Shown here: positions 1 through 64,000 of the stretch, piece after piece
Numbering within the stretch: the stretch's first letter is position 1
Layout: each line of letters opens with the position of its first letter
Source of the DNA: an uncultured Bdellovibrionales bacterium
GTDB lineage: Bacteria; Bdellovibrionota_C; UBA2361; SZUA-149; CALKYB01
Reading direction: 5' to 3'
NCBI GenBank assembly: GCA_964510575.1
Contig: CAZECN010000001.1
Location: 2,131-66,130 of the forward strand
DNA: 64,000 nucleotides
The notes under the pieces: model-generated
Seen by the model: only the letters and a program-made list of their open reading frames with translations
What the model was told of the DNA's origin: nothing
The model's database searches: none
Position numbers and translations under genes: made by a program

Positions 1-148
1 TGATAACACCGTCTACTGCCGGAGAATTTAGAGCTTGATGAATTATTGCAATTTGAATTGATTTCGAGCGGAAAAGTTTCCAATCAGAGCTATTTCTCTG
101 GTTTAGTTTTCTCAACAGCGACTTACGGCAAATAGAATCTTCAGACAT
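1..148 (-). CDS. Partial ORF running off the left edge (N-terminal 49 codons, MSEDSICRKSLLRKLNQRNSSDW...), unknown product
   Basis: Open reading frame on the reverse strand from an ATG at 146-148 to position 1 with no stop. It is not in the ORF track because it is short and truncated. No recognisable motif. Confidence 0.2.
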   Translation of the reverse strand, partial: MSEDSICRKSLLRKLNQRNSSDWKLFRSKSIQIAIIHQALNSPAVDGVI

Positions 149-456
149 GTTGCTCTTTAGATTGCTCAATAAGGAGAACCAATGCTGCCCGGATAACCTG
201 TGTTTTAGAAAACTAGAAAACGAAAATTTTTGAGAATCCTAAAAGAGGAAACCAAATAAAAACAGCTGGGAGGCTAAAGTTATCCAAGTTGAAAGTACTA
301 CAAATCAATTCAGAAATTAAAATTGTTGTTTGAAACCTTAGAATAAAGATTATACTGGCTTGCCCTTAGTCTAATCAATGTTGCCATGGGGCTGAAATTG
401 TTTGGGAAAGCACAATTTAGGGGTACCCACGTACTAGCCTAACTTGGGGGCAGCAC

Positions 457-1566
457 TTAGTTCTGGGTCAATCGACTGAAAACCTTTTCCCATTTTTTCA
501 AGGAAGGCTCAGGGGAGAAGTTTTCAACTACTCTTTTACGGGCCGCTTGTCCGATAGTGGCTCTTAAGTTTGGCTTTTCAAGAAGCTTGCAAATCCTAGA
601 GCTGATTTGCTCTGAGTTTTTGGCTTCAACTAGGTAGCCTGTTTCTTCATCGATAATTATTTCAGGAATGCCACCAACTCTTGAGGCAATGACCGGAACA
701 CCACTAGCCCCTGCCTCTATATTTATGTAGCCGAAAGGCTCGTCTAAAGAAGGCACGACTAGCATGTCCAGAGATGCCATAACCCCTGGAATATTCGTAC
801 TATGCCCTGCGAAATGAACTATCTTTTCGATTTTTAGCTGCTCACAAAGGTTTTGAAGTTTTTTTAGAAACCCTTTTTCCTTTTCACCACCGACTATCAC
901 AAAGCGGGCAGAGGGATGTTTCTCGAGAACTGCAGGAATAGCTTGGATAAAGTACTCGATTCCTTTTATTGGGTGGAGCACCCCAACAAAACCAATGACA
1001 GGGGAATTTTCCTCAAAAGGCCAACTAACTGGTTTGGCTTTGAAGTCTTCTGGATTAATAAAGTTATGAATGACCTCTAGTCTTTCTCCCAGACCGGCTT
1101 CAACAAAAGAGCGACCGGTTTCTTTGGAGTTGGCGACGAACAGGTCGAGCTTTGATAAAAAGCCTCCAAAGGCTGCACCTTCCTTGTAAAAAGCTATAAA
1201 AGCCACTGTTGGAATTCTTTGAATTTTAAGTGCTAGGATTTCTGCGGGTTTCCAGTAAATGTAGTCCATTATGTAGGCCAGCTGAAATCTGTTTTTTCTG
1301 CAAAAAGAGAGCATCCAAAATAGAGACTTAATATAGGCTAGCAGGCCGTTATTTTCAGTCAGGTTCCGTTCAATCAGGTTTACTGGGAGTTCTTTGCAAA
1401 CCTCCAGAAAGGGCCCGCCGCCTTCGCCAAGTATTAGAAATATCTCAAAGTCTTCAGAAAAGTGATTTATTTGAGCAATAGCTCTATTAACAAAGCTACC
1501 AGCCGACTTAGGGTTGTAATAGATAAAAAGAAGCTTTGGTTTTTCGCTGCTGGGATTGCCGGGCAC
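457..1566 (-). CDS. Glycosyltransferase, GT4-like (GT-B fold)
   Basis: 369 aa. The C-terminal half has the typical GT1/GT4 signature EAGASGVPVIASRVGGIPEII and an EX7E-like context. It is same-strand with, and immediately downstream of, the Fic-like gene. Confidence 0.75.
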   Translation of the reverse strand: MPGNPSSEKPKLLFIYYNPKSAGSFVNRAIAQINHFSEDFEIFLILGEGGGPFLEVCKELPVNLIERNLTENNGLLAYIKSLFWMLSFCRKNRFQLAYIMDYIYWKPAEILALKIQRIPTVAFIAFYKEGAAFGGFLSKLDLFVANSKETGRSFVEAGLGERLEVIHNFINPEDFKAKPVSWPFEENSPVIGFVGVLHPIKGIEYFIQAIPAVLEKHPSARFVIVGGEKEKGFLKKLQNLCEQLKIEKIVHFAGHSTNIPGVMASLDMLVVPSLDEPFGYINIEAGASGVPVIASRVGGIPEIIIDEETGYLVEAKNSEQISSRICKLLEKPNLRATIGQAARKRVVENFSPEPSLKKWEKVFSRLTQN

Positions 1567-1644
1567 GGTGGGTTCCTTTGTTAAGGCTCTAACTCTAATG
1601 TAGATTCTAGCAGCCTGACTGACAAACCCTTTTCTACTGTCATT

Positions 1645-2721
1645 CTATACTTGGTGCTCTATCTCTTTACATTTGGGCCGGGAAGAAACAGACCAAGAAG
1701 TCGAGCGACCCCCACCAGTACGCACCAAGAAGCCCTTGTCAGCAAGTTGAGTAAGGCTGTATTTAACGGTTGAAGTTTTAAAACCAGTTTCTTTTATGAT
1801 TTGGTCACGACTGGCATTGCCTCGAGTCTTAATGATTTCGAGGATTTCTAGCTGACTGCTTGGTAGTGCTTGAACTTTGGCGTTCAACGAACTTTTACCT
1901 TCCAAATTGATTGAAAGTTGGAAAAGGCAAGAGCAGAAGAACTCTAGCCAAGTATTGAGTCCTGCGCATGAGCCGGGACATGTTCTTTCTGCCTGTCTTA
2001 AAGACGAAAAGAACTTCTCCTGCTCTCTGAATACTACTTCCCCAAGAGATTCACTTTTAAGCACAAAGTATCCAGCTTCTATCAGCCTGGCTCGGGTGAT
2101 AGAGAAAGCAATAAATTGGTTTAATCGGTTAAACGGGCTGATCTGGAGAAATTCTAGATGAAGGATAGCCGCTTTCACAACTGGATGGAGTTCGTCTTTA
2201 TTCTCTTCTAAAGCCCAATTAAGGTGCTTTTTTAGCTTAGATGCTACTACCAAATGCTCTAGTGTTTGAAAGAGGAAGCTTCCCGAAGCGGTCTGAAGAG
2301 GGACCCTACAGTTTCTAGGGAAATCAACTTCTAAGTCTTTGGCAATTTCACTTGGAGAAATGACAGATGGTGAACTGTTCAGGTTAGCCTGTGTCGTTTT
2401 CAGAAATTCAACAAATCTAGATGCAATCGGAAAGGAGGGCGTATTGCTAAGCCCACCCAGTTTAGTGGGAAGCGATTTATTTTCTGTGAATAACTTTAGT
2501 TGGCTAGAATCTAGATTGCTTTGACAGCCATCAAGGAGAAGAAAATACCTAGCCTCTTTTTCCAACAACTCGTCAGGGGGATTGGCCTCTGCGAGAGGGC
2601 TGCTTGCTAGCCGGCCGCAAAGGTATTCTAGCTCAGCAATCTGATTGAAAAGCTTTGGTCCAGGTCTGAAGATGAAATTGCTCATTAAGGGCAAGATACC
2701 AAAGAAAAATAGGGCGCACAT
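1645..2721 (-). CDS. Fic/DOC-family protein with a degenerate active-site motif and a C-terminal winged-helix domain
   Basis: A Fic core pattern is present: HPVVKAAILHLEFLQI followed by SPFNRLNQF where canonical Fic has HPFx(D/E)GNGR. The C-terminal 60 aa look like a winged HTH (IIKTRGNASRDQIIKETGFKTSTVKYSLTQLADKGFLVRTGGGRST). The likely true start is MSNFIF at 2685. Confidence 0.55.
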   Translation of the reverse strand: MCALFFFGILPLMSNFIFRPGPKLFNQIAELEYLCGRLASSPLAEANPPDELLEKEARYFLLLDGCQSNLDSSQLKLFTENKSLPTKLGGLSNTPSFPIASRFVEFLKTTQANLNSSPSVISPSEIAKDLEVDFPRNCRVPLQTASGSFLFQTLEHLVVASKLKKHLNWALEENKDELHPVVKAAILHLEFLQISPFNRLNQFIAFSITRARLIEAGYFVLKSESLGEVVFREQEKFFSSLRQAERTCPGSCAGLNTWLEFFCSCLFQLSINLEGKSSLNAKVQALPSSQLEILEIIKTRGNASRDQIIKETGFKTSTVKYSLTQLADKGFLVRTGGGRSTSWSVSSRPKCKEIEHQV

Positions 2722-3077
2722 GCTGGATTGTCGCTTCCTGCCTTAGCTTTGCTCTAAACCCCAAATTTGGCCAATGTTTAGCAAGTGGAAAGAGGGGCTA
2801 TCTTTCTGAAATTAAACAAACTTTTCTTAAGCTCTGATATCTCAGGGTGCTGCTCTTGACCCCAGCTGCGTATATCGAGATAAGAGGTGCCGAAAACAGG
2901 CTATTTAGTCAGTTCTATTGCTTTTAAGCTTTGTCCGTTTACCATGTGGCCCAGCATTAGATACTCCGCGTAGGGCTACTCGGGGCAGAGATATCTAGAG
3001 TGGCCCGATAGGTTGTTAGAGCTGACAGTTAAGCCCGAGATTTACAGGCTTTTTCTTGACCCCCTGGTCTGAGGATT

Positions 3078-3530
3078 ATGGAAATAAAAGGTATATACTA
3101 CATTCATCTACTGCTCTCTGCTGGAATCTTTGTTCTCCTTTGGAAAGTGGTTGGCGAAGGATTGATGAAGCCTTTCTTTGATATGCTAGCCGAGCGTGAG
3201 CAAAAAACGGTTGGGGATGAAAAGAAAGCGCAGAAAACTTTGGAGCTTAGTGCGCAGGTTGCCTCTGATATCGATTCTGAGTTGCTGGAAGCCAGAGTTG
3301 AAGGAGTAAAACTTAGAGAAGAACAGCTCGCTGCAGCTCGTGGGGAAGTTACAAAGGTCACAGATAAAGCGAGTAAAGAGGCAGAAGCAACTCTTACCGC
3401 CGGTCGTGAAGAGATTAATATAGTCGCTTCAAAAGCTCGCTCCGATTTGGAAAAAGAAATTGATGGTCTGGCTGAAGTCTTAGTCTCTAGGGTTCTTGGA
3501 AAAGAGTCAGCGGGAAAGACGGTACATTAG
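3078..3530 (+). CDS. atpF2: FoF1 ATP synthase subunit b' (second b-type subunit)
   Basis: 150 aa with an N-terminal TM helix followed by a long charged coiled coil (EAEATLTAGREEINIVASKARSDLEKEIDGL). It sits directly upstream of atpF-atpH-atpA. Confidence 0.7.
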   Translation: MEIKGIYYIHLLLSAGIFVLLWKVVGEGLMKPFFDMLAEREQKTVGDEKKAQKTLELSAQVASDIDSELLEARVEGVKLREEQLAAARGEVTKVTDKASKEAEATLTAGREEINIVASKARSDLEKEIDGLAEVLVSRVLGKESAGKTVH

Positions 3531-3564
3531 AGTTTTGAGTTTTCTAGAAAGAGGAAAAGGCTTT

Positions 3565-4158
3565 ATGCATATTCGAAATCGTGGACTAAAGGAGCTTTTG
3601 TTCGCCAGTTTGCCTTTTCTTATTATCGCGACTCCAGCTCATGCCGCGGGCGGAAGCGCTGACCCAGTGATGACTTTTGTCTGGTCTATAATCAACTTTG
3701 CGCTTTTCTTCTTTTTGATGCTTGCTGTGTATAAGAAGAACATTGCCCGCTTAATTAGAGCGAGAAGTGCTAAGGTGGCTGAGCATCTTCAGCGTTCCCA
3801 GAATGCCCTGGCTGAGGCAGAGCAGGAGTATGGAGCTCTTAAAGAGAAACTAAATAACATCGAAGGGGTGAAAAAGGATCTTTTCGATCGTTACAATGAA
3901 GAAGGTCGAAAACAGTCTACTTTGCTGATTGAGTCCGGTAATACTAGTGCAGCTCGTATTCAGGCCGATGCTGAGCGTCAGGTTGGAACCGAGCTTTCTC
4001 AAGAGTCCAAAAAAATTAGAAAGGAAGTTGTAACGACCGCTGTAGGTAAAGCGACCAAGCAGTTGCAAAGTTTAAGCAAGGACGATGATGTCAAGCTTAG
4101 AGCTGATGCACTTCAGAGATTTCTCAATCAAAGCAGTGCGGCTCGACCGTCGGCGTAG
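3565..4158 (+). CDS. atpF: FoF1 ATP synthase subunit b
   Basis: An ATG at 3565 is preceded by the RBS GAGGAAAAGG. TM helix then a coiled-coil b-subunit pattern (AEAEQEYGALKEKL...). The track ORF starting at 3496 (TTG) would overlap the preceding gene, so the later start is preferred. Confidence 0.75.
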   Translation: MHIRNRGLKELLFASLPFLIIATPAHAAGGSADPVMTFVWSIINFALFFFLMLAVYKKNIARLIRARSAKVAEHLQRSQNALAEAEQEYGALKEKLNNIEGVKKDLFDRYNEEGRKQSTLLIESGNTSAARIQADAERQVGTELSQESKKIRKEVVTTAVGKATKQLQSLSKDDDVKLRADALQRFLNQSSAARPSA

Positions 4159-4173
4159 TTAGGAGATATAGTT

Positions 4174-4740
4174 TTGGCAAAAAAATCAGGAAAACTGGCA
4201 TCTAGGTATGCGCGAGCTCTTTTAGCTTCAGTTGAAAAAGAGCTTGGAGTGAGTGGTTCACCAACTCCGGCTCAAAAAATAGCTGCCGAGCTTCAGCAGT
4301 TTTCCACTATCTGGAAAAATGACCAGGAGCTTTCAAACGTATTGCTCAGCCCAATGTTTGCTAGAGAGCAGCGAACTGCTGCCTTGGAGTCTGTTGTTAA
4401 AGAAGCTGGGCTCACTGAAGTAACTAGAAAGTTTCTCAAAGTGGTTTTCCTGAGAGACCGAATAGCGGCATTGCCAGAAATAGCCGAGGCTTTTTCAGTT
4501 GTTGCTGATAGAGCAGCCTCAGTTGTTAGGGTGACTGTAAGCACAGCCAGAGAAATTGATAAGGTCGAAGCTGAAGGTATTGAAAAGGCCGTAGCTGGAA
4601 AGGTTGGCGGCAGCCCAGAGTTTACTTGGAATATTGACCCCAAGCTTTTAGGTGGCTTGGTTATTGAATATGCTGGGCAGATCTTCGACGGATCGTTGAG
4701 TGGTCAATTAGGAAAAATTGAAAAAGAACTTACTCCATAG
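4174..4740 (+). CDS. atpH: FoF1 ATP synthase subunit delta (OSCP)
   Basis: 188 aa, N-terminus YARALLAS, typical delta/OSCP size and position between b and alpha. TTG start with an AGGAGA RBS. Confidence 0.8.
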   Translation: MAKKSGKLASRYARALLASVEKELGVSGSPTPAQKIAAELQQFSTIWKNDQELSNVLLSPMFAREQRTAALESVVKEAGLTEVTRKFLKVVFLRDRIAALPEIAEAFSVVADRAASVVRVTVSTAREIDKVEAEGIEKAVAGKVGGSPEFTWNIDPKLLGGLVIEYAGQIFDGSLSGQLGKIEKELTP

Positions 4741-4809
4741 TGGCCCTACTGGTTGCTTGGAATAAACATAGATTTTACTGAAATAAGGAAAAACGGAGAA
4801 GAGATAGAG

Positions 4810-6387
4810 ATGGAAATCAAAGCTCAGGAAATTAGCAGAATTCTTAAAGAGCAGATCCAGGACTATGATGCCGGAGTTGAGCTTGCTGAAGTGGGAAGTG
4901 TGCTTTCGGTCGGTGATGGTATTGCCAGAATACATGGCCTTGAAGGCGTTGCCGCCGGTGAGCTGCTTGAGTTCCCGGGAGAGGTTATGGCAATTGCCCT
5001 TAACCTTGAAGAAGACAACGTCGGAGCCGTTTTAATGGGTGAGACTTCCTCGATTAAAGAAGGGGATATCGTAAAGCGAACCGGAAAAATTGCTGAGGTT
5101 CCAGTCGGTGAGGCCTTGGTCGGGCGTGTGGTCAACGCTCTTGGTCAGCCAATCGATGGTAAGGGTCCTATCGAAGCTAAAGAAACTCGAAGAATTGAGA
5201 TTAAGGCTCCTGGTATCATGGCTAGAAAGAGTGTTCATGAGCCTCTTCAAACTGGCCTTAAGGCTATCGACACGATGGTTCCAATTGGTCGTGGCCAGAG
5301 AGAGCTAATCATTGGAGACCGTCAAACTGGCAAGTCGGCGGTTGCCCTGGACACAATCATCAACCAAAAGGGTAAAGGCGTTACATGTATCTATGTAGCT
5401 ATCGGACAGAAGCGTTCTAGTGTCGCCCAAGTAGTGGACAAGCTCCGTGAAGAAGGAGCTCTGGATCATACAATTATTGTTTCAGCTTCAGCTTCTGAGC
5501 CAGCTCCTCTTTCCTTTATTGCTCCTTATTGTGGTTGCACAATGGGCGAATACTTCCGGGATAACGGTAAGCATGCTCTCATTGTTTACGATGATTTGTC
5601 TAAGCATGCTGTAGCTTACAGAGCTATTTCGCTGCTTCTAAGAAGACCTCCAGGACGTGAAGCTTATCCTGGAGATGTTTTCTACCTTCACTCCAGGTTG
5701 CTAGAGCGTGCTGCTAAAATGAGTGATGAGCAGGGAGCAGGATCGTTAACTGCCTTGCCTATCATTGAAACTCAGGCTGGAGATGTGTCTGCTTATATTC
5801 CAACTAACGTAATTTCGATTACTGATGGTCAGATATATTTGGAGTCGGACCTTTTCTATTCTGGTGTCCGCCCAGCTATTAACGTTGGACTTTCAGTTTC
5901 TAGGGTTGGTGGTTCTGCTCAGGTTAAAGCTATGAAAAAAGTAGCTGGAACATTGAGGCTAGACCTTGCCCAATATCGAGAAAAGCAGGCTTTTGCTCAG
6001 TTTGGTTCAGACCTTGATGAATCTACTCAAGCCCAGCTTTCAAGAGGTGAAAGGTTGGTTGAAGTTTTGAAGCAGGGACAATACGAGCCGATGGAAGTTG
6101 AGCTGCAAATTGTTTCAATTTTTGCTGCTAACAACGGATTCCTTGACGAGCTGGAAGTTGCAGATATTGGTGAATATGAAAAAGAATTACATCAATACGT
6201 TCAAGCCAACGCTAAGGAAGCTCTAGACGCGATCAGAGAAAAAGGTGCCACTAACGACGAACAGAACGCGGCGTTGAAGGAAGCAATTGGTAGTTTTACT
6301 AAAGACTTCTTGGCTACTAAAGGAGCAGCTCCGGCAGCTTCAGCAGCTAAGTCTTCTTCTGGGTCTGCAGCAGGAGCAGCGGCGTAA
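4810..6387 (+). CDS. atpA: FoF1 ATP synthase subunit alpha, with an unusual Ala/Ser-rich C-terminal tail of about 20 aa
   Basis: Walker A GDRQTGKS, conserved alpha blocks ([39 protein letters not shown]). ATG at 4810 follows the RBS GGAGAAGAG. The tail [24 protein letters not shown] is non-canonical. Confidence 0.95.
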
Positions 6388-6420
6388 CACTTTTTATCCT
6401 AGAAGGGAGAAGGCTTATAA

Positions 6421-7323
6421 ATGTCTAATCTAAAAGAAATCAGGCGCCGGATTGGCTCGGTGAGTAATACGAAACAGATTACTCGAGCTATGAAACTAGT
6501 TTCTGCAGCCAAGCTTAGAAGGGCTCAGGATGCAGCAACTGGTGGACGTGATTTTTCAAAGAGACTGGATCGAATTCTTGCTGAGCTAATGAGTAGTTTG
6601 CCTGAAGATTTTTCGCATCCTCTTTTGGAAAAAAGAGAGGTTATTAAGAAGCGAAGGCTAGTTGTTGTCTCTGGAGATAGGGGTCTTTGTGGGCCTTATA
6701 ATACCAACGTTCAAAAGGCAGTAATTAAGGAACTGGAAGCTTCAGAAGCTGAGAATGTAGAAGTAGACATGATTGCAATCGGTCGACGTGCTGTGTCTTC
6801 TGTTAATGCACGAGGATGGAACCTTGTGGAAGGCTATGAATCTCTCGCGACTGATCCAACGGAATGGCCAATTTCAGAGATTACAACAAGATGTGGAAAT
6901 GACTTTGAAAGCGAAGACTGCGACGAAGTTATTTTGCTTTATACTCATTTTCACTCGGCAGTTAGTCAGGAAGTGACCAGAGTTAGCTTGATACCATTTG
7001 AAGGTACCCCTGTTGGAACTGAAGCAGAGGATCAGTCCAAGGACGAAGAGCCTGCGTCGCTTAATAAGACAAAATGCGATCCGGATGCGGAGTCTATTGT
7101 CTCAGAGTTAATTAATGTTCTGATTTCTTCTAAGCTTACTCAAGCTATTTTAGAATCTAGAGCTAGTGAGCATGCAGCGCGAATGACTGCGATGGATGCT
7201 GCTACAAATAACGCTTCTGATTTAATAGGAAAGCTTAAGCTTACCTATAACAGAGCACGTCAAAGTGCGATTACAACAGAACTAATTGACATTGTGGGTG
7301 GTGCAGAAGCCACCAGTGGATAG
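6421..7323 (+). CDS. atpG: FoF1 ATP synthase subunit gamma
   Basis: N-terminus MSNLKEIRRRIGSVSNTKQITRAMKLVSAAKLRRAQ and C-terminus ITTELIDIVGGAEA are diagnostic for gamma. Confidence 0.9.
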   Translation: MSNLKEIRRRIGSVSNTKQITRAMKLVSAAKLRRAQDAATGGRDFSKRLDRILAELMSSLPEDFSHPLLEKREVIKKRRLVVVSGDRGLCGPYNTNVQKAVIKELEASEAENVEVDMIAIGRRAVSSVNARGWNLVEGYESLATDPTEWPISEITTRCGNDFESEDCDEVILLYTHFHSAVSQEVTRVSLIPFEGTPVGTEAEDQSKDEEPASLNKTKCDPDAESIVSELINVLISSKLTQAILESRASEHAARMTAMDAATNNASDLIGKLKLTYNRARQSAITTELIDIVGGAEATSG

Positions 7324-7337
7324 TTTTTATTATTTAA

Positions 7338-8819
<1,482 letters not shown>

Positions 8820-8826
8820 AATTTTT

Positions 8827-8858
8827 AGAGGTTCCTAAAAGGGGCCTCTAATTTTTTA
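8827..8858 (+). terminator. Hairpin plus T-run between atpD and atpC (candidate attenuator or partial terminator)
   Basis: AGAGGTTCC-TAAAA-GGGGCCTCT followed by AATTTTTT. Confidence 0.35.
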
Positions 8859-8895
8859 GTTTTAGAGTTATTACGAGACAGAGAGAAACCTCACC

Positions 8896-9315
8896 ATGAG
8901 TGCAGAATTCGAACTTGAAATTCTAACCCCAGGCAAAAAACTATTTGGAGAAAAAGTCTCCGAAGCGATAGTTCCTGCTTGGGATGGTGAGACTGGTATT
9001 CTTGCCAACCATGAAAACTTTGTTGGAAAGCTAGGAACTGGCGCTCTTAAAATTGTTCAAGAAGGTAAAGATTTTTGGTACATGGTTAGTGGCGGAGTTT
9101 ACGAAGTCCGTGACGGAGTTGTCTCTGTTTTAGCTCAAGTCGCTGAAGAAGCCGCTCAAGTTGATATCGAATCAGCTAAGGAAATAGACGAAAAACTTTC
9201 CTCTGAACTTCCTAAAACCAATCTTAACACAATTGCTGGTCAGAATATGACTATGGAATTGGAGAGGGCGAGGGCAAGGCTTGAAGTCTATAACCGAACC
9301 AAGTCCGTCCATTAA
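8896..9315 (+). CDS. atpC: FoF1 ATP synthase subunit epsilon
   Basis: 139 aa. N-terminal beta-sandwich pattern (LEILTPGKKLFGEKVSEAIVPAWDGETGILANHE) and position after atpD. Confidence 0.85.
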   Translation: MSAEFELEILTPGKKLFGEKVSEAIVPAWDGETGILANHENFVGKLGTGALKIVQEGKDFWYMVSGGVYEVRDGVVSVLAQVAEEAAQVDIESAKEIDEKLSSELPKTNLNTIAGQNMTMELERARARLEVYNRTKSVH

Positions 9316-9652
9316 CCCAGGCCTATTAGATTTAGGATTTTCTTCATCGCTCTGTAACGTGGGTTTCAGAAATGCTCCATTTCAGCCCCATTCTACTACG
9401 TCTTGCGCCTGCTGGGCGGGTGGTACACCTTCACTCTTCGACCAGATTTAGATATCCGCTTTAGGCTTTAATTCTTCTAAAGTCTTTGCTTTGCCCTACC
9501 TCTCCTTCTGTAAGTGAAGTTGTTGATGGTCGTATGTTGGCGCTGAGGGTATACTTGTGTTGAATAAGTTCTTTCCTAAGAGGCGGTTGAGTAATTCGAT
9601 ATACTCCCCCTAGTGATAGGAGGAGGATCCAGAAGATGGCTAGAAAAGAGCA

Positions 9653-11476
9653 ATGCTAAGACTAGTAGTCATACCAGCCTATTTGGCTATATTTCACTTA
9701 AGTCTTGAATGGCTTTTTTTGGCAACAAAACCCTCATTTCTATCGAGGCTTTCTTACCTTGATCAATTCTTGGTTTATTTTAATTCTCTTGGCTTACCAA
9801 TTATCACTATTGTTTTAGTTTTTACAGTTCTTGTAGCTATCACCAAGGTCTTGTTTAAAGGATTCCCAATAAATTGGAGCAAAATAGTCTGGTGTATTCC
9901 TGCTGCCGCCATATTGGCATCCTTATGGTTTCTTCTTGCTAATACGTTCACTTATAACTTGTTTGGTCAGAGCATATTAGTAGAGCAAGGACGAGGTAGA
10001 CTAGTATACCTGCTTGTATTTGCTTTACTCTACACTTATTCCTTTAGTGTTTTGAATAAATTGATTAGAGAAAGTTTTTGGAAATACTATGAAAGAAAGT
10101 TACTGCTAGTTTTAGTGACTTTAGCCTTAGTATCAGTATGTTCCTGTCTCATAAGTAATCGACATTTAGAGGCTTCTTTAGACGATCTGAAGTTTGACTT
10201 GGATGCTAAAAGCGAACTACCTGATATTATTTTACTCTCTTCAGACGCTTTACTTTCATCTCATATGTCGGTTTATGGTTACGAAAGAGAGACTACACCC
10301 TTTTTAGCCAGTGATGATGACAGTTGGCTGATTTATGAAAATGCATTTTCTAACGCCAATCGCTCAGCAGGCTCAGTGCTTGCAATGCTGACTGGCCGGT
10401 CTCCACTTCACACTAAGATAATAACTTATCCTGATATTCTTCGTGGGCAAGATTCCCTCAGCCATTTTGTTGGACTGATTAGAAGTAAAGGCTATCGAAC
10501 CTTAGACATAAGTATTCGTGATTACGCTGATGCAGTAGATCGAAACATGTGCCTTGGCTTTGATTACGCCACTGGACGTAAATTGGATCAAGGCCTTTAC
10601 TCTATTCTAAGGAACTATCCTTCTTTACTTTGCTCAGATGAATTCTTTTTTCTTTCAAGAGTCTTTAGAAGATTAAACGAGCATTTGAAGCACACGCTTT
10701 ATCTAAAAAAAGTATCACTGTCCTGGCATAGTGTGACTAAAAAAGTTGATTTTTTTGAACAAGATGTAAAAAAGATGGATCGTCTTATGGAGTTTATTGA
10801 AAGCTCTAAAAAGCCGATATTTGCCCATGTGCACCTGTTGGGAACTCATGGACCGATGTATAGCCCTAAAAGCGAAGCCTTTTCAGGTGGACGTGACCAA
10901 AGTGAAGATCGAGAAATAGATTTCTATGATGACGCGATCAGAGACTTTGACCACCATATTGAACGGCTTATTTCGAGTCTGAAAGAAATAGGTAAACTAG
11001 AACAAACCTTAATAGTTATTCACTCTGACCATGATCGACACTTTAGAGTGGGTGGTCGTATACCACTTATGTTTAGATTTCCTAGGAAAGAGTTTATTGG
11101 TCGAAAACATCTTAACGCTCAGCTGTTAGATATCGCCCCTACTATTTTAGACTATCTTGGATCGGCAGAGCTGGACTGGATAGATGGGGAGAGTCTTTTT
11201 AATACTGACCTTGAGCCTGATCGTTTGTTGGTTGGCCTATCAGATATTTACCCATTTAAGCATTACTATTCAGCAGAACCTCCCTTTTTTAATATTGACT
11301 CTATCGAGCTTATCAGATGCGATAGACAGCTCTCCTATTCGGTTGACTCGAAAGAGATTACTGAAAGGCGTATTAAGGGGCATACCAAGCCATGTGAGAG
11401 TAATCCTTGGGATCGACCCGGGCAAGCTATGCGAGACATAGAGCAGCAAATTTCTATTTTTCTAAGCTCTGACTAA
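9653..11476 (+). CDS. Membrane-anchored alkaline-phosphatase-superfamily enzyme (LtaS/EptA/OpgB-like sulfatase-fold phosphotransferase)
   Basis: About 180 aa of N-terminal TM helices, then a sulfatase-fold domain: SAGSVLAMLTGRSP (Ser/Thr-nucleophile variant of the C-x-P-x-R region) and HLLGTHGPMY. The architecture matches LtaS/EptA-type transferases. Confidence 0.7.
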   Translation: MLRLVVIPAYLAIFHLSLEWLFLATKPSFLSRLSYLDQFLVYFNSLGLPIITIVLVFTVLVAITKVLFKGFPINWSKIVWCIPAAAILASLWFLLANTFTYNLFGQSILVEQGRGRLVYLLVFALLYTYSFSVLNKLIRESFWKYYERKLLLVLVTLALVSVCSCLISNRHLEASLDDLKFDLDAKSELPDIILLSSDALLSSHMSVYGYERETTPFLASDDDSWLIYENAFSNANRSAGSVLAMLTGRSPLHTKIITYPDILRGQDSLSHFVGLIRSKGYRTLDISIRDYADAVDRNMCLGFDYATGRKLDQGLYSILRNYPSLLCSDEFFFLSRVFRRLNEHLKHTLYLKKVSLSWHSVTKKVDFFEQDVKKMDRLMEFIESSKKPIFAHVHLLGTHGPMYSPKSEAFSGGRDQSEDREIDFYDDAIRDFDHHIERLISSLKEIGKLEQTLIVIHSDHDRHFRVGGRIPLMFRFPRKEFIGRKHLNAQLLDIAPTILDYLGSAELDWIDGESLFNTDLEPDRLLVGLSDIYPFKHYYSAEPPFFNIDSIELIRCDRQLSYSVDSKEITERRIKGHTKPCESNPWDRPGQAMRDIEQQISIFLSSD

Positions 11477-11589
11477 AGTTCCTTTGGTCTGTTTGGCTTA
11501 ATGAATATACTGAAACCAGTTTAAATTCCGTGTCTGGCAGTGCTACGCACTTTATACCCCTTTACGACAGGTACAGAAAAAGCCAGAAT

Positions 11590-11925
11590 TTAAAGTAGAC
11601 GGGGTATATACTGCGCCTCATTTAAATTTCGGTTTAGCTAGACTAAGCATGGGCGCAGTATAAAGCCGAACTTTTAGTTCTGCCAAAAGACCATAGACTC
11701 AACCTCCAAGTATGCTTTTCAAGGCCTTTAGGCCTTGTCTGATTTTACTATCATTCAGAAAAACATGGGTAGGGTATTTGAACACTCTACTGGAAAAACG
11801 CTAGTCGCGTTTTACAGAGTTTTAGACGCAGTATCTGTCTTATGGCCATGCTAGCGCATGGCCGATATACTCAACCCTGCTAAACGCATAAAGGACCAAA
11901 TTTAAATCAGGTTGAGTATATAAGT
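11590..11925. repeat. Copy A of a roughly 330-bp noncoding repeat element, in an intergenic leader upstream of the 12024 gene
   Basis: Aligns block by block with the reverse complement of 19215-19535 at about 85% identity. Contains TATATACTGCGCC (11605-11617) / GGCGCAGTATAA (11652-11663), the perfect 20-nt palindrome GGCCATGCTAGCGCATGGCC (11844-11863), and TATACTCAACC (11866-11876) / GGTTGAGTATATA (11910-11922). Confidence 0.8.
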
Positions 11926-12023
11926 TTAAAGTCTTTTACCGTTGCCAAAACTTTGGCCCCATCTGATATTGACTATATCCAGTGGTTTAATTGAGCAGTG
12001 ATAAATAAGAGATAGGAACTTTT

Positions 12024-13322
12024 TTGAATTTAGCTTTAACTGATAGTTTTATCACGGATCTAGTTAATTCTAAGCGTTTGATTTATCGCTTTGTTCGAAT
12101 TTTACTGTTCTTACTATTTGCAGCACTGGCAATAGATAACTTTCGAGCTGGGATGGATTCCCTGCAAGAAAGACATGTGTTTGGAAAAGATTTTTTGCAA
12201 GAGTACTTGCTTGCTGTTGCTACTGTTAGAGGAGAGGATCCATATCAATCAGTTTCACAATTAGAGAAAAAGTTTCTTAATATTGCAGGAGAGACCAATG
12301 TTTTTCCACATGCGACCCCTCACCCTCCCTCTTTAATTCCTTATATTCTTTGGATGGAGAAGTTTGATTACTTCACCATGGCTAGTTTTTGGATGGTAGC
12401 AGAGGTTTTAATGACTTTTACTTCTGTCTTTTTTTGTTGGAGATATCTTTCTTTGACGAAGATTAGCCCATATTCACTTTTTTCTTTCCTCGCCTTTGTT
12501 GCAGGCTCTCAAGTCTTTAGAAGTGAATTAATATCTGGCCAACTAAATTCCGTCTTATTGCTTCTTGTTACAGGAATGCTGATCTTTGAAGATAGAAAGA
12601 AAGATCTTCTAGCTGGCACTTGTTTAGGCTTATGCCTTTCAATAAAATTTTTTGGAATTGCTTTTCTCGTATTCTACTTGCTTAAGCGTAAATTTAAATT
12701 AGTTATTGTTAGCGTATTAATTTTCTTATTTAGCTTGGGAGTGAGCTCTGTTCTTATTTCAGTGGAGACAACTTTTGATTATTTTATTTCAATTGCTCCT
12801 CAAGTCTCCAAGCTTTACCAAGGAGATAGTCATAATTTTTCTCCACTAGTTCTTCCTCAAAGAATATTTGAAGGAACCCATTCGCTAGTATCTACGAAGA
12901 ATAAGGCAATAGAACCGTTGGTTTTATTGCCTAGCCTAATTGAACCACTAAAATATCTTTTGGCATTATTTTTACTACTTGTCTCTTTATTACAAGCTGT
13001 CAGTGAAAAAGAGAGAAGGCTTCAAATTCCCAGCTTGATAGTTGGAAGTTTGGCGGTCTTCCCTAATCTTTGGGAGCATAGTCTCCTTGTTTTAATTCCA
13101 GTTTTATTGCCGACCTGGTCGAATAGCTCAAGAATCAAGCTAAGTGAAGTTTTAATACTAGTTCTTTTCTTTTTTGGTAACTTTGGTTTGTATTTTTATG
13201 ATAAAAGTTCACTTGGTTTTTGGGAAGGCTTGGTGACTTTAATTCCAACTGCTATTCTTATAGCTGTTATCCTGAATAGATCGGAAACCTTTTTCAGAAA
13301 TGAAAAAGATATTATCTCTTAG
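12024..13322 (+). CDS. Polytopic membrane protein, possibly a GT-C-fold glycosyltransferase (DUF2029/PMT-like)
   Basis: 432 aa with more than 10 predicted TM helices. TTG start. Sits in the island with LtaS-like enzymes. No diagnostic motif could be verified. Confidence 0.4.
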   Translation: MNLALTDSFITDLVNSKRLIYRFVRILLFLLFAALAIDNFRAGMDSLQERHVFGKDFLQEYLLAVATVRGEDPYQSVSQLEKKFLNIAGETNVFPHATPHPPSLIPYILWMEKFDYFTMASFWMVAEVLMTFTSVFFCWRYLSLTKISPYSLFSFLAFVAGSQVFRSELISGQLNSVLLLLVTGMLIFEDRKKDLLAGTCLGLCLSIKFFGIAFLVFYLLKRKFKLVIVSVLIFLFSLGVSSVLISVETTFDYFISIAPQVSKLYQGDSHNFSPLVLPQRIFEGTHSLVSTKNKAIEPLVLLPSLIEPLKYLLALFLLLVSLLQAVSEKERRLQIPSLIVGSLAVFPNLWEHSLLVLIPVLLPTWSNSSRIKLSEVLILVLFFFGNFGLYFYDKSSLGFWEGLVTLIPTAILIAVILNRSETFFRNEKDIIS

Positions 13323-13498
13323 CTTGCGAGATACTTTTCTATTTTTCGCTTTTTATTTCCTCGACTTAAACAGGCTCTTTTAGGTATTCTTTGTAGTAAG
13401 GCTTAAATGCTCTATGACTGAAGACTTGTCTCTAAGCTAATGCGGTCTTATGGCAAAAAATCACTATTCACCTCAATTTTTTAGTCTTTCTGATCGTT

Positions 13499-14725
13499 AT
13501 GAGTGAGCTTCATCTATTCAAACTAAATATCGAAAACAGAGAAACTAGTATTCAGGCAGTCTTATTGTGTTTATTCTACTTAGTCTTAAGTTTTTTCATC
13601 TTACGCGCGAAAACTGTTACCCAGGACACTTATATTCCCAAAAATCCCAGAGGACAGCTGGTTAAAACAGCTATTTCTTTTGCAGATGGCGAGGGTCTTT
13701 ATCAGAAAAGATTTCAAGACTTAGATAAAGCTTTATCAACTTATACCTCAGGCCCTGGTCAGTCTTATCTCCAGAGTGAACTACCATTTAATAGTTCTCC
13801 CTCAACTTGGGAGCCAAGTTTGTATCAAGATATATTTTCTGTTTCCACTAGTGGAAAACTAACTCCGAAACATCCTTGGTTTGTTTCATTAGTAGCCAGC
13901 CCTTTTTACTCAATTGCAGGTCTTCCAGGGGTTTGGTTTTTTAACCAGCTTTTGCTAGCAGGTTTTTTTGTTTCTGGCTTTTTACTTCTTCGTGAGCACG
14001 ATAAAAGTCTATTTCCTTTCATCTTTGCTTTTTCTTTCCCTTTACTTTTGTTTCAAACAGTTTTTTTTGCGAGGGCTGGACTTAGTCACGATTTGTTCGC
14101 AGCTTTTACAATTGTCTTAGCTTTTGCCGCAGTAAGAACATGCCCTTCTTTAGCGATGTTATTATTTGGAATTAGTGCTTATTGTAGAGTAACTAACTTA
14201 TCTTTCTTGCCTTTTTTGTTGATTTATAATCATTTCGGAGAAAATAGATCACTAGCCTCTTTGCACCAGAAATTAAGAAGTTTCACTGTATTGTTCATTG
14301 TAGTTTTACCATTATTTCTAACCAACCTAATCATTTGGGGTTCACCGATTTCAGGGTCTTATTCCAGACTTCCAGTTTATGAACATGGAGAGAGAGTTTT
14401 TGGTCACTCAAAGAATGACCACTTTTTTGATTTTAAAATCGCGATAGATCATGGGATGTCCAGGGTCACAGAGGGGAGGGATGGTCTTTTAAGAAATTTG
14501 CCGATTTTCATTTTTACCTTTCCTTTGGCTATGCTTCTTTTTTGGCTTGGTAAAAAGCGGGATTTTTATCTCCTTTTTGGGGCGGCAGTGTTTCAAAGCT
14601 TACTTTATTTGAGCTTCAACCACTGGGAGGGTGCTGTCGGATGGCGTTTTGTTTTAGTGGCTGGAATGTTTATGGCTGTGGTACTCGGTCGATGCATTGG
14701 GGATATTTGTTCTTCTAGAGTCTGA
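13499..14725 (+). CDS. Polytopic membrane protein of unknown function (possible GT-C-like)
   Basis: 408 aa, multiple TM helices, same strand as and downstream of 12024..13322. Confidence 0.4.
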   Translation: MSELHLFKLNIENRETSIQAVLLCLFYLVLSFFILRAKTVTQDTYIPKNPRGQLVKTAISFADGEGLYQKRFQDLDKALSTYTSGPGQSYLQSELPFNSSPSTWEPSLYQDIFSVSTSGKLTPKHPWFVSLVASPFYSIAGLPGVWFFNQLLLAGFFVSGFLLLREHDKSLFPFIFAFSFPLLLFQTVFFARAGLSHDLFAAFTIVLAFAAVRTCPSLAMLLFGISAYCRVTNLSFLPFLLIYNHFGENRSLASLHQKLRSFTVLFIVVLPLFLTNLIIWGSPISGSYSRLPVYEHGERVFGHSKNDHFFDFKIAIDHGMSRVTEGRDGLLRNLPIFIFTFPLAMLLFWLGKKRDFYLLFGAAVFQSLLYLSFNHWEGAVGWRFVLVAGMFMAVVLGRCIGDICSSRV

Positions 14726-14976
14726 AGCAGCACAAAATAATTGTAGGTGAAAAGTTGGTTTTCGTTTTGATTTCTTAGTATTACTTTAACATTACATTTT
14801 TATAAAATAACTCGTGAGCTTTTGGCTAAGGGTGCCGTCGGTATTACCTTCTTTGATTATTTTGTTATCAATTATAGTTAAAAACAGCCATTCCTCGTTG
14901 ATAAATCAATAGAAATAAAAATCGTACCTTATGTAAATGAATAGAGGGTAAAAAATCAATTCAGTAGATCGGAGAA

Positions 14977-17001
14977 CTATTCACTGAAGCTTGGTTTCTC
15001 CACCGCCACAATAGAATTGTGTTGAGGAGGAAAGTAGTTTTTCCTTTCAAAGACAGGCAAGTGTTTGTAGTATGTCAGTTGCTTATTTTCAAACAAAGTG
15101 AGTATTTCGGATAACTTCTCATATACTTCTGGGTTCTTTAGTTGATTTCTTTCGTGAGGATCTGAGGCTATATTGAATAAACGCTCACCTCGCCCTCTAT
15201 AATTCCTAGTTAACTTGAAAGGATAGTAAATTAGAGCTGACTCATCGGTGATTGATTGATTCGTGGTATAAATCGTCCTAGCCGGCTTTGCTTGCTGATC
15301 TGCTTCTCTTAAGAGACTTTGTCCTTGATGGTTTGGATGAGGCTCAAGACCTGCAAGATGTAATATTGTAGGAGGTAAGTCTATATGCCCGACTGGGAGA
15401 CTTACCGTGTGTCGAGGTTTAAAGTTGGCTGTGCTGCTAAATATTATGGGCACGTTAATTGCTTCTTCATAAAGGTAAGAAGCATGGTTTGCAATACCAT
15501 GCTCGTTGAACATGCTTCCATGATCTCCAGTAATCAAAAGAATTGTATTGGAAGGCAGTGTTCGAGCGAACTTTTCTATGATTTCATCTAGGTAGTTTAA
15601 ACAGTTCCAGTAACGGTTTTGCATTGTAGCTGTAAGTCTATCGGGATAGTAGACAAAGCCAGGAATTCTTGAAATTTCGGTTGGTTGAAAATTAGTTCTA
15701 CTAGTTCTATTTTGATTGAATGGAAAATGAGTTGAGTACAAATATGCCATAGCAAATACAGGCTTGTTTTCTGAACCGCTCTCTTTAACGAAGTCCTGGA
15801 TTAAGCTTAGCTTTTTTTCGTCAGAGCCTGCTAAGTCTTGTCTATGAGTTTCCTCAGCAGAATGCCCTTTATCCTGCCCCCTAGTTTTTTCTTCAGTTGA
15901 AATAGTAGGATCGAAATATAAATTTAATCTAGGAGAATCTGTAACTCGCCGAGTAACTTGCCACTGTTCAGCGAGAAGGGCTGAGTTATACCCAGATTCA
16001 CTAAGAAGGTCGTATATCCGGGTAAAAGGATAGTCTAGCGATAAGTGGGCATCCTTTTTTATATCTTTGAGTGGATATAGACCGGTGATCAGAGTGGTAA
16101 AACTATCCCCTGTATCAGCTGCTTGAGAATATCCTTTTGGGAAAAAAAGTCCGGTTTGAGAAAGTTTATTTAGGTAGGGCATTATATCTTGCCCTTCTAC
16201 CTTTTTACCTATGACGTCAGCACGTAAAGCCTCAACAACTAAAAATATAATATTAGGCCTGTTTTCAAAGGGGATTGATGGAGAGTAACTATATTCTTTG
16301 TTTGCGGGCACTAAATCTAGATTGACAGTTTGAATTTTTCGACTAGAGCTATCGTAAAGAAATTCTCCAAATAGGCTAAGGGAAGGGAGAGAGTAGTGAT
16401 TTACTAAAAGTCCGAGTTGGCCAATTTGGTTGGGAGACATTCTCGACTTATTATTTTGGATAAAAATTAAATTAGTTGCTAGAAGAGTAACCAAAAGAAA
16501 AATCTTTGGTTTTAGTGAGCTGTTCTTTTTCGAAAAAAAACATGAAAAGTAGACTAGGGTAACCGCTGTTAAGGGAATGGTCAGTGCGAATAATATTTCT
16601 CTCGCAGATAAAAGATCGAGTAGTTGGCTAATATCCAGCAGAAATAAAGATAAGAATAAGTCGCTTTGATGTAGAAAGCTTCCTGAAAAATACCACTTAG
16701 CCCAACTTGCCCAACTAGTTATAAGCCAAAGGCACATAATTATAGCGGGAAAAAGACCTACTATCTTGACTAAAAAGCCTTGGGAGTCCTGTAAAAGTTT
16801 TTTTATTATAGAAGCTAGAATCGATAGAAGGAGTAGTTCAATCACTAGAGCGGTGAATACATGATTATGGCACGCAAAGTAGGCTTTGGCTTCTATGGCC
16901 AACCAGCTTGTTTCTTCTAGTTGTTGCTTTCTAAACCAGATGGATGGCAAGAGTGTTGCTGAAAATAAAACGAGATACTTTAGGTAGGTCTTAGTTCTCA
17001 T
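14977..17001 (-). CDS. Membrane-anchored alkaline-phosphatase-superfamily enzyme (LtaS/EptA/OpgB-like)
   Basis: About 230 aa of N-terminal TM region, then a sulfatase-fold domain: NIIFLVVEALRAD, TGDSFTTLITGLYP (Thr in place of the FGly Cys), LLITGDHG. Confidence 0.7.
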   Translation of the reverse strand: MRTKTYLKYLVLFSATLLPSIWFRKQQLEETSWLAIEAKAYFACHNHVFTALVIELLLLSILASIIKKLLQDSQGFLVKIVGLFPAIIMCLWLITSWASWAKWYFSGSFLHQSDLFLSLFLLDISQLLDLLSAREILFALTIPLTAVTLVYFSCFFSKKNSSLKPKIFLLVTLLATNLIFIQNNKSRMSPNQIGQLGLLVNHYSLPSLSLFGEFLYDSSSRKIQTVNLDLVPANKEYSYSPSIPFENRPNIIFLVVEALRADVIGKKVEGQDIMPYLNKLSQTGLFFPKGYSQAADTGDSFTTLITGLYPLKDIKKDAHLSLDYPFTRIYDLLSESGYNSALLAEQWQVTRRVTDSPRLNLYFDPTISTEEKTRGQDKGHSAEETHRQDLAGSDEKKLSLIQDFVKESGSENKPVFAMAYLYSTHFPFNQNRTSRTNFQPTEISRIPGFVYYPDRLTATMQNRYWNCLNYLDEIIEKFARTLPSNTILLITGDHGSMFNEHGIANHASYLYEEAINVPIIFSSTANFKPRHTVSLPVGHIDLPPTILHLAGLEPHPNHQGQSLLREADQQAKPARTIYTTNQSITDESALIYYPFKLTRNYRGRGERLFNIASDPHERNQLKNPEVYEKLSEILTLFENKQLTYYKHLPVFERKNYFPPQHNSIVAVEKPSFSE

Positions 17002-17208
17002 AAAAGAGTTAAGGCAGATTAACTAATAATATATCAACCTAGCTTATATTTCGCTTTTCAGAGGTCTGGTTGAGGGTACAATCAATGGGTCAGCACTGCT
17101 ATTAGATAACTATACTTCGTCAAAAGATGCTGCAAGTCTAAAGGACTTGGCAAGAAAAGGGTTTTTTATTGGAGAAAAGTCACTATATCACTCGTAGCGA
17201 GTTTTTCT

Positions 17209-17781
17209 TTATCCTATTTTATAGTTTAGGCACATTTTTCTACTTTTAAATTTTTTTTGAAGAGAAACTTTAAAACCGTCTTTCTTCAACTCTAGTGTCT
17301 CCTGGTGGTCGGATTGACTATGCTCCCAAACCAAGTGGACAGGGTAGGCTAGTGATATTTCTTTCATAAAACCCTCTTCCCTAAAATTTAGTAAATACCA
17401 CTCCCACTCCAGCCGAGCTAACTCTGGCAGATAGAACAAAGACTTAGCCTCAGGTCTAACTTCAGTCAGCTCTTCTAGGTAGCTTTCAAATCGATCACCG
17501 TATTGATTTAGATCAGGCTCATCTGGGGGAAATTTATGAAAGTAGTCTGCCGCGATTTGTTTGAAGTAATCTTCTCCAACAACTTTGCAGCAGGCGGGAA
17601 AGGTATCTTTTAGCGCTCCATAAAGGTTGGAGCGAACAGTCTGGCGATAGATGCTGATTTGTTTTTGAGGAGAACGCTTTCCTCCACTGGGAAAGAGGTC
17701 TAGCACTCCTGTCTCCTCATTAAGCCTGGGAGAGACAATAGCTCCTTTAATAAGAGCTTGGATTTCAGCCAGTCGCTTCAT
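17209..17781 (-). CDS. DUF2063-family protein (BufC/MbnC-like partner of MNIO enzymes)
   Basis: The N-terminal domain matches the DUF2063 pattern (IQALIKGAI...YRQTVRSNLYGALKDTFPACCKVVGEDYFKQIAADYF). Overlaps the upstream DUF692 gene by 17 nt. Confidence 0.6.
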   Translation of the reverse strand: MKRLAEIQALIKGAIVSPRLNEETGVLDLFPSGGKRSPQKQISIYRQTVRSNLYGALKDTFPACCKVVGEDYFKQIAADYFHKFPPDEPDLNQYGDRFESYLEELTEVRPEAKSLFYLPELARLEWEWYLLNFREEGFMKEISLAYPVHLVWEHSQSDHQETLELKKDGFKVSLQKKFKSRKMCLNYKIG

Positions 17782-18631
17782 GAAGCAGAGGCTGAGGGTT
17801 TAGTATCTGGTCTGCCTTGGAAGCTTCACAAGCGAGCACTGAAAATTCAGGAATATCGTTGTCCCACTCAATTAAAGAAGGAGTATCCCCACAATGTTCA
17901 ATTGCTGCTCTGTATATCTCCCAAACATCGTCTGGAACTTCCCGACTGTGAGTGTCGAGCATATAACCATCTCGCTCTTCTCCACCAGCTAAGTGAATCT
18001 CGCCAACCCTTTCTGCTGGGATGGAGCGAATATAATCCATGGCTTTGTCTCCATGGTTATACTGGCTAACGTAGATATTGTTTACATCTAGCAAAATACC
18101 GCAGTCAGCTTTTTCAGCCACGGCAGAGATAAACTCAGCCTCAGGCATTTGAGACTCTTTAAAAGTTAAGTAACTTGAAACGTTTTCAATCAATAACTTA
18201 CGTCCGAGAAAATCCTGAATTTCAGAGATTCTACCAGCAACGTGATTGATCGTCTCTTCAGTGTAGGGCAGGGGAAGTAGGTCATGAAAGTTGACCCCAT
18301 GGGCAGATGTCCAGCAAAGGTGTTCTGAGACCCATGCGGGTTGGAAGCGGTCAGCTAGAGCCTTTATTTTACCAACATAGTCCCAGTTTATAGGGTCAGT
18401 TGAGCCAACTGACATACCAACGCTGTGCATGGTAATTGGATAATGAGAACGTATTTGTTCAAGGTCAGCTAGAGCTTCACCTTCCGGGCCAAAGTAATTA
18501 TCAGTGAGAACTTCAAACCAGTTTATGTCTGGCTTATGCTCTAAAACGAAATCTAAGTGTTGGGGGCGCAGACCGATACCGGCTCCCGATACCGGCCTGC
18601 TTGATAATTGGTAATGAGTATTATTCTTCAT
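17765..18631 (-). CDS. DUF692 / MNIO (multinuclear non-heme iron oxidative) enzyme, BufB/MbnB-like
   Basis: GAGIGLRPQH... WVSEHLCW... LLPLPYTEE... LLIENVSSY... GCGILLDVNNIYVS... EIHLAGG... LIEWDNDIP. These are the full set of conserved DUF692 blocks. Confidence 0.8.
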   Translation of the reverse strand: MKNNTHYQLSSRPVSGAGIGLRPQHLDFVLEHKPDINWFEVLTDNYFGPEGEALADLEQIRSHYPITMHSVGMSVGSTDPINWDYVGKIKALADRFQPAWVSEHLCWTSAHGVNFHDLLPLPYTEETINHVAGRISEIQDFLGRKLLIENVSSYLTFKESQMPEAEFISAVAEKADCGILLDVNNIYVSQYNHGDKAMDYIRSIPAERVGEIHLAGGEERDGYMLDTHSREVPDDVWEIYRAAIEHCGDTPSLIEWDNDIPEFSVLACEASKADQILNPQPLLHEATG

Positions 18632-18649
18632 TACTAAGGATTGACTAAT

Positions 18650-19075
18650 TTACTTAGTCATATCTCCCATTATTTTGTCAGACATTTTATCGACCATGTC
18701 AGTTGTTTTATCTGCCATTTTGCCGGTCATGGCTTTAGTTTTATCAGTCATGGCAGCAGCTTTGTCGGTCATTTTATCAGCCATGCCTGCAGCAGGTTTT
18801 TCCCCTACAACTTTAGCTCCAACGATCTTGTCGCAAGCGCCTTTAGGAAGATAAAGCCATTCAGTTGGGTCGGAGTCCTTGTCAGCTTTACCAGAGCAGC
18901 TGTGACGGCCATCAGTTGAGCCACAATCGTTTTTTCCAGCCTTAGAGACACCAGCGCATTTTTCCCATGCTGTTGGAGCACCTGGAACACCAGCTTGAGC
19001 TTCACCAGCAAGAGATAAAGTAAGGGCTCCAGCAGCTGCTAGTCCTAGAAGAGTTGAGTCTTTTTTAATAGTCAT
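18650..19075 (-). CDS. DUF2282-family (bufferin-like) RiPP precursor: Sec signal peptide, 4-Cys core, C-terminal Met-rich repeat tail
   Basis: Signal peptide MTIKKDSTLLGLAAAGALTLSLAGEAQA. The core WEKCAGVSKAGKNDCGSTDGRHSCSG...DPTEWLYLPKGACDKIVG matches the DUF2282 consensus. The tail GMADKMTDKAAAMTDKTKAMTGKMADKTTDMVDKMSDKIMGDMTK has 9 Met in 44 aa. The gene lies 19 bp upstream of the MNIO gene. Confidence 0.75.
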   Translation of the reverse strand: MTIKKDSTLLGLAAAGALTLSLAGEAQAGVPGAPTAWEKCAGVSKAGKNDCGSTDGRHSCSGKADKDSDPTEWLYLPKGACDKIVGAKVVGEKPAAGMADKMTDKAAAMTDKTKAMTGKMADKTTDMVDKMSDKIMGDMTK

Positions 19076-19214
19076 TAAATTTATGCTCCAAAAGTGGTGA
19101 GTGCTTGCTATTCAGAACACCCACTTCAAATTAGCCAATATATTACTGCTTTGGACGATTACTTCGTAAGGTTAGTTAACCCGTTATAAGTTAATTTTTC
19201 AAATTTTTAAGCTC

Positions 19215-19535
19215 TTCAGGTGATATACTCAACCTACTTTAAATTTCGTCTTTTAAGGATGTGACCGGGTTGAGTATATTCGCCATGCGTTAGCATGGCC
19301 AAGAGACCAATACTGCGCCTGAAGCTCTCTAAAACGCGACCAGCGTTTTTCTATTAGAGTCTCCAAATACCTCGATTCTCTGGATTAGTAATTAATTTAG
19401 ACAAGACCTAAAGGTCTTGAAAAGCATATTTAGAGGTTGAGTATATGGTTTTTTGGCCTCGCCTGCGCTCGGCTCTATACTGCGCCTATCCTCAATCTAT
19501 CAAAACCTAAATTTCAATGAGGCGCAGTATCTTTG
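19215..19535. repeat. Copy B (inverted) of the roughly 330-bp noncoding repeat element, upstream of the bufferin-like operon and downstream of pstB
   Basis: Reverse complement of copy A. Motifs: GATATACTCAACC 19222-19234, GGGTTGAGTATAT 19267-19279, palindrome 19282-19300, ATACTGCGCC 19309-19319, GGTTGAGTATATGG 19435-19448, TATACTGCGCC 19486-19496, GGCGCAGTATC 19521-19531. Confidence 0.8.
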
Positions 19536-19565
19536 TTGAGCCGTACGAATCAAGGGTTTATGGCC

Positions 19566-20423
19566 CTAGCCTCGAACGCCTTGTAGATAATCCTTAGTCA
19601 GTTTCTCAGCAGGGGCGGCAAATATTTCCGATGTTTTTCCGGTCTCAATAAGGCAGCCAGAGCCATTTCTAACCCAGCAGACTAGTAGGTTGTCAGAGAT
19701 TCTCTTGGCCTGCGCCAGGTTATGAGTGACCATTAAAACAGTATAATTGTCGCGAAGGCTCAAAATAAGTTGTTCAATTTTCTCAGATGAAACTGGGTCT
19801 AGGGCACTGCATGGTTCATCCATAAGTAGAAGCTCTGGCTTTAGGCTAAGAGTTCTAGCAATACAAAGGCGTTGTTGTTGTCCACCAGATAGATTGCAAG
19901 CTGATTGTTTCAATCTAGTTTTTACTTCATCCCACAAGCCAACATCTTTTAGCGATTGCTCCATTCTTTCATCCCTAATAGAGCTTTTGGAAACTCCATG
20001 CTCTTTAAGAGGAATATGAAAATTTTTTCTAATTGAAAAAGGAAAAGGAGCTGGTCTTTGGAATACCATGCCAATCTTTCGCCTTAGTTCTATCAAATCG
20101 CATGATGGAGATAGGATATCTGTATTGCCAAAACTAAGTTCACCCCTGAGTTTCGAGCCGGGGATTAAGTCTACCAAGCGATTTACTGAGTTTAAGAAAC
20201 TAGTTTTTCCGCAACCAGAGGGCCCAACCAATGCAGTAATCTTACAAGGTTCAATCTCAATGTTTACATTGTCGTAAGCTTTGAAGTCTCCATAGTGAAG
20301 GCTTAGGTTTTTAGCTTTTAAGGAAGCACAAACACTACCTGGTCTTTCAGAACAGTCAGAAACCTTAGTTAAAGCACTACCGTTATTTGAATAGTCTTTT
20401 TTTAGTTTTACTTGTCCCGACAC
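19566..20423 (-). CDS. pstB: Phosphate ABC transporter ATP-binding protein
   Basis: Walker A GPSGCGKTSFL, signature LSGGQQQRLCIARTL, directly downstream of pstA. It has an N-terminal extension of about 30 aa, so the true start may be internal. Confidence 0.9.
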   Translation of the reverse strand: MSGQVKLKKDYSNNGSALTKVSDCSERPGSVCASLKAKNLSLHYGDFKAYDNVNIEIEPCKITALVGPSGCGKTSFLNSVNRLVDLIPGSKLRGELSFGNTDILSPSCDLIELRRKIGMVFQRPAPFPFSIRKNFHIPLKEHGVSKSSIRDERMEQSLKDVGLWDEVKTRLKQSACNLSGGQQQRLCIARTLSLKPELLLMDEPCSALDPVSSEKIEQLILSLRDNYTVLMVTHNLAQAKRISDNLLVCWVRNGSGCLIETGKTSEIFAAPAEKLTKDYLQGVRG

Positions 20424-20431
20424 ATCAGCCT

Positions 20432-21262
20432 CTATGTTTTAGCACCCAGGACTTTTCTGGTTAGAAAAGTGGAAGTTAAGTTTATTACAATTAATGCGAC
20501 TACTAGAACCACAGCTGTGCGGTAGGCATTTTGATTACCACCAGGTACGTTCATAGCTAAATCGAAAATATGGACTGACATGCTTCTACCAGAGTCCATT
20601 ACAGACTCAGGCATTCTCAATAAGTAGCCGCTGGTAAAAAGTAAGGCGGCAGTTTCTGATAAGGCCCTTCCGATACCCAGGACCAGCCCAGCTGAAATAG
20701 TATTTGTTGAAAGAGGTAGAATTATTCTTCGTACTTGAGCTGTTCTTGAAAGTCCTAGTGAAGCACCAGTCAGTTTAAATTGACGATAGTTTTCGGATAT
20801 TCCTTCTTCAAAAATTCTAATTAAAAAAGGTAAAACCATGAAAGCTAGAGTTAAACCACCTGCCAGTATCGAAAAGCCAAATCCTAAGTATATAACAAAA
20901 AAAGAGTAACCAAAGAGTCCAAAAACAATAGAGGGAGTTGCAGCCAAGGTATCCAAAGCAGTCGAAATTAGGTTGTGCACTAAAGGATTTTTTTCAGAGA
21001 AAACAGCCAGAAATACAGCCGTAGCAATTGAAAGTGGGACTGATACCCCAAGGCAAATGGATAGGATTAGAAATGATGAATTAATTACTTCAAGAATTCC
21101 TCCAGCTCTACCTGCTTCACTTGAAACAGTTGTCAGAAACTCAAAGCTTAAAGCTCCTGATTGGTAAATTAAACTAGATAGTATTAGAAAAAATATGCCG
21201 CAGAAAAATAAAGCAGAGATAAAAGATAGGCCTTTCAGGATATATTCAGATTTAAAGCTCAT
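20432..21262 (-). CDS. pstA: Phosphate ABC transporter permease
   Basis: Polytopic permease with an EAA-like loop (GIGRALSETAALLFTSG). Operon position. Confidence 0.85.
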   Translation of the reverse strand: MSFKSEYILKGLSFISALFFCGIFFLILSSLIYQSGALSFEFLTTVSSEAGRAGGILEVINSSFLILSICLGVSVPLSIATAVFLAVFSEKNPLVHNLISTALDTLAATPSIVFGLFGYSFFVIYLGFGFSILAGGLTLAFMVLPFLIRIFEEGISENYRQFKLTGASLGLSRTAQVRRIILPLSTNTISAGLVLGIGRALSETAALLFTSGYLLRMPESVMDSGRSMSVHIFDLAMNVPGGNQNAYRTAVVLVVALIVINLTSTFLTRKVLGAKT

Positions 21263-22158
21263 CTGACTGGCTCCTCTTGAGTTTTTAAAAATAACCGGCC
21301 AGTGATGAAAACAGTTAAAACACTAAGGAGCAGTAAAAACCCTGATAAGAAAAGAGCACTTTGATGGCTGCCATAGGCGTAACCCATTTCCAGTGCAATA
21401 TTCCCTGTTAACGTTCTTACGGGGTCAAGCATACTTTCGGGCATTTGAACTACGTTCCCGCACACCATGACCACCACCATTGTTTCACCCATTGCTCGAG
21501 CAAGGGCTAGGACCAAACCAGTGGAGATTCCTCGAGATGCTAATGGAGTGGCAATTTCCAGAATAAATCTAGCCTTTCCAATTCCTAGGCCTTTCGATGT
21601 CACTCTAAGTTCTGAGTTTAGATTCTGATAAGCTGAAACGGTGCTTACAACGATGGTAGGTATGATCATTATTGCCAGAACAATCGCCCCAGCAAGAACG
21701 CTGAGACCTGGAGCCCTAATATTTAAAAGCAATGGAACTAAAACGACTAAGCCCCATAGACCAAGAACGACAGAAGGTAAGCCAGCTACAATTTCTGTAA
21801 CCCGATGAAGAAAAAGTCGAGAAACTCCTTTGCAAAAAAAGTGAATATAGACTGCAGTAAACCAGCCTATAGGAGCTGCAATAATAAGAGCTAGGATTGC
21901 CACAGTGACTGTAGCTATTATCATCTCTAACAATCCAAACTGTCCTTCAGCTAAATTTAATTCGGGAGCCCAAGTTGAATCTGAAAAAAACCTAGAGCCG
22001 CCAATTTGGCTTAAAGCCATGGAAGACTCTTTAAGTAGGAAATAAAAGATAAAGAAAATTACAAGGACTGAAAGGCTTGAAGCAAAGCCGAGTAGCGTTT
22101 TTGTGAAACTATCTTTTGAGCTGGCTGACAAAATACTTCCTGAACTTAGAATAGGCAC
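21259..22158 (-). CDS. pstC: Phosphate ABC transporter permease
   Basis: Polytopic permease with an EAA-like loop (ALARAMGETMVVVMVCG). Overlaps pstA by 4 nt. Confidence 0.85.
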   Translation of the reverse strand: MPILSSGSILSASSKDSFTKTLLGFASSLSVLVIFFIFYFLLKESSMALSQIGGSRFFSDSTWAPELNLAEGQFGLLEMIIATVTVAILALIIAAPIGWFTAVYIHFFCKGVSRLFLHRVTEIVAGLPSVVLGLWGLVVLVPLLLNIRAPGLSVLAGAIVLAIMIIPTIVVSTVSAYQNLNSELRVTSKGLGIGKARFILEIATPLASRGISTGLVLALARAMGETMVVVMVCGNVVQMPESMLDPVRTLTGNIALEMGYAYGSHQSALFLSGFLLLLSVLTVFITGRLFLKTQEEPVR

Positions 22159-22164
22159 CTGACT

Positions 22165-23025
22165 CTATTGTGGAGCAACAAAAGCCATTCCTTCGACTAA
22201 GTCTTTAACTTGGCTCGAAACCGCAAACTGAACAAATTCTTTTGAAGATGGTGAAAGCTCCTTTTTTGTTATTAAAACCAAAGGTCTAATGATTGGAAAG
22301 GAGCCGTTTTTTACATTTTCGGCAGTGGCTGCAACCCCAGATAGGGGCAAGGCTCTTATCTTAGAACTTCTTTTCTGTTCGAATTCAGTAGTTCCGATTG
22401 AAAGGTAAACCAGGGCACCTTGATTCCCCTCCAATAGTTTTACGCACTGTTGGTTTTCACCAGCTACTACGTCAGGCTTATAGGCAGCAGCCTTTATACC
22501 AAGGTAATCTTTTACTAGCTCTTTTTCAGAGCGACCTTTGGCTCGGTCAATAACTGTGATCTCAAGGTCTTGGCCACCAAGTTCTTTCCAGTTTGAAATT
22601 TTTCCGCTGTAGATATTGGCAAGCTGAGCTTGAGATAATTCTTTGACTGGGTTTTTACTGTTAACGACAAACGCTACACCATCCAAGGCCACTGTATGAC
22701 TTTTGACGATGGCCTCTTCTTCAGGAAATAAGGCTCTGGAGGACATTCCCACATCAGAGAGTCCTTTTATTACATCGGTGATTCCTTTCGAAGAGCCTCC
22801 GGTTTGGACATCCACTCGCAGAGAGGAGTCAGACTCTTCTAGCCTTTTAGCTATTTCTGCGGCCAAGGGTGCTAATGTGCTTGAGCCAGATACTGAGACC
22901 TTGGTGCTTTCAGCTTGAGCCGCAAAAGGTAACAGAAATAAAGAGCTTAAGATTAAAGAGAAAAATGAGATTGTTTTAACTTTCTTCATAAAAGCCTGCT
23001 TTCGGTATTGAAAATAAATTTGCAA
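22165..23025 (-). CDS. pstS: Phosphate-binding periplasmic protein
   Basis: Signal peptide then a PstS-family fold (SGSSTLAPLAAEIAKRL...GTTEFEQKRSSKIRALP). The likely start is MKKVKT at 22989. Confidence 0.85.
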   Translation of the reverse strand: MQIYFQYRKQAFMKKVKTISFFSLILSSLFLLPFAAQAESTKVSVSGSSTLAPLAAEIAKRLEESDSSLRVDVQTGGSSKGITDVIKGLSDVGMSSRALFPEEEAIVKSHTVALDGVAFVVNSKNPVKELSQAQLANIYSGKISNWKELGGQDLEITVIDRAKGRSEKELVKDYLGIKAAAYKPDVVAGENQQCVKLLEGNQGALVYLSIGTTEFEQKRSSKIRALPLSGVAATAENVKNGSFPIIRPLVLITKKELSPSSKEFVQFAVSSQVKDLVEGMAFVAPQ

Positions 23026-23151
23026 GATTAGCTACGACGACCGCCGCTAAATGTTACAGTAAATCCGTAATAATGGAAAAATTCAACCTTGAAACAGGCT
23101 TAAATTATAGTATTTAGGCTTTTAGAGGGGGGCGCCAAGGAAAGATTAAAC

Positions 23152-23412
23152 TTAAGATTCTTCGTCTTCAGGAGACTCTTGTTCTTTCACGATTTTGTCG
23201 TATTTTCTGCGCTTATAAATAACAAAGAGAACTACGCATACGCATATTCCAATAATGTAGATTTGAAGGAACCAGAGGAAGCTATATTTCTCAGATGGAA
23301 AAGCCTCCTTCAAGCCAATCAGTACTAACATGAATACAGCCCACCAAGCACCGAGATGAGGCTCATTTTCTTTTGGGTTTTGATAATCTATGTCTGATCT
23401 TTTACGAGACAA
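23152..23412 (-). CDS. Small 2-TM membrane protein, unknown function
   Basis: 86 aa with two hydrophobic helices and an acidic C-terminus. Confidence 0.35.
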   Translation of the reverse strand: MSRKRSDIDYQNPKENEPHLGAWWAVFMLVLIGLKEAFPSEKYSFLWFLQIYIIGICVCVVLFVIYKRRKYDKIVKEQESPEDEES

Positions 23413-23447
23413 AACGGGTACCTTGAAAATTAGTTGTCTTAGTTTAC

Positions 23448-24077
23448 TTAGCTTTTTTTAGCCACAGCCTTAACTACTGCTTTACCATTCTTCATAACAA
23501 TTTTGTAGCTTAGTTTTTTTACCCCCTTTTTTTTCAGGGCCTGAGCTTGATTCACCAAACTTTTCTTAAATGAGCCGTAGTTCAGGTCTCCGGCGTTACC
23601 ACCAGATTTTTTGATAGCTTTTTCATAACTATCAAAAAGCTGCTGAAAGCCCTTTTCTGCAGCGCCTGCCTGAGTATTGGCTTTGGCGGCCTCTGCCAGC
23701 TCCTTTTCCCGTAATTCAGCCTTGAAAACATCTCTTTGGTATCGTCCCTCTTCCCTGGCTTTTAAAGTTCTAACCCAATAAGTTTCATAGGTTTGTAGGC
23801 GCGTAACAAGTTGGCGCAGCCTGAAGGTATGGGATGAGTGTTTAAAGGGGGCTGCAAGTAGAGCTCTCTTCATTTTTGTTACTTCTTTGTGCTCTTTGTC
23901 TGGAGCTATAGTAATTATGTCGATGAAGTATTGCTCATAAATTATGCGCAACTCCTCAACCCGCCTTTCAAAAAGATCGATTTGGAGATCCAGTTTTCGC
24001 CTGTTCTCAGCACCTGATCTCAGACCTTTTGGCTCTGCCCTTTTTTTCTTCTTGTCGGTCTCGCCTTTCTTGGCCAT
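23448..24077 (-). CDS. Lys-rich basic coiled-coil protein with a histone H1-like C-terminal tail, unknown function
   Basis: 209 aa. N-terminus KKGETDKKKKRAEPKG, C-terminus KKKGVKKLSYKIVMKNGKAVVKAVAKKS. No enzyme motifs. Confidence 0.45.
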   Translation of the reverse strand: MAKKGETDKKKKRAEPKGLRSGAENRRKLDLQIDLFERRVEELRIIYEQYFIDIITIAPDKEHKEVTKMKRALLAAPFKHSSHTFRLRQLVTRLQTYETYWVRTLKAREEGRYQRDVFKAELREKELAEAAKANTQAGAAEKGFQQLFDSYEKAIKKSGGNAGDLNYGSFKKSLVNQAQALKKKGVKKLSYKIVMKNGKAVVKAVAKKS

Positions 24078-24541
24078 CAGGTGTGTCCAGCTTTACAATT
24101 ATTGTTTTCAGCAATCAAAGAAACGAGGGGTTTTGCTTCGCTAGTCAAAAACAAAGCTTCTCCTCAGATAAATTATGATGAGATTGCTCTAGCTTTCGGT
24201 CTGTACTTTTTTCTAGGAATTCAGGCTGGAGGCCCTACCATCTTTATTGGTCGTAATAGGGGAATCTTAAAGAACATGTTTTAGGCTTGATTTAGGTAAG
24301 TTTTTAGTTAAGAGCCAGAGGAACGAGTTGTGAATTAGGATATAGTTCAATAACTACAGGGGGTTAATTGCAACAGTGAAAGAAATTCAAATTTTGCAGT
24401 TTTTTGACTAATTCATTGATTGATTGTAAACAGGCGACGGGCAATCTGTGGAGTATTCATTCAACAGTTGATGGCCCCTAAGTTTAATTGTTTAACGGAT
24501 TAGGCCTTTCAATGGCCTGTCAGCGTTTAGATCACCTAATT

Positions 24542-25903
24542 ATGAAGATTCAAGCTATAGTTCTGGCTGCGGGTATGGGAACCAGAATGAAATCCTCCCT
24601 ACCAAAAGTTCTGCATAGAGTTTGTGGGCAGTCGCTTGTTGAAAGAACGATTCGAGCCCTTAATGAAGCGGGCGTTGCAAAAACCACCGTTGTGGTCGGC
24701 TCTGGGCGTGAGCAAGTTGAACAGGAGCTTTCCAAAATTGGTATCGACGGAGTAGACACCGCTGTTCAGAAGTCTCAGAATGGAACTGGTGATGCTGCTA
24801 AAGCCGCCCTTCCAAACCTTACGGAGGAAATAGCTGCAATCCTTCCTGGGGACATCCCTCTTCTTTCGGCTGACGTTTTGAAAACAGCTGTAGATTCGAT
24901 TAAGCCTGAAACCCCGCTTTTGTTTGTGAGCTTCAAAGCTGAAAACCCCAAGGGTTTTGGAAGAGTTATTCGGGATAGCAATGGTTCAGTGGTGTCAATT
25001 TGTGAAGAGAAAGACTGTAACGATGAGCAGCGAAAAATAGATGAGGTTAACGCAGGAATTTATTTTTGCTCTAAGAGTTTTCTGGAAGAGTCACTTAATT
25101 CACTAAATACTGACAATGCTCAAGGAGAATACTACCTAACCGATATAGTTAGTTATGCCTGTGAAAAGGGCCTAGCTGTAGAGGCTATTTGTGTAGAACC
25201 AGCCATAGCTCTTCAGGGGGCTAACTCTAGAAAAGACTTAAGTGCCCTAGAAATAGTGAGGCGTAGCCAAATAGCTGAAACGCTGATGGATAATGGGGTA
25301 ACACTGGAAGACCCAGCTCAGACTTATGTAGATGAAGGCGTAAAAGTTGGTAAAGACAGTTGGCTTGGTGCTGGAACTCGCCTTAAAGGTAATACAGTTT
25401 TGGCAGACAATGTGGTGGTTGAGGGAAACTCAATCATAGAAAATTGCACAATTGGGTCCGGTAGCCACATCAAAATTTCATCAAGTCTTGAAGATTCAGA
25501 AGTCGGCAAGAACACGGCTATTGGTCCCTGTGCTCACTTGAGGCCAGGAAGTAAGATCGGCAACAACTGTAAGGTTGGAAACTTTGTGGAAACTAAAAAG
25601 TCAGTTTTGCATGATGGTGTAAAAGCTGGACATCTTAGTTACCTTGGAGATGCTGAAATTTTTCCTGAAGCTAACATAGGTGCTGGGACAATAACTTGTA
25701 ACTATGACGGAACGAATAAGCACAAGACTCAGATTGGTGAGAAAGCTTTTATTGGCAGCAATACCTGTTTGGTTGCTCCAGTTGAAGTTGGAGACAATGC
25801 CTATATAGGTGCTGGTTCTACCATTACTAAGAAAGTACCTGATCGTGCTCTTGGCCTAGGAAGGTCAAGACAAACGAACAAGGAAGGTTGGAACAAGGAT
25901 TAG
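24542..25903 (+). CDS. glmU: Bifunctional UDP-N-acetylglucosamine pyrophosphorylase / glucosamine-1-phosphate N-acetyltransferase
   Basis: N-terminal AIVLAAGMGTRMKS nucleotidyltransferase motif and C-terminal left-handed beta-helix hexapeptide repeats. ATG at 24542. Confidence 0.9.
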   Translation: MKIQAIVLAAGMGTRMKSSLPKVLHRVCGQSLVERTIRALNEAGVAKTTVVVGSGREQVEQELSKIGIDGVDTAVQKSQNGTGDAAKAALPNLTEEIAAILPGDIPLLSADVLKTAVDSIKPETPLLFVSFKAENPKGFGRVIRDSNGSVVSICEEKDCNDEQRKIDEVNAGIYFCSKSFLEESLNSLNTDNAQGEYYLTDIVSYACEKGLAVEAICVEPAIALQGANSRKDLSALEIVRRSQIAETLMDNGVTLEDPAQTYVDEGVKVGKDSWLGAGTRLKGNTVLADNVVVEGNSIIENCTIGSGSHIKISSSLEDSEVGKNTAIGPCAHLRPGSKIGNNCKVGNFVETKKSVLHDGVKAGHLSYLGDAEIFPEANIGAGTITCNYDGTNKHKTQIGEKAFIGSNTCLVAPVEVGDNAYIGAGSTITKKVPDRALGLGRSRQTNKEGWNKD

Positions 25904-25946
25904 AGTTTTAAATCTGTATTACTGAAAGAATAAGGAAAACTGAAAA

Positions 25947-27806
25947 GTGTGTGGAATAGTTGGATACCTAGGACCTAAAAAAGCAGTACCTATTTTGGTT
26001 AATGGCCTCGAGAAACTTGAGTATAGGGGTTATGACTCTTCAGGGGTTGCTACTATTGGCACAGGAAGCTTTGAAGTTTTTCGAAGCGAAGGGAAACTTG
26101 AAAACCTTAAGAATGTTCTTCGTGAGAACGAGAAGCTTAACGGAGAGGTTGGTGAGGATGCTGGTGTAACAACAATTGGCATCGGACACACCCGCTGGGC
26201 AACTCATGGTAAGCCTTCAGAGACAAATGCTCATCCACACGTTGCTGGAGATATTTGCGTCGTTCATAACGGTATTATCGAAAATTTTAGTATTCTTCGT
26301 GAAAAACTAGAAAAGGAAGGCTGTTCAATAGTCTCTGAGACTGACTCTGAAATTGCAGCTCACCTAATCAACGCTCACCTGCAGGAAAAGGGAGACCTTT
26401 TCCAAGCTGTTAAAGCTGCCATTGCTGAGCTGGAAGGAAGTTACGCTCTGGTAGTGATGTCCCTTAAGGATCCTAACAAGCTAATCGTTGCCAAGAATGC
26501 TACTCCGGTAATTCTTGGAGTCTCCGAAGGAGAGGCTTATGTTGCCAGTGATATTCCAGCGATTCTTGATTACACGCGTAAAGTGATAATCCTTGAAGAC
26601 GGAGATCTCGCTGAAGTTACTTTGGATGATATTAAAGTTGAGTTCAATGGCACAGAGACCAAGAGAGAAGTTACCAATATCTCTTGGGATCCGATTACTG
26701 CTGAGAAAGGTGGCTTTAAGCATTTCATGCTTAAAGAAATATACGAGCAGCCACAGACAGTAGCCGAGACTTTTGGAGGTCGAATTGACAAGCATACAGG
26801 GAAAGTTACCCTGACAGATGTCAATATTAGCGACGAAGACTTTAAGAAAATCAACCGAATCTCCGCTGTGGCTTGCGGAACTGCCTGGCATGCAGCTTTG
26901 GTAATGAAGTTCTATATTGAGAAGTACGCCGGTATTCCTGTCGAAGTTGATTACGGCTCAGAGTATCGCTATCGACCACAGTTAGGTGACGAAAACACTT
27001 TGTTTATCGCAGTTAGTCAATCTGGCGAAACAGCTGACACTCTTGGTTCTTTGAATTTAGCGAATGAGTCGGGGTGTAAAACACTAGCTATCTGTAATGT
27101 TGTTTCCTCTTCAATCGCTAGAAAGGCTGGAAATGTTTTATACACTCATGCCGGTCCTGAAATCAGTGTAGCTTCGACTAAAGCTTTTACAGCTCAGGTT
27201 ACAGCAGCTTTTGTCCTGGCGCTTAGAATGGGACAGGCCAGAGGCACGATTACTGAAGAAGAGTCCAAGCAGGCTATTGAAGAGCTGGTTCATTTACCTG
27301 CGCACATTACCAAGGCGATTGAGTTCGATAAGGAGCTTGAGAAAGTTGGTAGAAAATACGGAAAAGCTGAGCATTTCATGTTCCTCGGAAGAGGGTCACT
27401 TTATCCTATCGCCCTTGAAGGAGCTTTGAAGCTTAAGGAAATTTCGTATCTTCACGCAGAGGGATACCCTGCGGGAGAGATGAAACATGGACCAATTTCT
27501 CTTATCACTGAGGAAACTCCTGTTTTGGTTGTATTTGGACATGACGGAGTTAACTATGAGAAGGCAATGTCTAACCTTAAAGAAGTAGAGTCTCGTGGTG
27601 GAAGAATTATTGCTATTACGGACTATGCTGAGCCAGTGCTCAAAGACCTTGCATGGGAAACTATCGAAGTTGGAAAAGTTCCAGCTTCAATGCTACCTAT
27701 CGTGTTGACTATACCTCTTCAGCTTTTTGCCTACCATGTCGCAGTCTATAAAGGGACAGATGTGGATCAACCAAGAAACTTGGCTAAAAGCGTAACAGTA
27801 GAATAG
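25947..27806 (+). CDS. glmS: Glutamine--fructose-6-phosphate aminotransferase
   Basis: Ntn Cys start (M)CGIVGY and two SIS domains. GTG start. Ends ...AKSVTVE. Confidence 0.95.
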   Translation: MCGIVGYLGPKKAVPILVNGLEKLEYRGYDSSGVATIGTGSFEVFRSEGKLENLKNVLRENEKLNGEVGEDAGVTTIGIGHTRWATHGKPSETNAHPHVAGDICVVHNGIIENFSILREKLEKEGCSIVSETDSEIAAHLINAHLQEKGDLFQAVKAAIAELEGSYALVVMSLKDPNKLIVAKNATPVILGVSEGEAYVASDIPAILDYTRKVIILEDGDLAEVTLDDIKVEFNGTETKREVTNISWDPITAEKGGFKHFMLKEIYEQPQTVAETFGGRIDKHTGKVTLTDVNISDEDFKKINRISAVACGTAWHAALVMKFYIEKYAGIPVEVDYGSEYRYRPQLGDENTLFIAVSQSGETADTLGSLNLANESGCKTLAICNVVSSSIARKAGNVLYTHAGPEISVASTKAFTAQVTAAFVLALRMGQARGTITEEESKQAIEELVHLPAHITKAIEFDKELEKVGRKYGKAEHFMFLGRGSLYPIALEGALKLKEISYLHAEGYPAGEMKHGPISLITEETPVLVVFGHDGVNYEKAMSNLKEVESRGGRIIAITDYAEPVLKDLAWETIEVGKVPASMLPIVLTIPLQLFAYHVAVYKGTDVDQPRNLAKSVTVE

Positions 27807-27816
27807 AGCTTTAGAA

Positions 27817-28200
27817 GTGTCAGAAAATACAAAGAAAAAACCGGTGACTAACATCATTCCTCTCCGTGACAGTGGAGATAGAAACGTCAAGAATGTAAGC
27901 CCGATCGGAATGAGAGTTTTGGTTCGCTTGCAAAAAGACGACAACCAAACTGATGCCGGACTATACCTCCCCGAGGGTGCTAAAGAAGAGCAGGCAGAGT
28001 CTATTCTTGCTGAAGTAGTCGAAGTTGCTTCGGCTGTGGACGAAGACACTGATGAAGAAGCTAATATCAGTGGTATTCCGATGGGAGCTACTGTGCTTAT
28101 CGCCAAGGATGCTGGAGTTAGTGTGCCTTGGGATGATGCTTTGCGGATTGTAGATACGGGTGAAGTATTAGCCCTAGTCGAAGAATTCCACCTCTCCTAA
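27817..28200 (+). CDS. GroES/Cpn10-like protein with acidic insertions and no adjacent groEL
   Basis: 127 aa. IIPLRD...RVLVRLQKDDNQTDAGLYLPEGAKEEQAESILAEVVEVA...GATVLIAKDAGVSV...GEVLALVEE aligns to GroES (IRPLHDRVIVKR...GGIVL...GEVLAVG...GDIVIF...ILAIVE). Confidence 0.5.
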   Translation: MSENTKKKPVTNIIPLRDSGDRNVKNVSPIGMRVLVRLQKDDNQTDAGLYLPEGAKEEQAESILAEVVEVASAVDEDTDEEANISGIPMGATVLIAKDAGVSVPWDDALRIVDTGEVLALVEEFHLS

Positions 28201-28329
28201 GGCGCAAGCTTCGGCTTTCTCTTCGTTTCCTTCAAACCCTTCGTCAGTGGAGACGTGCACTAGTACGTCTCCCTCCTCAAGGTTTGAGAGCCTCGATAAG
28301 CACAAACTAAAAGGCTTAAGCTTGATTGG

Positions 28330-29934
28330 TTAATTTAAAGCTTCCCAACCAATCTGCCAGTTTTCCTTTCTCATCCATTCGAGCGAAGTTCTAATATCGT
28401 TTGGATATAAGCCAGGTGTGAGACTGATCGGAACGCTTGAGTCTCGTTTTTCTAGAGTCTTTAGCCATGTTTTGTTTTCGATCCCCTTGGAAGTGAAATC
28501 CTGATAACTGCTAACTAAAGTTAACTGCATAAAGAAATAGAAACAGCAGAAGATTTGCGCAGACCAATAAACTGCAGGTTTGTTCAGATGCTTAGCAAAT
28601 AGAGCGAGCAACGGTATGATAAAAATACATAAGCCCGGCAGAGCAGTATATTGATACCTTAAGGTTAAAGAGTTGTGATATCCCCAAGCTGACCGTCCGT
28701 AAGTGAGAAGCAGAAAAGCAGCAATCATCCAGATTTGACCAGTGAACCAGAGCGAGAGTGAGCTGTCACCCGGGCGATACCTTCTAATTAGAATCAACAA
28801 CGAACCGAGTGAGATATATACTCCTAGGTAAAAGAATAGATTCTCTGGATCTTTAAAATTACTAGTTGGGTTAAGGAGAGGGGTGTCTTTGGCTGTATCA
28901 AAAAACTCTCTTGAATCACCATATAAAAGGCCTGGATAGAGACCAAGGCCTCTAACAACAGTTCCTAGTTGAGTTCCATAAACCAGATACTTTGCTACTT
29001 GTTTATTGGATTGAATTGGTGCAACTACGCCTAAGCCATGACCTTCTGAGCTGCTTTGAGTACCTACGTAAAGACCAACTGGGATAAGCATGGCTAAAGA
29101 AGAAGCAATAGCCAGATTCTTTATTTCCCTAGTGAGAACTCTACCTGCATGAAGATATTCTCTCAGGGCAATGCAAAAAATAAACAGGATAACGATGAAG
29201 CCGTTACCAAAACATAGTGGTGCCAGGGCAGAGGATGTCATAGACCAAACAAGATTTTTCCCTCTACCAGTTTGGGTGTATTCCAAGCCATGAAGTACAG
29301 CTAAAAAAGTGAATGTAGCTGAAATAAGTAGACATTGCTCGAACGCCCAGTGCAGAGCTTCTGAGTGAAGGGCACTGAGAAGAAATAGAAAGGCAATGGT
29401 TCTTGAGACCTGTTCAATTTGTTTAAAATTTCTACCTAATATCCTTAGTATTTTAAGTAGTAAAACAGAGTTTAGGGCATGGATGGCCGAAGAAATATAT
29501 AGAAAGAAACAGTAGTCATCTCCAAACAACTTGAGTTGAAAAAAGTAACTTAGAAAAGAAATTGGGATGAAGTGTTCGTTGTGTCCAATAAAAGCAGCGC
29601 TGATACCGTCGTTTTTAAATCTTTCGATGAGGTGCCATTCATCCCAGAAAAAGAAAAGAGAAGCTTTGTAAAACACGAGTACTGAGAAGCAATAAAAGAG
29701 CAAAGTCATTGCGGTATCGGAAATTTTCTCTTTGAGAAAAAATCTTAGCCAGACAGCTAGAGTTAGCGAAGCGCAAAGCGCAGTCCAGGACCTTGAAGAA
29801 GCTAGATCTAGATTCGTAGCCGAGAGATAGGCTGAGTCGTGAGAGAGAAAAGATAAAAGCCCTAGTATGGCAAAAGAAATTAAAGTTAGAAGTCTGAAGA
29901 TAAGAGAGTTAGACATTAACAGGGAAGCTTGCAA
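28330..29934 (-). CDS. Polytopic membrane protein (possible GT-C-like; DE motif in the first loop)
   Basis: 534 aa, more than 10 TM helices, FFFWDEWH in an early loop. Downstream of and same-strand as the FG-GAP gene. Confidence 0.45.
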   Translation of the reverse strand: MQASLLMSNSLIFRLLTLISFAILGLLSFLSHDSAYLSATNLDLASSRSWTALCASLTLAVWLRFFLKEKISDTAMTLLFYCFSVLVFYKASLFFFWDEWHLIERFKNDGISAAFIGHNEHFIPISFLSYFFQLKLFGDDYCFFLYISSAIHALNSVLLLKILRILGRNFKQIEQVSRTIAFLFLLSALHSEALHWAFEQCLLISATFTFLAVLHGLEYTQTGRGKNLVWSMTSSALAPLCFGNGFIVILFIFCIALREYLHAGRVLTREIKNLAIASSLAMLIPVGLYVGTQSSSEGHGLGVVAPIQSNKQVAKYLVYGTQLGTVVRGLGLYPGLLYGDSREFFDTAKDTPLLNPTSNFKDPENLFFYLGVYISLGSLLILIRRYRPGDSSLSLWFTGQIWMIAAFLLLTYGRSAWGYHNSLTLRYQYTALPGLCIFIIPLLALFAKHLNKPAVYWSAQIFCCFYFFMQLTLVSSYQDFTSKGIENKTWLKTLEKRDSSVPISLTPGLYPNDIRTSLEWMRKENWQIGWEALN

Positions 29935-30022
29935 AGTCAGGGTTACGAAGTTGGGCTACTATAGTCTTTACTTTCAGAGAGAGCAAAGAGATACCTTTGG
30001 AACTCGACTGTGGATCTAAGGG

Positions 30023-32881
30023 TTAGGGAATTAGGTAGCCCAAGTTTTGCATTACCTCTCTGGAGCCTGTGCAAAGTGGCCAATCATTAGGAAATCCTCC
30101 GTGTTGGATTACTCGGATTTGGGCATCAGAAGATTGTTGGTAGAACCAATATCCTCCAGCGGGTCGATAGACGGCTAAGTCCAAAGTTCCATCTCCATCA
30201 AAGTCACCTCTGATTGGAAAATCGCCTGGCAGGCCGAATTGAGTAACTTGGAGGGAGTTCAGGCAATCAAAATTTGTTTGAGAAGGGCAAACAAACCAAT
30301 GCCCGCTGGATGGTCTGTATACAACGAGATCTGATACACCATCTCCAGTATAGTCCCCAACCATAGGTGAATCTCCTGGTAAGCCAAACTGTCGATAGAG
30401 GACATCTTCAGGGGCCGTGCTGTTGTTCTTAGAAGATTGTAGAATCCACCAGAAACCATCACTAGGTCTCCAAACTGCTAGGTCGTCTCGATTGTCGCCA
30501 TCAAAGTCGGAGGGAACAGGAATATCACCATTAAGTCCCCAGCTAAGTCCAATAGCCCCTTCAGCGCTTCTTATGCTCCAAAACTCTCCGCTGCTTGGTC
30601 TAAATACCGTGGGATCGTCAACGCTATCACCATCTAGGTCTGTGACAATCGGAACATCTCCCAAGACTCCCCAGCCTTGCACCCTTTGTTCTTCAAGGCC
30701 TGATAAGTTGGCAACGAAGGAAGTAAAGGGATCCACTCTACCTCGAAATATTAAGGGGTCAGTGAGCTGATCGCCGTTTAAATCAGCACCAATAAAAATA
30801 TCCAGGTTAGCGAATCCATAAGGAAAAGAACTAACTGAATCGATCGAACTGTTTCTAATAAACCAATGGGCTTCTTGAAAATCTCCACCGCCTCTTACTA
30901 CGGCAATGTCAGTTTTTAGGTCACCATCAAAATCACAAGGAGCACGAGGAGCTATTTCAGGAGCTGGGGGCAAGGCAATTGCTCGAACCTCAACCTCAAC
31001 GTCTGAATAAAAGTAGCTGGTATTTACCCCATCTCCAATTACGGCGTAAATATAGTAGTCACCTTCAGGAACCTCTTCCGCGTTCCACTGGAAACTAGAA
31101 GCTCCATTTGATAGCCCTTCGATAGAGCCAATTGAGACCCCGTTAAAACCTTCTCTGTCAGTGTCGTAGAAAAATTCTACTTCCATTGTTTGAGACTCTG
31201 GATCATTTAGTTCGAAAGTAATTTGATAAGACCTGTCTTCAGAAGTGATGTTTTCTGCATAGAGGCCAGCCCAGTCGATTGCGAATGGAGTAATATCTCC
31301 AGCTTCTAAGGGGTCAAAACGAACCAAATCGATGCTTTCCATCTGAGTCCAAGGGATTCCTGATTCAAAAGACTCTGGATCCCAAAGATCGATGCAAAAA
31401 TCCACAAAACCATTTTCGTAGTCAGGAAAAGTTTGAGAGCGTTCGATAAGCTCATGAGCTTTAGTACTACCAAGTTGTCCATTGCTACGATTCAACCAAA
31501 CTAAACGAGCTACCCAACCTGCTCGATTCAATTCAACAGGGTCGCCGTCCCTTACTAATTCGACCGGATCGACCTGCATGCTGTAACAGAAATATCGATA
31601 CTTATTTGGGTCAATTGGTTTATCAGTTGGAACTGAAAAATGGACTTGAGTATCGACAGTGCCGAGGTCTCTATCAAAATCAGTTTTAGCCTGAAAAGTT
31701 CCATTTTCAATTTTAGGATCATGAAACCCTCGAAAGAGAGAGTCTTGTAAACTACCATCAGGGTTAAACACATTAACTAGGTCGCTGAAGCTACTCATGT
31801 CCCAAGGATCACCTCGCTCTGAGTTAGCGTATTCTTCGCCACCCATTCTTGAAGGTGATTTGAATTTAATGGTGGGCTTTCCGTTGATTACTATCGGTCC
31901 AATATAATTACTTTGTGAAATAGTACTTGGACCTTCAAAACTGTCGTTTTCAAGTTGAGCGTAAAAATAGTAACTGCCCGGAGGAAGAATACCAGACTTT
32001 ATCGAGAAGTCCCCGCTACCAGTAATTAAGCCTCTCTGGATTATATCTCCATCATAGCCTGAGGAGTTTTGGTCCACGTAAATTACAACATTGTTTCCTG
32101 TGGAGTTAGGTAACTCTCCAGTGGTAGACCAGCTTAGGTTTATTGAAGGAGAAGTGTTTGGATCTATAATTCTAAACCAGTCGTAAGCTATTGAACCGCC
32201 TGCGGGCTGAATTAAGGTTGTAAAAAGAGAAAGCCCTCTAACTTCCCCAGCCCAAGGGTGATCAAGTGGAGCTGAGGCTTTCAAGTCATTGGTCTTAATA
32301 CTGAGAGTGTTGGGAGAGTTAGGAAAGAATGTATTTAATCCAGTGAGTTGAAAACCATCAAAAAATTCACTTCCCAAAAAGGCAAAGCTATTATCGAGGG
32401 ACCATAGAACAGCGTATTGACTAGGATTTGAGGTAGAATTTCTAAAAGACAGTAGGCTATATTTGTCGGCGTTTAGAGGGAGATGGGCCCCAAGGCGACC
32501 GCAATTTTCTCTGTAGGCTAGTTGAGAGCCTAAGGTTGGTACCGGCATTATACCAACAATCGGTTGTCCAATTTCTGGGTGAGTTCCATTCCAAATGCCG
32601 GCGGAGATAGTTTCCGGTTCGAAGTGCCAACCGTCGAAACCAATATCACAGGTATCGTTAAAATTTTTCCCTTGGCCCCAGACATCAGTAAAAAAATCTT
32701 CAGCATCAGGCAGTTCAAGATTGGAGGGGCCTGATAGTGCAATCGACTGTGCCAATGAGAGGCGTGGGAGCGTTATTGAGAATAGAAGGGCAAATACAGC
32801 AAAAATCGAGAGTCTGATCGTAGAGAAGCCTTCGATCTTTAGTTTTCTTTGCGGTAATTTGGGAGCTTCATGGTTGAGCAC
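30023..32881 (-). CDS. Large secreted protein with C-terminal FG-GAP/VCBS beta-propeller repeats
   Basis: Signal peptide. At least 7 repeats of the D-x-D/N-G-D-x-x-x-D...R(P)xxG-x-W type (DFDGDNRDDLAVWRPSDGFWW, DYTGDGVSDLVVYRPSSGHWF, DFDGDGTLDLAVYRPAGGYWF). Confidence 0.7.
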   Translation of the reverse strand: MLNHEAPKLPQRKLKIEGFSTIRLSIFAVFALLFSITLPRLSLAQSIALSGPSNLELPDAEDFFTDVWGQGKNFNDTCDIGFDGWHFEPETISAGIWNGTHPEIGQPIVGIMPVPTLGSQLAYRENCGRLGAHLPLNADKYSLLSFRNSTSNPSQYAVLWSLDNSFAFLGSEFFDGFQLTGLNTFFPNSPNTLSIKTNDLKASAPLDHPWAGEVRGLSLFTTLIQPAGGSIAYDWFRIIDPNTSPSINLSWSTTGELPNSTGNNVVIYVDQNSSGYDGDIIQRGLITGSGDFSIKSGILPPGSYYFYAQLENDSFEGPSTISQSNYIGPIVINGKPTIKFKSPSRMGGEEYANSERGDPWDMSSFSDLVNVFNPDGSLQDSLFRGFHDPKIENGTFQAKTDFDRDLGTVDTQVHFSVPTDKPIDPNKYRYFCYSMQVDPVELVRDGDPVELNRAGWVARLVWLNRSNGQLGSTKAHELIERSQTFPDYENGFVDFCIDLWDPESFESGIPWTQMESIDLVRFDPLEAGDITPFAIDWAGLYAENITSEDRSYQITFELNDPESQTMEVEFFYDTDREGFNGVSIGSIEGLSNGASSFQWNAEEVPEGDYYIYAVIGDGVNTSYFYSDVEVEVRAIALPPAPEIAPRAPCDFDGDLKTDIAVVRGGGDFQEAHWFIRNSSIDSVSSFPYGFANLDIFIGADLNGDQLTDPLIFRGRVDPFTSFVANLSGLEEQRVQGWGVLGDVPIVTDLDGDSVDDPTVFRPSSGEFWSIRSAEGAIGLSWGLNGDIPVPSDFDGDNRDDLAVWRPSDGFWWILQSSKNNSTAPEDVLYRQFGLPGDSPMVGDYTGDGVSDLVVYRPSSGHWFVCPSQTNFDCLNSLQVTQFGLPGDFPIRGDFDGDGTLDLAVYRPAGGYWFYQQSSDAQIRVIQHGGFPNDWPLCTGSREVMQNLGYLIP

Positions 32882-33077
32882 TGGTCTGCTAATGTCGGAT
32901 ACTGTTTATAAAAAATTGCAAAAGGGGTTTAACAGGCCATTTCCCTTGAAAAATAGCCAGATCTACAGCAAAATACTAAGTCCGTCTATTGGTAATTTGT
33001 AGTTGTTCGTTTTTAGCAAACTGGCTCAGGGTTAGTTTTTTGTTTTAACATCTTACTGTGGTTACCAACATCTTTTC

Positions 33078-34835
33078 TTGGAAAGAGCGATTTTGATCGA
33101 AACTATACTGCTATCGAGCCTAATTTATCTTCTGGTGACCCTTTTTCCTTTGTCCCTGGGTCATTGCTTGTTCGGAAAAATTGTCCCAGGCAGCGCTGGC
33201 CTAAAGATATCGCTGGAATTTTGTTTAGGGGTCTTTTCTTTGTGTCTTCTAACGACTGTCCTTACCTTATCCGGTTTGGAGCATGCATCAATTCGGATTT
33301 TGCTTATCCTCCTTATGGGCCTTTCCTTTTTTCTGAGTTTTTCAGGGGATAGGTTTTTGGCGGACTGTAGGAAAGGTCACTTGGCCGGCTATCTGCTTGG
33401 ATTACTTTCTACTTTAATATTTTCTCTTTATCTCTGTTTCCCAAATGGCCTTGTAGGGGAAGCGTTGGTTGATACATCGATGATGATTACGGGACTGCCA
33501 GTGGATCTAATCATTCCATATAATTTTTCAAGAATCATGCTTGAGGGAATTGATCCCAATAGCGTTGATATAGTTCCCGGATGGGGTGCGGGAGATAGAG
33601 GGCCCATCGCTGCCATATTGAACAGCGCGGTTTTCTATATGGCTGGTCTAAAAGAGAGTGCAAACTGGATGGGCTCCAGCCAAGGCCTGTTCTTTCTGTA
33701 CCAAACTCTGGTTATTGCTCTAAACTCTCTTGGCTTAGTAGTAGTTTGGTTTTTTACTTATGAACGCTATGGCTCTCGCGCTGCGGCCTACGCTTCTGTA
33801 GCTCTACTAAGCTGTTACTTTGTCGCCCTTAATATGATGTTCGCTTGGCCAAAGTTTTTTATGGCAGCAATTCTGATTGCTTCTTTGTGGTTGTGGTTTG
33901 AGCATAAGCGGTGGTTTCTTTCAGGGTTAATTGCTGGTCTTGCGATGTTAAGTCACGACTCCGCAATCTTCACCATTGCAGCTTTCGGAGCTTTTGCCTT
34001 TGCTTTAAAAGTTTATGAAGTTTTAAAAATAAAGAACGTGCCGCTGTTTGGTGCGATACGTGACTTAGCAATTTACCCTATAGGCTTTTGTTTTGCACTT
34101 TCTCCATGGCTAATTGCCAAAGCAGTTTTCTTCAAGAGTTCTCCTCGTCTGCTTTATATGCACCTTTTCTGTTATACGGACGAGAATTTAGAGGGAGTGA
34201 CTCTATCGTCCCTGGCTAGAGACTATTTCCAGGAAAATGGTTTACTAGGGGCTCTCAAGATCAGGCTTGATAATATGGTTTACCCTTTTGACTACAGGCC
34301 TGTCTTTGAGGCTGTTTCTGAAAGTGGAAGCGGTCTTTACAGTTTTATTGGATATATTTCACCTTACCAATTTCTACAGGCGGGTGTTTCATTCGGCCCT
34401 TTTTTGCTGCTGCTTTTTGTTTTATCGATTTTTCAACAATGGCAAGGTCGGGACCTTCAGCTGCTAATGCTCAATCTGGTTGCTTTTTTGTCCCTTTTCT
34501 TTGTTTCATTAATTTCGGGCTGTTCAGGTAACACAGTTAGCCATATCTGGGCCTATCCAGCCTTCTTAACATTTGCTATTGCCTTGGGCAGTCTGCTCAA
34601 AGATGGAAATGGAATAATACAGCTTTTATTCTCTCTTGGGGTGGGTATTAACGGAGCTATTGCCTATATCTATTTATTTTACCGCTCTGGTACTAAACCT
34701 TTTCTTCATGGTTCATATCAATGGTACGCAGGGTTGATTGGACTTGCTGTGCTGATCCTTATTTTATTGGTATGGGGAGCAGTAGATGAAAATAAATTCA
34801 CAAACGTAGGGACGTGCAAGAAAAATCGAGACTGA
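33078..34835 (+). CDS. Polytopic membrane protein of unknown function
   Basis: 585 aa, more than 12 TM helices. Divergent from the 30023..32881 gene and upstream of the second FG-GAP gene. Confidence 0.45.
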   Translation: MERAILIETILLSSLIYLLVTLFPLSLGHCLFGKIVPGSAGLKISLEFCLGVFSLCLLTTVLTLSGLEHASIRILLILLMGLSFFLSFSGDRFLADCRKGHLAGYLLGLLSTLIFSLYLCFPNGLVGEALVDTSMMITGLPVDLIIPYNFSRIMLEGIDPNSVDIVPGWGAGDRGPIAAILNSAVFYMAGLKESANWMGSSQGLFFLYQTLVIALNSLGLVVVWFFTYERYGSRAAAYASVALLSCYFVALNMMFAWPKFFMAAILIASLWLWFEHKRWFLSGLIAGLAMLSHDSAIFTIAAFGAFAFALKVYEVLKIKNVPLFGAIRDLAIYPIGFCFALSPWLIAKAVFFKSSPRLLYMHLFCYTDENLEGVTLSSLARDYFQENGLLGALKIRLDNMVYPFDYRPVFEAVSESGSGLYSFIGYISPYQFLQAGVSFGPFLLLLFVLSIFQQWQGRDLQLLMLNLVAFLSLFFVSLISGCSGNTVSHIWAYPAFLTFAIALGSLLKDGNGIIQLLFSLGVGINGAIAYIYLFYRSGTKPFLHGSYQWYAGLIGLAVLILILLVWGAVDENKFTNVGTCKKNRD

Positions 34836-34952
34836 TAACTTTGATTTTGCAGAGTTGGGTGGACAAATGCTAGTCGCATTTGTAGTCTTGTGTGAATTTA
34901 TACTTGTCTTCTGGCCTGATTTTACAAGTAAAATCAGGCTGGCGGGTATTCG

Positions 34953-36785
34953 GTGCTTTCCCTGTTCATAATGAATACCGTGATTCGTTGCAGCAGCTTT
35001 AAATTCCCTCTCTCTTTGATCCTATCAGTATTACTGGTCGTAGCACTGATATTGCCTCTTAGTTTTCGTCTAGTTGATGACAATAAGCATCCTCAGCCAG
35101 GTCACTCGAGGCTTGCTGATTTAGAAGATTTGCAAGATTTAAAGACTAAAATTCAAATACATTCGGTTTCATCTAGTGGTGATAGGCTTGTTGGAGTTTT
35201 GGAGGAAGAAAACCGCAAACCAGTTTTGCTTGAAGCCTCTGGAGCTCAGACTCTTGCTGACCGGAGTTTTGACGTTAGGGGTAGAATTGCTACCGATGGA
35301 AACGTTAATAGAATAGCTTTTTTTAATTCTCTTGATGCTGAAAATAGTGAACTAGTTGTTTGGGAAGCCGGCTTTGGAGTTCAAACTATTTCTGAAGCTA
35401 AATTTACTTCAGGATGGAATTTGGATTTCTCCGAATCAGGTCGAGAACTTAGAATTTGGAAAACTGATTCTAAAGCTGAATTAAATGGAGGAAAGTTTGG
35501 CGAGCTAGGATCTTCTCTAGCTTATAAAGTTATTCTCAAAAGAGGGGGGACTCAAAATTCACACAAGTCTCGTGTTGAAGATTCAGACTGGAAATTAGCA
35601 GTTGATATTTTACCTTTGACCTTCGCTAAAGAATCTACAAGTACAGCCGGTGAAAAACTTAAAGATTCCTTTTCTTGGCATGGTGAATTTGCAAGCAAGG
35701 CAGGCGAGATAGCGAGCAACACTTTTGTTAAAGATGATGTGGATGGAGATCGCATTTCGGATTTAGTTCTATTTGGGCCAGGTGATCAACTTCCCTATTG
35801 GCAAGCTATTATGCTTGGCGGATTTGATGGTTCTTCAAAAAAAGTAGCAGGTAAAAAGGGAAGAAGAGGCACTTGGCGGTTGGGAAAGAATTCTGCCGTA
35901 CCACTTTCGGCTGATTTTGATGGAGATGGTTTTTTAGATATTGCCACCTACTTACCTCAGAACAATGTCTTGTCTGAAGGGGACTCTTCAAATTGGGAAG
36001 TATATTTTAGCTCAGGAAAAAGATTAGCTAATCAGCCATTATGGCCGCAGTCTAAGAAGTTACTTTATGGTTTCGGAGATATGCTCGCTGTCACGGGAGA
36101 CTTTGATGGCGATAAAATTTCCGATATTGGTTTGTATCAAGTGAACACTGGAGACTGGCGTATTCTTTACGCCAGTGGACGTTTTAATCTTTTTAAGGGT
36201 GTTCAGGGAGACGCTAGTTTTGGGAAAGAGCTAGTTTTTTCACCCGGGGGAATTCCAATAGTTGGCGATTATAACGGCGATGGTTTTACAGACCTGGCCA
36301 CTTACCTTAGAGCTGCAAACGGCGATGGAGTTTGGGATCTAAAGTTTCTTGGTCCCGATAAGCCAAGAGGAAGAAGAAGTATTCTTTTTGGAAAAAAGGG
36401 AGACGTGCCAGTTCCAGGTGATTTTAACTGTAATGGTAAAACTGACCTAGTGGTTTTCAGGGAAAGTAGCTTTGAGTGGGTTTTTCGCTTTGGAGCAAAC
36501 AAGGTCAAAACCTTAAAGTGGAAGCCTGAGGAGATTGATGATGAGAAAGTTTACCCACTTACTGCCGATTATGACGGGGATGGTTGTAGCGATTTAGCTT
36601 ACTTTGTCCTTAGGGAGGGCTTGCCAGGAAAGTGGTTCATTTTACCATCAGGTTTTTCTGAGAAAGCATTGAAGGAGACCTATCCGCGAGGCCACAATAT
36701 CGTTATTAGTAAATCTTTTGGTCGAGAAGAGGATCTTCCAGCTCAGGTATTGCTAGGCTTTCACCATGGTAGACTGCTCAGATAG
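34953..36785 (+). CDS. Membrane-anchored or secreted protein with FG-GAP/VCBS repeats
   Basis: N-terminal TM/signal region. Repeats DVDGDRISDLVLFGPGD, DFDGDGFLDIATY, DFDGDKISDIGLYQVNTGDWRILY, DYNGDGFTDLATYL, DFNCNGKTDLVVFRESSFEW, DYDGDGCSDLAYF. Confidence 0.7.
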   Translation: MLSLFIMNTVIRCSSFKFPLSLILSVLLVVALILPLSFRLVDDNKHPQPGHSRLADLEDLQDLKTKIQIHSVSSSGDRLVGVLEEENRKPVLLEASGAQTLADRSFDVRGRIATDGNVNRIAFFNSLDAENSELVVWEAGFGVQTISEAKFTSGWNLDFSESGRELRIWKTDSKAELNGGKFGELGSSLAYKVILKRGGTQNSHKSRVEDSDWKLAVDILPLTFAKESTSTAGEKLKDSFSWHGEFASKAGEIASNTFVKDDVDGDRISDLVLFGPGDQLPYWQAIMLGGFDGSSKKVAGKKGRRGTWRLGKNSAVPLSADFDGDGFLDIATYLPQNNVLSEGDSSNWEVYFSSGKRLANQPLWPQSKKLLYGFGDMLAVTGDFDGDKISDIGLYQVNTGDWRILYASGRFNLFKGVQGDASFGKELVFSPGGIPIVGDYNGDGFTDLATYLRAANGDGVWDLKFLGPDKPRGRRSILFGKKGDVPVPGDFNCNGKTDLVVFRESSFEWVFRFGANKVKTLKWKPEEIDDEKVYPLTADYDGDGCSDLAYFVLREGLPGKWFILPSGFSEKALKETYPRGHNIVISKSFGREEDLPAQVLLGFHHGRLLR

Positions 36786-37009
36786 TAGCAAGCCTGCACT
36801 TGGCTCTGCTCTTCGTTTCTTCAAACGCCTCCTCGCTGCGGAGTATAGTCAATACGCCTCACTCGTCGGCGTTTGGGCTTATATTCTTGCGGCTTGATAA
36901 GAACCAAGTAAAGCCTAGCTATATTGTCTCGAGCTTTCGGATAGTTGCTTGTGCGGTGGGTGGTGCCGGAGTAGGCTGCCTTCTAGCATAACAACAAAAG
37001 GGAAAAGTT

Positions 37010-37747
37010 TTGGATTACCTGCTTCTGGTGGTAGTCGGAATTGTGGCCGGCGTAATGGGTGGAATTATTGGCGGTGGTGGGCTGCTGACGATGCCTCTTT
37101 TGTTCTTCCTTGATCTCGACGCTTCTTTAGTTATTGGAACTTCGTCTGTAGCTTCTCTTACCACTTGCCTTTCAGCTACTGGAGTTTTTGCTAGAGGGGA
37201 CAAGATAAAATGGAAAACATCAGCGCAATTCACTGCTCTGGCCATTCCAGCTTCTCTAATAGGATCCTGGCTGGTCTTAGTATCCAAGCCTGAAGATTTA
37301 AAAAAATATGTCGCGATTGTAATTTTGCTTTGTGTGCCTCTTCTCTTTAAAGATGAGAAGTTTGGCTTGGAAAGAAAAGAAGTCAGCAAAGCAAAGTACG
37401 CTTTCGGCATGGTTCTCTACTTCATGGCGATGATCAACGCGACAGTTGTTCCAGCTGGTGCTGCTCTTGTGACAGCTATCTTGCTGATAGGTTTTATGGG
37501 GATGAAAATCATCGAGGCTCACGCGACCTCTCTTCCTGCTAGGGTAGTTTTGCTTTCGATTGCCTGTACGGTTTTCTTTCTAAACGATAAAGTGTTACTC
37601 CCCTACGCACTCGTTTTAGGGGCAGCTTGCTTTGTAGGTGGAATCCTAGGCGCTAGAATTGCCATGAAAATGGGTAACAAATGGGTTAGAACTGCTTTTG
37701 TTTGTGTAGTTCTTACTGCCGCATTTAAGATGATTTTCGAACTATAG
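37010..37747 (+). CDS. TSUP-family (TauE/SafE) sulfite/anion exporter
   Basis: 245 aa with 7-8 TM helices and a G-rich first helix (VVGIVAGVMGGIIGGGGLLTMPLLFFL). Apparent TTG start. Confidence 0.7.
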   Translation: MDYLLLVVVGIVAGVMGGIIGGGGLLTMPLLFFLDLDASLVIGTSSVASLTTCLSATGVFARGDKIKWKTSAQFTALAIPASLIGSWLVLVSKPEDLKKYVAIVILLCVPLLFKDEKFGLERKEVSKAKYAFGMVLYFMAMINATVVPAGAALVTAILLIGFMGMKIIEAHATSLPARVVLLSIACTVFFLNDKVLLPYALVLGAACFVGGILGARIAMKMGNKWVRTAFVCVVLTAAFKMIFEL

Positions 37748-37765
37748 AAACTTTTAGGAAGTAAC

Positions 37766-38320
37766 ATGTCCACCATCGTAGCCGTCCAACGCGGAGAAGA
37801 AATCGTAGTTGGTGCTGATACCTTGACTAAATACGGGGAATCAAAAGAAACAGCAGAATTTAAAATAGACTACTCAAAGATCATCGAAGTTGGAGATAGT
37901 CTTTTTGCTTTTGTTGGTCATGCTTCTTTTGGCTTGGTTCTTCAGTCTTATGTAAAATCCCTGCTTGAGGTTCCTTCTCTTGGTAGTAGGCTTGAAATAT
38001 TTCAAATGGCTAGGACTATGCATCCAGTCTTAAAGAAAGATTATTTTATGGTTGCTAGTGAAGAGGATAGTTTTGAGGGATCGGATGTTGATTGTTTGGT
38101 AGTAAACAAAAGCGGTATTTATGGTGTTTACTCAATGCAGAATGTGCATCAGTTTAGCAAATACTATGCCTTTGGTTCTGGCAGTCAGTATGCGATGGGA
38201 GCTATGCACGCTCTATACGAAAGTGGAGCAAGTGCTAGAGAGGTTGCAGAGGCAGGTTTGTCTTCGGCGGTCTCTTTTGATGATGCCTCGGATGGACCAA
38301 TAGAGATTCGTTCGGTTTAG
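37766..38320 (+). CDS. HslV-like Ntn-hydrolase (proteasome beta-type peptidase homologue) with no adjacent hslU
   Basis: MSTIVAVQRGEEIVVGADT... vs HslV MTTIVSVRRNGHVVIAGDG.... FAFVGHASFGL vs AGFAGGTADAF. YYAFGSGSQYAMGAMHAL vs LIAIGSGGPYAQAAARAL. 184 aa. RBS AGGAAG. Confidence 0.6.
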   Translation: MSTIVAVQRGEEIVVGADTLTKYGESKETAEFKIDYSKIIEVGDSLFAFVGHASFGLVLQSYVKSLLEVPSLGSRLEIFQMARTMHPVLKKDYFMVASEEDSFEGSDVDCLVVNKSGIYGVYSMQNVHQFSKYYAFGSGSQYAMGAMHALYESGASAREVAEAGLSSAVSFDDASDGPIEIRSV

Positions 38321-39864
38321 CTCTCTCTTAGAAAACTAACTAGCGCTCTTACCGGAAAGCCTGTGGCTCCTTTTTGATAGATGCCTCTTCTTCCATCCAA
38401 AAAGGCAGGTCCTGCAAGGTCAATATGAGCCCAGTCTGTATTGTTAGGAACAAACCTTCTCAAGAACAAAGCTGCAGTAACGGCTCCAGGGCCAGGGTTG
38501 CCAATATTCTTAACATCAGCAATGTCGCTGTTTAGATAAGCATCGTATTCTTCAGCTAAAGGTAAGGGCCATAGGTTATCCCCTGTTTCTTCACCGTGCC
38601 TATGAAGAGCCTCCGCTAAAGTACTTTCATTGCTAAAAAGCCCAGCGTAACGATCTCCAAGAGCTGCCACACATGCCCCCGTCAGAGTTGCGAAGTCTAT
38701 AGTTTTGTCAGCTTTAAGTTTTTTGCTGTAGCAAAATGCATCGGCAAGAATCAGTCTTCCCTCCGCATCTGTATTCAACACTTCTATAGTTTTGCCATCC
38801 ATGGCTTTCACTACATCACCTGGGTGAGTGCTATTAGCGCTGACCATATTTTCACAAGTCGGGACAAGCGCGTGGATTCTGCATTTTGGTTTCGCAGAAG
38901 CTGGTAGTTTAGCGATAGCTTCCATGATTCCCAGTACAGCTCCTGCTCCGCCCATGTCGCACTTCATAGTCATCATACCGCGGCTAGACTTTATGCTAAG
39001 TCCCCCAGAGTCGAAGGTAATGCCTTTTCCAACCAGCGCTATAGTTTCCTTAGCCTTTCTTTTCGGCTTGTAATCCATGTGAATTAGGTAAGGCTCAGTA
39101 GAACTTCCAGCAGTAACTGATAGAAGAGAACCAGCTTTCATTTTCTTTAAAGCTGACTTACCAAAAACCTTAATACTCATTTGAGAACTAGTTCCCCGAG
39201 CAATTTTTTTAGCAGCTTGTACAATCTCTTTAGGACCCATATCTCCCGCAGGAGTATTAACTAAATCTCTAGCAAGGTCTTGACCTGAGTTTATTGCGTA
39301 AGCTTCTTTTACAACTGCTTTTAGTTTTCCTGTGGGCTCTGATTTTAAGGCGATCTCGACAACTCTTTTAGGAGCTTTAGATTTACTCTTTTTGTACAGT
39401 TTGAAGCTATAGCTTCCTATTAGTACACCTTCAGCAACGGCCTTGATGTAGTCTTGTAAGTTTGAATTTTTGATATGAGCTAGGCTCAGACAACTATGCT
39501 GCTCCGAAGATTTAGCCAAGCTAGCGCCCAGCTCTCTTAGTTGTTCTTTGAGTTTGGCTAGGTCCTGGTCCTCTTTTCTGTAGGCAATCAAAGTTATTGA
39601 ACAAGCTTTGGATTTATTCGTAACTAAAACCGTGCAATGCTTGCCCTTACTTGGTTTAAAGTCTTTCTTTTTTAAACCCTTAACTAGCTGGCCATTTAGT
39701 TTGGAGTCTAGTTTTTCGATTGCTTTCCAGGAACTAGAAGCCAATTGGGAGTGGAGCGACTTGCCAGGCTTTTCAGCTGAAAATACCGGAATAACGGTTG
39801 ACTCTGATAGTGTCGATGGGCTTTGTTTAGTAAGTTTGATATCCATATTTAGTAAGTAATTCAT
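38317..39864 (-). CDS. pepA: Leucyl aminopeptidase (M17 family)
   Basis: NTDAEGRLILADAF signature and the metal-ligand context of the M17 C-terminal domain. Confidence 0.9.
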   Translation of the reverse strand: MNYLLNMDIKLTKQSPSTLSESTVIPVFSAEKPGKSLHSQLASSSWKAIEKLDSKLNGQLVKGLKKKDFKPSKGKHCTVLVTNKSKACSITLIAYRKEDQDLAKLKEQLRELGASLAKSSEQHSCLSLAHIKNSNLQDYIKAVAEGVLIGSYSFKLYKKSKSKAPKRVVEIALKSEPTGKLKAVVKEAYAINSGQDLARDLVNTPAGDMGPKEIVQAAKKIARGTSSQMSIKVFGKSALKKMKAGSLLSVTAGSSTEPYLIHMDYKPKRKAKETIALVGKGITFDSGGLSIKSSRGMMTMKCDMGGAGAVLGIMEAIAKLPASAKPKCRIHALVPTCENMVSANSTHPGDVVKAMDGKTIEVLNTDAEGRLILADAFCYSKKLKADKTIDFATLTGACVAALGDRYAGLFSNESTLAEALHRHGEETGDNLWPLPLAEEYDAYLNSDIADVKNIGNPGPGAVTAALFLRRFVPNNTDWAHIDLAGPAFLDGRRGIYQKGATGFPVRALVSFLRES

Positions 39865-39872
39865 TAACTGCC

Positions 39873-40898
39873 ATGAAACAACTCTTTAAAAAATTATCAG
39901 CTGGCCAATCATTAGACGAGGCTGAAACCCTTTCAGTGTTCGAGGGAATGATCGGGAGCGAAGCTGAAATATCAGATGCAATGATAGGCGCTTACTTGAT
40001 GGCGACTGGAGGTAGACTACCCACGGCTGATGAGTTGGTTGGAGGAGCTTCAGCTTTAAGAAAACACATGAACAAAGTCGAGTTAAAAGACTTCGATTTT
40101 GAAGGTGGCGTTGTTGACACCTGTGGTACTGGGGGAAGTGGTTTAGATACATTTAGTGTTTCCACTGCGAGTGCTTTTGTTGTGGCCGGAACCGGTCAAA
40201 AAGTTGCGAAGCATGGTAACAGAGCTTCGACCAGTCGCTCGGGTAGTGCTGACGTGCTGGAAGCCCTCGGGGTTAGGCTAGATATATCCTCTGCTCAAAT
40301 TGCGAAATGCATTGATAAAGCTAATTTTGGATTTATGTTTGCTCCAGGGCATCACCCTGCAACTAAGAGAGTTGTTGGAATACGAAAAGAACTCGGTTTT
40401 AGAACTATCTTTAATTTTCTGGGTCCGCTTTCTAATCCAGCGGGAGCTAGGGCCCAGGTACTAGGAGTTAGCGAGAAAGAGATGTGCCGACCCATGGCGG
40501 AAGCTTTATCGAGACTTGGGGTAGAACGGGCAATGGTAGTACATGGGGAAGATGGCCTCGATGAGATCACTCTTACTGGTAAAAGCTTTATTGCTGAAGT
40601 TAAGCAGAAAAAGATTATTGAATATGAAATATCTCCTGAAGAGTTTGGATTAAATCGAGTAGAGTTTGCTCAAATTCAGGGAGACGTTCCAGAAAACAAC
40701 GCTAAGCGGATTAGAGAAATCCTAAGTGGAGAACCTGGGCCTTATCGTGACTTGATAGTAATAAATGCTGCTGCTGCACTTTATGTTGCAGGTAAGAGTG
40801 AATCACTTAAAGAAGGTGTGGCCACTGCTGGAGTATCAATTGATAGTGAGTGGGCAAAAGGTGTATTAGAAACGGTAATTGAAATAACGAATTCCTAA
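39873..40898 (+). CDS. trpD: Anthranilate phosphoribosyltransferase
   Basis: VDTCGTGGSGLDTFSVSTASAFVVAGTG and NFLGPLSNPA motifs. Confidence 0.9.
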   Translation: MKQLFKKLSAGQSLDEAETLSVFEGMIGSEAEISDAMIGAYLMATGGRLPTADELVGGASALRKHMNKVELKDFDFEGGVVDTCGTGGSGLDTFSVSTASAFVVAGTGQKVAKHGNRASTSRSGSADVLEALGVRLDISSAQIAKCIDKANFGFMFAPGHHPATKRVVGIRKELGFRTIFNFLGPLSNPAGARAQVLGVSEKEMCRPMAEALSRLGVERAMVVHGEDGLDEITLTGKSFIAEVKQKKIIEYEISPEEFGLNRVEFAQIQGDVPENNAKRIREILSGEPGPYRDLIVINAAAALYVAGKSESLKEGVATAGVSIDSEWAKGVLETVIEITNS

Positions 40899-40904
40899 AA
40901 CGAT

Positions 40905-41534
40905 TTGTCACAACCTAAGATAAAAATTTGTGGAATAACTAACTTGGAAGATGCTGAGCTTTCGCTAGAGGCGGGGGCGGCGTTTCTAGGTTTTAATTTT
41001 TATCAGAATTCAAAGCGTTATATCGAGCCAGAGAAAGTAAAGGAAATAGTAGCGGCGCTTCCTTCCGATAAAAAATACTTCGGGGTGTTCGTAAATCATA
41101 GTCGGGAAGAGGTTGTTGAGATTGCAGCAATTTCGGGAATCTCTGGCTTACAGTTCCATGGCGATGAGCCAGACAGTATGCTTGAAGACTGGTCTGAATT
41201 TGAAGTTATAAAAGTCCTCAGGCTTAAGGCCCTTCCCGAAATCTCAAAATTAAAAGCTTTGCTGGAGAAAGCAGATTATCTCTTGTTCGATAGCTTCAGT
41301 GATAAAGAATATGGTGGAACTGGTAAGACTATAGCTGGCGATATACTAGAAGAGCTTACCGATAAAAATATACTACAAAGACTATTTATCGCAGGTGGTG
41401 TTACATCTTCGAACATAAAATCCATTTCAGACTTATCTCCATTCGCCATAGATTTAGCCAGTGGCGTTGAGTCTGACAATCCACGAAAGAAGTCTCTAGA
41501 GAAGATAAAAACCCTATTCAGAAACTTAGAGTAG
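40905..41534 (+). CDS. trpF: Phosphoribosylanthranilate isomerase
   Basis: KICGIT N-terminus, (beta/alpha)8 PRAI pattern, immediately after trpD. Confidence 0.85.
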   Translation: MSQPKIKICGITNLEDAELSLEAGAAFLGFNFYQNSKRYIEPEKVKEIVAALPSDKKYFGVFVNHSREEVVEIAAISGISGLQFHGDEPDSMLEDWSEFEVIKVLRLKALPEISKLKALLEKADYLLFDSFSDKEYGGTGKTIAGDILEELTDKNILQRLFIAGGVTSSNIKSISDLSPFAIDLASGVESDNPRKKSLEKIKTLFRNLE

Positions 41535-41918
41535 AATGAGTACTCGGTCTGTTAAGTCGTTTTTTAGCTCCATATAGATGATTTTCGGCTCAAATTAATG
41601 TATGCTTAATTCATCTTGCTTGAAGTCAGATTACTCTGGCTGGATTTTTTAGGGTGAAAAATTAGGTTGGTTGTCTGTTTTAAAGCGATTTTCTGAACTT
41701 TTTTCATGCCTTCATCGGGCTTAAAGTAAAGTTAAGAGCTTAAAAATAATTGTTACAAAATCAGTCCTAGCTTCATACATCCCGGTGACAACCCGCTGGA
41801 CCATTACGTGGATAATCTCAATTGTAGGGAGGTCGTCCATTTGCAAATTGGAACACTGCCTAAGTAATGGGAAAGCAATGGACCGAAGATTTAATAGTCT
41901 TCGGGAGGGAGAATAAAA

Positions 41919-42365
41919 ATGACTATAGAAATTACTGATAAAGAATTAGTTGAAAAAACTGCAATGGGAGACTTGTCTTCTGCTGAGGTCTTGATTGGCC
42001 GGCATGAAGTTAAAGTTTACTCCATGGCTATGCACTTAACTAGCGACGAAGAAGAGGCTGCAAGGGTTACAGAGCAGGTTTTCGTTCAGTTGATTAGTAA
42101 TATAGTTGAAGGAACTCAAGAAGAATTCGAGAACATGTTGCACCGCGTAACTTATGAGTTCGCGATTGCCAGTTTGCTAGGCAGAGTGGAGCAGCATACT
42201 CGTGACGTCAGAGCGCTTTGTGAAAATATCACAGGGATGGAGCTAATTGATAGTCACTATGAAGAAACTGGAGACCCTCTTCAAGAGGCTCGCTGGAGAT
42301 TGATGGATTCAGGGGACAATCTGGATGCTACTGATGATGCTCTAGAAATTATCGAAACAGATTAA
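41919..42365 (+). CDS. Protein with only a sigma-70 region 2 domain (ECF-sigma N-terminal homologue lacking region 4)
   Basis: LVEKTAMGDLSSAEVLIGRHEVKVYSMAMHLTSDEEEAARVTEQVFVQLISNI matches the ECF sigma region 2.1-2.2 pattern. The acidic C-terminal half has no HTH. Followed by a strong terminator. Confidence 0.4.
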   Translation: MTIEITDKELVEKTAMGDLSSAEVLIGRHEVKVYSMAMHLTSDEEEAARVTEQVFVQLISNIVEGTQEEFENMLHRVTYEFAIASLLGRVEQHTRDVRALCENITGMELIDSHYEETGDPLQEARWRLMDSGDNLDATDDALEIIETD

Positions 42366-42394
42366 GTAAATATCAAATATATCAAATTCCTTTT

Positions 42395-42428
42395 AAACCC
42401 GGCTTTTAGTTTTAAGCCGGGTTTTTTT
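42395..42428 (+). terminator. Rho-independent terminator
   Basis: AAACCCGGCTT-TTAGTTTT-AAGCCGGGTTTTTTT. Confidence 0.8.
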
Positions 42429-42559
42429 AGTTTGAACGTTTAGCTGGAGATTTGGTGCTGATTCGTTGACCAGCGGGTTCTTTACTTCTATCGGTTTCGG
42501 GTATAGTTTTCTGCCGTATTTCAATAAGAAATCTCGATTTATTTAGAAAGGAATTTGAA

Positions 42560-43078
42560 ATGAACAAGTCTAATCAGAGTATTACTTTTAAAGGTAACCC
42601 AACCCCGGTTCATGGCAGTCAAGTTAGCGAAGGGGAGAAAGCTCCTGGTTTTAAACTAACTGGAAACGACATGGCTGATGTCCAGCTTACGGACTACGAC
42701 GGTAAGGTACTGGTTCTTCTATCTGTGCCTAGTGTTGAAACTCCAGTTTGTCAGACCGAGACTCGACGTTTCAATGAACTAGCGACAGACTTGTCTGATG
42801 ATATCAAAGTTCTAGCCGTAAGCGTCGACCTACCTTTTGCTCAAAAGCGTTGGTGTGGAGCTGAGGGAATTGAAGCAGTTAAGACTGCCAGTGATTATAA
42901 ATACAGAAAGTTTCAAGAAGACTATGGAGTTTATGCTTCTGATTTAGGTCTTCTAGCGCGTGCTGTTTTTGTTATTGGTAAAGATGGTAACGTTAAGCAC
43001 GTTGAATACGTTGGCGAAATTGCTGAAGAGCCTAACTACGATGCTGCACTTGAAGCTGCCAAGGGAGCTCTTAACTAG
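42560..43078 (+). CDS. tpx: Thiol peroxidase (atypical 2-Cys peroxiredoxin)
   Basis: VLLSVPSVETPVCQTETRRFNE is the Tpx peroxidatic-Cys motif. 172 aa. Confidence 0.85.
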   Translation: MNKSNQSITFKGNPTPVHGSQVSEGEKAPGFKLTGNDMADVQLTDYDGKVLVLLSVPSVETPVCQTETRRFNELATDLSDDIKVLAVSVDLPFAQKRWCGAEGIEAVKTASDYKYRKFQEDYGVYASDLGLLARAVFVIGKDGNVKHVEYVGEIAEEPNYDAALEAAKGALN

Positions 43079-43257
43079 TTGAAACCTTACTAGTTCCTCC
43101 AATGTTGGAGGTTTAACTGGAACTCCATTATATTGCCTTAAACTTTATAAGAGTAGACAGGCTTTAGGTTACAGGAATGGGTGATCAGAGTTTAAAAACT
43201 TTGGTCACCCATTTTTTGTTTTTTTGGCAGACTTCGCCCTTACCTGAGGAAATACCA

Positions 43258-43887
43258 ATGAAAGTTTTTCTTTCGATTTGCCTAGTCGCAGTTTGTTTTA
43301 GTGTTTTTAACCCAGCTTTAGCTTCAGAGGTTCAGTGTCAGGAACCTAAAGTAAATATAAATACCGGCTCAGATACTAGTCCAGAGCAGGCTATCAATCT
43401 GGAATCGGAAATAATTAAATTGTCAAAAGTGCTCTGCCAAGAAGGTCTAGAAATTTATTATAAAATGGTCTCAAATCTCTCTATTGATTTCGTAAATAGA
43501 AAAACGGCATTTTGTGGCACTTTTCATAGTGAACCTGACCCGAATGGTAAATCTAAAACGACGTTACTCATTGACAATAGATATGTTTGGAGCGCCGCTG
43601 ACTTGAGTAGATGTTTTGTTAATATTCTAGAGGGAGCGAAGTTCCTTTCCGCAGGTGGCGATCAGAGGAATACTTGTTCACTCGCTGAATTAGCCGTAAA
43701 AAAAGTAGATTTCTATTCCGATATCTATAAAGGCTTTAAGCTGACTTACCCAGAAGATGAGCTGAATATGGAGACCTTTGCTTATCACTCAATGCATATG
43801 CAAACTAATAAAATTGACTCAGAGATTTTGTGTAATGATTTTAAAGATCGACGACGGCCACCTAAAAAGAGCGGCTTAGAGATTTAG
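43258..43887 (+). CDS. Secreted Cys-containing hypothetical protein
   Basis: The signal peptide MKVFLSICLVAVCFSVFNPALASEV follows the RBS GAGGAAA. The track ORF starts earlier at 43177. Confidence 0.45.
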   Translation: MKVFLSICLVAVCFSVFNPALASEVQCQEPKVNINTGSDTSPEQAINLESEIIKLSKVLCQEGLEIYYKMVSNLSIDFVNRKTAFCGTFHSEPDPNGKSKTTLLIDNRYVWSAADLSRCFVNILEGAKFLSAGGDQRNTCSLAELAVKKVDFYSDIYKGFKLTYPEDELNMETFAYHSMHMQTNKIDSEILCNDFKDRRRPPKKSGLEI

Positions 43888-44165
43888 ATCAAGAATCGAG
43901 TAATCAGGTTTAATCTAACCAACTGTTTTCAGCCTGCCTACTCGATTCCAACCTTTTTGGAAGCCATGAATTTAAGCTTCTTAATAATCCTTTTAAAACA
44001 GAAAACGCCATTTTCGCCTAGATTCAGTCTAATTCCATTAGTCTTTAAAGCTGTTTTTTTGAAGCTGTCTATTTAGTTGTCCTTAGTTTTTTCCGATAAT
44101 TATCTTATTCCAAATCTTTTTGATTTAAGTTGAGCAACTTTGTTTTGTGAAAAAGGTATTATCGC

Positions 44166-44639
44166 ATGGATAAAATGCTATTTCGCCTAGAGATGAATTT
44201 CTACTTAGGTAATGTCAGCGCTTCGCTTGAAATAGAACCCAATCTGTTTTCTAAGTTATTTGAAGAACGAGATGAGCTAATCGAAGAAGACCCAGATCTC
44301 TGGGAAGAACAAGCTATTGAGGATGTTTTTTCTGAGCACCGGTTTGAACTAATTAATAGCATGGCTTCGGTTAAACTTGATGATAGTTTGGATGCGAAAT
44401 CAAGTGGCAACGTATTAGTTAGAACTATCGTTTCCAGGCAAACGCCTGAGATTTACGCTACTCTATTGATTCAATTAGGTTTTCTAGAAGAGAGTGTTGG
44501 TTTTGATTCGGAAAATCCTTTTGCTCAATACGACCCTCGACGATGGGAGAGTTCAATAGACTTACTGGACTTGGGGTCAATGATAATAACACGACAAACC
44601 CAAACTGAGTCAGGGTCACTAGTCTCATTTGAACTTTAA
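44166..44639 (+). CDS. Acidic hypothetical protein
   Basis: 157 aa ORF with no recognisable motifs. Confidence 0.3.
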   Translation: MDKMLFRLEMNFYLGNVSASLEIEPNLFSKLFEERDELIEEDPDLWEEQAIEDVFSEHRFELINSMASVKLDDSLDAKSSGNVLVRTIVSRQTPEIYATLLIQLGFLEESVGFDSENPFAQYDPRRWESSIDLLDLGSMIITRQTQTESGSLVSFEL

Positions 44640-44826
44640 GAAATTAAGATTTCACTTCGCTGTTTTGTTTACAAACCTTCATTTTAGATTAGCTCTAAGT
44701 CTTTAAAACCAGTTAATTATTTTGGTCTGATTTACTTCATTAAGGATTTTTCTTATTCTTAAGGCAGGCTTTGAGGAGCCTTAAGTATTTAAAATGTCTA
44801 CGTAGTACCCCTTCTTGGAGTAAAAG

Positions 44827-45768
44827 ATGAAAATAATAGAGCGCCTAATATTTACAATTATTCTAGCCTCTTCACCAGTCTTCGCTTTCGATCAGACTAA
44901 TTGTGTGCCTTTCGGGGGATCGGGCTTTTTCAAGCCCCGTGATGCGCGTTCTGCTGTGTTTGTTCAAAAGTTACGAGTTATTACTCCTAATGTGAATGCA
45001 GAGGTGTTTTTAAGAAATAATCTTGCCTGGCAAGACAAGGTTGGAGTCGCCTTTAATCGTTTAGAAACCCTGACCATGGAGCTTGAAACAAAAACAACCT
45101 GGTCCCCATGGATTAACGAACAGGGACTTGTGTTTTTCAGAGGCATTGAGTTTTTGTCCTGTCGAAAAAGGGACACTGATGAAAGCTGCATTCAGGACTG
45201 GCGCGCACGCCAGGAGATCAATCAAACTTTACTTGATACCGGAGCCTATCTCTCCGAGATAACTGCGAATGTTAGGCTTGTTGATTATGCGGACTTTTTT
45301 AAGGATTACAATCAAAGACGTCTGGATAATGGGCAACCATATCCCTTTGGTACTTTAGCAAGCTGTCACACCGGCTCCGATGGTAACGCCCCTTTTATGG
45401 GGATCAATTTTGAATTTATCCGGAGTTTGACACTTAGTGGTAATAGAGAAAAGTCGTTTTCCGACGAAGGTTTAACAACCAACAATAGGAATAACCAGCA
45501 CGTATTTTTATCTCAAGCTGAAGGAAGTTTATCCGAGACCGCTGGAGCTAATGCCATTATGACAGGGACACTGAGTAATGGTTTGCCCTGGGAATGGTCA
45601 GCTTTAGGTACTCCTTCCGGTAAATTTGCGCTAAGAAACCTTCGTGATTCTGAAGGTAGCTTTGTGGACTGGAGGGTCAATAAATCCCTTTACCAGGATG
45701 GCACTTCTTCCGTGACACTGGAAAGAGCTACTATAAGAAATGTTGCCAGCATGTACTTGGAAGAGTAG
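44827..45768 (+). CDS. Secreted hypothetical protein
   Basis: Signal peptide MKIIERLIFTIILASSPVFAFD. 313 aa. Followed by a strong terminator. Confidence 0.5.
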   Translation: MKIIERLIFTIILASSPVFAFDQTNCVPFGGSGFFKPRDARSAVFVQKLRVITPNVNAEVFLRNNLAWQDKVGVAFNRLETLTMELETKTTWSPWINEQGLVFFRGIEFLSCRKRDTDESCIQDWRARQEINQTLLDTGAYLSEITANVRLVDYADFFKDYNQRRLDNGQPYPFGTLASCHTGSDGNAPFMGINFEFIRSLTLSGNREKSFSDEGLTTNNRNNQHVFLSQAEGSLSETAGANAIMTGTLSNGLPWEWSALGTPSGKFALRNLRDSEGSFVDWRVNKSLYQDGTSSVTLERATIRNVASMYLEE

Positions 45769-45780
45769 GTTTGGCCAAGC

Positions 45781-45816
45781 GAGGCAAAGCCGAGCCGACT
45801 TTGCCTCCTTTTTTGT
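45781..45816. terminator. Rho-independent terminator, probably serving convergent genes
   Basis: GAGGCAAAGC-CGAGCCGA-CTTTGCCTC followed by CTTTTTTG. It sits between the 44827 gene (+) and trpA (-). Confidence 0.75.
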
Positions 45817-45871
45817 AGGTCTTTGACTTTCTAGCCTGCGTTCAAGACCCTGTCTTAATAGTAAATTCGAA

Positions 45872-46663
45872 TCACTTTTTTGATAGAATTTGGATAAATT
45901 TTGAGACTTCGGTTAGCGGATTTTTACTTTCTTTAATCACGTTAATAACAGCACTTCCTACAATTGCAATTTCGGCATTCCCTTGTAGTTGCTGGATGTG
46001 AGCGCGTTCAGAAATTCCGAAACCAAGAGCTCGAGGTACTGGAAAGTGTTTCTTTACATTTTCCAGATAAGAAGGAAGTTCTTCTGGCAGCTTATCTCGC
46101 GCACCAGTTGTTCCTGTAGTTGATACGCAATAGACAAAAGGTGCGGAAGTTGAATTGCTAGCAATTTGCTTCATACGAGTTTCAGAAGTTATTGGGGAGA
46201 CTAGAGGAATCACTGGTAAACTTTCAGATTCACATTCAGTGAAAAAACTATCTTTAGACTCTCCTGGAGTAATATCTGGAACAATTAAACCCTCACAACC
46301 GGCATCTGACGCAGCTTTGGCAAAGCCTTTCTGATTTAAAACCAGATTGTAGTAGCTCATAAACAATAGTGGAGTATCTATTTTGCTTGAAAGCTTGGAC
46401 ATAGCATCTAAGCAATGCAAAGGAGTGACTCCCTCAGCTAGAGCATGCTCACAAGCTCCCATAATACTTGGGCCATCAGCCATGGGGTCAGAAAAAGGAA
46501 TTTGAAGTTCTATGATCGCCGCCCCGTTCTCGGCCATGATTTGAACAAGCTCAATGCTTTTTTCAAGACTTGGGTAACCCAAGACTACATGGGTCATCAA
46601 GGCCGGGTAGTCTCCAGGCTTGATTGTCGCCAATGATTTTTCTAAGCGAGACTTAGTTGCCAC
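45872..46663 (-). CDS. trpA: Tryptophan synthase alpha chain
   Basis: TIM-barrel TrpA pattern (MSYYNLVL, GFGISE) immediately downstream of trpB. Confidence 0.9.
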   Translation of the reverse strand: MATKSRLEKSLATIKPGDYPALMTHVVLGYPSLEKSIELVQIMAENGAAIIELQIPFSDPMADGPSIMGACEHALAEGVTPLHCLDAMSKLSSKIDTPLLFMSYYNLVLNQKGFAKAASDAGCEGLIVPDITPGESKDSFFTECESESLPVIPLVSPITSETRMKQIASNSTSAPFVYCVSTTGTTGARDKLPEELPSYLENVKKHFPVPRALGFGISERAHIQQLQGNAEIAIVGSAVINVIKESKNPLTEVSKFIQILSKK

Positions 46664-47909
46664 CTTCTTTCAACTCCTCAGCATACCGTTCAATAAACTC
46701 TCGGAAACTATTACTTGAGAGATGTCTGCCGAATATAAACAAGTCTTTCTCGCCTCGACCGGACAAATTAACGACGATAGTCTTGTCGGTAGCCAAGCTA
46801 GGTGCAAGCCTTATAGCTTCAACCAATCCATGAGCTGATTCGAGAGCTGACAGAATACCCTCTGTTTCGGCCAGGGTTTTCACAGATTCAAGTACTTCCT
46901 TGTCTGTGGCTGAGGTGTACTTAACTCGCCCTTGGTCATGAAGAAAAGCATGGAGTGGCCCTATACCCGCATAGTCCAGTCCGGCGGAAATACTTACTGT
47001 ATCCTGAACTTGTCCATGCTCGTCTTGCAGCCAATACGATTTATAGCCTTCAACTACGCCTACACGTCCACCTTGAAATCTTGCGGCATGTTGACCGACC
47101 TCAGGGCCTTGGCCACCAGCTTCAACGCCAATTAGTTGCACAGACTCTTCATCAAGAAACTCGTTGAAAGCACCAATTGCATTACTTCCACCACCTACAC
47201 AGGCAATGACGTAGTCAGGTAGTGTGCCCTCTTGCTCAGCAAGCTGATTTTTTATCTCTTCACCAACCACTTTTTGAAAGTAGCGATTAATCTCCGGAAA
47301 GGGATGAGGTCCCAAACAAGAGCCTAGTAAATAGTGAGAATCTCGAACATTGGTTATCCAGTCTTTTAGAGCTGCGTTTACGGCGTCTTTCAGTCTCTTC
47401 CCGCCGTGGTGAACTGGAGTGACCTGAGCGCCAAGAGTTTCCATCCAAAACACATTCGGTCTTTGACGATCTGCGTCTCTTGCTCCCATATAAACATGGC
47501 AGTCCATCCCATATCGAGCACAGACAGAAGAAGTTGCCAGTCCATGCTGCCCAGCACCAGTTTCAGCAACGATTCTTTTCTTCCCCATGCGTTTAGCTAG
47601 TAGTATTTGCCCAACGCAGTGATTGATCTTGTGCGCTCCAGTATGAGCGAGACCTTCATTTTTTAAATATATCTTTGCCCCACCTAGTTTTTTACTAAGG
47701 TTCTCCAGGTAGCAAAGGGGGGTTGGTCGCCCAATATAGTTTTTCTGAGCCTCTTTAAGCTCTTCGATAAACCCAGGGTCTTTTTTAGCCGACTCGAAAC
47801 ACTCTTCCAGCTCTTCAAGAGCAGGTATAAGAACCTCAGGGGCGTAGCGACCGCCATACTCTCCGTAGTAGCCGTATTGGTCAGGCTTGTATTTTTTACT
47901 CTCTGCCAC
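46653..47909 (-). CDS. trpB: Tryptophan synthase beta chain
   Basis: LAHTGAHKINHCVGQILLAKRMGKKRIVAETGAGQHG (PLP Lys) and GGGSNAIG motifs. Confidence 0.95.
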   Translation of the reverse strand: MAESKKYKPDQYGYYGEYGGRYAPEVLIPALEELEECFESAKKDPGFIEELKEAQKNYIGRPTPLCYLENLSKKLGGAKIYLKNEGLAHTGAHKINHCVGQILLAKRMGKKRIVAETGAGQHGLATSSVCARYGMDCHVYMGARDADRQRPNVFWMETLGAQVTPVHHGGKRLKDAVNAALKDWITNVRDSHYLLGSCLGPHPFPEINRYFQKVVGEEIKNQLAEQEGTLPDYVIACVGGGSNAIGAFNEFLDEESVQLIGVEAGGQGPEVGQHAARFQGGRVGVVEGYKSYWLQDEHGQVQDTVSISAGLDYAGIGPLHAFLHDQGRVKYTSATDKEVLESVKTLAETEGILSALESAHGLVEAIRLAPSLATDKTIVVNLSGRGEKDLFIFGRHLSSNSFREFIERYAEELKEGGN

Positions 47910-48765
47910 TGTCTTTACCGTCTTCCAGATTTGAATTTTCTTGGCATGTTTCTATCAATCTTTTCAGCAGATCAGGTTCCCTCATTAGAGATTCTCCAAT
48001 AAGAAATCCCTTCGCGCCAGCCTCGCTTAGTTCAGCGATATCGGAAGGCTCGAAGATACCTGATTCAGAGACCACAGCAAGGCTCAAGTCTGAAATCTTC
48101 TGCTGATTATTAGCAATTAAGGTCTTAGTAACCCCTAGAGAGGTTTCAAAGGTACTAAGATTTCTATTGTTGATTCCAAGGAGGACTCTATCGGAAAAAT
48201 CCGGAATAGCATGTTTTAAAGTTAGTTGCTCTAGTGCTTCAAAAGCTGAATCCATTTCATCTTGATTATGAACTTCAAGAAGAACATCTAGATTCAACCT
48301 CAGTGATTCTTGAAGTAGGCTGCAGAGTTTTTCGGTATCCAGAGCAGCAGCGATTAGAAGAACAGCATCGGCACCACTGACTCTAGCTTCTAAAATTTGT
48401 AAAGGATCGATAATAAAATCTTTTCTTAAAGCAGGAATTGAGCACTCTGCATCTATCTCCTTTAGAAAGTTGAGATCTCCTTGAAAATAATCTTTATCAG
48501 TTAGAACTGAAATACAAGCTGCGCCATCGCTCTCGTATTTTTTGGCTATTTTTATATGGTCAAAGTCTTCTAGAATCACTCCTTTTGATGGAGATGCTTT
48601 TTTTACCTCGGCTATAATTGCTGGTTCTTGGCTAGAGAGAAGCGAACGAACGAAATTCTTGGGAGCAGGTAAGCCGTTCAATTTAGCCTTAAGATCTGAT
48701 TCGAGGGTTTTAAGCTCTAAACATTCCGTCTGCTTAGTTTTAAGTATTTTTTCTAGAATAGACAT
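47896..48765 (-). CDS. trpC: Indole-3-glycerol phosphate synthase
   Basis: IAEVKKASPSKG and ILLIAAAL patterns of IGPS. Overlaps trpB by 14 nt. Confidence 0.9.
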   Translation of the reverse strand: MSILEKILKTKQTECLELKTLESDLKAKLNGLPAPKNFVRSLLSSQEPAIIAEVKKASPSKGVILEDFDHIKIAKKYESDGAACISVLTDKDYFQGDLNFLKEIDAECSIPALRKDFIIDPLQILEARVSGADAVLLIAAALDTEKLCSLLQESLRLNLDVLLEVHNQDEMDSAFEALEQLTLKHAIPDFSDRVLLGINNRNLSTFETSLGVTKTLIANNQQKISDLSLAVVSESGIFEPSDIAELSEAGAKGFLIGESLMREPDLLKRLIETCQENSNLEDGKDSGRE

Positions 48766-48960
48766 TTGTAGTGTTTGTTAAAGAAACTTTGGAGATTCAT
48801 AGCAGAAATCAATCTGTTTTGCATGAGCACAGCGAGATCTTTACCTGGCATTGAAGACCCAGAGAGTAGTGGTTGTGAAGCGTTGCAAGCCCCTATTTTC
48901 TGTGAAAATATGCACCACGGAGCCTATTTTAACTTCTCCGAGAATCTAGAAGGTCAAATC

Positions 48961-50055
48961 ATGAAATTCCCAAAATTTTTTATAGTTCCAGCCTTAGCAC
49001 TAACTTTTAGCTTTGCTTTGGTGGCATGTAACAACTCTAAAGAGGTCGTTTCGGAGAACGGTGACTCAACCAAAGATTTAAATGTGTCAGAGGAGGCCAA
49101 CCAAACAAGCGATAAGTCGAAGGAGGCAGTTTCAGCTCCTAAAGCATTGTCTAGTTTTAGTTCGGAGCAGCAGGGTGCTGTTAAGATTCTAAGAGAAACT
49201 GAAGTGGGTAACGGAATCACAGTGGTAAATTCAGGTAGTGGCGAGAAAAAAGTTTACTCCTACACTATCCCAGAAAACTCTACGGCGAATGCCGAGATGA
49301 AAGTTAAAATGGGTTCTAGCAATGTAATTAATGGTCAGCAAGTTCCATCGCCTCCGATTCCAGCAATTGTGACTCCTATGGAGTTTAAGACAGGAAAAAA
49401 TGAGCAAGGTAAAGTTAAGGTAGAAGCCACTTACTTGCAGGCTAGAATAGAAGAAGACGCAAGTGTGCCGGATTTCTTGAAAGAGGCTACTTTGAATCAA
49501 ATGAATCGTCTTAAAGATATTACTATGAGCTGGAATGTAAATCCCCAGGGGAGTATTTCTAATGTTAGCTTTCCTGATAACCTTCCCCCAGATTTAAAAT
49601 CTCTTTTTGAACAAACTCAACGCAGTATTGGTAATATGTTTGTCGGTTTGCCGACTGAAGCTATTGGAAAGAATTCCTCTTGGATTCTAGGAATAGATAG
49701 TTTTAACATTGGTGGAATAGAACAAAAGCTCAGAATACTATATCAATTGAATAGTATTGAAGGAGAAACTCTTTCGCTTGATATGACTACTAGAAGTCTG
49801 ATTGAGGATCAGGAATTTGATCTTCCTGGGTCAGAGGCAAAAGCAAGTGCCAAGGCTGCTGAAAACTTTACTTTTGGAAAGATGAAAGTAAGCTTATCTA
49901 GTTTGATTCCCAATTCTGAAGTCTCGGGAGATTCTAGGATAGTTATAGAAATCCCAGGATCTGGCCAGACTATAGAGGCTACTACTTCCATTGAAATGGA
50001 GTTTAAAGAATTGCCTGCGGAAGCCGTTATGGAAAAGAAGGCTGTTAATTCATGA
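48961..50055 (+). CDS. Lipoprotein of unknown function
   Basis: MKFPKFFIVPALALTFSFALVAC has the lipobox LVAC. The ATG at 48961 is preferred over the track start at 48775. Confidence 0.5.
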   Translation: MKFPKFFIVPALALTFSFALVACNNSKEVVSENGDSTKDLNVSEEANQTSDKSKEAVSAPKALSSFSSEQQGAVKILRETEVGNGITVVNSGSGEKKVYSYTIPENSTANAEMKVKMGSSNVINGQQVPSPPIPAIVTPMEFKTGKNEQGKVKVEATYLQARIEEDASVPDFLKEATLNQMNRLKDITMSWNVNPQGSISNVSFPDNLPPDLKSLFEQTQRSIGNMFVGLPTEAIGKNSSWILGIDSFNIGGIEQKLRILYQLNSIEGETLSLDMTTRSLIEDQEFDLPGSEAKASAKAAENFTFGKMKVSLSSLIPNSEVSGDSRIVIEIPGSGQTIEATTSIEMEFKELPAEAVMEKKAVNS

Positions 50056-50260
50056 TTTAGCTACCGACCTCTTATTTCTCTAGTCTCAAAGTGAAAATAA
50101 TTCAGTGTTATTTGGGTACTCGCTAAACTCAGTGATTTGCCATCTAGTCAGTCCTAGTTATGCTAGGTATAGTCGACCTGGGCTTAGCGATGACTAAAGC
50201 TATTAGTAGAGCAGATGGTTTAAGCTAAGGTTAGGATTTTAATTACAACGACCATTAATT

Positions 50261-50686
50261 TTGGAGAAAACAATGGACTTGCTTTCAATCGGAAAACAAC
50301 TTTTAGGTGCACAAATGAGCCAGCAGCTTGGCAACAAGGCTGGTGGAATTTTGCAAGCGGTCACTAGACTGACTGAAGGAGAGGGTCTTAACCTTTCAGG
50401 TCTTTCTTCTATGCTTGAGCAAAATGGCTTGGGTGAGCAAGTAAAGTCTTGGCTAGGTGATGGCGAAAATCAGGAAATCAGTTCTGAGCAGCTTCAAGAA
50501 GCTATTGGTGAAGAGAAGATTGCAGAAGTTGCATCGGAGCTGGGTGTTGAACAAGGAGATGCTTTAGAGTCCTTGAGGAGCGCACTTCCAAATATCTTAA
50601 ATAATGCCAGTGAAGGTGGATCCATACTGGATCAATTTGGTGATGTTGGGGGACTTTTAGGAAAAGCAAAGAACCTACTTTCCTAG
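50261..50686 (+). CDS. YidB-family (DUF937) protein
   Basis: LLGAQMSQQLGNKAGGILQAV...QVKSWLGDGENQEISSEQLQEAIGEEKIAEVASELGV...ALPNILNNASEGG matches the YidB pattern. Confidence 0.55.
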   Translation: MEKTMDLLSIGKQLLGAQMSQQLGNKAGGILQAVTRLTEGEGLNLSGLSSMLEQNGLGEQVKSWLGDGENQEISSEQLQEAIGEEKIAEVASELGVEQGDALESLRSALPNILNNASEGGSILDQFGDVGGLLGKAKNLLS

Positions 50687-50710
50687 GCTTTAGACAATCA
50701 TTAGCAGTGA

Positions 50711-50750
50711 AAGAGGCTCAGCGGATAATTTCCTGCTGAGCCTTTTTTCG
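50711..50750. terminator. Rho-independent terminator between yidB-like (+) and purT (-)
   Basis: AGGCTCAGC-GGATAATTTCCT-GCTGAGCCT followed by TTTTTTCG. Confidence 0.8.
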
Positions 50751-50762
50751 TTTAGCTTTTGT

Positions 50763-51959
50763 TTAGAGTTTTACTTGGACAGTTTTAGCAGTTTTTATGG
50801 CTTGATTCTTGGCTGATTCAGGGGTCGTCGACTTAGCTAGGGCTACTGCCATTCTTCTTTCCCCCTTAACTTCAGGTTTGCCAAAAAGTCTCAGTTCAGT
50901 GTCTGGCTGCTCCAGAGCTTTATCAAGATTTTCAAAACTGACTTTTTTAGATTCACCCTCAACTAAAATCACAGCACTAGCGGCTGGACTTAGTAGTTCG
51001 ATTTTAGGAATGGGTAGACCCAAGATTGCCCTAGCATGAAGTGCGAACTCAGATAAGTTTTGAGACAAGAGAGTGACCAGTCCTGTGTCATGTGGTCTGG
51101 GAGAGACTTCACTAAAATAAACTTCATCGCCTTTAATAAATAGCTCAACTCCAAAGACGCCCCAGCCCCCTAAGTCATCTGTGATTTTTTTGGCGATATC
51201 CTGTGCTCGCTTCAAAGCTTGACTGGTCATTTCTTGAGGTTGCCAGGATTCTCGGTAATCACCTTTCTCTTGTCTATGTCCGATAGGCTCGCAAAAGGAA
51301 GTGCCGCCTTTGTGCCTGACAGTGAGCAGTGTAATTTCATACTCAAAGTCCACAAAGCCTTCCACAATGACTCTTTCAGACCCCTTTTTGGCAGACTTTC
51401 CACGACTACCTTGTTGAGCATATTCCCAAGCGGGTTCTATATCTATTTCCTCTCTTAAGGTACTTTGACCTTTACCCGAGGAACTCATCACAGGTTTAAC
51501 CACAGCCGGTAGTTTAATTTCTTTAACCGCTGCCAAATATTCTTCTTTGCTGCTAGCAAATCTGTATGGAGAGGTGGGGAGTTTTAGTTCCTCAGCCGCG
51601 AGACGTCTAATTCCTTCTCGGTCCATAGTTAGCTGAGTAGCTCTAGCTGTAGGAATTACCCTAAAGCCCTCTTTCTCTAGCTCGACCAACTTATCGGTCG
51701 CAATTGCTTCAATTTCAGGAACTATTAAGTTGGGCTTTTCTTTTCGAACTATTTCTTCCAGCTCGCTACCGTTAGTCATGTTGATAACATGAGATCGATG
51801 GGCTACTTGCATTGCCGGTGCTTCAGGGTAACGGTCAACTGCAATTACCTCTACACCGTAGCGTTGAAGTTCGATTACTACTTCTTTGCCTAGTTCTCCG
51901 GCGCCGCAAAATAAAACTTTGGTCGCAGATTCAGAGTTTGGAGTTCCGATGGTTGTCAT
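50763..51959 (-). CDS. purT: Formate-dependent phosphoribosylglycinamide formyltransferase
   Basis: ATP-grasp. N-terminus [14 protein letters not shown], PurT-length (398 aa), C-terminal pattern. Confidence 0.9.
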
Positions 51960-52156
51960 AGCACTATTGAAAGAAATTTTAATTTTTCAAGACTAGATAA
52001 AGCATTTAAAGGGATCTTTTGCCATAAAACCGCGATGGTTGATCGGAAAACAAGCTGTTGGCGGTGAAACTTGAAGATTAGCTAAAAGAAACTTATAAAT
52101 TATCTCTCCGCTTAGTCTTTGTTTCACTTTATACGCTGCATCCACTTTATACCCTG

Positions 52157-52885
52157 ATGATAAGAGCCTCGAAGCTAAGTAAAAGTTTTGCTGACTTGGA
52201 TGCGGTTAACAGTCTTTCTTTTGAGATCCCGGAGAATCAGGTGACTGGCCTGCTAGGGCCCAATGGAGCTGGTAAAACAACAACTATTAGAATGTTGACG
52301 ACTTTTCTTTCTCCAGACTCAGGAGATGCTGAGGTAGCTGGCTATAGTGTTACTAAAGAAGCAGATAAGGTCAGAGAAAGCATCGGATACCAACCGGAAA
52401 CTCCCCCTCTTTATCCTGAAATGACGGTGCTAGAGTATTTGGGGTTTGTTGGGAAAATTAAGAAGCTTAGATCTAATGAACTTAGAGATAATATAGCCAG
52501 GGTCTTGCATCGTTGCCTGCTTGAGGATGTTGCCCATCAACCTTGTTTTCAGCTTTCAAAAGGATACAGGCAACGAGTAGGTTTGGCTCAAGCCATTATT
52601 CATAATCCTGCTGTAATAATTCTTGATGAACCGACCAGTGGATTGGACCCTTCTCAAATTATTGAGATCAGAGCTTTGATTAAAGAACTGGGTGATAGTC
52701 ATAGTGTGGTCATTAGTAGTCACAACCTGGCTGAAGTTGTGGCCACTTGCTCACAAGCTTTAATATTATCCAAAGGTCAGTTGGTATCTAGTCTAGAAGT
52801 TTCAGAAGATAGTGATAGTTCCTTGTTAGAGCAGGAGTACCTTCGTGCAGTTTCTGGTATGGAACCGGCAGGAGAGTCTCAGTGA
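52157..52885 (+). CDS. ABC transporter ATP-binding protein (GldA-like)
   Basis: Walker A GPNGAGKTTT, signature LSKGYRQRVGLAQAI, Walker B ILDEPTSGLD. Confidence 0.8.
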   Translation: MIRASKLSKSFADLDAVNSLSFEIPENQVTGLLGPNGAGKTTTIRMLTTFLSPDSGDAEVAGYSVTKEADKVRESIGYQPETPPLYPEMTVLEYLGFVGKIKKLRSNELRDNIARVLHRCLLEDVAHQPCFQLSKGYRQRVGLAQAIIHNPAVIILDEPTSGLDPSQIIEIRALIKELGDSHSVVISSHNLAEVVATCSQALILSKGQLVSSLEVSEDSDSSLLEQEYLRAVSGMEPAGESQ

Positions 52886-53646
52886 GTAATGTTTTAACTA
52901 TAGCCTCTAGAGAACTTAAAGCCGGGTTTCGAACACCCTTGGCTTGGGTCATTTGTAGCGGCTTTTTGCTATTAGCCGGTTTCTTTTTTTATGGAAGAGT
53001 CCAGTGGTTTAACGCAGCGCTGCAGCAGTCGGCTTTGCTCTCTGGTAAAACTCCTACTCTCAATGAACATGTAGTTGCTCCCTACTTTCAAACAATAGAG
53101 ATTATTCTTATCTTCTTAATTCCCGTGCTCACAATGCGAGCTATTGCCGAAGAGCGAAGAAGTGGCACTTTTGAAATGATGATTACATCTCCTGTAGGCA
53201 TAATGGAGCTAGTGCTTGGTAAGTTTCTAGGAATCGCGGGAATCGTCCTGGTTATGCTTTCAACTTCCTTTATCTTCCCGTTGGCTTTAGGATCATTTGC
53301 GGCACTGGAAATGCCCCCGATCCTAGTAGGACTGCTTGGGCTTTTTCTTTTTACTCTTTGTTTTGTCTCCCTTGGAATTGCAGTGTCAGCTTGCACCTCT
53401 AGCCAAACTGTGGCCGGAGTCGTTAGCGTAGTTTTGTCTTTAGGATTGTATGCGATCAACCTTCCTGCTAGCTCTCTGGGTGGTGTCGGTTCTGATATAC
53501 TTGATTACGTTTCTCCTCCTCTCCATTCTCTTAATTTTTATCGAGGGGTGATTGATAGTGCAGATATTATTTATTTTATTTCAGTAATTGCTGTCGGCCT
53601 ATTTTTTTCGGCCAGAGTTCTAGAAGGAGCACGTTGGCGACAGTGA
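52882..53646 (+). CDS. ABC-2 type permease (GldF-like)
   Basis: 6-TM ABC-2 permease, 4-nt overlap with the ATPase gene. Confidence 0.7.
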   Translation: MSNVLTIASRELKAGFRTPLAWVICSGFLLLAGFFFYGRVQWFNAALQQSALLSGKTPTLNEHVVAPYFQTIEIILIFLIPVLTMRAIAEERRSGTFEMMITSPVGIMELVLGKFLGIAGIVLVMLSTSFIFPLALGSFAALEMPPILVGLLGLFLFTLCFVSLGIAVSACTSSQTVAGVVSVVLSLGLYAINLPASSLGGVGSDILDYVSPPLHSLNFYRGVIDSADIIYFISVIAVGLFFSARVLEGARWRQ

Positions 53647-53656
53647 GCATTGGTAG

Positions 53657-55195
53657 ATGAATAATTATACTAATTTTTTTGGCTGGGCTGCCCTAGTTGC
53701 ATTCGTATTTGGAGTGGTTTCTTGGTTTTCCCTTGGCTCCGGGCAAAACTACTTATCGATCATTCATTTTGTAGTGGCCCTAGTGTTTCTTATTTTTTTC
53801 GTTTTAGGTGGAGGCAGAGAAAGCTTATTTAGTAGTAGTGCTAAAAGAAAAGCTGGCTTTGGTTTTGCAGCAGGACTTTACTCGGCTATGTTTGTGGCTA
53901 TAGTTGCTGGCCTTAATTATCTTTCTTACCACAATAACTTTTTTCGCTACGACTCTTCCGAGCAGAAGGTATTTTCCTTAGCTCCTCAGACTGAGCAGGT
54001 TATTGGAAAACTAAAGGATAGAATTGAAATAAAAGGATTTTTTCTAGGAGGCGTAGTGACCAAGACTTCTGTTACGAGTCTTCTAGAGTTATTAGAACGT
54101 GAGTCTGGATTGATAGACTTTGAAATATTGGATCCTGAAAAAAATCCACTTGTTGCCGATCGTTACGGGGTTAGTGAGAATGAAACTTTGGTTTTTAAAT
54201 ACTCTGACGGATCCGTTGATCGTCAGACTAGAATTGTCGGCGACATTACCGAACAGAGGGTCATAAATGCTTTAATCAAGCTTGAGAGAGGCGAGGGAAA
54301 GAAGGTTTACTACTTAACTGGTCACGGTGAACCTTCTCTTAATTCTCAAACGGAGGAGGGATATTTATTTCTCGCAGAGGCGATACGAGGCGAGAATATC
54401 CAACTTGAGCGCTTACTTCTTGATGCTGGGAAAGCGGTTCCCCCTGATGCATCGGCATTAATCATTTCTTCACCCGAAAAGGATTTAATTGCAGGCGAGA
54501 AACAGGCTATTTTAAGTTACATAGAGGCTGGTGGAGCGCTATTGGTACTTATGGAGCCTAGGAGTCCAAGTAGTGTTGTAGAGATTAGTGAGCTTCTTGG
54601 AATTTCCGGAGGCCAGTCTGTGGTTGCGGAGAACGTTGTCAGTGTTTTAGACGGAAATAAAGTAGGGTTAGTTCCTCGCGCTTTAAAATATGGCCGTCAT
54701 AAAATAACTGAAAAATTTTTAAAGCCTACTATTTACGAGATAGCCACCTCTCTTTCCACGTCAGCCAAGACAATTCCCGACGCTAGCTACACAAGACTGG
54801 CTTTTAGTAGTGATAAAGCTTGGGGTGAAACTGACCTAGACGGTCTTTTTGAAGGAGAGCTAGAGTCCAGTAAAACAGAGTCAGATCTAGCTGGCCCACT
54901 AACACTTGCTTTGGCTGTCGAAAATAAAAAGCAGAGAGCAGTAGTTTTTGGTGATGGGGACTTTGTTCGTAATCGCAATATTAGAAAATTATTTAATAGA
55001 GACTTTTTTCTTAACTCCTTAAACTGGGTTATTGATGAGGATGAGGGCATTGTTATACGTCCCAAAACAATGAAGCAGTCGGTTTCAGGTATTAGTCAGA
55101 ATAGCCTATCCTATCTTTTTTTCTCGACTGTAATTTTGTTACCAGAATTGATAATTCTTTCAGGACTATTCTTTTGGAGAAGAAGGATCTCTTGA
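53657..55195 (+). CDS. GldG-like ABC transporter auxiliary component
   Basis: N- and C-terminal TM anchors with a large periplasmic domain. Gene order ATPase-permease-GldG. Confidence 0.65.
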   Translation: MNNYTNFFGWAALVAFVFGVVSWFSLGSGQNYLSIIHFVVALVFLIFFVLGGGRESLFSSSAKRKAGFGFAAGLYSAMFVAIVAGLNYLSYHNNFFRYDSSEQKVFSLAPQTEQVIGKLKDRIEIKGFFLGGVVTKTSVTSLLELLERESGLIDFEILDPEKNPLVADRYGVSENETLVFKYSDGSVDRQTRIVGDITEQRVINALIKLERGEGKKVYYLTGHGEPSLNSQTEEGYLFLAEAIRGENIQLERLLLDAGKAVPPDASALIISSPEKDLIAGEKQAILSYIEAGGALLVLMEPRSPSSVVEISELLGISGGQSVVAENVVSVLDGNKVGLVPRALKYGRHKITEKFLKPTIYEIATSLSTSAKTIPDASYTRLAFSSDKAWGETDLDGLFEGELESSKTESDLAGPLTLALAVENKKQRAVVFGDGDFVRNRNIRKLFNRDFFLNSLNWVIDEDEGIVIRPKTMKQSVSGISQNSLSYLFFSTVILLPELIILSGLFFWRRRIS

Positions 55196-55228
55196 GTTTA
55201 TTTTCTCAGGAGTTTCTGCGAGAACGCG

Positions 55229-56656
55229 ATGAGTAGAACCGGATTTATTTCTCTATTTTTAATTCTCTTGATCACATCAGGGGTAGTCTACAAGCATAGT
55301 CAGGAAAAATTATCTTATGATAAGAAGGAAAGCTCAGAGGGGTTGATTGCTGAATCTCTTTTGAGATCGGCTACTGAACTGAGACTCTCTCATTCCGATG
55401 AAGAAATAGTTTTTTCCAGAACCAATCCAGGTGAAGACTGGGTGATCACCGAACCTTTCGAAGTTCCACTTGAAAAGGCTGCTTTTGATAAAGTCTATGG
55501 TTCGATTATTGAGCTACGATCTTTAAATAGTGTTGAGATTTCGAAAGCTGATAAAGATGTCAAAGCCTATGGTTTCGACACAGGGGAGTTTTCTTTTTCT
55601 CTTTCGGACTCAAACGGAAGAAAAGAAAGCTGGCTACTTGGTAAGAAGACCAACTTTAGCGAAAAGCGATATATTATTAAAGACTCAGAGAAAACAATTC
55701 ATTTGGTAGATGACTCATTGGCTCTTAATTTGATGAAGCGTCTTTCCGACTTTAGGGATTTGAGTCCTATCAAGTTTGACCCTGAAAAAGTTTTTAAAAT
55801 TAATCGTAGAATAGGAATGGAAGTTGATACGATCGAAAAGCTGGGAGAGTCCTGGTTTTTTCAAGGTGTCGTTGAAACTATTCCAGTTGATTCTGCCTTA
55901 ATAGAGTCCAAACTAAGTAAATGGCGTAAGCTTGAGGCAGAAGAAGTGATTGCCGGAGGTAAGCTTGACCTTAGTAAGTATGGCTTAGAGTCGGGGCTAA
56001 TTACGATTACTCTCCATCAAAAAGGAGAAAAGCCACTGATTATGCTGTTTGGGGAGTCGGTTGAGATGGACCCCGAAGGAACTGCGTCGAAGAGATATTT
56101 TTTCCGGCTTAATCGAGAGGAAGGAATTTTTAGAACTCGTTTGCCAAGCTATCGAGATTTTCTTCAACCCTTAGAGCTTTTAAGGGATAGAACTCCCTTT
56201 GATGAGTTAGACCGCAGCTTATCAGCCAAAATAGTGGTGTCTAAGAATGGTCAAAATAGTGACCAATCTTTAGAGTTTTCAAAAGCTGGCTCGGGCTGGT
56301 TACTAAGTTCCGCAAAGAATCAAGAGGAGCTGGTAAAAAAGGAGACAGTCAGCCTTCTACTATCGAGGTTCCATGATGTTAGAATTTTGACCTGGCTAGA
56401 GGAAAATAGGTTTAATCAGTCCAAGTTTAAGAAAGATGAAGCCCGGCTTTCTTTAGAAGTTTTCGATGGCCAGGAGCGCTCCAAGGGGAAAATATACTTT
56501 GGACGGCCTGTGGAGACCCAGCAGGTTCAAAACATAGGTAATTTAGGGCCTCCAGTCTACGGGGCTGTTCAATCAGATAATGGTGCGATAATTCCTGCGG
56601 TGATAAGTTCAGGTGAGTTCGAAAGCCTACAATCATTACTTGAGGCCTTAGAATAG
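55229..56656 (+). CDS. DUF4340-like periplasmic protein (usual partner of GldG)
   Basis: N-terminal TM anchor, 475 aa, follows the GldG-like gene. Confidence 0.5.
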   Translation: MSRTGFISLFLILLITSGVVYKHSQEKLSYDKKESSEGLIAESLLRSATELRLSHSDEEIVFSRTNPGEDWVITEPFEVPLEKAAFDKVYGSIIELRSLNSVEISKADKDVKAYGFDTGEFSFSLSDSNGRKESWLLGKKTNFSEKRYIIKDSEKTIHLVDDSLALNLMKRLSDFRDLSPIKFDPEKVFKINRRIGMEVDTIEKLGESWFFQGVVETIPVDSALIESKLSKWRKLEAEEVIAGGKLDLSKYGLESGLITITLHQKGEKPLIMLFGESVEMDPEGTASKRYFFRLNREEGIFRTRLPSYRDFLQPLELLRDRTPFDELDRSLSAKIVVSKNGQNSDQSLEFSKAGSGWLLSSAKNQEELVKKETVSLLLSRFHDVRILTWLEENRFNQSKFKKDEARLSLEVFDGQERSKGKIYFGRPVETQQVQNIGNLGPPVYGAVQSDNGAIIPAVISSGEFESLQSLLEALE

Positions 56657-56709
56657 TTTTTCAGCTTTAGCTCATCGAGTCTTTAAAGCCAGCATTAAAA
56701 GAGTTTGAA

Positions 56710-59103
56710 TTGAAGAAGTTTTTTAAATTTTGTCTGATTACCGGCATTGTGCTGGGCTTGCTTAGCTTGGTCGTCGGCTTGGGTGCAGGAATGTATTACT
56801 ACATTCGGCTAACTAGAGATCTGCCTCAAATTTCTAGAATTGGTGATTACCGTCCTAAAGGAGTTACCGAAATCTATTCTGAAGATGGTGCTTTGCTGGC
56901 GGAGCTTTATGATGAGAAGCGTTATCCAGTTAGCTTTGAAGAGATCCCCCTTGTCGTTCGCAATGCTTTTCTCGCTGCGGAAGACTCCAATTTCTATGAA
57001 CACCCTGGTATTGATGTAATTAGTATTTTTCGAGCTGTCTATACTAACCTGCGGCATAAGGGTAGCAAGAAGCAAGGAGCTTCTACTATTACTCAGCAGG
57101 TTGTTAAGTCGCTACTGCTTACACGTGAAAAAACTTATACACGAAAAGCTAAAGAGGCGATTCTTGCTTACAGGTTAGAGAAAGCTCTTACTAAAGACGA
57201 AATTCTTACAATTTACTTGAACGAGATATTTCTTGGTCAGACAGCGCATGGTGTCAAAGCGGCAGCCAAGGTTCACTTTGGTAAAGAGTTAAATGAATTG
57301 ACGATAGGAGAGTCGGCTTATATGGCGGGGCTTCCACAAAGACCCAGTTATTATGCTCGACCTAGGAACAGACAAGCGGCGGTTGAAAGGCAGGGGTATG
57401 TTCTAAACCAAATGCTGCGGAATAAAATGATTTCTCGGCAGGAATATGACTCCGCAAGAAAGCAAGAGCTAGAAATATTCCCACCTAAGTCCAACACTTT
57501 TCATAAAATGCCTTACTTTGCTTCGCATGTAGCAAAGGTTTTGGAAGAAAAGCTGAAGACCATATCTCCAGGTTTAACCGCTACGAATCCAGGGGGATTT
57601 ATAGTTGAGACAACAGGTAGTTTAGAGGCTTACGACCTGGCTCAGAAATCTCTACGCAAAGGTTTGAGAGAAGTTGATAGGCGAAGGGGTTGGCGTGGTC
57701 CTATCGAAGCATTGGAAGGTAAAGAAGCTATTGAGGAATTCCTTCGGAAACAGGAATCCGAAATAGGAGAAGAACTACTACCTGATAAAATTTATAAAGG
57801 TGTTGTTACTAGTTTAAATTCTGGAAAAAAATCAGTTGGAGTCCAAGTTGGAGCCTTTGAGGGGACTATAAGTTTAGCAAAAGCTAAGTGGGCTGCTCTA
57901 AACCTAATACAGAATAAGAAAAACGGACGAGAGCGCACTAGGAGAATTTCACCCAGAAGACTAATGAAAAGAGGTTCGGTTTTAGAAGTCTCCCTTGATC
58001 CTCAAGCTGTTCGAGAAGAGCCCTACACCGATGTCGGTGGTAAAACTCCCTTTGTATTGGATCAAACTCCTCAGCTTCAAAGTGCTTTTTCGGTTTCTAA
58101 TGCTCTTACTGGTGAGATTAAAGCTCTGATTGGAGGGTTTGATTATGAGCAAAGTGTTTTTAATCGAGCGACTCAGGGACAGCTACAACCTGGTTCAGCT
58201 TTTAAACCTTTTATATATTTGGCTGCGGTAGACACTCTTGGTTACACGCCAGCAACCATCGTTCCTGACTCACCTATTTCTATGCGAGATGGAACTGGAG
58301 AATTTTGGACTCCCAAGAACTACGATCATAAATTTTTAGGACCTATTACTTTAAGAACTGCTTTGCAGCGATCACGAAATGTTGTTTCAGTTCATCTTCT
58401 TCGCAAAGTAGGAATTGACCGAGGAATTAAATATGCACGAGATCTAGGAATTAGCACCAGAATCGATAGAAATATGTCTATTGCTCTGGGTACCCCTGAA
58501 GTTAAGTTGGTTGAGCTAGTTCATTCCTATAGTGCATTTGCTGGGGGGGGATATCTTCCAGAGCTCATGGTAATCAAGTCTGTAAAGGACAGAGATGGCA
58601 ATGTCATTCTTGAGCAATTTCCAAAGCATAAACAGGTAATCGATGAAGAAAGCGCCTTTATCATGGCTAACATGATGAAGGGTGTAGTTGAGCGAGGAAC
58701 AGCTCAAATTTTGAAAAAATTGGAACGACCTGTTGCAGGTAAGACCGGAACAACCAACGAACAAATGGACGCTTGGTTTGTTGGTTACACCCCGGAATGG
58801 GTTGCCGGCGCTTGGGTTGGTTTTGATAGAAAGAAAACAATTGGCCGTTGGGAAACGGGAGGTAAGGCTGCAGCTCCTATATTCTTATATTTTATGCAGG
58901 AGTTTCTTAAAGACGAGCCGGAGCTTGATTTTGAAATACCTAATGGAGTTATTCCTTTGAAGGTTAATCCTTACACCGGGAGACTGGTTTCTCAAGATGA
59001 CCCTGATGGCTTTTTAGAATATTTTAAAAGTGGAACGGAACCAACATATTCTGCTGCAGATTTGGAAATTCCAGGGGATTACTTAGCTTCTGATGAGTTC
59101 TAG
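56710..59103 (+). CDS. mrcA: Penicillin-binding protein 1A (bifunctional transglycosylase/transpeptidase)
   Basis: Glycosyltransferase motif EDSNFYEHPGID. Transpeptidase motifs SAFKP and KTGTT. TTG start. Confidence 0.9.
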   Translation: MKKFFKFCLITGIVLGLLSLVVGLGAGMYYYIRLTRDLPQISRIGDYRPKGVTEIYSEDGALLAELYDEKRYPVSFEEIPLVVRNAFLAAEDSNFYEHPGIDVISIFRAVYTNLRHKGSKKQGASTITQQVVKSLLLTREKTYTRKAKEAILAYRLEKALTKDEILTIYLNEIFLGQTAHGVKAAAKVHFGKELNELTIGESAYMAGLPQRPSYYARPRNRQAAVERQGYVLNQMLRNKMISRQEYDSARKQELEIFPPKSNTFHKMPYFASHVAKVLEEKLKTISPGLTATNPGGFIVETTGSLEAYDLAQKSLRKGLREVDRRRGWRGPIEALEGKEAIEEFLRKQESEIGEELLPDKIYKGVVTSLNSGKKSVGVQVGAFEGTISLAKAKWAALNLIQNKKNGRERTRRISPRRLMKRGSVLEVSLDPQAVREEPYTDVGGKTPFVLDQTPQLQSAFSVSNALTGEIKALIGGFDYEQSVFNRATQGQLQPGSAFKPFIYLAAVDTLGYTPATIVPDSPISMRDGTGEFWTPKNYDHKFLGPITLRTALQRSRNVVSVHLLRKVGIDRGIKYARDLGISTRIDRNMSIALGTPEVKLVELVHSYSAFAGGGYLPELMVIKSVKDRDGNVILEQFPKHKQVIDEESAFIMANMMKGVVERGTAQILKKLERPVAGKTGTTNEQMDAWFVGYTPEWVAGAWVGFDRKKTIGRWETGGKAAAPIFLYFMQEFLKDEPELDFEIPNGVIPLKVNPYTGRLVSQDDPDGFLEYFKSGTEPTYSAADLEIPGDYLASDEF

Positions 59104-59160
59104 CAAATCTTCAGGCTGTGTTCCGCTTCTCAGTATATTCTTGCTCGCTATAGATAAAAA

Positions 59161-59739
59161 ATGAACGCCTTGAATTGTTACAGCTATTCAAAATTAATGC
59201 TCCTATTGCTGGCTACAGTGTTCTTCTCTTTACCAGCGCTAGCTGAGCAGAAACTGCCTTTTAAGATACCTACTAACCCTGGCCAGTTATATGGTAGTGC
59301 CTTGATTGAGACTACAAAAGGGCCAATTGAAATTGAGTTTTACCGAAAAGAAGCTCTGGTCACGGTCGCTAATTTTCAATATTTAATTAAGAAAGGTTTT
59401 TATAATAATCTGACCTTCCATCGATATGTTGAGGGTTATGTGCTGCAAGGGGGAGACCCAGAGGGAAACGGTCGTGGTGGCCCCTCTTATTTTCTTCCAC
59501 CTGAATTCTCATCAATTAAGCATCGATTAGGAACCTTTGGAATGGCTAGAAAGCCAGATCCGGTAAATGAAGAAAGGCTTTCAAATGGGAGTCAATTTTA
59601 TGTTACTCTGGATCGGGCTGAACACTTTGATGGCTTGTACAGTGTATTTGCTAGAGTTATTAACGGCATGGAAAACCTTCTTAGGCTAAGAGAAGGGGAT
59701 AGAATTATTAAAATACTTCTTCCTAAGAGCAATCGATGA
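59161..59739 (+). CDS. Cyclophilin-type peptidyl-prolyl cis-trans isomerase, secreted
   Basis: FHRYVEGYVLQGGDPEGNGRGGPSY matches the cyclophilin core. Signal peptide. Confidence 0.85.
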   Translation: MNALNCYSYSKLMLLLLATVFFSLPALAEQKLPFKIPTNPGQLYGSALIETTKGPIEIEFYRKEALVTVANFQYLIKKGFYNNLTFHRYVEGYVLQGGDPEGNGRGGPSYFLPPEFSSIKHRLGTFGMARKPDPVNEERLSNGSQFYVTLDRAEHFDGLYSVFARVINGMENLLRLREGDRIIKILLPKSNR

Positions 59740-60419
59740 GTAAACACTTAAAAATATTATTTGCCGTTTTGGTGGCTACATATTCAGCCACTGTCGCTTG
59801 GGCTGATTCCACAAATTCGTTCCAATTGAAATTGGAGCAAGACAGGGCCGAAGAGCGGTGGGTGATCAAAGTTCCTAAAAGCTTGGTGTCTAGAGAAGAC
59901 CTACACGTTGAACTTGATATACGTGCTGATAATAGCCAAGAACCAGTTAGTTATTTGGCCTGGGAAGATAATTTTAATATTGGCTGTTATTTCGTAAAGT
60001 TCAACCAAGTTAATTTAAAAAATTATTCTGCCCGAGCTCGAGTCTCAAGCAAAGATAAAGAACTTAGCCTGATTAGTGGTGAGTCGAATTGGATGAGTCT
60101 TGACTCAGTTAAGACCGCCGCTCCGGCTGAAGTAGCTTCCATCCCAGAGCAACGGAGTAAAACTTTTGCTAGAGGAATGATTTTATTTGGAGCTATCTTT
60201 TGTTGGATGTTGCTTTTGAATTCTTGGCTGTCTCTCAGAATTAGAGAGTTAAAGAGAAGTGCTCGTGCGCCTAGCGCTTACTCCAAGGAAGTTAGTCCTG
60301 AGCTAAAGTTCGAAGTGGAAAATTTAAGAAACTATTCTGGACTTGCGAATAGACAACTTAGTGATGATGAAAAATTGCTTTTCGAATCTAACCTTGATGA
60401 TTTAAGAGAGGGGCTATGA
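59736..60419 (+). CDS. Hypothetical bitopic membrane protein (signal peptide, periplasmic domain, TM, cytoplasmic tail)
   Basis: ATGA start/stop overlap with the PPIase gene. Confidence 0.4.
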   Translation: MSKHLKILFAVLVATYSATVAWADSTNSFQLKLEQDRAEERWVIKVPKSLVSREDLHVELDIRADNSQEPVSYLAWEDNFNIGCYFVKFNQVNLKNYSARARVSSKDKELSLISGESNWMSLDSVKTAAPAEVASIPEQRSKTFARGMILFGAIFCWMLLLNSWLSLRIRELKRSARAPSAYSKEVSPELKFEVENLRNYSGLANRQLSDDEKLLFESNLDDLREGL

Positions 60420-60835
60420 TCTGGGTAGTTTTAACATTACTTTTAGTAATCGCCGGATTTGTCTTTTTTTATGTGAAGATAAAAATCCACTCTGTTGGTG
60501 CTTTGAGAAAAAGCTTACTTTCTAGGCCTGATATTAGGGCGAGGGTCTTGTTGTTGAAAGAAATGGGTGGGGTGGCCGCTTCTTATCAAAAACCCAGTGG
60601 GGTTGCTCTAGAGACGGTTCCTTTAGGTGGTGGACGAGTAGAGCTTAGAGAAGTGGAGGTCGAAACTGCGGTAGAACTTGAGGAGTCATCCGAGATTGTA
60701 AAAAAGCTTGATAGCATGGTGGATAACTTATCTTTAGAGGCATGCGCCGAACTGTCCAAGCACCAAAAATTTTTCAATGATTATCAAAAATCAATTGCCA
60801 GACTTCGTTCTGCTCTTAAGGAAGTCTCATCTTGA
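60416..60835 (+). CDS. Hypothetical protein with an N-terminal TM helix
   Basis: ATGA overlap with the upstream gene. 139 aa. Confidence 0.35.
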   Translation: MIWVVLTLLLVIAGFVFFYVKIKIHSVGALRKSLLSRPDIRARVLLLKEMGGVAASYQKPSGVALETVPLGGGRVELREVEVETAVELEESSEIVKKLDSMVDNLSLEACAELSKHQKFFNDYQKSIARLRSALKEVSS

Positions 60836-61938
60836 GCCAACTTGTTTTTGAGCGCAGTGAAGGTGCTGCTCTAATCAAAGGAAGTGAAATTTTCACTTCT
60901 TTTTGTTCAACTGATTTTTTAGGTTTTTCACAAGATAATAGAGTTTTTCAAGCAGTTCGAGATGGTTTAAGTCGAGAAAATGAACTTTTAACTGGTCGTC
61001 GAGATACCTGCGGAGCTAGACCCTATCATCAGCGATTAGCTAAAGGCGTCTCTGCTTTTAGGGCCTCAGAAGAGGCCAGGCTATTCTCTTCCTTCGAAGA
61101 AATGTTGTTTGCTTTGATTTCTAACTCCAAGCAAGCCTTTTACAGTAATGTATTTATTTCATCTTCAATCCAGCGACAGGTTTGCGAAGGATTTTCCTTT
61201 GCTGGACTTGAGTTAAGTAACTTCGATTCAGCTGAGCCAGACCAATTAGAGGAGAAGTTAAGTAGGGTACAGAATTCAGAAATAGACCGGAAGGTCTTAG
61301 TTTTAATTGAAAGCCTCTCACCAATTAATGGTCGAGTTGCCCCACTCAGGGCTTTTTTGAAAGTTTGTGAAAAAGCCCAGGCCACCATGTTGGTTGATGA
61401 TAGTTTTGGTTTAGGTGTTTTAGGACTGTTGGGTAGTGGGGGGTTGGAAAAAGCAGGTATCCTTGATGAGGGTGTAACGTCTTTCTTTGATTTTAAACAT
61501 ACTCTTGGCTCGGTTGGAGCTGCGGTGGTTGGTTCTCGATTGGAAGTTGAGGGTCTTTTGGGTGAGGAAAAGGATGCGTATTTACTTCCTCTTTACTCAG
61601 TGTATGGAGTCGAGGCTGCCCTTGAGCTAACTGAGTTAGAGGTTCGTTCTCGAAGTAAACTTCGAGCTAAAGCACTCAGAGTGAGAGATGGTTTGATTTC
61701 AATGGGCTTAAGGGTGGAAGGAGATCCCGTTTCACCTGTGATTTTAATTAAGCTTGAAGATCCGTTGATAATTTCTGAAATTGTAAGAGGTTTATTCGAA
61801 AGAAAAATAGTAGTCGATAAAGACTCCAGCGGAGTTAGGATTGTTATTAGATCGATCCATACACCAGCTCTGATAACAGCACTTTTGCAAGCTGTTGATG
61901 ATGTTGGAAAGAAACTTGGATTAATTTCCTCCCTCTAG
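60832..61938 (+). CDS. Alpha-oxoamine synthase (BioF/AONS-family) homologue with substituted PLP-site residues (possible pseudoenzyme)
   Basis: Family blocks are present: [26 protein letters not shown] vs BioF [39 protein letters not shown] vs [26 protein letters not shown] vs TFGKGFGVSGAAVLCS. The conserved His and the Schiff-base Lys positions are changed. TTG start with a TTGA overlap. Confidence 0.5.
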   Translation: [368 protein letters not shown]

Positions 61939-62028
61939 TTTGCAGTCAGCTATTGATTGCCTAGTAAACTGGACAATTTCCTCACCTGCGGTTATGTCCT
62001 ACCGGTCTTCGTAGCCGGGTAGTTCATT

Positions 62029-63438
62029 ATGAGTAATACAGTCAAGAAAGCAGGCGACAGTCTGGTCCAGTCCCGTTCAGAATGCCTTCGTCAAATTGAC
62101 TTTGACCATATCTGGCACCCTTTCACTCAAAGCAGCCAGTGGTTTGCTGATTGTCCACTAATAGTCGATCGGGCCGAAGGTTTTTACCTTTATGACCCTG
62201 AGGGTAAAGACTATCTGGATGGGGTTTCATCTCTTTGGTGTAATGTTCATGGTCACTCTCATCCTGCTTTTACCAAGGCCGGTAAGGACCAAGTTGAAAA
62301 CCTAGTGCATTCTACGATGCTTGGCTTGAGTCATAGCCCAATTATTGAATGCACTGAAAGGTTAGTAAGTTTACTACCAGCTCACCTTAGTAGAGTTTTT
62401 TATTCCGACAGTGGAACATCCGCGGTTGAGGCTGCAATTAGAATTTCTTTAGAATGGTGGCAGAAACAAGGTGGAGAGAAAGGTAGGCAAAAAACAAAAT
62501 TACTTTCCCTAGCAGGAGCCTATCACGGTGACACCTTGGGTGCTGTAGGGATTGGATTTCTAGACTTCTTTCATGGAGCTTTAAATAAAAGCGTTGTTCA
62601 GTCTCATCGAGTTAGAACTCCTCATATTTTTAGATTTGAACAAGGCTGCTCGGAGTCTGAAGCTTTGGAGAAAAGTGTCTCTGAATTGAAAGAATTTTTA
62701 TCCCAAGAAGGTGATTCGATCGCGGCTTTTTTTGTGGAACCGCTTGTTCAAGGTGCTGCGGGAATTTGGGTTTATCCACCGGAGTATTTAAAAGAAATAG
62801 AGACTCTTTGTCGAAAACACGACATTCACCTGATTATAGATGAAGTTGCCACCGGCTTTGGAAAAACAGGACAAATTTTTGCTCACCAGATTGCTGGTGT
62901 TGAGGCGGACCTGTTGGTTATGGGTAAGGGATTAAGCGGTGGATTGCTTGCGATTTCAGCGGTTGCTTGTCGAGAAGAAATTTTTAGAGGCTTTCATGGA
63001 AAGCCTTCTGAAGGAAAAACTTTCTTTTATGGGCAAACTTTTGCTGGAAACCCATTGGCTGCCAGATTTGCTGAAGTAAACCTTTCTTTGTTTCAAGACC
63101 CTACCTTGATGGATGGAGCTCGAAAGCGAATAGATAAATACACAGGCTTGCTAGATCGAAAATTGAAAACCTTAGAGTGGGTGGATGAAGTTCGACAGCT
63201 AGGTTTTATGACAGGCATTGAGCTCACTTCAAAGCCAGGTTCAAGAGCTGCTTGGAAAAGCGACCAGCAAGTTGGTGTGAAAATTGTGAAAGCGGCTCGG
63301 GATCGAGGAGTTTTTATTCGACCTCTAGGTAACGTAATTGTTTTAATGCCGGCTATAGCCATGCCCGAAGAGGATCTTGAAAAACTAGTTCAAGTGACTG
63401 CTGAAGCCATCGATGAAGCTTGTAGTTCCGAGAGTTAG
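62029..63438 (+). CDS. bioA: Adenosylmethionine-8-amino-7-oxononanoate aminotransferase
   Basis: Class-III aminotransferase. DEVATGFGKTGQIFA (PLP Lys). BioA length and blocks. Confidence 0.85.
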   Translation: MSNTVKKAGDSLVQSRSECLRQIDFDHIWHPFTQSSQWFADCPLIVDRAEGFYLYDPEGKDYLDGVSSLWCNVHGHSHPAFTKAGKDQVENLVHSTMLGLSHSPIIECTERLVSLLPAHLSRVFYSDSGTSAVEAAIRISLEWWQKQGGEKGRQKTKLLSLAGAYHGDTLGAVGIGFLDFFHGALNKSVVQSHRVRTPHIFRFEQGCSESEALEKSVSELKEFLSQEGDSIAAFFVEPLVQGAAGIWVYPPEYLKEIETLCRKHDIHLIIDEVATGFGKTGQIFAHQIAGVEADLLVMGKGLSGGLLAISAVACREEIFRGFHGKPSEGKTFFYGQTFAGNPLAARFAEVNLSLFQDPTLMDGARKRIDKYTGLLDRKLKTLEWVDEVRQLGFMTGIELTSKPGSRAAWKSDQQVGVKIVKAARDRGVFIRPLGNVIVLMPAIAMPEEDLEKLVQVTAEAIDEACSSES

Positions 63439-63439
63439 T

Positions 63440-64000
63440 GATGTTAGCTAAGAGCGACTATATAGACCTGGATGTTATTGCTGAGGCTGGGCACTTACTT
63501 GTAACAGGAACTGATACAGGAATCGGAAAAACTTGGACTACCGTTAAGATTATCGAAGAGCTTAAGAAGAAAGGTCAGGAGGTTTCGGCCGCTAAGCCTA
63601 TCGAAACAGGTTGTGAAAAGAATGGAAGTGGAGAACTAGTTGGATCTGATATAACCGAGATTGCAGGGGCACTAGGTGTTTCTAGGCAAGATCCTGAGTA
63701 TAAAAACCTTTTCTTTAAACTTTACCACTCTCCGGTTGCGCCCTCAGTGGCTGTAGAAAGAGAAGCTTCTTCTTTGACTTGGGAAGAACTAGTTGATTGG
63801 CTTAACCAACGGAAGGCAGCTAAAGAGACTTTTTTAGTTGAAGGAGCCGGTGGGCTACTTGTTCCAATTGTAAACAGTCAGACTTTTGCAGAATTGGCTC
63901 AAGAGACTGGGTTGAAAGTTTTGGTTGTTTTTGGTTCGCGTTTGGGTGCAATTAACCAAGCGGCTTTAACTTTTGAAGTTCTTAGGTCAAGAGGCCTTCC
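63440..64000 (+). CDS. bioD: Dethiobiotin synthetase, partial (runs off the right edge)
   Basis: P-loop LLVTGTDTGIGKTWTT. Starts 2 nt after the bioA stop. Confidence 0.8.

Follow-up and report, generated by a model that had tools for sequence, protein, structure and literature searches.

Correia elements (CREE), a MITE family of Neisseria, are small (about 100-155 bp), non-coding sequences whose inverted-repeat ends begin with TATA and run into a sub-terminal A/T palindrome of the AAATTTAAA type; they are intergenic, often situated just upstream of genes, and are predicted to form stable hairpins. One variant of the palindrome is tatagtggattaaatttaaatcaggacaa, and the elements supply promoters and rewire regulation (PMC5039591). 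REP/BIME sequences and REPINs, which are mobilised by RAYT enzymes, are short extragenic palindromes whose structure is conserved through compensating changes in the stems; they form mosaic clusters of alternating orientation with other short motifs in between, and they persist over long periods, the hairpin being kept while the flanks drift. Classical REP sites are found between the genes of an operon or at its ends and are able to affect transcripts. Inverted sequences also recur as integron attC sites, whose core consensus is R'' RYYYAAC and R' GTTRRRY, and as the operators of regulons, in which an inverted-repeat motif is found at the 5′ regions of neighbouring transcription units.

In the window, the whole 64-kb stretch of DNA analysed here, a short inverted motif recurs between the genes of an envelope island, and the sequence-only reading had taken its degenerate copies before two LtaS-like genes as a sign of a common regulon. 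Our analysis leads elsewhere: the motif upstream of the LtaS-like genes is best read as a worn arm of a hairpin-forming repeat of ~100 bases and is no demonstrated regulator site. The repeat resembles Correia elements in its small size, its non-coding nature, its inverted ends beginning with TATA, its intergenic location, often just upstream of genes, and its predicted stable hairpins; the counterpart of the A/T palindrome is CCAAATTTAAATCAGGTTGAGTATATA. Apart from TATA and the A/T tract, however, the arms (compared as TATACTCAACC and TATACTGCGCC) are unrelated to the 26-bp Correia repeat, TATAGTGGATTAA..., which is not matched, and an exact 14-nt match is present in one copy of the window family only, the others carrying AAATTTAAAGTAGG or GAATATAAACTAGG. 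The window element further differs by a second, interior arm placed 33 nt from the end and by a distinct GC hairpin, by an apparently far lower copy number, by the lack of a clear TA duplication at one pair of filled and empty sites, and by its host lineage, which is not Neisseria but probably Bdellovibrionota-like. Given the missing 26-bp repeat and the different host, membership in CREE was rejected, and the likeness is one of layout.

The traits of REP/BIME clusters listed above are likewise shared, whereas no RAYT was seen, the end of the window family is TATAC rather than a GTAG-type 5′ tetranucleotide, the main stem closes a 33-nt loop instead of a tight hairpin, and a handful of copies was seen in partial genomes as against tens to hundreds per genome. 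An attC reading was also considered. The arms of one type (ACTCAAC ... GTTGAGT; the B arms described below) fit the R''/R' consensus, and 55 nt is near the lower attC range, but the other arm types, A and C, do not fit, the loop is not self-complementary and forms no L''/L' stem, cassette arrays, an integrase and attI are absent, and the copies are not co-oriented behind promoterless cassettes; the reading was rejected on the unpaired loop, the fit of the B arms only, and the absence of both array and integrase. Compared with the operators of a regulon, the half-sites lie 33 nt apart, 100-316 bp are shared, the stems co-vary, and the motif is not conserved upstream of orthologues and precedes unrelated genes in a relative. 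Among the known kinds, the element appears closest to MITEs such as the Correia elements and to REP/BIME mosaics.

Structure and arrangement of the repeat unit

According to Pfam identities, the island comprises, in order, the atp operon, LtaS-like-1, the left repeat, GT87, a gene for a 408-aa protein, LtaS-like-2 (minus strand), a bufferin-type operon of DUF2063/MbnB/BufA1 (minus strand), the right repeat, and pstBACS (minus strand). The left composite lies between the first LtaS-like gene, of the sulfatase family, and GT87 (start 12024, plus strand), and the right one between pstB and bufA1 (start 19075, minus strand), such that the two bracket the GT87, 408-aa protein, LtaS-like-2 and bufferin genes, with a decayed third unit before LtaS-like-2. 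The island showed no dedicated regulator gene; its sole DNA-binding label is the Pfam description of DUF2063, adjacent to MbnB. Moreover, no transposase, RAYT or recombinase was found in 74 kb of the source genome, nor a transposase in three loci of 5-8 kb from the relative, and no RAYT gene appeared either in the Pfam scan of the island genes or in the precomputed Pfam labels for the flanking loci.

The recurrent strings TATACTCAACC and GGTTGAGTATA are the stem arms of a 55-nt foldback module, in which complementary arms of 11-13 nt (TATACT+NNN+CC and GG+NNN+AGTATA, with 3-5 variable bases) enclose a loop of 33-34 nt whose arm-proximal part is conserved as a AAGCCGAAATTTAAAGTA-like stretch. 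Immediately upstream of the module are an 8-bp GC hairpin, GGCCATGC-TAGC-GCATGGCC, a spacer reading TGTCTTNT, and a third arm that belongs to the other arm type; with the module they make up a structured unit of ~103 nt. The arms fall into types A (GCGCC/GGCGC), B (CAACC/GGTTG) and C (CCC/GGG), the differences between which are compensating changes, and the outer ends, TATATACTGCGCCTCATTTAAATTT and AAATTTAAATCAGGTTGAGTATATA, are inverted relative to each other. Units occur singly, in tandem, or in mosaic pile-ups with alternating orientation; single elements measure 103-139 nt and composites 316 nt. All internal ORFs are of <=39 aa, and a 20-aa ORF common to both composites, alike at 14/20 residues, is no more similar than the underlying DNA would make it. 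The element is thus small and non-coding with terminal inverted repeats, as MITEs are.

A covariance model of the unit, built on five intact copies and run with filters off across the whole window, detected six units, all at 11.5-19.5 kb (Table 1), with no further match at E<=1 besides reverse reads of the two B modules. Five exact copies of the 11-mer TATACTCAACC and one copy with a single mismatch are present in the window, always at 11.7-11.9 or 19.2-19.4 kb, against a chance expectation of ~0.9 at <=1 mismatch. Ten further kb of the source contig held no unit, which gives a density beyond the island of 0 in ~66 kb; the confinement of all units seen in the source genome to one 8-kb island has a probability of ~0.001-0.006 for 3-4 random intergenic insertions. 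The arm type of the partial module D also adjoins a composite at locus L002 of the related MAG CALIEE01.

Table 1 Coordinates of units, modules and related features in the window.
Feature	Position	Strand	Details
Possible relic module	9550-9595	+	TATACT(TGTGT)-N23-GGTTGAGTAAT
Solitary arm-like half-site	9600-9610	+	TATACTCCCCC, back-to-back with the preceding right arm
Partial module D	11504-11531	+	Arm TATACTGAAACC and loop motif TTTAAATT; nhmmer E=0.09
Unit C	11521-11612	+	Arms TATACCCC/GGGGTATA, degenerate hairpin; covariance model 28.6 bits, E=7e-5
Unit A, left composite	11603-11707	-	Degenerate hairpin; covariance model 39.9 bits, E=1.2e-7
Left unit A module	11607-11662	-	TATACTGCGCC-N34-GGCGCAGTATA
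Left unit A third arm	11694-11704	-	TAGACTCAACC
Left composite central segment	11708-11821	.	Two small hairpins
Central hairpin 1, left	11720-11737	.	CAAGGCC-TTTA-GGCCTTG and T-rich tail; terminator-like
Central hairpin 2, left	11795-11813	.	AAAACGC-TAGTC-GCGTTTT
Intact unit B, left	11822-11924	+	Covariance model 118 bits; folding z=-5.6; used in training
Left unit B third arm	11825-11835	+	GACGCAGTATC
Left unit B hairpin	11844-11863	+	GGCCATGC-TAGC-GCATGGCC
Left unit B module	11866-11920	+	TATACTCAACC-N33-GGTTGAGTATA
Decayed unit	17028-17124	-	Covariance model 29.6 bits, E=4e-5
Intact unit B, right	19220-19322	-	Covariance model 113 bits; folding z=-4.7; used in training
Right unit B module	19224-19278	-	Exact TATACTCAACC-N33-GGTTGAGTATA
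Right composite central segment	19323-19431	.	Homologous to 11708-11821
Unit A, right composite	19432-19533	+	Covariance model 37.4 bits, E=4.9e-7

The two exact elements form the inner ends of an inverted repeat of ~316 bp (11603-11924 versus 19220-19533), whose copies are ~76-82% identical depending on the alignment (82-86% over the ungapped arms and ~76% over the gapped whole length). The left pile-up reads C(+), A(-), a centre with two small hairpins, and B(+), and the right one B(-), centre, and A(+), that is, a mosaic of structure-conserved palindromes in alternating orientation such as characterises REP/BIME. In the direction of transcription, both composites show the same polarity, from the end of the upstream gene through the reversed unit A, the terminator-like hairpins and unit B to the start of the downstream gene. 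Left unit B ends 99 nt upstream of the GT87 start and right unit B 144 nt upstream of the bufA1 start, while right unit A lies 32 nt beyond the end of the pstB stop codon (19566).

Intact units folded far better than shuffled sequences, both as RNA (z=-5.6 and -4.7) and as DNA (z=-6.4), as did a whole composite (z=-5.6). Across 11 units from the window and the related MAG, 11 of the 20 stem pairs were changed on both sides and 93% of the cells paired, counts that lean toward the structure, the alignment having been fitted to the model; none of 500 shuffles reached the observed values, and slid structures came nowhere near. In the right copy, a G:C pair of the first central hairpin is replaced by A:T, a compensatory change. 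Furthermore, positions in the arms and hairpin are 94% identical between the window composites, compared with 70% for the rest (Fisher P=2e-6).

Searches for a described RNA or operator returned no assignment. Searched at gathering score, the window and 12 loci gave no Rfam match save tRNAs elsewhere, a permissive Rfam search on the element yielded a best sub-threshold match of E=6.6, and neither tRNA nor tmRNA was detected in the window. A literature string search for the arm sequences returned unrelated primers only. Pho box, CsoR-type operator and sigma-54 readings were set aside, as either the consensus did not fit or the fit was not conserved among copies. A -35/-10-like pair, TGGCCA-17-TATACT, reading toward the downstream gene, is present in every intact unit; because the promoter-like matches of the region show no excess over shuffled sequence (24 versus 21.2 expected), it cannot serve as promoter evidence.

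Degenerate motif copies upstream of the LtaS-like genes

All the degenerate strings on which the regulon proposal was built are present in the sequence: GGGTATACTTGTG at 9547-9559, one base from where it had been placed, GGTTGAGTAATTCGATATACTCC at 9585-9607 and, in the intergenic region 17002-17208, TATATCAACCTAGC at 17030-17043, GGTTGAGGGTACA at 17068-17080 and TATACTTCG at 17111-17119. The inverted arrangement of half-sites that had been described was likewise recovered. For the degenerate copies said to precede both LtaS-like genes, the evidence at 17.0-17.1 kb is robust and that at 9.55-9.61 kb weak; of the island's four transcription units said to carry the motif family in their 5′ regions, three do so robustly, and the gene at 9653 does so weakly.

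The three strings at 17030-17119 correspond to the third arm, left arm and right arm of a decayed unit, which ends 27 nt upstream of LtaS-like-2 (start 17001, minus strand). Aligned to the full unit, the minus strand of 17002-17208 scored 39 by Smith-Waterman, against 18.1±2.4 for shuffles (0/200), and nhmmer recognised 17028-17124(-) at E=2.6e-5. The three arms are eroded yet recognisable, the hairpin and three arm pairs have been lost, and folding is no better than that of shuffles (z=-0.4). The intergenic region clearly holds a real decayed unit, beyond what chance would provide.

The site at 9550-9610 is probably a fragmentary relic. The possible module at 9550-9595 matches the right arm at 9/11 bases and the left arm only in TATACT, with a loop 10 nt shorter than in intact modules, and the half-site at 9600-9610 has no downstream partner arm. 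An account in which these half-sites resemble the element by chance, TATACT being also a generic -10-like hexamer, is possible but rather unlikely. It would explain why nhmmer returned only E=41 and 57 for 9316-9652, why the filters-off covariance model gave no match there at E<=10, and why 9480-9660, aligned to every known copy including the junctions at L002, scored at shuffle level throughout; it likewise fits with a left arm, TATACTTGTGT, that is not complementary to the right arm, with the absence of the loop motif, with a fold showing no gain over shuffles (z=-0.8), and with the 38 occurrences of TATACT in the window. Less easily accommodated by chance are the two 11-mer matches at <=2 mismatches, each of 9/11 bases and with 4 nt between them, in the 337-bp region 9316-9652, where local dinucleotide shuffles predict 0.085 (P=0.0037). 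The one exact GGTTGAGTA beyond the composites, for which 0.34 is expected per window, also falls here, at 9585, and the back-to-back arms mimic genuine junctions between adjacent modules, as at 11599-11617. The pattern TATACT-N{15,45}-GGTTGAGTA, framed after the site was seen, occurred in 0 of 100 shuffles.

Over the whole window, arm 11-mer matches with two mismatches outside the repeats are at about chance level. Arm-like 11-mers are enriched at exactly the island's four 5′ regions and are nearly lacking in the other 5.8 kb of intergenic DNA. Since the copies upstream of both LtaS-like genes have lost arm complementarity and predicted structure, they are not conserved as sites.

Copies in relatives and a wider family

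The MAG CALIEE01 (~83% nucleotide identity) carries the hairpin-plus-module unit at three other loci, including one full 316-bp composite; because these copies were retrieved through an exact match to both arms, their perfect arms are in part an ascertainment effect. One contig (L003) is collinear with the window at 45.9-50.0 kb, with ~83% identity. Here, at 3912-4050, a 139-nt element consisting of an A-type module, a hairpin and a B module lies 10 nt upstream of the ATG of a gene for a secreted protein without an assigned family, in the trpC neighbourhood, and the window has the corresponding empty site at 48949/48950, where TCTAG runs uninterrupted into AAGGTCAAATCATG. Copies are thus dispersed and differ in presence between related genomes, as those of MITEs do. 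At this single filled/empty pair, the boundary can be placed only to within 1 nt and no target duplication is clear; a TA duplication would require substitutions to be assumed.

The other CALIEE01 copies are situated upstream of a Wzy_C-like gene and between the start of an MFS gene and the end of a histidine-kinase gene, and the genes at these loci (Wzy_C-like, MFS/histidine kinase, trpC region) are unrelated to those of the island. At L002, the order of units is A(-), B(+) and a further reversed unit, with the B side facing the 3′ end of a convergent gene, while single units in this MAG also lie 10-50 nt upstream of gene starts. A Logan contig (L018) ends inside a unit, as assemblies often do at repeats.

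The best named matches to atpD (80-85%) are from Bdellovibrionota, Oligoflexia and 'Deltaproteobacteria' MAGs. In relatives whose atp genes are 96%, 90% and 82% identical, divergence begins right after atpC: where atpC is 82% or 96% identical, GT87 is the next gene after atpC, and both an LtaS-like gene and the unit are absent, and the one with a 90%-identical atpD has a different gene after the atp region. The CALIEE01 atp contig ends inside atpC. The only close orthologue of LtaS-like-1 (55%) follows ATP-citrate lyase genes and has no upstream unit. No unit or arm cluster was present before the GT87 orthologues (L141/L144, L142) or the LtaS-like orthologue (L139/L140).

Metagenome and genome scans brought up a widespread element of ~105 nt with a similar layout, comprising TATACT[G/C]AACCAA, a loop of ~38 nt with conserved blocks, and TTGGTT[C/G]AGTATA, followed by three bases, an 8-bp hairpin in which 5/8 pairs are changed on both sides, and (A/G)GGATA as the closing sequence. 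One Micrarchaeota MAG carries at least 9 near-identical copies, apparently the outcome of recent proliferation, and many unrelated contigs carry others. No Rfam match was found for this element. A scan of viral contigs for the module of the window unit gave two unrelated matches. The profile of the window unit matched the ~105-nt elements weakly (E=0.007-0.07), suggesting that the two families may be homologous.

Origin and possible role of the repeat

We favour, with a probability of roughly 0.6, the reading that a small, structured, dispersed repeat of MITE- or REP/BIME-like kind supplies the motif as its arm and that the degenerate copies are relics. Such a unit would spread, or would once have spread, as non-autonomous repeated DNA, with an enzyme encoded elsewhere recognising its arms and hairpin as a folded or inverted-repeat structure. 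Intergenic copies freed of structural constraint would then decay, leaving degenerate motifs such as those upstream of the LtaS-like genes, and any influence on the genes nearby would be incidental or co-opted later, candidate sources being the TGGCCA-17-TATACT promoter-like pair, the terminator-like hairpins of the centre, and stable stem-loops in read-through transcripts. Several observations speak against a mobile repeat: no mobilising gene in the 74 kb, no unambiguous target-site duplication at the one pair, a low apparent copy number (2 exact modules per 64 kb here and 3 in the CALIEE01 MAG), the clustering of units in one 8-kb island, and arms that stay constant while the other positions of the composites have diverged by ~30%. 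A function at host level would explain constant arms no less well than a selfish element would, and the conservation of arms and hairpin, together with the clustering, keeps a functional reading alive.

The main rival is accordingly a host regulatory cassette, a selected cis-module that either combines a terminator with an outward promoter or serves as a structured 5′ leader RNA, and that would have been duplicated before the GT87 and bufferin operons for like expression, the LtaS-like copies being dead duplicates. We regard it as unlikely. Arms and hairpin are indeed far better conserved than the rest between the paralogous composites, and the presence of the -35/-10-like pair in every intact unit is suggestive; the shared polarity also points this way, but the composite is near-symmetric, so that polarity says little. 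In the source genome all units sit inside the island, and the single units of CALIEE01 again precede gene starts closely, whereas the B side at L002 faces the 3′ end of a convergent gene, the genes downstream of the units in CALIEE01 have no function in common with those here, and GT87 orthologues in other relatives lack the unit. The promoter-like matches not exceeding shuffles and the missing Rfam match also count against the cassette, and its promoter and RNA-stem versions are mutually exclusive, because a transcript begun after TATACT would miss the left arm.

The common regulon, in which TATACTCAACC/GGTTGAGTA half-sites would be one regulator's operators for four island units, for example under copper, phosphate or envelope stress, is improbable. 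It would account for the concentration of arm-like 11-mers at the four 5′ regions and for the arms being the best conserved part of the units. What is shared, however, is the whole structured repeat of 100-316 bp and no short operator: DNA between and around the half-sites is conserved, the similarity takes in the loop, hairpin and central segment, and the arm variants co-vary as stems, which would not be expected for a single protein specificity. The sites before the LtaS-like genes are the eroded ones, the examined orthologues of GT87 and of the first LtaS-like gene in other relatives have no motif upstream, and in CALIEE01 the unit precedes unrelated genes (Wzy_C-like, MFS, secreted protein), with one of these sites empty in the window; nor does the island offer a dedicated regulator gene. 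Still more remote is the idea of a recombination substrate, in which the inverted 316-bp composites would delimit 7.9 kb of invertible or transposable DNA (11.6-19.5 kb). Long inverted repeats do bracket the block from GT87 to the bufferin genes exactly, and the region downstream of atpC does vary among close relatives, but no recombinase or transposase gene lies in or beside the segment, the repeats are merely ~76-82% identical, a lone composite occupies another locus in the relative, and inversion would change the facing of genes and flanks in no obvious way.

Beyond the favoured reading of a dispersed MITE- or REP/BIME-like repeat, a bolder proposal, which we hold to be doubtful, is that the ~103-nt unit is more than decaying selfish DNA, namely a selectively maintained, portable structured cassette with which hosts punctuate and drive operons in variable envelope islands; it might also be the bacterial branch of a much wider, undescribed superfamily with TATAC termini, a long-range stem and a hairpin beside it. 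Such a superfamily would also be proliferating in a MAG of a DPANN archaeon and be represented on many metagenome contigs, and an enzyme that recognises structure, not yet linked to it, may be what mobilises it. If true, a single superfamily spanning bacteria and DPANN archaea would be a new, widespread structured repeat whose mobilising enzyme is still missing.

For the island itself, the findings show that a recurring inverted motif in neighbouring promoters can mark a repeat element rather than a regulon; motif-based regulon prediction in the island would therefore mislead. Starting right after the atp operon, the hypervariable envelope/glycan and bufferin island is marked by the element, which is placed where terminating, starting or stabilising the transcripts of the GT87 and bufferin operons is possible.

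A variable segment between the atp and pst operons

The sequence directly 3′ of atpC (window 9316-19565) was not alike among close relatives (loci L141/L144, L142 and L149), although their atp operons were 76-96% conserved. GT87 directly followed atpC in two relatives, with protein identity of only 45-57%, and a different gene, not GT87, occupied this position in the third. Because the DNA after atpC varies while the atp operon is conserved, we infer from these sequence comparisons that 9.3-19.5 kb is a variable envelope/glycan island flanked by the atp and pst operons.

Small reading frames and the bufferin-type operon

A 7-codon upstream ORF (MARKEQC; ATG at 9636, stop at 9657-9659) was observed at the first LtaS-like gene, preceded by a strong Shine-Dalgarno sequence, GGAGGAGGA. 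The ATG of the LtaS-like gene (9653) falls within the overlap with this ORF, and its own ribosome-binding site is weak; possible roles for the upstream ORF are translational coupling or a leader peptide. Each of the two inverted composites contains a candidate 20-codon ORF, and the products, MAIRQILRLKLCKTRLAFFQ and MAKRPILRLKLSKTRPAFFY, are identical at 14/20 residues, a likeness that is probably a mere outcome of similar DNA. The C-terminal tail of the BufA1 precursor carries Met- and Lys/Asp-rich repeats (MADKMTDK...MTGKMADK...MVDKMSDK); at the DNA level, this tail corresponds to a set of three direct repeats, each 25 nt long, at 18674-18785.

Features of the window and loci carrying the ~105-nt repeat
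Feature	Location	Strand	Content
Upstream ORF and Shine-Dalgarno	window 9620-9659	+	
20-codon ORF	window 11787-11849	-	
20-codon ORF	window 19295-19357	+	
Bufferin-type RiPP operon	window 17209-19075	-	BufA1/DUF2282, MbnB/DUF692, DUF2063/HvfC
~105-nt repeat, Micrarchaeota MAG085	L001, L004, L005, L008, L009, L011, L013, L015		
~105-nt repeat, metagenome contigs	L025, L037, L063, L064, L096, L108, L111, L118, L125, L127		

Structured repeats beyond the window

A widespread ~105-nt structured repeat was observed in Micrarchaeota MAG085 loci and metagenome contigs, with a layout identical to that of the window unit: TATACT(G/C)AACCAA, ~38 nt, TTGGTT(C/G)AGTATA, 3 nt, an 8-bp hairpin with strong co-variation and (A/G)GGATA. 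At least nine near-identical copies occur in a single DPANN archaeal MAG, and Rfam returned no match for the repeat.

A 139-nt element is inserted at 3912-4050 of L003, a contig of a relative MAG, 10 nt 5′ of the start codon of an uncharacterised secreted protein; the matching empty site is window 48949/48950, and no clear target-site duplication was found at this one pair. Assemblies commonly break at repeats, as does a Logan contig from another run (L018, positions 1-32), which stops within the right-hand unit B, ~145 bp upstream of bufA1.

Setting of an LtaS-like orthologue

In the BBAY59 relative (L139/L140), the 55%-identical LtaS-like orthologue is flanked on one side by ATP-citrate lyase genes and on the other by a sigma-factor/YscJ/FliN/FHIPEP cluster (type III secretion or flagellar export). 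This gene setting gives a hint of how the lineage lives.

Follow-up and report, generated by a model that had tools for sequence, protein, structure and literature searches.

The Question

Two inverted copies of a non-coding element bracket six genes in a 64-kb stretch of DNA (hereafter the window, meaning the whole of that stretch) from an uncultured lineage, apparently Bdellovibrionota-related. Are these copies matched leaders of two operons, the borders of a mobile island, or separate insertions? We put the probability at about 0.8 that each arose as an old and independent insertion of a non-autonomous, lineage-specific mobile DNA repeat, and that they are neither a functional pair nor island borders. 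The element itself is a new family of non-autonomous repeats resembling MITEs, SMRs and REPINs.

Two Inverted Copies in the Window

The left full-length copy occupies 11610..11921 on the plus strand (312 nt; nhmmer E 1e-97); its left end (LE) begins with ACTGCGCC, its right end (RE) closes with ...GGTTGAGTATAT, and its boundaries were carried over from the comparison of empty and filled sites given below. The right full-length copy, inverted relative to the left, occupies 19223..19528 on the minus strand (306 nt). Both thus lie essentially where the initial annotation had placed an inverted repeat, and pairwise alignment upholds that repeat with identity above background (blastn 78.1% over 315 columns, E 3e-69). 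The “about 85%” identity proposed at the time holds for the ungapped blocks (82-86%) but not end to end, where it is 76.5%. A repeat search of the window returned three collinear inverted blocks, namely 11608-11669/19469-19530 (85%), 11682-11750/19389-19457 (86%) and 11773-11921/19223-19371 (82%), and the sub-blocks named earlier are all present: the TATACTGCGCC/GGCGCAGTATA pair, the 60-nt block, the palindrome GGCCATGCTAGCGCATGGCC and the TATACTCAACC/GGTTGAGTATA pair. The end-to-end 76.5% compares with 74-82% for every other pair of copies, those from the other genome included; the two window copies are as unlike as copies from different genomes, and there is no sign of concerted evolution between them.

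Each window copy lies in the spacer separating one gene's stop from the start of the following gene, and neither contains an ORF of at least 50 aa. In the right copy the LE adjoins the pstB stop codon, and 147 nt separate the RE from the bufA start downstream. The RE faces the downstream start codon in both copies (12024 on the plus strand and 19075 on the minus strand), so the shared orientation toward the first genes of the operons had been read correctly. No transposase or integrase domain was found in the genes around the window copies, and the earlier statement that a transposase is missing stands for the flanking and island genes tested.

Anatomy of the Element

The non-coding element measures about 310 nt and is symmetrically built, with a module of about 86 nt at each end. 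In each module a 24-25-nt terminal inverted repeat (ACTxxxCC-N3-TTTAAATTT) is accompanied by an internal arm and by a GGCC-rich palindrome-like block; the arm is complementary to the repeat tip and closes a terminal hairpin of about 57 nt. In the repeat search the terminal inverted repeats have 25-nt arms at 84%, and the profile of the element also matches its own reverse strand. Hairpin A of the LE (11607..11661, plus strand) is made of the outer arm ATACTGCGCC (also the terminal inverted-repeat tip), a loop of 34 nt starting TCATTTAAATTT and the inner arm GGCGCAGTAT, with a DNA fold of -14.2 kcal/mol (z -5.1). Hairpin B of the RE (11865..11920, plus strand) mirrors it, with the inner arm ATATACTCAACC, a 33-nt loop with the end AAATTTAAATCA and the outer arm GGTTGAGTATAT as the repeat tip (-10.0 kcal/mol, z -4.0). 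Both hairpins are present in every full copy. The central segment of about 140 nt (11693..11834, plus strand) is delimited by B1 (ATAGACTCAACC), which repeats B2 in direct orientation, and by A'2 (GACGCAGTAT), which does the same for A'1, and it carries two smaller hairpins on the same strand, H1 at 11720-11737 (CAAGGCCTTTAGGCCTTG) and H2 at about 11797-11815 (AAAACGC-TAGT-GCGTTTT). Palindrome P (GGCCATGCTAGCGCATGGCC) follows at 11843..11862 on the plus strand. Across the family there are three hairpin types (A GCGCC, B CAACC, C CCCG) whose stems differ and are each internally complementary.

Conservation follows this architecture. Across copies, 90-100% of positions are invariant in the hairpin arms, H2 and P, against 20-70% in loops and spacers. 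In hairpin A the arms are invariant at 11/11 and 10/11 positions and the loop at 23/33 (four copies); in hairpin B the arms reach 11/12 and the loop 12/33 (four full-length copies), and the arms of B are also kept in the partial copies L011 and L012. Of the 20 columns of P, 18 are invariant.

Stems that are conserved across about 25% divergence while their loops drift might point to a multi-copy small-RNA gene or transcribed structured repeat, which would have spread as DNA and been kept for a transcript or hairpin function (mRNA stabilisation, termination or processing), as REP/BIME or Correia elements are. Consensus matches speak for this: the 5' half of P supplies a -35-like TGGCCA, and the TATACT of arm B2 comes 17 nt further on, giving an outward-facing promoter-like site; most copies have such candidate sites pointing outward from both ends; and H1 looks terminator-like in the left copy. 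All copies are intergenic, with a gene start no more than about 150 nt away. That said, no U-tract follows the large hairpins, only one base pair is compensatory, and recognition by a transposase explains the stem conservation equally well. We consider a function of this kind unlikely, and it would add to the mobile-element explanation rather than replace it.

Empty and Filled Sites

In the relatives L004 and L008 (BBAY59), the pstB-bufA spacer measures 146 and 124 nt, respectively, in both without the insert of about 345 nt present in the window; the pstB-bufA junction and the bufA-proximal sequence TAACAGGTTAACTAAC...GTAGTAATCGTCCAA are retained. BBAY59, the more distant of these relatives, has no element upstream of the GT87 gene either, and the element is also absent at the orthologous leader position in L027. 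The converse case lies at 48947..48950 on the plus strand, where the window itself is empty (..AATCTAG|AAGGTCAAATCATG..) at the insertion point of the derivative at 3913-4047 of L011. The L011 contig is orthologous to 44.0-50.0 kb of the window at 83% identity and holds a 135-nt derivative exactly at the empty point, and a third genome, L036, has the same empty junction AATCTAG|AAGGTC as the window. The junction at the empty site of the window is seamless; this is the sole clean empty/filled pair, and no outgroup polarises the change. Orthologous sites show presence/absence polymorphism in both directions.

The sister genome CALIEE01 (assembly ERZ6864144, about 87% nucleotide identity) carries the element at four unrelated intergenic sites on four contigs, as two full copies, the 135-nt deletion derivative and an RE half. 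These sites lie between MFS and histidine-kinase genes, between EamA and DUF4886 genes, upstream of trpC and beside a Wzy_C gene; one of the contigs is ERZ6864144:c_000002405562, and L004 comes from the same assembly. The L011 derivative equals the full element minus the stretch between the direct repeats A'1 and A'2. Four copies direct the RE toward the downstream start codon, and L010 and L014 direct the LE toward it. The short-read contigs L003 and L035 break within the element. To date the family has been found in two closely related genomes only: about 100 kb of sequence from more distant relatives lacked it, JGI metagenomes scanned with the hairpin-A pattern did not yield it, and a plasmid collection gave no match. 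Among the genes next to each copy, neither a transposase nor an autonomous relative turned up. The element is thus mobile or polymorphic, multi-copy in the sister genome, orientation-independent, stem-constrained and prone to repeat-mediated internal deletion. Among the options listed in the initial annotation, the MITE-like mobile repeat is the one supported by the two-way polymorphism, the unrelated contexts in the sister genome and the deletion derivatives.

The description given there of two convergent transcription units with near-identical 5' leaders is not supported at the same sites. A dedicated cis-regulatory leader or structured 5' RNA (a riboswitch or attenuator) co-regulating the GT87 and bufferin operons would account for the same end facing the first operon gene in both window copies and for the strong folds (z -4.9 and -6.8), and since the arm sequences each occur three times, the alternative pairings A:A'1/A:A'2 and B1:B'/B2:B' are possible and could be mutually exclusive. 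However, the regions upstream of orthologous bufA and GT87 genes lack the element, and because relatives keep the bufA-proximal sequence without it, the element is not a dedicated leader. Other copies stand beside MFS, EamA, trpC and Wzy genes, with L010 and L014 reversed, and Rfam gave no match even at E<=10, IS605-associated RNAs included. Covariation, expected to support a structured leader, amounts to one compensatory pair in 69, a G-C to A-T change of H1 in the right copy; the stems show invariance, not covariation. The empty sites largely refute this explanation, which we regard as very improbable.

The Bracketed Genes

Could the inverted copies form a composite transposon or invertible segment that mobilises or flips the 7.3-kb stretch between them? 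Two copies of about 300 bp, non-coding and with inverted repeats, set around a multi-gene segment do recall MITE-flanked composite units, since MITE pairs are able to mobilise the DNA between them (IMU, integron-mobilising MITE pairs; PMC3184786). The region from GT87 to bufC differs between relatives, and GC falls to 35-40% at 12-17 kb, vs. 42% overall. Against this, the variable part is out of register with the repeat boundaries, and the gene orders atpDC..GT87 and bufCBA-pstBACS are unchanged in a relative without the elements. Since bufABC lies beside pstB and GT87 downstream of atpDC in element-free relatives, the end genes of the bracketed segment are in their ancestral position and orientation; unlike in IMU, synteny shows that these genes did not move as a unit. 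The outer flanks, GGGGTATAT and CAAAGAT, differ and show no duplication, and the copies are old and divergent. RecA recombination usually needs an exact match of roughly 23-27 bp for efficiency, so the longest exact run common to the two copies, 15 nt, counts against RecA-mediated flipping or mobilisation. A composite transposon or invertible segment is thus very improbable, in agreement with the earlier judgement that this is no classical composite transposon. The footprint of an inversion or duplication, also offered at that time, is not supported, given the same gene order, copies that are no closer than cross-genome pairs and that short exact run.

Integron attC sites, which have the consensus R''(RYYYAAC)...R'(GTTRRRY), paired L boxes and a cassette/IntI context, were rejected: the R''/R' pattern is matched by hairpin B (ACTCAAC/GTTGAGT) and missed by hairpin A (ACTGCGC/GCGCAGT), the L boxes do not pair, and no integrase lies among the neighbours.

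Comparison with Known Mobile Repeats

The mobile repeat described here shares features with several known systems. Like bacterial MITEs (PMC3184786 for the definition; Correia/CREE of Neisseria, RUP, ERIC-type), it is small, non-coding, intergenic and multi-copy, has terminal inverted repeats, promoter-like ends and stable stem-loops, differs in presence between close genomes and often lies 5' of genes. Unlike them, it has no convincing target-site duplication at the one clean junction, each of its ends folds locally into a hairpin with an internal arm where a MITE folds back as a whole, and no related transposase-bearing IS was identified. With the SMR-A small mobile repeats of Haloquadratum walsbyi (PMC3119063), it has in common terminal inverted repeats without a known parent transposon, an apparent absence of target duplication, a length too short for a transposase, and a tendency to insert into or beside terminal palindromes of other mobile repeats. 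However, SMR-A are archaeal repeats of about 110 bp with no sequence relationship to it, and the preferred target here is the TATAT end of its own family; the SMR-A category is itself descriptive, with its mechanism unexplained (PMC3119063).

PATEs and IS200/IS605-type ends (PMC3119063; PMC10055086) likewise have near-terminal palindromes at both ends. They insert 3' of a short, conserved oligonucleotide and duplicate no target, leaving a seamless empty site of the kind seen at the one clean junction here. PATEs also undergo repeat-mediated core deletions into “terminal-only” derivatives, comparable to L011 and possibly to the mini-element described below. They are, however, defined as lacking terminal inverted repeats, and the 24-25-nt ones of our element are atypical for IS200/IS605; in addition, its putative cleavage points lie at the hairpin foot, not 10-20 nt away, and no TnpA or TnpB partner occurs among the flanking genes. 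Finally, REPIN/REP-BIME with RAYT (PMC3116915, PMC3337134, PMC2817692) offer two inverted palindromic units with a spacer, mosaic arrays in alternating orientation, vertical inheritance in a narrow lineage and stem conservation. The 101-nt mini-element and the 135-nt L011 form have an analogous architecture with units much larger than REPs. Units of 57-86 nt, loops of 33-34 nt and a full length of about 310 nt set the element apart from REPINs, as do the lack of a GTAG-type conserved head and of any RAYT found around the copies.

Junctions and Possible Mechanism

The 5' flanks of six copies read TATAT, TATAT, CCTAT, AAGAT, TCTAG and AATAT, giving the pattern (T/G)A(T/G), with TAT in four copies, GAT in one and TAG in one. 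The 3' end is constantly GTATAT (GTATAA in L014). No clear target duplication was seen at the junctions: TAT/TA stands on both sides in three of the six copies, the right-hand TAT being constant throughout. L011 has TAG on the left, as in the empty site, and TAT at its right end; this requires no change if there was no duplication, one with a 3-bp duplication and two with a TA duplication. That said, the TAT...TAT flanks of three copies fit a 3-bp (or TA) duplication by a DDE enzyme equally well. The balance tips, weakly, toward a mechanism based on single-strand hairpin recognition (HUH/Y1, IS200/IS605- or RAYT-like) or otherwise free of duplication, over DDE cut-and-paste with a 2-3-bp TA(T) duplication.

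We suggest that the element would be mobilised in trans by some transposase and would insert into intergenic DNA directly 3' of (T)AT/TATAT, often the TATAT that ends a resident copy, which would build head-to-tail or tail-to-tail arrays. Locally, the copies may be passengers whose hairpins come to lie behind pstB and the sulfatase gene and which give outward promoter-like sites (TGGCCA-N17-TATACT) toward GT87 and bufA. A more speculative and rather doubtful proposal is that they belong to a bacterial class of hairpin-ended, inverted-repeat, duplication-free mobile repeats, a counterpart of the mechanistically unexplained haloarchaeal SMRs, in which an HUH/Y1-like or other enzyme would act on single-stranded hairpin ends, cutting at TAT|ACT and after GTATAT, and the element would home to its own family's TATAT ends.

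Other Family Pieces in the Window

Further pieces of the family, beyond those in the initial annotation, are present in the window. A mini-element of 101 nt (11509..11609, plus strand), with a D-type LE ACTGAAACCAGTTTAAATTC and a C-type RE GAATTTAAAGTAGACGGGGTATAT, directly abuts the left copy head-to-tail, and the TATAT at 11605-11609 that flanks the left copy is its 3' end. The mini-element is based on end-motif matches at 11505-11528 (plus) and 11586-11609 (minus), its signal by nhmmer alone being weak (E 0.56), and a reversed homologue lies beside the L010 copy. A degenerate third copy (17032..17128, minus strand) lies in the spacer that separates the sulfatase-674 start from the bufC stop and represents the RE half only, with A'2, palindrome P, the B2 arm, the loop and the B' arm (nhmmer E 1.8e-4; local score 39 vs. 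18 +/- 2.4 for shuffles). Copy counts come from fragments, with three to four pieces in the 64-kb window, all within 8 kb, and four in the fragmented MAG. The 24-nt end motif ATATACTNNNCCNNNTTTAAATTT occurs six times in the window, against 0.19 expected, and all six occurrences fall within 11505-19532.

Two inverted copies of a modular repeat

The initial annotation described a non-coding element in two inverted copies of about 85% identity, and the pair is real: a repeat search recovered three collinear inverted blocks of 62, 69 and 149 nt with 82-86% complementarity (11608-11921 vs. 19223-19530), all the named blocks are present, and blastn aligned the left copy, 11610-11921(+), with the right copy, 19223-19528(-), at 78.1% identity over 315 columns (E 3e-69), with no further full copy within the 64-kb window. 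The quoted identity comes near that of the blocks, but end to end the copies share only 76.5% (four-sequence alignment). The left copy has a sulfatase-family gene (9653-11476) before it and GT87 (12024) after it, and the right copy is flanked by pstB (20423-19566) and bufA (19075); each sits stop-to-start between its genes and, as first described, both turn the same end toward the downstream start codon. By Pfam the region encodes two sulfatase/LtaS-like proteins, GT87, a 408-aa polytopic membrane protein, BufA1/DUF2282, an MNIO enzyme, DUF2063 and pstSCAB, and none of these genes has a transposase or integrase domain, which bears out the reported absence of a transposase. The 408-aa protein was considered as a transposase and rejected on account of its polytopic membrane nature.

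In the left copy, the left end (LE) starts with tip A (ACTGCGCC, 11610), a 34-nt loop beginning TCATTTAAATTT and arm A'1 (GGCGCAGTAT, 11651), followed by a GGCC-rich block, arm B1 (ATAGACTCAACC, 11693), the small hairpins H1 (CAAGGCC-TTTA-GGCCTTG, 11720) and H2 (AAAACGC-TAGT-GCGTTTT, ~11797), arm A'2 (GACGCAGTAT, 11825), palindrome P (11843-11862) and, up to the right end (RE), arm B2 (ATATACTCAACC, 11865), a 33-nt loop ending AAATTTAAATCA and B' (GGTTGAGTATAT, 11909-11921). Over their terminal 25 nt, the ends repeat each other in inverted orientation at 84% identity (TATATACTGCGCCTCATTTAAATTT / AAATTTAAATCAGGTTGAGTATATA), and the ~86-nt end modules are symmetrical, because the family profile matches its own opposite end in reverse (hmm 2-102 on 11921-11824, E 5e-4; nhmmer). 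Each terminal repeat tip forms with an internal arm a ~57-nt hairpin, predicted to fold as DNA at -9 to -15 kcal/mol (z -2.5 to -6) in every copy. Against an expectation of 0.19, the window has six occurrences of the end motif ATATACTNNNCCNNNTTTAAATTT, always within 11505-19532. This range also holds a 101-nt mini-element (11509-11609), with 'D' and 'C' tips that differ in sequence and retain the TTTAAATT motif; its 3' TATAT directly adjoins the left copy. A degenerate RE half occupies 17032-17128(-), in the spacer from the sulfatase-674 start to the bufC stop. Just beyond RE, a motif (C)T(G/A)AAGAGCTTAAA is seen at the right copy (19222-19204(-)) and in the CALIEE01 contig L012 (2300-2315), and in reverse to the left of the L010 copy (6975-7000); it may be another module of the family or a favored target.

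Dispersed copies and conservation

An exact-pattern scan with the hairpin-B pattern over 185,579 species genomes returned four contigs, all from a single MAG, CALIEE01, plus two unrelated Bacteroidota hairpins (L013, L015), long and perfect with no loop in common and rejected as chance. The MAG carries full copies in L010 (7022-7328) and L014 (1575-1270), a 135-nt derivative in L011 (3913-4047) and an RE half in L012 (2209-2298), with the neighbors MFS transporter and histidine kinase, EamA transporter and DUF4886, trpC and a small secreted protein, and a Wzy_C ligase. Since contig L011 (ERZ6864144:c_000002405562) belongs to the sister genome, the genome that is empty between pstB and bufA has the element elsewhere. 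The element runs against its co-directional flanking genes in L010 and L014, and in the other four copies RE points toward the downstream start codon. Copies at unrelated CALIEE01 sites, together with empty/filled differences between genomes, favor the MITE-like mobile repeat among the options first listed.

The four full copies are 74-82% identical pairwise, and the window copies are no nearer to each other (76.5%) than to those of the other genome, which means that neither recent duplication nor gene conversion took place. Invariant columns make up 10-11 of the 11-12 in the arms, 18/19 in H2 and 18/20 in P, and 12/33 and 23/33 in the loops and 11/57 in the spacers. A compensatory change is found in one base pair only (H1); the stems of the paralogous hairpin types A, B and C differ, yet each is internally complementary, an argument for the importance of base pairing as such. 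Short-read (Logan) contigs of both organisms end inside the element (L003, 2-30; L035, 9-33), as expected of a multi-copy repeat, and such repeats break short-read assemblies.

We found no copy in ~100 kb of more distant relatives (nhmmer), and the element was absent from a JGI metagenome scan with the hairpin-A pattern, viral scans and a plasmid collection (blastn, distant mode). All 11 hairpin-A metagenome matches were unrelated coding sequence on contigs of 52-64% GC, and two viral matches were rejected, one as chance and the other (L033, 16/16 and 12/12 arm identity) lying inside a helicase-like ORF. Rfam gave nothing credible at gathering thresholds over the whole window or at E<=10 for both copies, the best matches being nrdJ (14.6 bits) and a eukaryotic lncRNA.

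Boundaries and mode of insertion

Contig L011 is orthologous to window 44.0-50.0 kb (83% identity), where the window and a third genome (L036) share the empty junction ...GAGAATCTAG|AAGGTCAAATCATG...; in L011 the filled junction reads ...GAAAATCTAG, the element from ACTGCGCC to GGTTGAGTATAT, and AAGGTCAAATCATG..., with an ambiguity of at most 1 nucleotide. The element thus opens with ACTGCGCC, which makes the TATAT that precedes it in other copies flanking sequence, and it extends on the right through ...GTATAT. On the 5' side the flank reads TATAT (left copy, L010), CCTAT (L014), AAGAT (right copy), TCTAG (L011) or AATAT (mini-element); the 3' end is constant apart from GTATAA in L014, and successive elements begin straight after the TATAT of the previous one. 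Such arrays run from the mini-element to the left copy in the window and, in L010, from a full copy through a reversed C-type unit to a D-type start.

On the simplest reading, the element inserts 3' of (T)AT and duplicates nothing. Close behind comes a DDE enzyme that generates a short TA(T) duplication: counted at a single informative site, L011, a 3-bp duplication costs one additional change and a TA duplication two. Elements of the IS200/IS605 type do not typically carry clear terminal inverted repeats. Because of this and of the single informative site, we put duplication-free or single-strand transposition against the DDE enzyme at roughly 55:45. Duplication-free insertion has precedent in IS200/IS605-type, PATE and SMR elements (PMC3119063). 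What the L011 derivative lacks, compared with the full element, is the stretch from one direct repeat (A'1) to the other (A'2), a repeat-mediated core deletion as known for PATEs (PMC3119063). Two ORFs, of 168 aa (L010) and 146 aa (L012), were rejected as Y1 transposases, one being a histidine-kinase C-terminus and the other without a domain.

The element is a new family within a known kind of mobile repeat. It agrees with the MITE definition (PMC3184786), save that no target duplication could be demonstrated and no parent IS is known, and it departs from PATEs, defined by the lack of terminal inverted repeats (PMC3119063), in having them; the best fit is the descriptive "small mobile repeat" class (PMC3119063), whose members have inverted repeats, insert without duplication and target other repeats, and the element also shows REPIN/BIME-like mosaic behavior. 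This small mobile repeat family has not been described before; it occurs in an uncultured, apparently Bdellovibrionota-related host lineage and combines, in an unusual architecture, terminal inverted repeats, a private hairpin per end, a seamless empty site and self-targeting arrays. If insertion is indeed duplication-free and hairpin-dependent, and the enzyme is found, it would offer a tractable bacterial case of a repeat class with unexplained mobilization. An attC reading of hairpin B was rejected, as hairpin A fails R''/R', L-box pairing is missing and no integrase occurs among the neighbors.

Empty orthologous sites

Relatives were recovered via the MNIO, AtpD, GlmS and TrpC proteins; the closest named GlmS matches, as best named hits and not a phylogeny, are Bdellovibrionota/Oligoflexia MAGs (64-66% identity). 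The sister genome (assembly ERZ6864144) has ~87% nucleotide identity to the window. Its pstB-bufA spacer is 146 nt (L004), that of the more distant BBAY59 is 124 nt (L008), and both are without ~345 nt present in the window; the 35 nt left and ~18 nt right of the right copy are also unalignable with L004 and L008, which makes the insertion point approximate here. The bufA-proximal sequence TAACAGGTTAACTAAC...GTAGTAATCGTCCAA, downstream of the insertion point, is common to all three. BBAY59 keeps the gene frame of the window (atpDC - GT87 ... bufCBA - pstBACS) and a collinear, 46% identical GT87 with no element upstream. By parsimony, this lineage gained the two window copies by insertion upstream of already existing promoter regions.

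A shared leader of two transcription units, proposed from the like placement of the copies, is not supported, since L004 and L008 keep the bufA-proximal sequence without the element and the BBAY59 GT87 also lacks it. The footprint of an inversion or duplication fares no better: synteny shows no inversion, the copies are no more alike than copies of different genomes, and the longest exact run common to both copies is 15 nt; efficient RecA recombination requires about 23-27 bp, so the pair is a poor inversion substrate. Tn7- or Mu-like ends with multiple binding sites bounding a 7.9-kb transposon were rejected on synteny. To read the pair as a shared leader of glycan-modification genes and the bufferin operon, or as a mobile island, is a wrong inference; the observation itself is sound, and its main value is to avoid mis-annotation as a regulatory leader or island border.

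Local effects and neighboring loci

Consensus matching found an outward, RE-ward sigma-70-like match, TGGCCA-N17-TATACT, in four of six copies and an LE-ward one on the other strand, TTGGCC/A-N17-18-TATACT, in three of four. Such repeats can donate promoters to neighbors; if they behave like Correia elements (PMC3184786), the copies could drive transcription of GT87 and bufA from their promoter-like ends and add hairpins to the 3' ends of upstream messages. The TAACAGGTTAACTAAC...GTAGTAATCGTCCAA stretch upstream of bufA, a non-coding block conserved in three genomes (window 19100-19205(-), L004 4470-4597, L008 9470-9554) and including the palindrome GTTAAC, is likely the native promoter or operator of the bufferin operon.

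This operon (bufA, MNIO, DUF2063) lies directly downstream of pstSCAB in the same orientation in the window (17209-23025), L004 and L008, and adjoins sodB and DsbD instead in a fourth genome (L006). BufA1 (18650-19075(-), 141 aa) has, after its Cys-containing DUF2282 core, a Met-rich C-terminal tail of MxDK-type repeats (GMADKMTDKAAAMTDKTKAMTGKMADKTTDMVDKMSDKIMGDMTK), the origin of the 33-nt direct repeats D3 and D6 (18674-18793); the tail resembles a Met-rich extension of Cu(I) type, carried by a bufferin precursor. The atpC-bufC stretch (window 9653-17001, L027 11873-21207, L008 11554-18854) is a variable envelope-glycan region, with two sulfatase/LtaS-like genes and the 408-aa GT-C-like membrane protein in the window and DegT, two methyltransferases, two GT2 genes and a DAO oxidoreductase in BBAY59; GC drops to 35-40% over window 12-17 kb. 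The ATP synthase operon (window 3078-9315, L027 5729-11873) has two b-type subunit genes (b, b') before delta-alpha-gamma-beta-epsilon, which may aid the taxonomic placement of this uncultured lineage.

Follow-up and report, generated by a model that had tools for sequence, protein, structure and literature searches.

Hairpin-forming repeat modules as the probable termini of a MITE-like element in a little-sampled bacterial lineage

The classical target of IS630 is CTAG, the central TA of which is duplicated. Elements of the REPIN/BIME and IS200/IS605 types have neither terminal inverted repeats nor target duplications; they are characterized by short loops, a conserved 5′ tetranucleotide, and a gene for a Y1 transposase, and the ends of IS200/IS605 are similar hairpins located on the same strand. 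In the Correia elements of Neisseria (CREE, NEMIS) the terminal inverted repeats begin with TATA and insertion is at TA; their first six bases serve as a −10 hexamer, and there are promoters at either end (PMC2649163). The Correia repeat comprises 26 bp, TATAG[CT]GGATTAA(ATTTAAA/CAAAAA)(CCGGTAC/TCAGGAC) (PMC2649163), and TATAGTGGATTAAATTTAAATCAGGACAA is a published Correia repeat sequence (PMC5039591).

In the window analysed here, a stretch of 64,000 nt from an uncultured Bdellovibrionales bacterium, two 11-nt inverted-repeat modules and a palindrome had been noticed in the initial annotation, and sequence reading together with a pattern search confirmed all three (Table 1). They had also been said to recur in a second copy (copy B). 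Both modules are indeed retained there, module 1 with the first T of its outer arm changed to G; the palindrome is retained as well, with a 7-bp stem and a changed loop (GTTA/TAAC), but its description as a perfect 20-nt palindrome is true of copy A only, because copy B has lost the outermost pair. Perfect 11-nt inverted repeats with spacers of 25–45 nt are represented in the whole 64-kb window by these four modules only; in first-order Markov simulations that reproduced the frequencies of dinucleotide transitions in the window, chance yielded 0.76 such repeats on average and 5 at most. When up to one mismatch is allowed, TATACTGCGCC is present 5 times in the window (0.44 expected) and TATACTCAACC 6 times (0.93 expected).

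The modules had been interpreted as the internal architecture of a local duplicate; instead, they mark the ends of an element that is dispersed and whose insertions differ between related genomes. We consider it probable that they represent the left and the right end of a non-coding, non-autonomous mobile element of the MITE kind, approximately 316 bp in length. When copies A and B are aligned, the modules coincide exactly with both ends of the repeat unit. The "loops" are not free either; read from the outside inwards, T-N2-TTTAAATTYSGG-YTTT is common to both ends, and the two modules therefore constitute an imperfect terminal inverted repeat of 56 nt, whose 25-nt ends are 84% complementary and whose 56-nt modules align over their whole length as inverted copies. 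The interior of the element contains a third copy of either arm type. For type 2 this is S3, which repeats S5 in direct orientation and is the complement of the right terminus (S6); for type 1 it is S4, which repeats S2 in direct orientation and is the complement of the left terminus (S1). With 309–318 nt the full-length copies are of a size expected for non-coding MITEs (less than approximately 600 bp), and as they contain only unconserved ORFs of 20–39 aa, a coding function was rejected.

Table 1. Coordinates of the element copies, their parts, and related sites in the window; parts of copy B are given in + strand coordinates
Feature	Coordinates	Strand	Remarks
Element copy A, full length, ~318 nt	11605–11922	+	Ends from A/B and six-copy alignments
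Module 1, left arm TATATACTGCGCC, right arm GGCGCAGTATAA	11605–11617, 11652–11663		34-nt spacer
S1, left terminal arm TATACTGCGCC, type 1	11607–11617	+	
Module-1 spacer	11618–11651	+	Includes tttaaatttc; conserved block TCATTTAAATTTCGGTTT adjoins terminal arm
S2, inner arm GGCGCAGTATA	11652–11662	+	Complementary to S1
Leftward promoter-like site	11686 to 11657	−	TTGGCA, 18 nt, TATACT (S2)
S3, third type-2 arm	11694–11704	+	TAGACTCAACC in copy A, TATACTCAACC in other copies
Internal hairpin CAAGGCC-TTTA-GGCCTTG	11720–11737	+	Compensatory changes; terminator-like in scan
Internal hairpin AAAACGC-TAGTC-GCGTTTT	11795–11813	+	DNA fold z-score −3.45
S4, third type-1 arm	11825–11835	+	GACGCAGTATC in copy A, GGCGCAGTAT in other copies
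Rightward promoter-like site	11843–11848 (−35-like)		TGGCCA; −10 is TATACT of S5
Palindrome GGCCATGC-TAGC-GCATGGCC	11844–11863	+	Overlaps −35-like TGGCCA
Module 2, left arm GATATACTCAACC, right arm GGTTGAGTATATA	11864–11876, 11910–11922		33-nt spacer
S5, inner arm TATACTCAACC, type 2	11866–11876	+	
S6, right terminal arm GGTTGAGTATA	11910–11920	+	AAATTTAAATCA before it
Element copy B, full length, 309 nt	19223–19531	−	78% identical to A
Copy B, module 2	19224–19278		
Copy B, S6	19224–19234		
Copy B, S5	19268–19278		
Copy B, palindrome	19282–19300		
Copy B, S4	19309–19319		
Copy B, S3	19435–19445		
Copy B, module 1	19476–19531		
Copy B, S2	19476–19486		
Copy B, S1	19521–19531		
Composite relic abutting copy A	11505–11609	+	TA common to both
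Decayed right-hand part of a copy	17029–17150	−	Between bufC and 674-aa sulfatase-family gene; nhmmer E = 1.1e-4
Empty site	48940–48960	+	Orthologous position in CALIEE01 filled (L016 3907–4051, 145-nt short form)

The copies have precise ends, lie dispersed beside unrelated genes, are present in one and absent from another of closely related genomes, and have TA at their junctions. Copy A is situated 130 nt downstream of a sulfatase-family gene and 101 nt upstream of a gene for a GT87 glycosyltransferase, copy B 34 nt downstream of pstB and 147 nt upstream of bufA; in a six-copy alignment the flanking sequence is not conserved. At least seven further copies or loci, 69–77% identical to copy A, are found in the related MAG CALIEE01, in both orientations and next to genes for an MFS transporter, a histidine kinase, an EamA transporter, bioB, and others. 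There, the copy boundaries are identical at both ends of L011, L029, and L031, and at the left end only of L013, which starts at its contig start and is thus cut. The short form in L016 occupies a site which is empty, and reads CTAG, in the window; comparison of the filled (AATC-TA-[GACTG...GAGTA]-TA-TAAGG) with the empty site (AATCTAGAAGG), the single clean pair of this kind, fits a TA duplication with two substitutions, or a 3-bp duplication (TAG/TAT) with one. TA flanks nearly all ends and may belong to the element itself. Copy B, in turn, is missing between pstB and bufA in a relative whose PstB is 95% and whose BufA is 94% identical, which makes it an apparently recent insertion, and also in a more distant relative; its site is empty in three related assemblies (L053, L054, and L055). 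Insertions are thus polymorphic between related genomes in both directions, L016 being filled in CALIEE01 and copy B in the window.

Truncated, nested, and decayed copies belong to the family as well, and the window, with two full copies and two relics, holds several dispersed copies as expected of a MITE. The relic abutting copy A is composite; TATACTGAAACC-AG-TTTAAATTC (type 3) resembles a left end, and behind it stands a right-end module, TATACCCC...GGGGTATA (type 4, 11553–11608). Against a MITE count the detection of the family in two related genomes only and the identity of its copies (69–78%), which are far more diverged than those of a typical recent MITE burst. The divergence of the copies contrasts with the recent-looking insertion of copy B. 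Approximately 14 kb of the contig beyond both window edges contain no additional copies, and approximately 88 kb from more distant relatives (BBAY59, L063) contain no copy.

A partner providing the mobilising enzyme was sought in approximately 80 kb of the host genome and 45 kb of CALIEE01. Among the window ORFs scanned against Pfam there was none with a transposase, integrase, or reverse-transcriptase domain, and in the loci of this lineage that were analysed no matching ends were found 0.4–4 kb apart; nor was an autonomous insertion sequence with the same ends present among the window proteins scanned, the CALIEE01 loci, or the plasmid, phage, viral, and JGI metagenome collections. The 408-aa protein encoded between the copies, which has no Pfam or NCBIfam match, was considered as a transposase and rejected, as its hydrophobic stretches, judged by eye, are more like those of a polytopic membrane protein. 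The element had no blastn match in plasmid and phage collections, 12 hits obtained in a scan of JGI metagenomes with ACTGCGCCTCATTNAAATT were all due to chance, with no similarity beyond the pattern, and two IMG/VR scans gave pattern-level matches only. Hairpins with identical arms from Perlucidibaca/Paraperlucidibaca, found in a scan of genome collections, are unrelated; they are part of the ettA 5′ leader and their right arm holds the start codon (MAQYIY...). Perfect palindromes of approximately 60 nt in a Bacteroidetes MAG and scattered hairpins in Bacteroidota were treated as coincidence, because a palindromic family need match only one 11-nt arm of the search pattern.

Like the Correia elements, the element of the window is non-coding, present in multiple copies, mostly intergenic, and situated just upstream of genes; its ends begin with TATA and have a −10-like TATACT, TA is found at the junctions, length variants arise by internal deletion in both, and for neither is a mobilising enzyme known. 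In a hand alignment of the ends with TATAGTGGATTAAATTTAAATCAGGACAA, 15–16 of the first 26 bases match, including TATA-T at positions 1–6 and ATTTAAAT at 14–21, which is beyond the 3 mismatches that define CREE, and positions 7–13 are unrelated. The element also differs from CREE in length (309–318 nt, and 145 nt for the short form, versus 69–157 bp, that is, 69–73, 104–108, and 153–157), and the host is not Neisseria, its SecA being at most 61% identical to named sequences (Bdellovibrionota, Oligoflexia, and "Deltaproteobacteria" MAGs). Further, an inner inverted copy of the first 11–12 nt gives each end a local hairpin, every arm recurs a third time across the element, and left and right are distinguished by a 5-nt block that covaries. 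The similarity to the Correia termini may serve as a lead, but is not evidence of common descent; TATA-T and ATTTAAAT at 14–21 could point to the enzyme that moves Correia elements.

TA at both junctions, terminal inverted repeats, and the lack of coding capacity are shared with bacterial MITEs derived from the IS630/Tc1-mariner family; however, no IS630-type transposase or autonomous copy was found for the window element in the searches described above, its putative TA duplication rests on one comparison with mismatches, and to our knowledge covarying hairpin ends have not been described for that family. Integron attC sites are similar in being approximately 55 nt long, in conserving structure over sequence, and in their variable central part, and module 2 happens to fit their inverse-core and core consensus (ACTCAAC ... 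GTTGAGT versus RYYYAAC ... GTTRRRY). This fit is restricted to the CAACC type; modules 1, 3, and 4, and the GCGCC, GAAACC, and CCCCG types, are off the core consensus; the window proteins scanned include no integrase and there is no cassette array, and the modules are paired and bound a non-coding unit of 316 nt rather than following each ORF.

Stem-loops had been suggested as one interpretation of the modules, with RNA folding and covariation as a check, and this part of the initial annotation is supported: across 18 end modules the arms behave as base-paired stems. The arms covary, with 93.9% of cells paired and 6 of the 11 pairs changed on both sides, a degree of covariation reached by 0 of 500 shuffles. 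Such pairing might take place in RNA, in single-stranded DNA, or in a cruciform. The inner 5–6 nt occur as variants, each with its complement (GCGCC/GGCGC, CAACC/GGTTG, GAAACC/GGTTTC, and CCCCG/CGGGG), and the variable arm positions change only in a complementary fashion. Copy L031 contains a compensatory change, TATGCT/AGCATA, and in this copy S3, S5, and S6 are changed together; other copies of the same genome keep the usual base. Likewise, GAAACC is found at all of S3, S5, and S6 in the L008 subfamily.

Covariation extends to three internal hairpins, the palindrome and two other small ones, the pairing of which is maintained through compensatory changes. The palindrome of L008 reads GGCTTTGC-TTAC-GCAAAGC, with two compensatory pairs. 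In the first of the two hairpins (at 11720 in copy A) a G-C pair is replaced by A-T in copy B, and the stem is CAAGAGC/GCTCTTG in L008 and CAAGTC/GACTTG in the decayed copy (17029–17150), where the hairpin is retained and the arms are degraded (TGTACCCTCAACC / GGTTGATATAT). The block of the second (at 11795) has a mean pairwise identity of 0.93 across five full-length copies, and at its position L008 has a different palindrome, GCGAAG/CTTCGC. These compensatory changes suggest a function beyond simple end recognition and in this respect count against a MITE, as does the difference between the left and right termini in the 5-nt block, which would be uncommon for ends recognised over their full length by a sequence-specific DDE transposase.

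Folding of copy A as RNA gives z-scores of −4.9 for the + strand and −6.2 for the − strand, and the hairpins have z-scores of −3.5 to −5.3 as DNA. In the minimum-free-energy fold of copy A, S3 pairs with S6; long-range pairings forced by hard constraints lie 0–11 kcal/mol from the local-hairpin fold. Each terminus is a unit of 55–56 nt, composed, from the outside inwards, of TATACT, a variable block of 5–6 nt, and the conserved T-N2-TTTAAATTYSGG-YTTT block; it continues for about 15 bases and closes with the complement of its first 11–12 nt. The two units, being inverted copies, therefore make up a long imperfect terminal inverted repeat, and each can fold on itself. As every terminal arm recurs across the element (the left one as S4, the right one as S3), two local hairpins or, alternatively, a long-range pairing of a terminus with the far side of the element can form in a single strand. 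A transposase encoded elsewhere would move the element in trans, recognising TATACT and TTTAAATT as the blocks that do not vary; of the variable block only pairing would be required, which would imply a step with single-stranded or extruded ends. It is possible, though unlikely, that the termini represent an undescribed design of transposon ends, namely terminal hairpins with a freely evolving "address" of 5–6 nt, a third copy of which lies beside the opposite end (S1, S2, and S4 versus S3, S5, and S6), and a single strand, DNA or RNA, that switches to cross-end pairing and thereby joins the termini.

Promoter-like sites, identified as consensus matches only, are present at both ends of both copies (Table 1). 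In the −10 hexamer, pairing is better conserved than sequence, which is AATACT in L029 and TATGCT in L031. Inspection by eye for a junction promoter across abutted ends revealed no −35 hexamer. Judged from sequence, the outward promoter-like site of each end, with TATACT of the inner arm as −10, is likely a side effect of the element.

The predicted structure could also be that of an RNA, the element then being a multi-copy gene for a structured non-coding RNA of approximately 316 nt or a domesticated repeat acting in read-through transcripts (e.g., as RNase III substrate, stabiliser, or switch between S5:S6 and S3:S6). Such a role would agree with the strong structure predicted on both strands, several helices with compensatory changes, near-isoenergetic alternative pairings, and two G-T wobbles on the + strand (module 1 of L008, hairpin of L013), but seems quite unlikely. 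Rfam 15 gave no matches in the whole window at gathering thresholds, and only four chance-level ones (15.4 bits or less) in the region 11400–12100 with E up to 10; a scan for tRNA and tmRNA was also negative. Upstream of the left end there is no conserved promoter, because the flanks are unrelated, and the only conserved promoter-like sites face outwards and would not transcribe the element, which occurs in both orientations relative to neighbouring genes and is missing at orthologous sites of close relatives. Nor is there a consistent strand signal, because copy A has one C-A mismatch (S1:S4) that would turn into a wobble on the opposite strand.

We regard it as improbable that the element moves as single-stranded DNA by means of a hairpin-recognising HUH/Y1 enzyme, in the manner of palindrome-associated elements derived from IS200/IS605 or of REP/REPIN sequences moved by RAYT, rather than by DDE cut-and-paste at TA. 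Like REPIN/BIME and IS200/IS605-derived elements it is a dispersed intergenic unit with paired inverted sequences which form single-strand hairpins and whose halves change coordinately; stem sequences that vary freely provided pairing holds, three-site covariation and cross-end complementarity, internal hairpins maintained by compensatory changes, and long-range alternatives energetically close to the local-hairpin fold would all suit a folded single strand. However, one end module is the reverse complement of the other, which makes the pair a genuine terminal inverted repeat, both junctions have TA, the loops are of approximately 33 nt rather than 3–6 nt, a conserved 5′ tetranucleotide was not seen, and the window proteins scanned contain no Y1 transposase domain (Y1_Tnp).

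The initial annotation had further considered binding sites for two paralogous dimeric DNA-binding proteins, which would make the modules operators co-regulating the GT87 and the bufABC operons. Copies A and B do lie upstream of one operon each, in the same relative orientation, and their arms are perfectly conserved while the remainder is about 75% identical; nevertheless, such operators are highly improbable. There are at least four arm variants, not two, each with its own complement and changing only in complementary fashion; the copies in CALIEE01 lie beside unrelated genes in either orientation; relatives retain bufABC beside pstB without the element, the orthologous spacer of three related assemblies lacking the site; the half-sites are 45 bp apart from centre to centre; and the single-base change of L031 is mirrored at three sites of that one copy only. 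A composite transposon or invertible segment of 7.3 kb, with A and B as inverted ends bracketing the glycosyltransferase, sulfatase, and bufABC genes (11923–19222, with a G+C content of 36–40% versus approximately 42–44%), is equally implausible and was ruled out, because bufABC lies beside pstB in two element-free relatives and so was not brought in between the copies, and because inversion that is still going on, or a recent transposition of both copies together, would have left them more alike than 78%; besides, the segment encodes no recombinase or transposase, and additional relics lie inside and beside it.

The symmetry upstream of the GT87 and bufferin (bufABC) operons is thus the footprint of a mobile repeat and not a conserved regulatory device, and for annotation the modules are unsuitable for inferring a regulon. 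If copy B is as recent as it appears, the features it has in common with other copies are plausibly needed by the transposition machinery and not selected by the host at that site; these features are base pairs rather than sequences, and include the three-site covariation that links a terminus to the site beside the other end. Should folding be needed for mobility, the element would have a folded single-stranded intermediate and yet inverted-repeat termini and a TA target, a combination which we know of in no prokaryotic family. Because outward promoter-like sites are located at the ends, insertions upstream of GT87 and bufA may change the transcription of these genes. Correia elements rewire gene expression in Neisseria; insertions of the element described here may do so for envelope-modification and metal-stress genes. 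The element represents a new MITE-like family with hairpin-forming ends in one barely sampled bacterial lineage and is, as such, of moderate biological interest.

The two inverted-repeat modules at 11605-11922 are best read as the termini of a non-autonomous mobile element of the MITE (miniature inverted-repeat transposable element) kind. All coordinates of the initial annotation were borne out by reading of the window and by pattern searches. Alignment of this unit (copy A) with the reverse complement of a second one (copy B) gives 78% identity over 315 nt, the similarity running precisely from the outer arm of module 1, the left one, to that of module 2; because these limits coincide with the outer arms, the modules form both ends of a 309-318 nt repeat unit. 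Both modules and a perfect palindrome had been reported as conserved in copy B; all are kept there (minus strand), the palindrome with only a 7-bp stem and an altered loop (19282-19300). Copies A and B have two modules each, and these four are the sole perfect 11-nt inverted repeats in the 64 kb whose spacer measures 25-45 nt, while simulated sequences with the window's dinucleotide transition frequencies contain a mean of 0.76; the modules are not a chance occurrence.

The first and last 25 nt of the unit are 84% complementary. From the outside in, every end module follows a common plan, that is, TATAC(T/C), 5-6 variable bases, T-N2-TTTAAATTYSGG-YTTT, about 15 more bases and the complement of the first 11-12 bases; what had been described as spacers therefore belongs to a 56-nt imperfect terminal inverted repeat, as its inner part. 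With the arm sites numbered from the left terminus (S1) to the right one (S6), each arm type has a third copy inside the element, and the layout is S1> S2< S3> ... S4< S5> S6<, where S1, S2 and S4 share one type and S3, S5 and S6 the other; reversing the orientation of the element exchanges its two arm types. Two additional copies lie within the same 8-kb stretch as copies A and B.

Features of the element and of its surroundings in the window
Feature	Position	Strand	Description
Copy A	11605-11922	+	element
Module 1, copy A	11605-11617, 11652-11663	+	TATATACTGCGCC, 34-nt spacer, GGCGCAGTATAA (direct reading, pattern search)
S3	11694		TAGACTCAACC in copy A, TATACTCAACC in other copies; repeat of S5, complement of right terminus S6
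S4	11825		GACGCAGTATC in copy A, GGCGCAGTAT elsewhere; repeat of S2, complement of left terminus S1
Palindrome, copy A	11844-11863		GGCCATGC-TAGC-GCATGGCC
Module 2, copy A	11864-11876, 11910-11922	+	GATATACTCAACC, 33-nt spacer, GGTTGAGTATATA (direct reading, pattern search)
Copy B	19223-19531	-	element
Composite relic	11505-11609		abuts copy A, TA common to both; GAAACC-type left end, CCCC-type right module
Decayed right-hand part of element	17029-17150	-
Envelope-modification cluster	9653-17001		two sulfatase/LTA-synthase/EptA-like proteins (607, 674 aa), GT87 glycosyltransferase, 408-aa protein; G+C lower (36-40%)
Bufferin-type RiPP operon	17209-19075	-
DUF2063/HvfC	17209-17781	-
MNIO enzyme MbnB/TglH/ChrH	17765-18631	-
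BufA1/DUF2282 precursor	18650-19075	-
Direct repeats in bufA	18674-18793		33-nt period; encode repetitive Met/Asp/Lys-rich C-terminal tail (...MADKMTDKAAAMTDKTKAMTGKMADKTTDMVDKMSDK...)
Eight predicted proteins, 148-585 aa	23448-24077, 28330-29934, 33078-34835, 41919-42365, 43177-45768, 48775-50055		no Pfam match at E <= 1e-5
Two large FG-GAP repeat proteins	30023-32881, 34953-36785		near the Pfam-less proteins

One scan of a species-representative genome collection, with a pattern covering both arm types, gave 35 loci, seven of them from a single MAG, CALIEE01 ("uncultured bacterium R1_Bin_METABAT__11_1"), a close relative of the window organism (83-94% protein identity at one syntenic locus, L016). 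Three of the seven are full-length copies (L011, L029, L031), one is cut at the contig end (L013), one is 5'-truncated (L023), L016 is a 145-nt short form with a deletion between the direct repeats S2 and S4, and L008 represents a variant subfamily with an 85-nt nested insertion. The alignable copies (L011, L029, L031, L013) are 68-77% identical to copy A over the aligned length and have exactly the same boundaries. The CALIEE01 copies adjoin unrelated housekeeping genes (MFS transporter, histidine kinase, EamA transporter, Mur ligase, bioB, proS), and the downstream gene is faced by either element end. The nested insertion in L008 (3207-3291), just before S3, consists of a hairpin module (TATACCCCGC, 33 nt, GCGGGGTTATA) and a small GC-rich hairpin, which suggests that single end modules are able to occur or move alone. 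Nothing like the element was found in plasmid and phage collections, IMG/VR or the JGI metagenome collection, nor was a similar one present in about 88 kb from more distant relatives of the lineage.

The arms form paired stems and are not fixed in sequence; the stem-loop reading proposed initially holds. In an alignment of 18 end modules, standard pairs fill 93.9% of the arm cells versus 81% after shuffling and 23-49% with one side slid; two-sided changes affect 6 of the 11 arm pairs, and no shuffle reached the observed covariation, the cells of which represent few independent events, chiefly the four stem types GCGCC, CAACC, GAAACC and CCCCG. L031 carries TATGCT at S3 and S5 and AGCATA at S6, a coordinated three-site change, with TATACT/AGTATA retained in L011 and L029 of the same genome; the L008 subfamily has GAAACC at S3, S5 and S6. 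Both cases tie S3 to the right terminus, and the GCGCC type is likewise common to S1, S2 and S4. Compensatory changes also keep the pairing of an internal hairpin, CAAGGCC/GGCCTTG (CAAGACC/GGTCTTG in copy B, CAAGAGC/GCTCTTG in L008, CAAGTC/GACTTG in the decayed copy), and of the palindrome, where GGCCATGC/GCATGGCC becomes GGCTTTGC/GCAAAGC in L008. Conservation is concentrated in the arms and small hairpins: among the five full copies, mean pairwise identity is 0.87-1.0 for the six arms and 0.83-0.93 for the three small hairpins (the palindrome and the AAAACGC hairpin both reaching 0.92-0.93), versus 0.50-0.72 for linkers, loops and central region.

Folding is significantly better than for shuffled sequences in every module and hairpin, both as DNA (z-scores -3.5 to -5.3) and as RNA of either strand; S3:S6 or S1:S4 folds forced by hard constraints lie 0-11 kcal/mol from the local-hairpin fold and are near-equal to it in L011. 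A structured RNA gene or domesticated RNA element would likewise fold and covary, but wobble pairs show no consistent single-strand preference and searches of Rfam gave no match to the element; we regard this explanation as unlikely. A single-strand (HUH-type) mechanism is quite improbable: REPIN and IS200/IS605-type elements have a paired, coordinated hairpin logic in common with the window element but are without duplications and without inverted termini, which it has. Integron attC sites resemble the end modules in size and in conserving structure over sequence, but just one stem type among the four agrees with their core consensus.

Insertion presence differs between related genomes in two comparisons. 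The L016 short form separates trpC from a lipoprotein-like gene, with a start codon 12 nt downstream, and the orthologous window site (48940-48960) is empty; the sequence is AATC-TA-(GACTGCGCC...GGTTGAGTA)-TA-TAAGG where the element is present and AATCTAGAAGG where it is absent, lengths compatible with a TA duplication at CTAG (allowing two substitutions) or a TAG/TAT duplication (one). The pstB-bufA spacer of the window, which contains copy B, measures 490 nt; in the relatives L054 and L055 (PstB 95%, BufA 94% identical) it measures 146 nt and is without the element, and in the more distant BBAY59 relative 124 nt. The left flank of copy B is further changed compared with the relatives, so that the exact junctions are blurred. 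Since copy B is missing where PstB and BufA are that similar, yet is only 78% identical to copy A, several old sublineages are suggested to be still insertion-competent, and features common to the copies would reflect the needs of propagation rather than host selection in place. That the modules are operators for two paralogous DNA-binding proteins, as had been offered from their two inner sequences, is hardly credible given four stem types, unrelated neighbours in CALIEE01 and absence from the relatives' pstB-bufA spacers. For the 7.3 kb from copy A to copy B to be a composite or invertible segment is just as implausible, because the close and the more distant relatives alike keep bufABC beside pstB, so that it was not imported between the copies.

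In the window and three related assemblies (L053, L054, L055), the bufferin operon directly adjoins pstSCAB; the repetitive BufA tail is kept in the 94% identical relative. All four window copies lie in or beside the envelope-modification cluster, which looks like a variable island; the closest homologue of its 607-aa protein is only 55% identical and has another gene context (L051, a relative also encoding ATP-citrate lyase beside flagellar genes), and the BBAY59 relative has different glycosyltransferase and methyltransferase genes after bufC. The lineage is very poorly sampled: PstB has one JGI relative at 82%, all others being at most 61% identical, and SecA (L056 13767-16544) has relatives at 89%, 70% and 67%, with named sequences only at 57-61% (Bdellovibrionota, Oligoflexia, "Deltaproteobacteria" and Dadabacteria MAGs).

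Direct Pfam scanning of the window ORFs outside 1-7323, 20432-28200, 50261-50686 and 52157-64000 turned up no transposase, integrase or reverse transcriptase, and precomputed Pfam labels on matching contig loci show no such domain for 1-7323 and 52157-63438. The 408-aa protein between copies A and B matches neither Pfam nor NCBIfam and, from its translation, reads like a polytopic membrane protein; in none of the examined loci of this family does a pair of matching ends enclose an ORF. For the MITE-like element, a transposase would be supplied in trans, the candidate recognition blocks being two invariant ones, TATACT at the very tip and, roughly one and a half helical turns inward, TTTAAATTYSGG. 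Base pairing of the ends is of importance at some stage, to judge from the covarying block and from the inner inverted and cross-end copies; that stage may be cruciform extrusion, a single-stranded DNA intermediate or RNA.

The closest described system is the Correia element (CREE) of Neisseria. Correia elements are non-coding, multi-copy and mostly upstream of genes; their inverted repeats start with TATA, insertion is at TA, the first six bases are a -10 hexamer with promoters at the ends, length variants arise by deletion, and the mobilising enzyme is still not known (PMC2649163, PMC5039591, PMC10969869). The window element has all of these properties in common with them, its promoters being consensus matches only. 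By hand alignment its termini match the published 26-bp Correia repeat at 15-16 positions, including TATA-T and ATTTAAAT at exactly 14-21; the mismatches exceed the three that define the family, to which it thus does not belong. It is also two to three times longer, its host is unrelated, and its hairpin-forming ends and third arm copy have no Correia counterpart. The TA (CTAG) target is one that IS630-type MITEs have as well, but the scanned ORFs include no IS630-type transposase.

Copies A and B carry the same two outward-facing sigma-70-like consensus matches. The rightward one (TGGCCA, 17 nt, TATACT) has S5 as -10 and a -35 overlapping the palindrome; the leftward one (TTGGCA or TTGGCC, 17-18 nt, TATACT) has the reverse complement of S2 as -10. 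The GGCCA blocks do not vary in any copy, and all nine copies with readable neighbours lie 12-147 nt upstream of a start codon, none between convergent genes, a sample too small for significance. The predicted -10 hexamer varies (AATACT in L029, TATGCT in L031); because its identity is less conserved than its pairing, promoter function is not the main constraint on the arms.

Similar hairpins occur elsewhere. In Paraperlucidibaca and Perlucidibaca (L012 1762-1815; L018, L027) a hairpin with identical 11-nt arms, TATACTGCGCC ... GGCGCAGTATA, lies in the 5' leader of ettA; three species conserve it, and it has no relation to the element. Its right arm includes the start codon and first codons (MAQYIY...), and it is possibly a translation-masking stem. 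The Bacteroidetes MAG HyVt-532 (L005, L006, L007, L015, L017, L019, L036, L037) has multi-copy near-perfect palindromes of about 60 nt, TATACTG(A/C)ACC-A..TAGGTTTTCCCGA....TCGGGAAAACCTA..T-GGT(T/G)CAGTATA, with the first six bases identical to the window modules and alike paired variation at positions 7-11, and several other Bacteroidota genomes have single long hairpins starting TATACTCAACC or TATACTCAGCC; this likeness may reflect chance or a recognition motif common to both.

The feature is a new family within a known kind of element, and its unusual end architecture makes a full-genome census worthwhile.

Follow-up and report, generated by a model that had tools for sequence, protein, structure and literature searches.

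Positions 17209 to 19075 of the window (the whole stretch of 64,000 nucleotides analysed here) carry, on the minus strand, three co-oriented genes in the order bufA-bufB-bufC, which are a genuine Buf1-type bufferin cluster, an already characterised family known in thousands of copies. We consider it probable (about 0.8) that this three-gene cluster is functional and part of an uncultured marine bacterium's core chromosome, with export, modification and copper binding assigned by homology. Since bufferin clusters have been described in thousands of genomes, the cluster as it was first framed is an ordinary member of its family. The unusual parts are the Met-rich C-terminal tail of the precursor and the short partner protein, and both are specific to this lineage. 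The features are located as follows.

18650..19075 (including the stop codon), minus strand: bufA, Buf1-type bufferin precursor, 141 aa (PF10048, DUF2282/BufA1)
18992..19075, minus strand: putative Sec signal peptide, residues 1-28 of BufA, with a KK n-region, a hydrophobic stretch L9-L22 and A-Q-A followed by G29
18794..18991, minus strand: bufferin core domain, residues 29-94 of BufA (AF2 pLDDT 86-94 over residues 41-90)
18653..18793, minus strand: lineage-specific Met-rich tail, residues 95-141 of BufA, with 9 Met, 9 Lys, 8 Asp and M-x-D-K repeats
17765..18631, minus strand: bufB, MNIO (DUF692) bufferin maturase, 288 aa (NF050167, PF05114)
17209..17781, minus strand: bufC-like partner, 190 aa, with a complete DUF2063 helical domain (about residues 1-133) followed by three strands and one helix
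19086..19089, minus strand: GGAG Shine-Dalgarno motif, 10 nt upstream of the bufA ATG, read directly from the DNA
19163..19187, minus strand: possible, weak ECF-type promoter, ATAAC-N16-CGAA, in a conserved block upstream of bufA
14977-17001, minus strand: gene of a sulfatase-superfamily membrane protein, the next same-strand gene after a gap of 207 nt

Gene content and family assignment

The three open reading frames are real and run exactly where the preliminary description had placed them. Its overlap of 17 nt between bufB and bufC is also correct, and its gap of 19 bp between bufA and bufB differs trivially from our reading, in which the spacer is 18 nt and the bufB ATG starts at the 19th base past the stop codon. 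The three-gene module is also present in the relatives L001, L005 and L006, and its genomic context differs in L006. The overlap of bufB and bufC is again 17 nt in L005 and is 4 nt in L006. In L001, bufB is called as two pieces (212 and 76 aa), which could be decay or a sequencing error.

Profile searches were passed by all three proteins and support the original reading of a bufferin-like MNIO RiPP cluster. BufA matches PF10048 (DUF2282) with 76.1 bits over residues 37-87 (cut-off 22.4), and the same domain is found in every one of 77 BufA homologues. The four cysteines had been described as C40, C51, C60 and C81, and they are at these positions, in the context KCAGVSKAGKNDC...HSC...PKGACDKI. 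In an alignment of 53 homologues, these four cysteines are invariant together with K39, G42, N49, P77, G79 and K83. Moreover, the earlier suggestion that the precursor is secreted by Sec agrees with the signal features of the sequence (KK, a 14-residue hydrophobic core and A-Q-A). The equivalent N-terminal segment of the homologues ends in AQA, AHA or ANA ahead of VPDxP, and cleavage of BufA is thus predicted after Ala28. AF2 models the signal-peptide region with pLDDT below 50, and the core with strands at residues 36-41, 72-77 and 88-94. The core has a dN/dS of 0.039 against L005. Sequence searches of the PDB with BufA returned nothing relevant and a Foldseek search of the BufA model against the PDB gave no match; no bufferin structure appears to have been deposited there. 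By analogy with Buf1 of Caulobacter vibrioides, from which the roles of the cysteines are transferred (PMC11626156, PMC12452194), Cys51 and Cys60 would become thiooxazoles and Cys40 and Cys81 would form a disulfide.

The second gene had been read as a complete, BufB-like DUF692 MNIO, and this holds. BufB reaches 364.5 bits with the NCBIfam equivalog NF050167 ‘MNIO family bufferin maturase’ (MNIO_BufB; cut-off 310) and 355.5 bits with PF05114 (MbnB_TglH_ChrH), and bufB has a dN/dS of 0.028 against L005. All nine positions aligned to the metal ligands of MbnB are intact (H69, H104, E149, D182, N185, H213, D226, H228 and E255).

Membership of the genes in another MNIO RiPP class (oxazolin/HvfABC, methanobactin or a further one) is extremely improbable. 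MNIO_BufB is the sole equivalog cut-off that BufB reaches, although it also scores 248.7 bits with HvfB, short of the cut-off of 360, and weakly with MbnB (67.8, cut-off 325), ApyH and ChrH, all below their cut-offs. HvfC is the best NCBIfam match of the partner protein, but the precursor belongs to DUF2282 and shows the four-Cys Buf1 pattern, with neither the EGKCG repeats of oxazolin/HvfABC (Buf_EGKCG) precursors nor the MbnA-like peptide of methanobactin MbnABC clusters.

As a Buf1-type cluster, the genes would work in the following way. BufA would be synthesised as a 141-aa pre-protein, and in the cytoplasm the multi-iron oxidase BufB, complexed via the helical DUF2063 domain of the partner, would oxidise Cys51 and Cys60 to 5-thiooxazoles. 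Each conversion would change the mass by -4 Da, which agrees with the published chemistry (PMC11626156). The modified BufA would then be exported by Sec and cleaved by signal peptidase after Ala28, and Cys40 and Cys81 would be joined in a disulfide after export. Finally, the mature periplasmic protein of 113 residues may chelate Cu(I)/Cu(II) via the S and N of its thiooxazoles and so buffer copper stress. In Buf1, modification proceeds without the signal/leader peptide and C-terminal tags are tolerated (PMC11626156).

Around the cluster, no DoxX-type fourth gene follows the partner, as had been noted, and a tblastn search of the 64-kb window found no match to any of three DoxX queries taken from related loci. 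This absence is unremarkable, because DoxX (BufD), though frequent in Buf1-type clusters, is dispensable in Caulobacter (PMC11626156) and is missing from 11 of 19 evaluable related loci. The next gene had been called LtaS-like; it does encode a sulfatase-superfamily membrane protein, while its similarity to LtaS or arylsulfatases is only weak. We rejected it as a cluster member, given that it is not downstream of bufC in L001 and L006. The pstSCAB genes were rejected as well: their adjacency to the cluster is kept in L001 and L005, but it is not found in L006 and is interrupted in the window by an insertion of 345 nt, so that a link to the cluster is unsupported. A repeat element of about 310 nt, not mentioned in the preliminary description, is inserted upstream of bufA, and a protein with an MXAN_5187 C-terminal domain is encoded at 23448-24077; the distribution of this family may hint at a lineage like Myxococcota or Bdellovibrionota.

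Upstream of bufA, a (G/A)TAAC-N16-CG(T/A)A block is conserved in three orthologous loci (window, L005 and L001). It resembles the sigma-F motif of Caulobacter, GTAACC-N16-CGAA (PMC3511200), with a spacing one base shorter, and some Buf1 clusters are under the SigF/NrsF ECF system. In the window, the pattern is not enriched (2 observed, 0.94 expected), and a sigma-F-type promoter may be regarded as a weak lead. By tblastn, neither an ECF sigma factor nor sigF/nrsF had a match in the 64-kb window, and no copper-resistance genes were found there. MsrP had no tblastn match in the window with an E. coli MsrP query, Oxidored_molyb had none among the 37 window proteins (Pfam, NCBIfam), and an Rfam scan of the window gave no matches.

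The short partner protein

The third gene had been described as a BufC-like DUF2063 partner. The DUF2063 part of this assignment stands, with 69.3 bits to PF09836 over residues 15-102 (cut-off 27.2). However, the protein is not a canonical BufC of PME-type 1, because only its N-terminal DUF2063 domain is matched and most of the RRE-type domain is missing from its 190 residues. With NF050145 (HvfC), it scores 39.6 (cut-off 142) and covers only profile positions 22-115 of 237. The alignment reveals an internal deletion of 26 residues and the loss of about 50 residues at the C-terminus. In the AF2 model (pLDDT 91.9), three helices of the RRE-type domain are gone, while three strands and one helix are left. 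The best Foldseek matches of this model are TglI (8hi7_A), NGO1945 (3dee) and MbnC (7dz9_C), and a sequence search of the PDB with BufC returned nothing relevant. The unusual shortness of the partner was absent from the preliminary description.

Down to 49% identity, all members of the clade have a partner of 186-191 aa. The partners of related loci are longer, at 244-291 aa, and database homologues measure 248-297 aa. A metagenome scan with the short-partner alignment gave no confirmed relative. The two parts of the gene evolve differently: the N-terminal domain has a dN/dS of 0.068, and the C-terminal remnant evolves fast against L005 (dN 0.70, dN/dS 0.48), so that the maturation complex could be impaired.

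This raises the alternative that the cluster is a decaying remnant, in which the partner without its RRE helices no longer recognises the precursor, with BufA being secreted without modification or the genes turning into pseudogenes. We regard it as quite improbable. The fast remnant, the split bufB of L001, the match to just the N-terminal half of the HvfC profile and a length about 70 residues below that of all homologues outside the clade fit such decay, but the frame of the short partner has stayed intact across the clade, purifying selection on bufB and on the DUF2063 domain is strong, the MNIO ligands are all in place, and the translationally coupled overlap is kept in the window, L005 and L006. 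Furthermore, another MNIO partner, MbnC, is about as short, with 180 aa in 7dz9_C, and partners with a truncated RRE are known among PME-type 2 proteins (PMC12452194).

If the cluster is functional, the loss of the RRE helices would leave substrate recognition to the surface of MNIO/DUF2063 and to the folded BufA core, and not to a canonical RRE groove.

The Met-rich tail of the precursor

The tail, another feature absent from the preliminary description, comprises 47 residues, of which 19% are Met and 36% are charged (D/K), and contains no His or Trp. From an alignment that held only three tail-bearing sequences, AF2 predicts a single helix over residues 99-140 (pLDDT 70-87). Seven of the methionines (Met98-Met131) fall inside a 60-degree arc of the predicted helix and thus form one face, and the last two (136 and 139) are off this stripe.

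Among the 77 homologues and about 75 loci that were compared, the tail is confined to three homologues (P0001, P0002 and P0003; 3 of 77) and the loci L001-L005. Relatives at 81-95% identity have 8-9 Met in it, and a shorter version exists at 76%; the tail of P0003 consists only of MADKMVDKMADKMAK. Outside the clade, no homologue of the tail is detectable. A phmmer search with the tail only (residues 92-141) against 1.84 billion representatives gave two matches, both eukaryotic repeat proteins (a 2362-aa proteoglycan-like protein and a C-type lectin with MTGKVEE heptads), and we rejected both as compositional or analogous similarity and not homology. Against Pfam and NCBIfam at E <= 10, the tail had only sub-threshold matches to YtxH (E = 0.01) and MT0933_antitox (E = 0.13). 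In a metagenome scan with the precursor, none of the 18 loci found had the Met tail, and none was closer than 62%.

Three readings of the tail were weighed. The first, which we favour although it is speculative, is that the tail adds thioether sites at which Cu(I)/Ag(I) could be captured, or serves as a sacrificial Met sink, like MrpX, beside the copper site. Against this reading, the Met columns are not clearly conserved more than the rest of the tail among the few close relatives available (5 of 7 Met columns vs 23 of 36 other columns).

The second is a neutral low-complexity expansion, generated by replication slippage of a repeat of 12-21 nt, which we find doubtful. A weak 21-nt tandem repeat does exist in the tail DNA, the repeat number differs among relatives (short in P0003), the clade is very narrow and homologues occur nowhere else. 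However, the tail has a dN/dS of 0.135-0.26, well under 1, and its 8-9 Met are held though the sequences differ at 28% of tail positions. The frame is open to the same C-terminal MTK in all four long tails (window, P0001, L005 and P0002), with P0003 ending in MAK, and L046, an unrelated betaproteobacterial bufferin, independently terminates in GGMLVAKMDDGKMDAMKK.

The third reading is structural: as a coiled coil or an amphipathic helix, the tail may drive oligomerisation of the bufferin or anchor it to membrane or envelope, retaining the small protein in the periplasm. We think this unlikely, since its apolar face is nearly all Met, with no Leu, one Ile and one Val. Such a face is atypical of coiled coils or membrane anchors but characteristic of MrpX and of the Met motifs that bind Cu(I)/Ag(I), and Met136 and Met139 fall off the stripe. 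What speaks for a structural role is the one long helix predicted by AF2, a 4+7 spacing that gives an 11-residue periodicity with a single apolar face, the weak YtxH-like amphipathic-helix match below the cut-off, and the fact that the only database similarity is to the heptad-repeat neck of the eukaryotic C-type lectin (P0151). In related C-type lectins, such a neck region forms coiled coils.

Significance and comparison with known systems

Recognised only recently, bufferins are a copper defence of very wide occurrence, and if neither the idea on the tail nor that on the partner holds, this is another bufferin cluster of an uncultured marine bacterium. With low confidence, we propose that in this clade an MrpX-like Met module and a bufferin were fused into one periplasmic protein with two functions, and that the RRE-less partner points to the helical DUF2063 domain as sufficient. 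If the fusion is true, copper would be tightly chelated at the thiooxazole site. The Met-striped helix would feed or hold further Cu(I)/Ag(I), or would instead sacrificially absorb the oxidants that come with copper stress, such as HOCl and Cu-driven ROS. The fusion would also connect, like a Rosetta stone, the bufferin arm of the SigF/NrsF regulon with its MrpX/MsrP arm. As a natural fusion, the Met tail suggests that thiooxazole chelation and Met-based handling of Cu(I) or oxidants cooperate in the periplasm, a link otherwise hinted at only by SigF co-regulation in Caulobacter and Azospira. If the RRE-less partner works, Buf1 maturation would need the helical DUF2063 domain only, and the RRE-type domain of PME-type 1 would not be the recognition element for folded bufferin cores. 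A natural RRE-truncated partner, maintained by selection next to a fully conserved BufB, offers a convenient test of the need for this domain.

The closest known cluster is Buf1 of Caulobacter vibrioides, bufA1B1C1D1 (CCNA_03363-03366; Leprevost et al. 2024, PMC11626156). Both begin with a four-Cys DUF2282 precursor that carries a Sec signal peptide, in a tightly coupled order with a BufB-type MNIO directly downstream and then the DUF2063 partner. The two thiooxazoles, one disulfide and periplasmic copper buffering of Buf1 would be expected here by homology. Unlike Buf1, the window cluster has no DoxX gene and no adjacent sigF-nrsF, and its host is an uncultured marine lineage and not an alphaproteobacterium. 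The partner has 190 aa and lacks the RRE helices, compared with 254 aa in Buf1, and the mature precursor has 113 residues instead of 68 because of the extra 47-residue Met-rich helical tail.

Among MNIO partner proteins, the N-terminal DUF2063 domain is shared with NGO1945 (PDB 3DEE), of PME-type 1/HvfC-BufC (Foldseek probability 0.99, TM 0.54/0.51). PME-type 1 proteins are reported to have a narrow length range of 250-260 residues and a complete RRE-type domain (PMC12452194), whereas the window partner retains three strands and one helix of it. The best structural match is to the MNIO helper subunit TglI (PDB 8HI7; E = 1.4e-4), and the helper subunit MbnC (PDB 7DZ9) is similar in length with a weak structural match (TM 0.38-0.40). 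Neither MbnC nor TglI has a sequence-level relationship with the window partner, and their substrates are leader-bearing cytoplasmic peptides and not Sec-exported small proteins.

For the tail, one comparison is with MrpX, a periplasmic Met-rich peptide of Azospira suillum with 20% Met and 44% charged residues, controlled by SigF/NrsF (Melnyk et al. 2015, PMC4436054); in Caulobacter, buf1, buf2 and yedY (msrP) are jointly under sigma-F (PMC3511200). The likeness between the tail (19% Met, 36% charged) and MrpX is compositional only. MrpX is a stand-alone peptide encoded with yedYZ (msrPQ), by which it is reduced again, while here the Met segment is fused to a bufferin and the window has no msrPQ.

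Another comparison is with the Met-rich motifs for Cu(I)/Ag(I) that occur in periplasmic copper proteins, such as the Mets motifs of Ctr1 and those of PcoC/CopC, CusF and PcoE/SilE, of which the SilE/PcoE-type proteins turn helical upon metal binding. The tail differs from these in having no His or Trp, in its M-x-D-K unit and in sharing no homology with them. What it has in common with them is Met clusters at i/i+3-4 spacing in a copper-linked periplasmic protein.

The three-gene cluster and its family assignment

Bufferins were first defined in Caulobacter vibrioides, in which a DUF2282 precursor carries a Sec signal peptide, its two central cysteines are converted to 5-thiooxazoles by the MNIO (DUF692 multi-iron oxidase) BufB and the DUF2063 partner BufC, and a disulfide joins the outer two cysteines; the exported bufferin has a very high affinity for Cu(I) and Cu(II) and shields the cell against copper (PMC11626156). 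A later survey counted thousands of clusters (PMC12452194), which makes for a well-known and very large family. The genes studied here are:

18650-19075, minus strand: bufA, 141 aa
17765-18631, minus strand: bufB, 288 aa
17209-17781, minus strand: bufC-like partner, 190 aa

Three consecutive minus-strand ORFs had been proposed in the preliminary description, and their coordinates match the window ORFs exactly. The four cysteines of BufA (40, 51, 60 and 81), their quoted sequence context and the 17-nt overlap between bufB and the partner gene were likewise confirmed; the bufA-bufB spacer is 18 nt instead of 19 bp, and the tight adjacency stands. The bufA ATG is preceded, at a distance of 10 nt, by GGAG. 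The profile searches proposed as a check gave 76.1 bits for the precursor (PF10048; DUF2282, which now carries the Pfam name BufA1), 355.5 bits for the enzyme (PF05114; MbnB_TglH_ChrH) and 69.3 bits for the partner (PF09836; DUF2063/HvfC_N). Moreover, BufB belongs to the NCBIfam equivalog “MNIO family bufferin maturase” (364.5 bits; cut-off 310) and is under the NCBIfam cut-offs for HvfB, ApyH, MbnB and ChrH, so that a different MNIO class is effectively excluded. Aligned with solved MNIOs, BufB keeps every residue that lines up with an iron ligand of MbnB (H69, H104, E149, D182, N185, H213, D226, H228 and E255).

Judged by sequence membership, the cluster is assigned to the Buf1 bufferins: four defining features are present, the optional DoxX is missing, and so is the complete RRE-type (RiPP-recognition element) domain that is typical of the partner family. 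As claimed before, DoxX is absent, here from the whole window. DoxX (BufD) is dispensable in Caulobacter (PMC11626156). Among 19 related DUF2282-MNIO-partner loci with enough downstream sequence, only 8 carry DoxX, so its absence is ordinary; downstream of the partner, the remaining loci include a HIT-domain gene (1 of 19), an ECF sigma gene (1 of 19) or no same-strand gene within 250 nt (9 of 19).

Strong purifying selection is seen in pairwise comparison with the relative L005, where dN/dS is 0.028 (bufB), 0.039 (BufA core) and 0.068 (DUF2063 domain). The short partner could be taken as a sign of a decaying remnant, but the reading frames are conserved and bufB is strongly constrained, which makes decay very improbable. 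In one relative, L001 (81% identical; JGI BBAY59 contig), gene calling splits bufB into ORFs of 212 and 76 aa (8447-9260) beside intact bufA and short bufC, owing either to a frameshift or pseudogene, or to a sequencing error.

Neighbourhood and upstream region

The nearest relatives (L001, L005 and L006) have the same three genes, and their MNIOs share 80–94% identity with the window enzyme. As predicted, an LtaS-like gene follows the partner after a 207-nt gap (a 674-aa sulfatase-superfamily membrane protein with weak LtaS/arylsulfatase similarity). Because this gene is not conserved beside the cluster in relatives and the neighbourhood in L006 is completely different, the related loci support bufABC as a self-contained module. 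Other features near the cluster are:

19566-23025, same strand as bufA and immediately upstream: pstSCAB, phosphate ABC transporter operon
19223-19535 and 11608-11921, in opposite orientations: two copies of a repeat element of about 310 nt, 78–85% identical

The pstSCAB operon is also upstream of bufA in L001 and L005, not in L006, and the adjacency could permit read-through transcription into bufA. The spacer upstream of bufA is 490 nt in the window versus 125–146 nt in L001 and L005, the difference being an insertion of about 345 nt directly after the pstB stop. The 19223-19535 repeat copy is part of this insertion and is absent from the orthologous spacers in L005 and L001, and the other copy is flanked by a sulfatase-like gene and the GT87 gene. 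Nested inverted repeats (GGTTGAGTATAT / ATACTGCGCCT) make up the element, with strong folding on both strands (z = -6.3 and -7.9). It matched nothing in Rfam and resembles a MITE or REP element. Between the two copies lies a 7.3-kb segment with the genes for GT87 and a 408-aa membrane protein, followed by the LtaS-like gene and bufCBA.

The bufA-proximal 145 nt or so of the spacer is conserved among the window, L001 and L005 and contains (G/A)TAAC-N16-CG(T/A)A. This block is similar to the Caulobacter sigma-F motif GTAACC-N16-CGAA (PMC3511200), but its spacing is one base shorter. The window shows no enrichment of the pattern (2 found vs 0.94 expected), and no ECF sigma or NrsF gene was found there; as a candidate bufA promoter the block is only a lead. 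The second match lies just upstream of pstS (23033-23057).

Elsewhere, the window is ordinary chromosome (ATP synthase, glmUS, trp genes, purT), and Pfam/NCBIfam annotation found no copper-resistance genes in it. The region 9653-17001 encodes envelope-modifying proteins, namely two sulfatase-superfamily/LtaS- or EptA-like membrane proteins (607 and 674 aa), a GT87-family glycosyltransferase (432 aa) and the 408-aa multi-pass membrane protein, which has no Pfam/NCBIfam match; this locus may serve to modify glycolipids or the cell surface. A 209-aa protein (23448-24077) matches the MXAN_5187 C-terminal domain (39.2 bits; cut-off 30), a family whose distribution hints at a Myxococcota or Bdellovibrionota-like lineage; it is the only taxonomic clue in the window. 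Two large FG-GAP-repeat proteins (30023-32881, 952 aa; 34953-36785, 610 aa) are flanked by 534-aa and 585-aa proteins without family match.

The short DUF2063 partner

PME-type 1 (DUF2063) partners reportedly have a narrow length range of 250–260 residues, with DUF2063 and a complete RRE-type domain (PMC12452194). Partners in related loci are 244–291 aa (leaving out domain fusions and proteins truncated at a contig end), and in a set of 58 database homologues all full-length members outside the clade are 248–297 aa, whereas the length is 186–191 aa for the window partner and for relatives as distant as 49% identity. In the alignment, a 26-residue internal deletion follows the LEWEWY motif, and about 50 residues are missing from the C-terminus, where full-length homologues have the three helices of their winged-helix-like RRE.

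The AlphaFold2 model (pLDDT 91.9) contains helices to residue 133, then a strand (139–144), a helix (148–156) and two strands (170–177 and 180–188). In structure it comes closest to the MNIO partners TglI (8hi7_A; E = 1.4e-4) and NGO1945 (3dee; probability 0.99), and MbnC (7dz9_C) also matches weakly. The remnant of the RRE-type domain evolves fast (dN 0.70 and dN/dS 0.48 against L005, versus 0.068 for the N-domain), so the conserved working part is the helical DUF2063 domain, and the RRE-type domain is reduced. Buf1 modification is independent of the signal or leader peptide, and the core must be recognised (PMC11626156), which the reduced domain fits; the short partner would presumably suffice for maturation. 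The bufferin family assignment made earlier stands, and the BufC-like label holds for a partner in which only the DUF2063 domain is complete. The preliminary description mentioned neither this shortening nor the tail of BufA.

The Met-rich tail and comparison with known systems

DUF2282 proteins usually end about 13 residues past the last cysteine, at ...GEKPAK, whereas BufA continues with residues 95–141 (AAGMADKMTDKAAAMTDKTKAMTGKMADKTTDMVDKMSDKIMGDMTK), a stretch of 47 residues of which 9 are Met, 9 Lys and 8 Asp. This tail is found in 3 of 77 homologues, only the closest ones (P0001, P0002 and P0003; 76–95% identity), in none of 18 metagenome loci, and in none of about 55 precursors from genome loci outside the L001–L005 clade save one short case. 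In that case, a distantly related precursor from a betaproteobacterial MAG (L046, 5672-5968), the protein ends in ...GGMLVAKMDDGKMDAMKK, a short tail that may have arisen independently. An exhaustive phmmer search with the tail gave only two eukaryotic repeat proteins and no homologues, and profile libraries gave nothing significant.

Precursors also vary in other ways. Four loci (L007, L011, L014 and L017; Thiotrichaceae / Cocleimonas and one MAG labelled Aquificaceae) contain tandem DUF2282 genes, one copy having a lipoprotein-type signal (…LLLTACGG…) and a fifth cysteine, which suggests a membrane-anchored Buf1 next to a soluble one. The homologues P0009 and P0010 (149–150 aa) have two tandem DUF2282 domains with eight cysteines and match the Buf1/Buf1 fusions mentioned in PMC12452194.

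In AlphaFold2 models the BufA core has pLDDT 86–94, and the tail is one continuous helix (99–140; pLDDT 70–87); on an ideal helix, seven Met from 98 to 131 fall inside a 60-degree arc with 4+7 spacing. A structural helix (coiled coil or tether) is an unlikely role for the tail. Tail dN/dS is 0.135–0.26 (pairwise), a constraint weaker than that of the core but real, and the Met count stays at 8–9 among relatives with differences at 28% of tail positions. With so few sequences, the Met columns do not clearly stand out from the other tail columns in conservation. Neutral low-complexity expansion is also unlikely, slightly less so than a structural helix. Speculatively, and short of even odds, the tail may serve as a metal-thioether site or an MrpX-like oxidant sink, the two taken together. 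Since C-terminal tags do not prevent Buf1 maturation (PMC11626156), a natural extension is compatible with the bufferin pathway.

The tail is strikingly similar in composition to MrpX of Azospira suillum, a protein exported by Sec in which Met makes up 20% of the residues and charged ones 44%; MrpX is a sacrificial hypochlorite sink, is recycled by YedY/MsrP and is controlled by SigF/NrsF (PMC4436054). In Caulobacter, the SigF/NrsF regulator controls exactly buf1, buf2 and yedY (PMC3511200). That BufA joins a bufferin to an MrpX-type module, and that the RRE is dispensable as well, is conceivable but rather doubtful. The RRE-reduced PME-type 1 partner and the Met-tailed precursor, neither of which was found in the published surveys searched, appear from sequence to mark a distinct clade-level variant within the bufferins.

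What was observed is the gene content, the family membership, the conserved ligands, the signs of selection and the architectures of the truncation and the tail. The best-supported account is the canonical bufferin pathway with two changes, the tail and the short partner. By homology, Cys51 and Cys60 would become thiooxazoles, Cys40 and Cys81 would form a disulfide, and BufA would be exported by Sec with cleavage after Ala28 and buffer copper. Compared with Caulobacter Buf1, the cluster agrees gene for gene in precursor, MNIO and DUF2063 partner.
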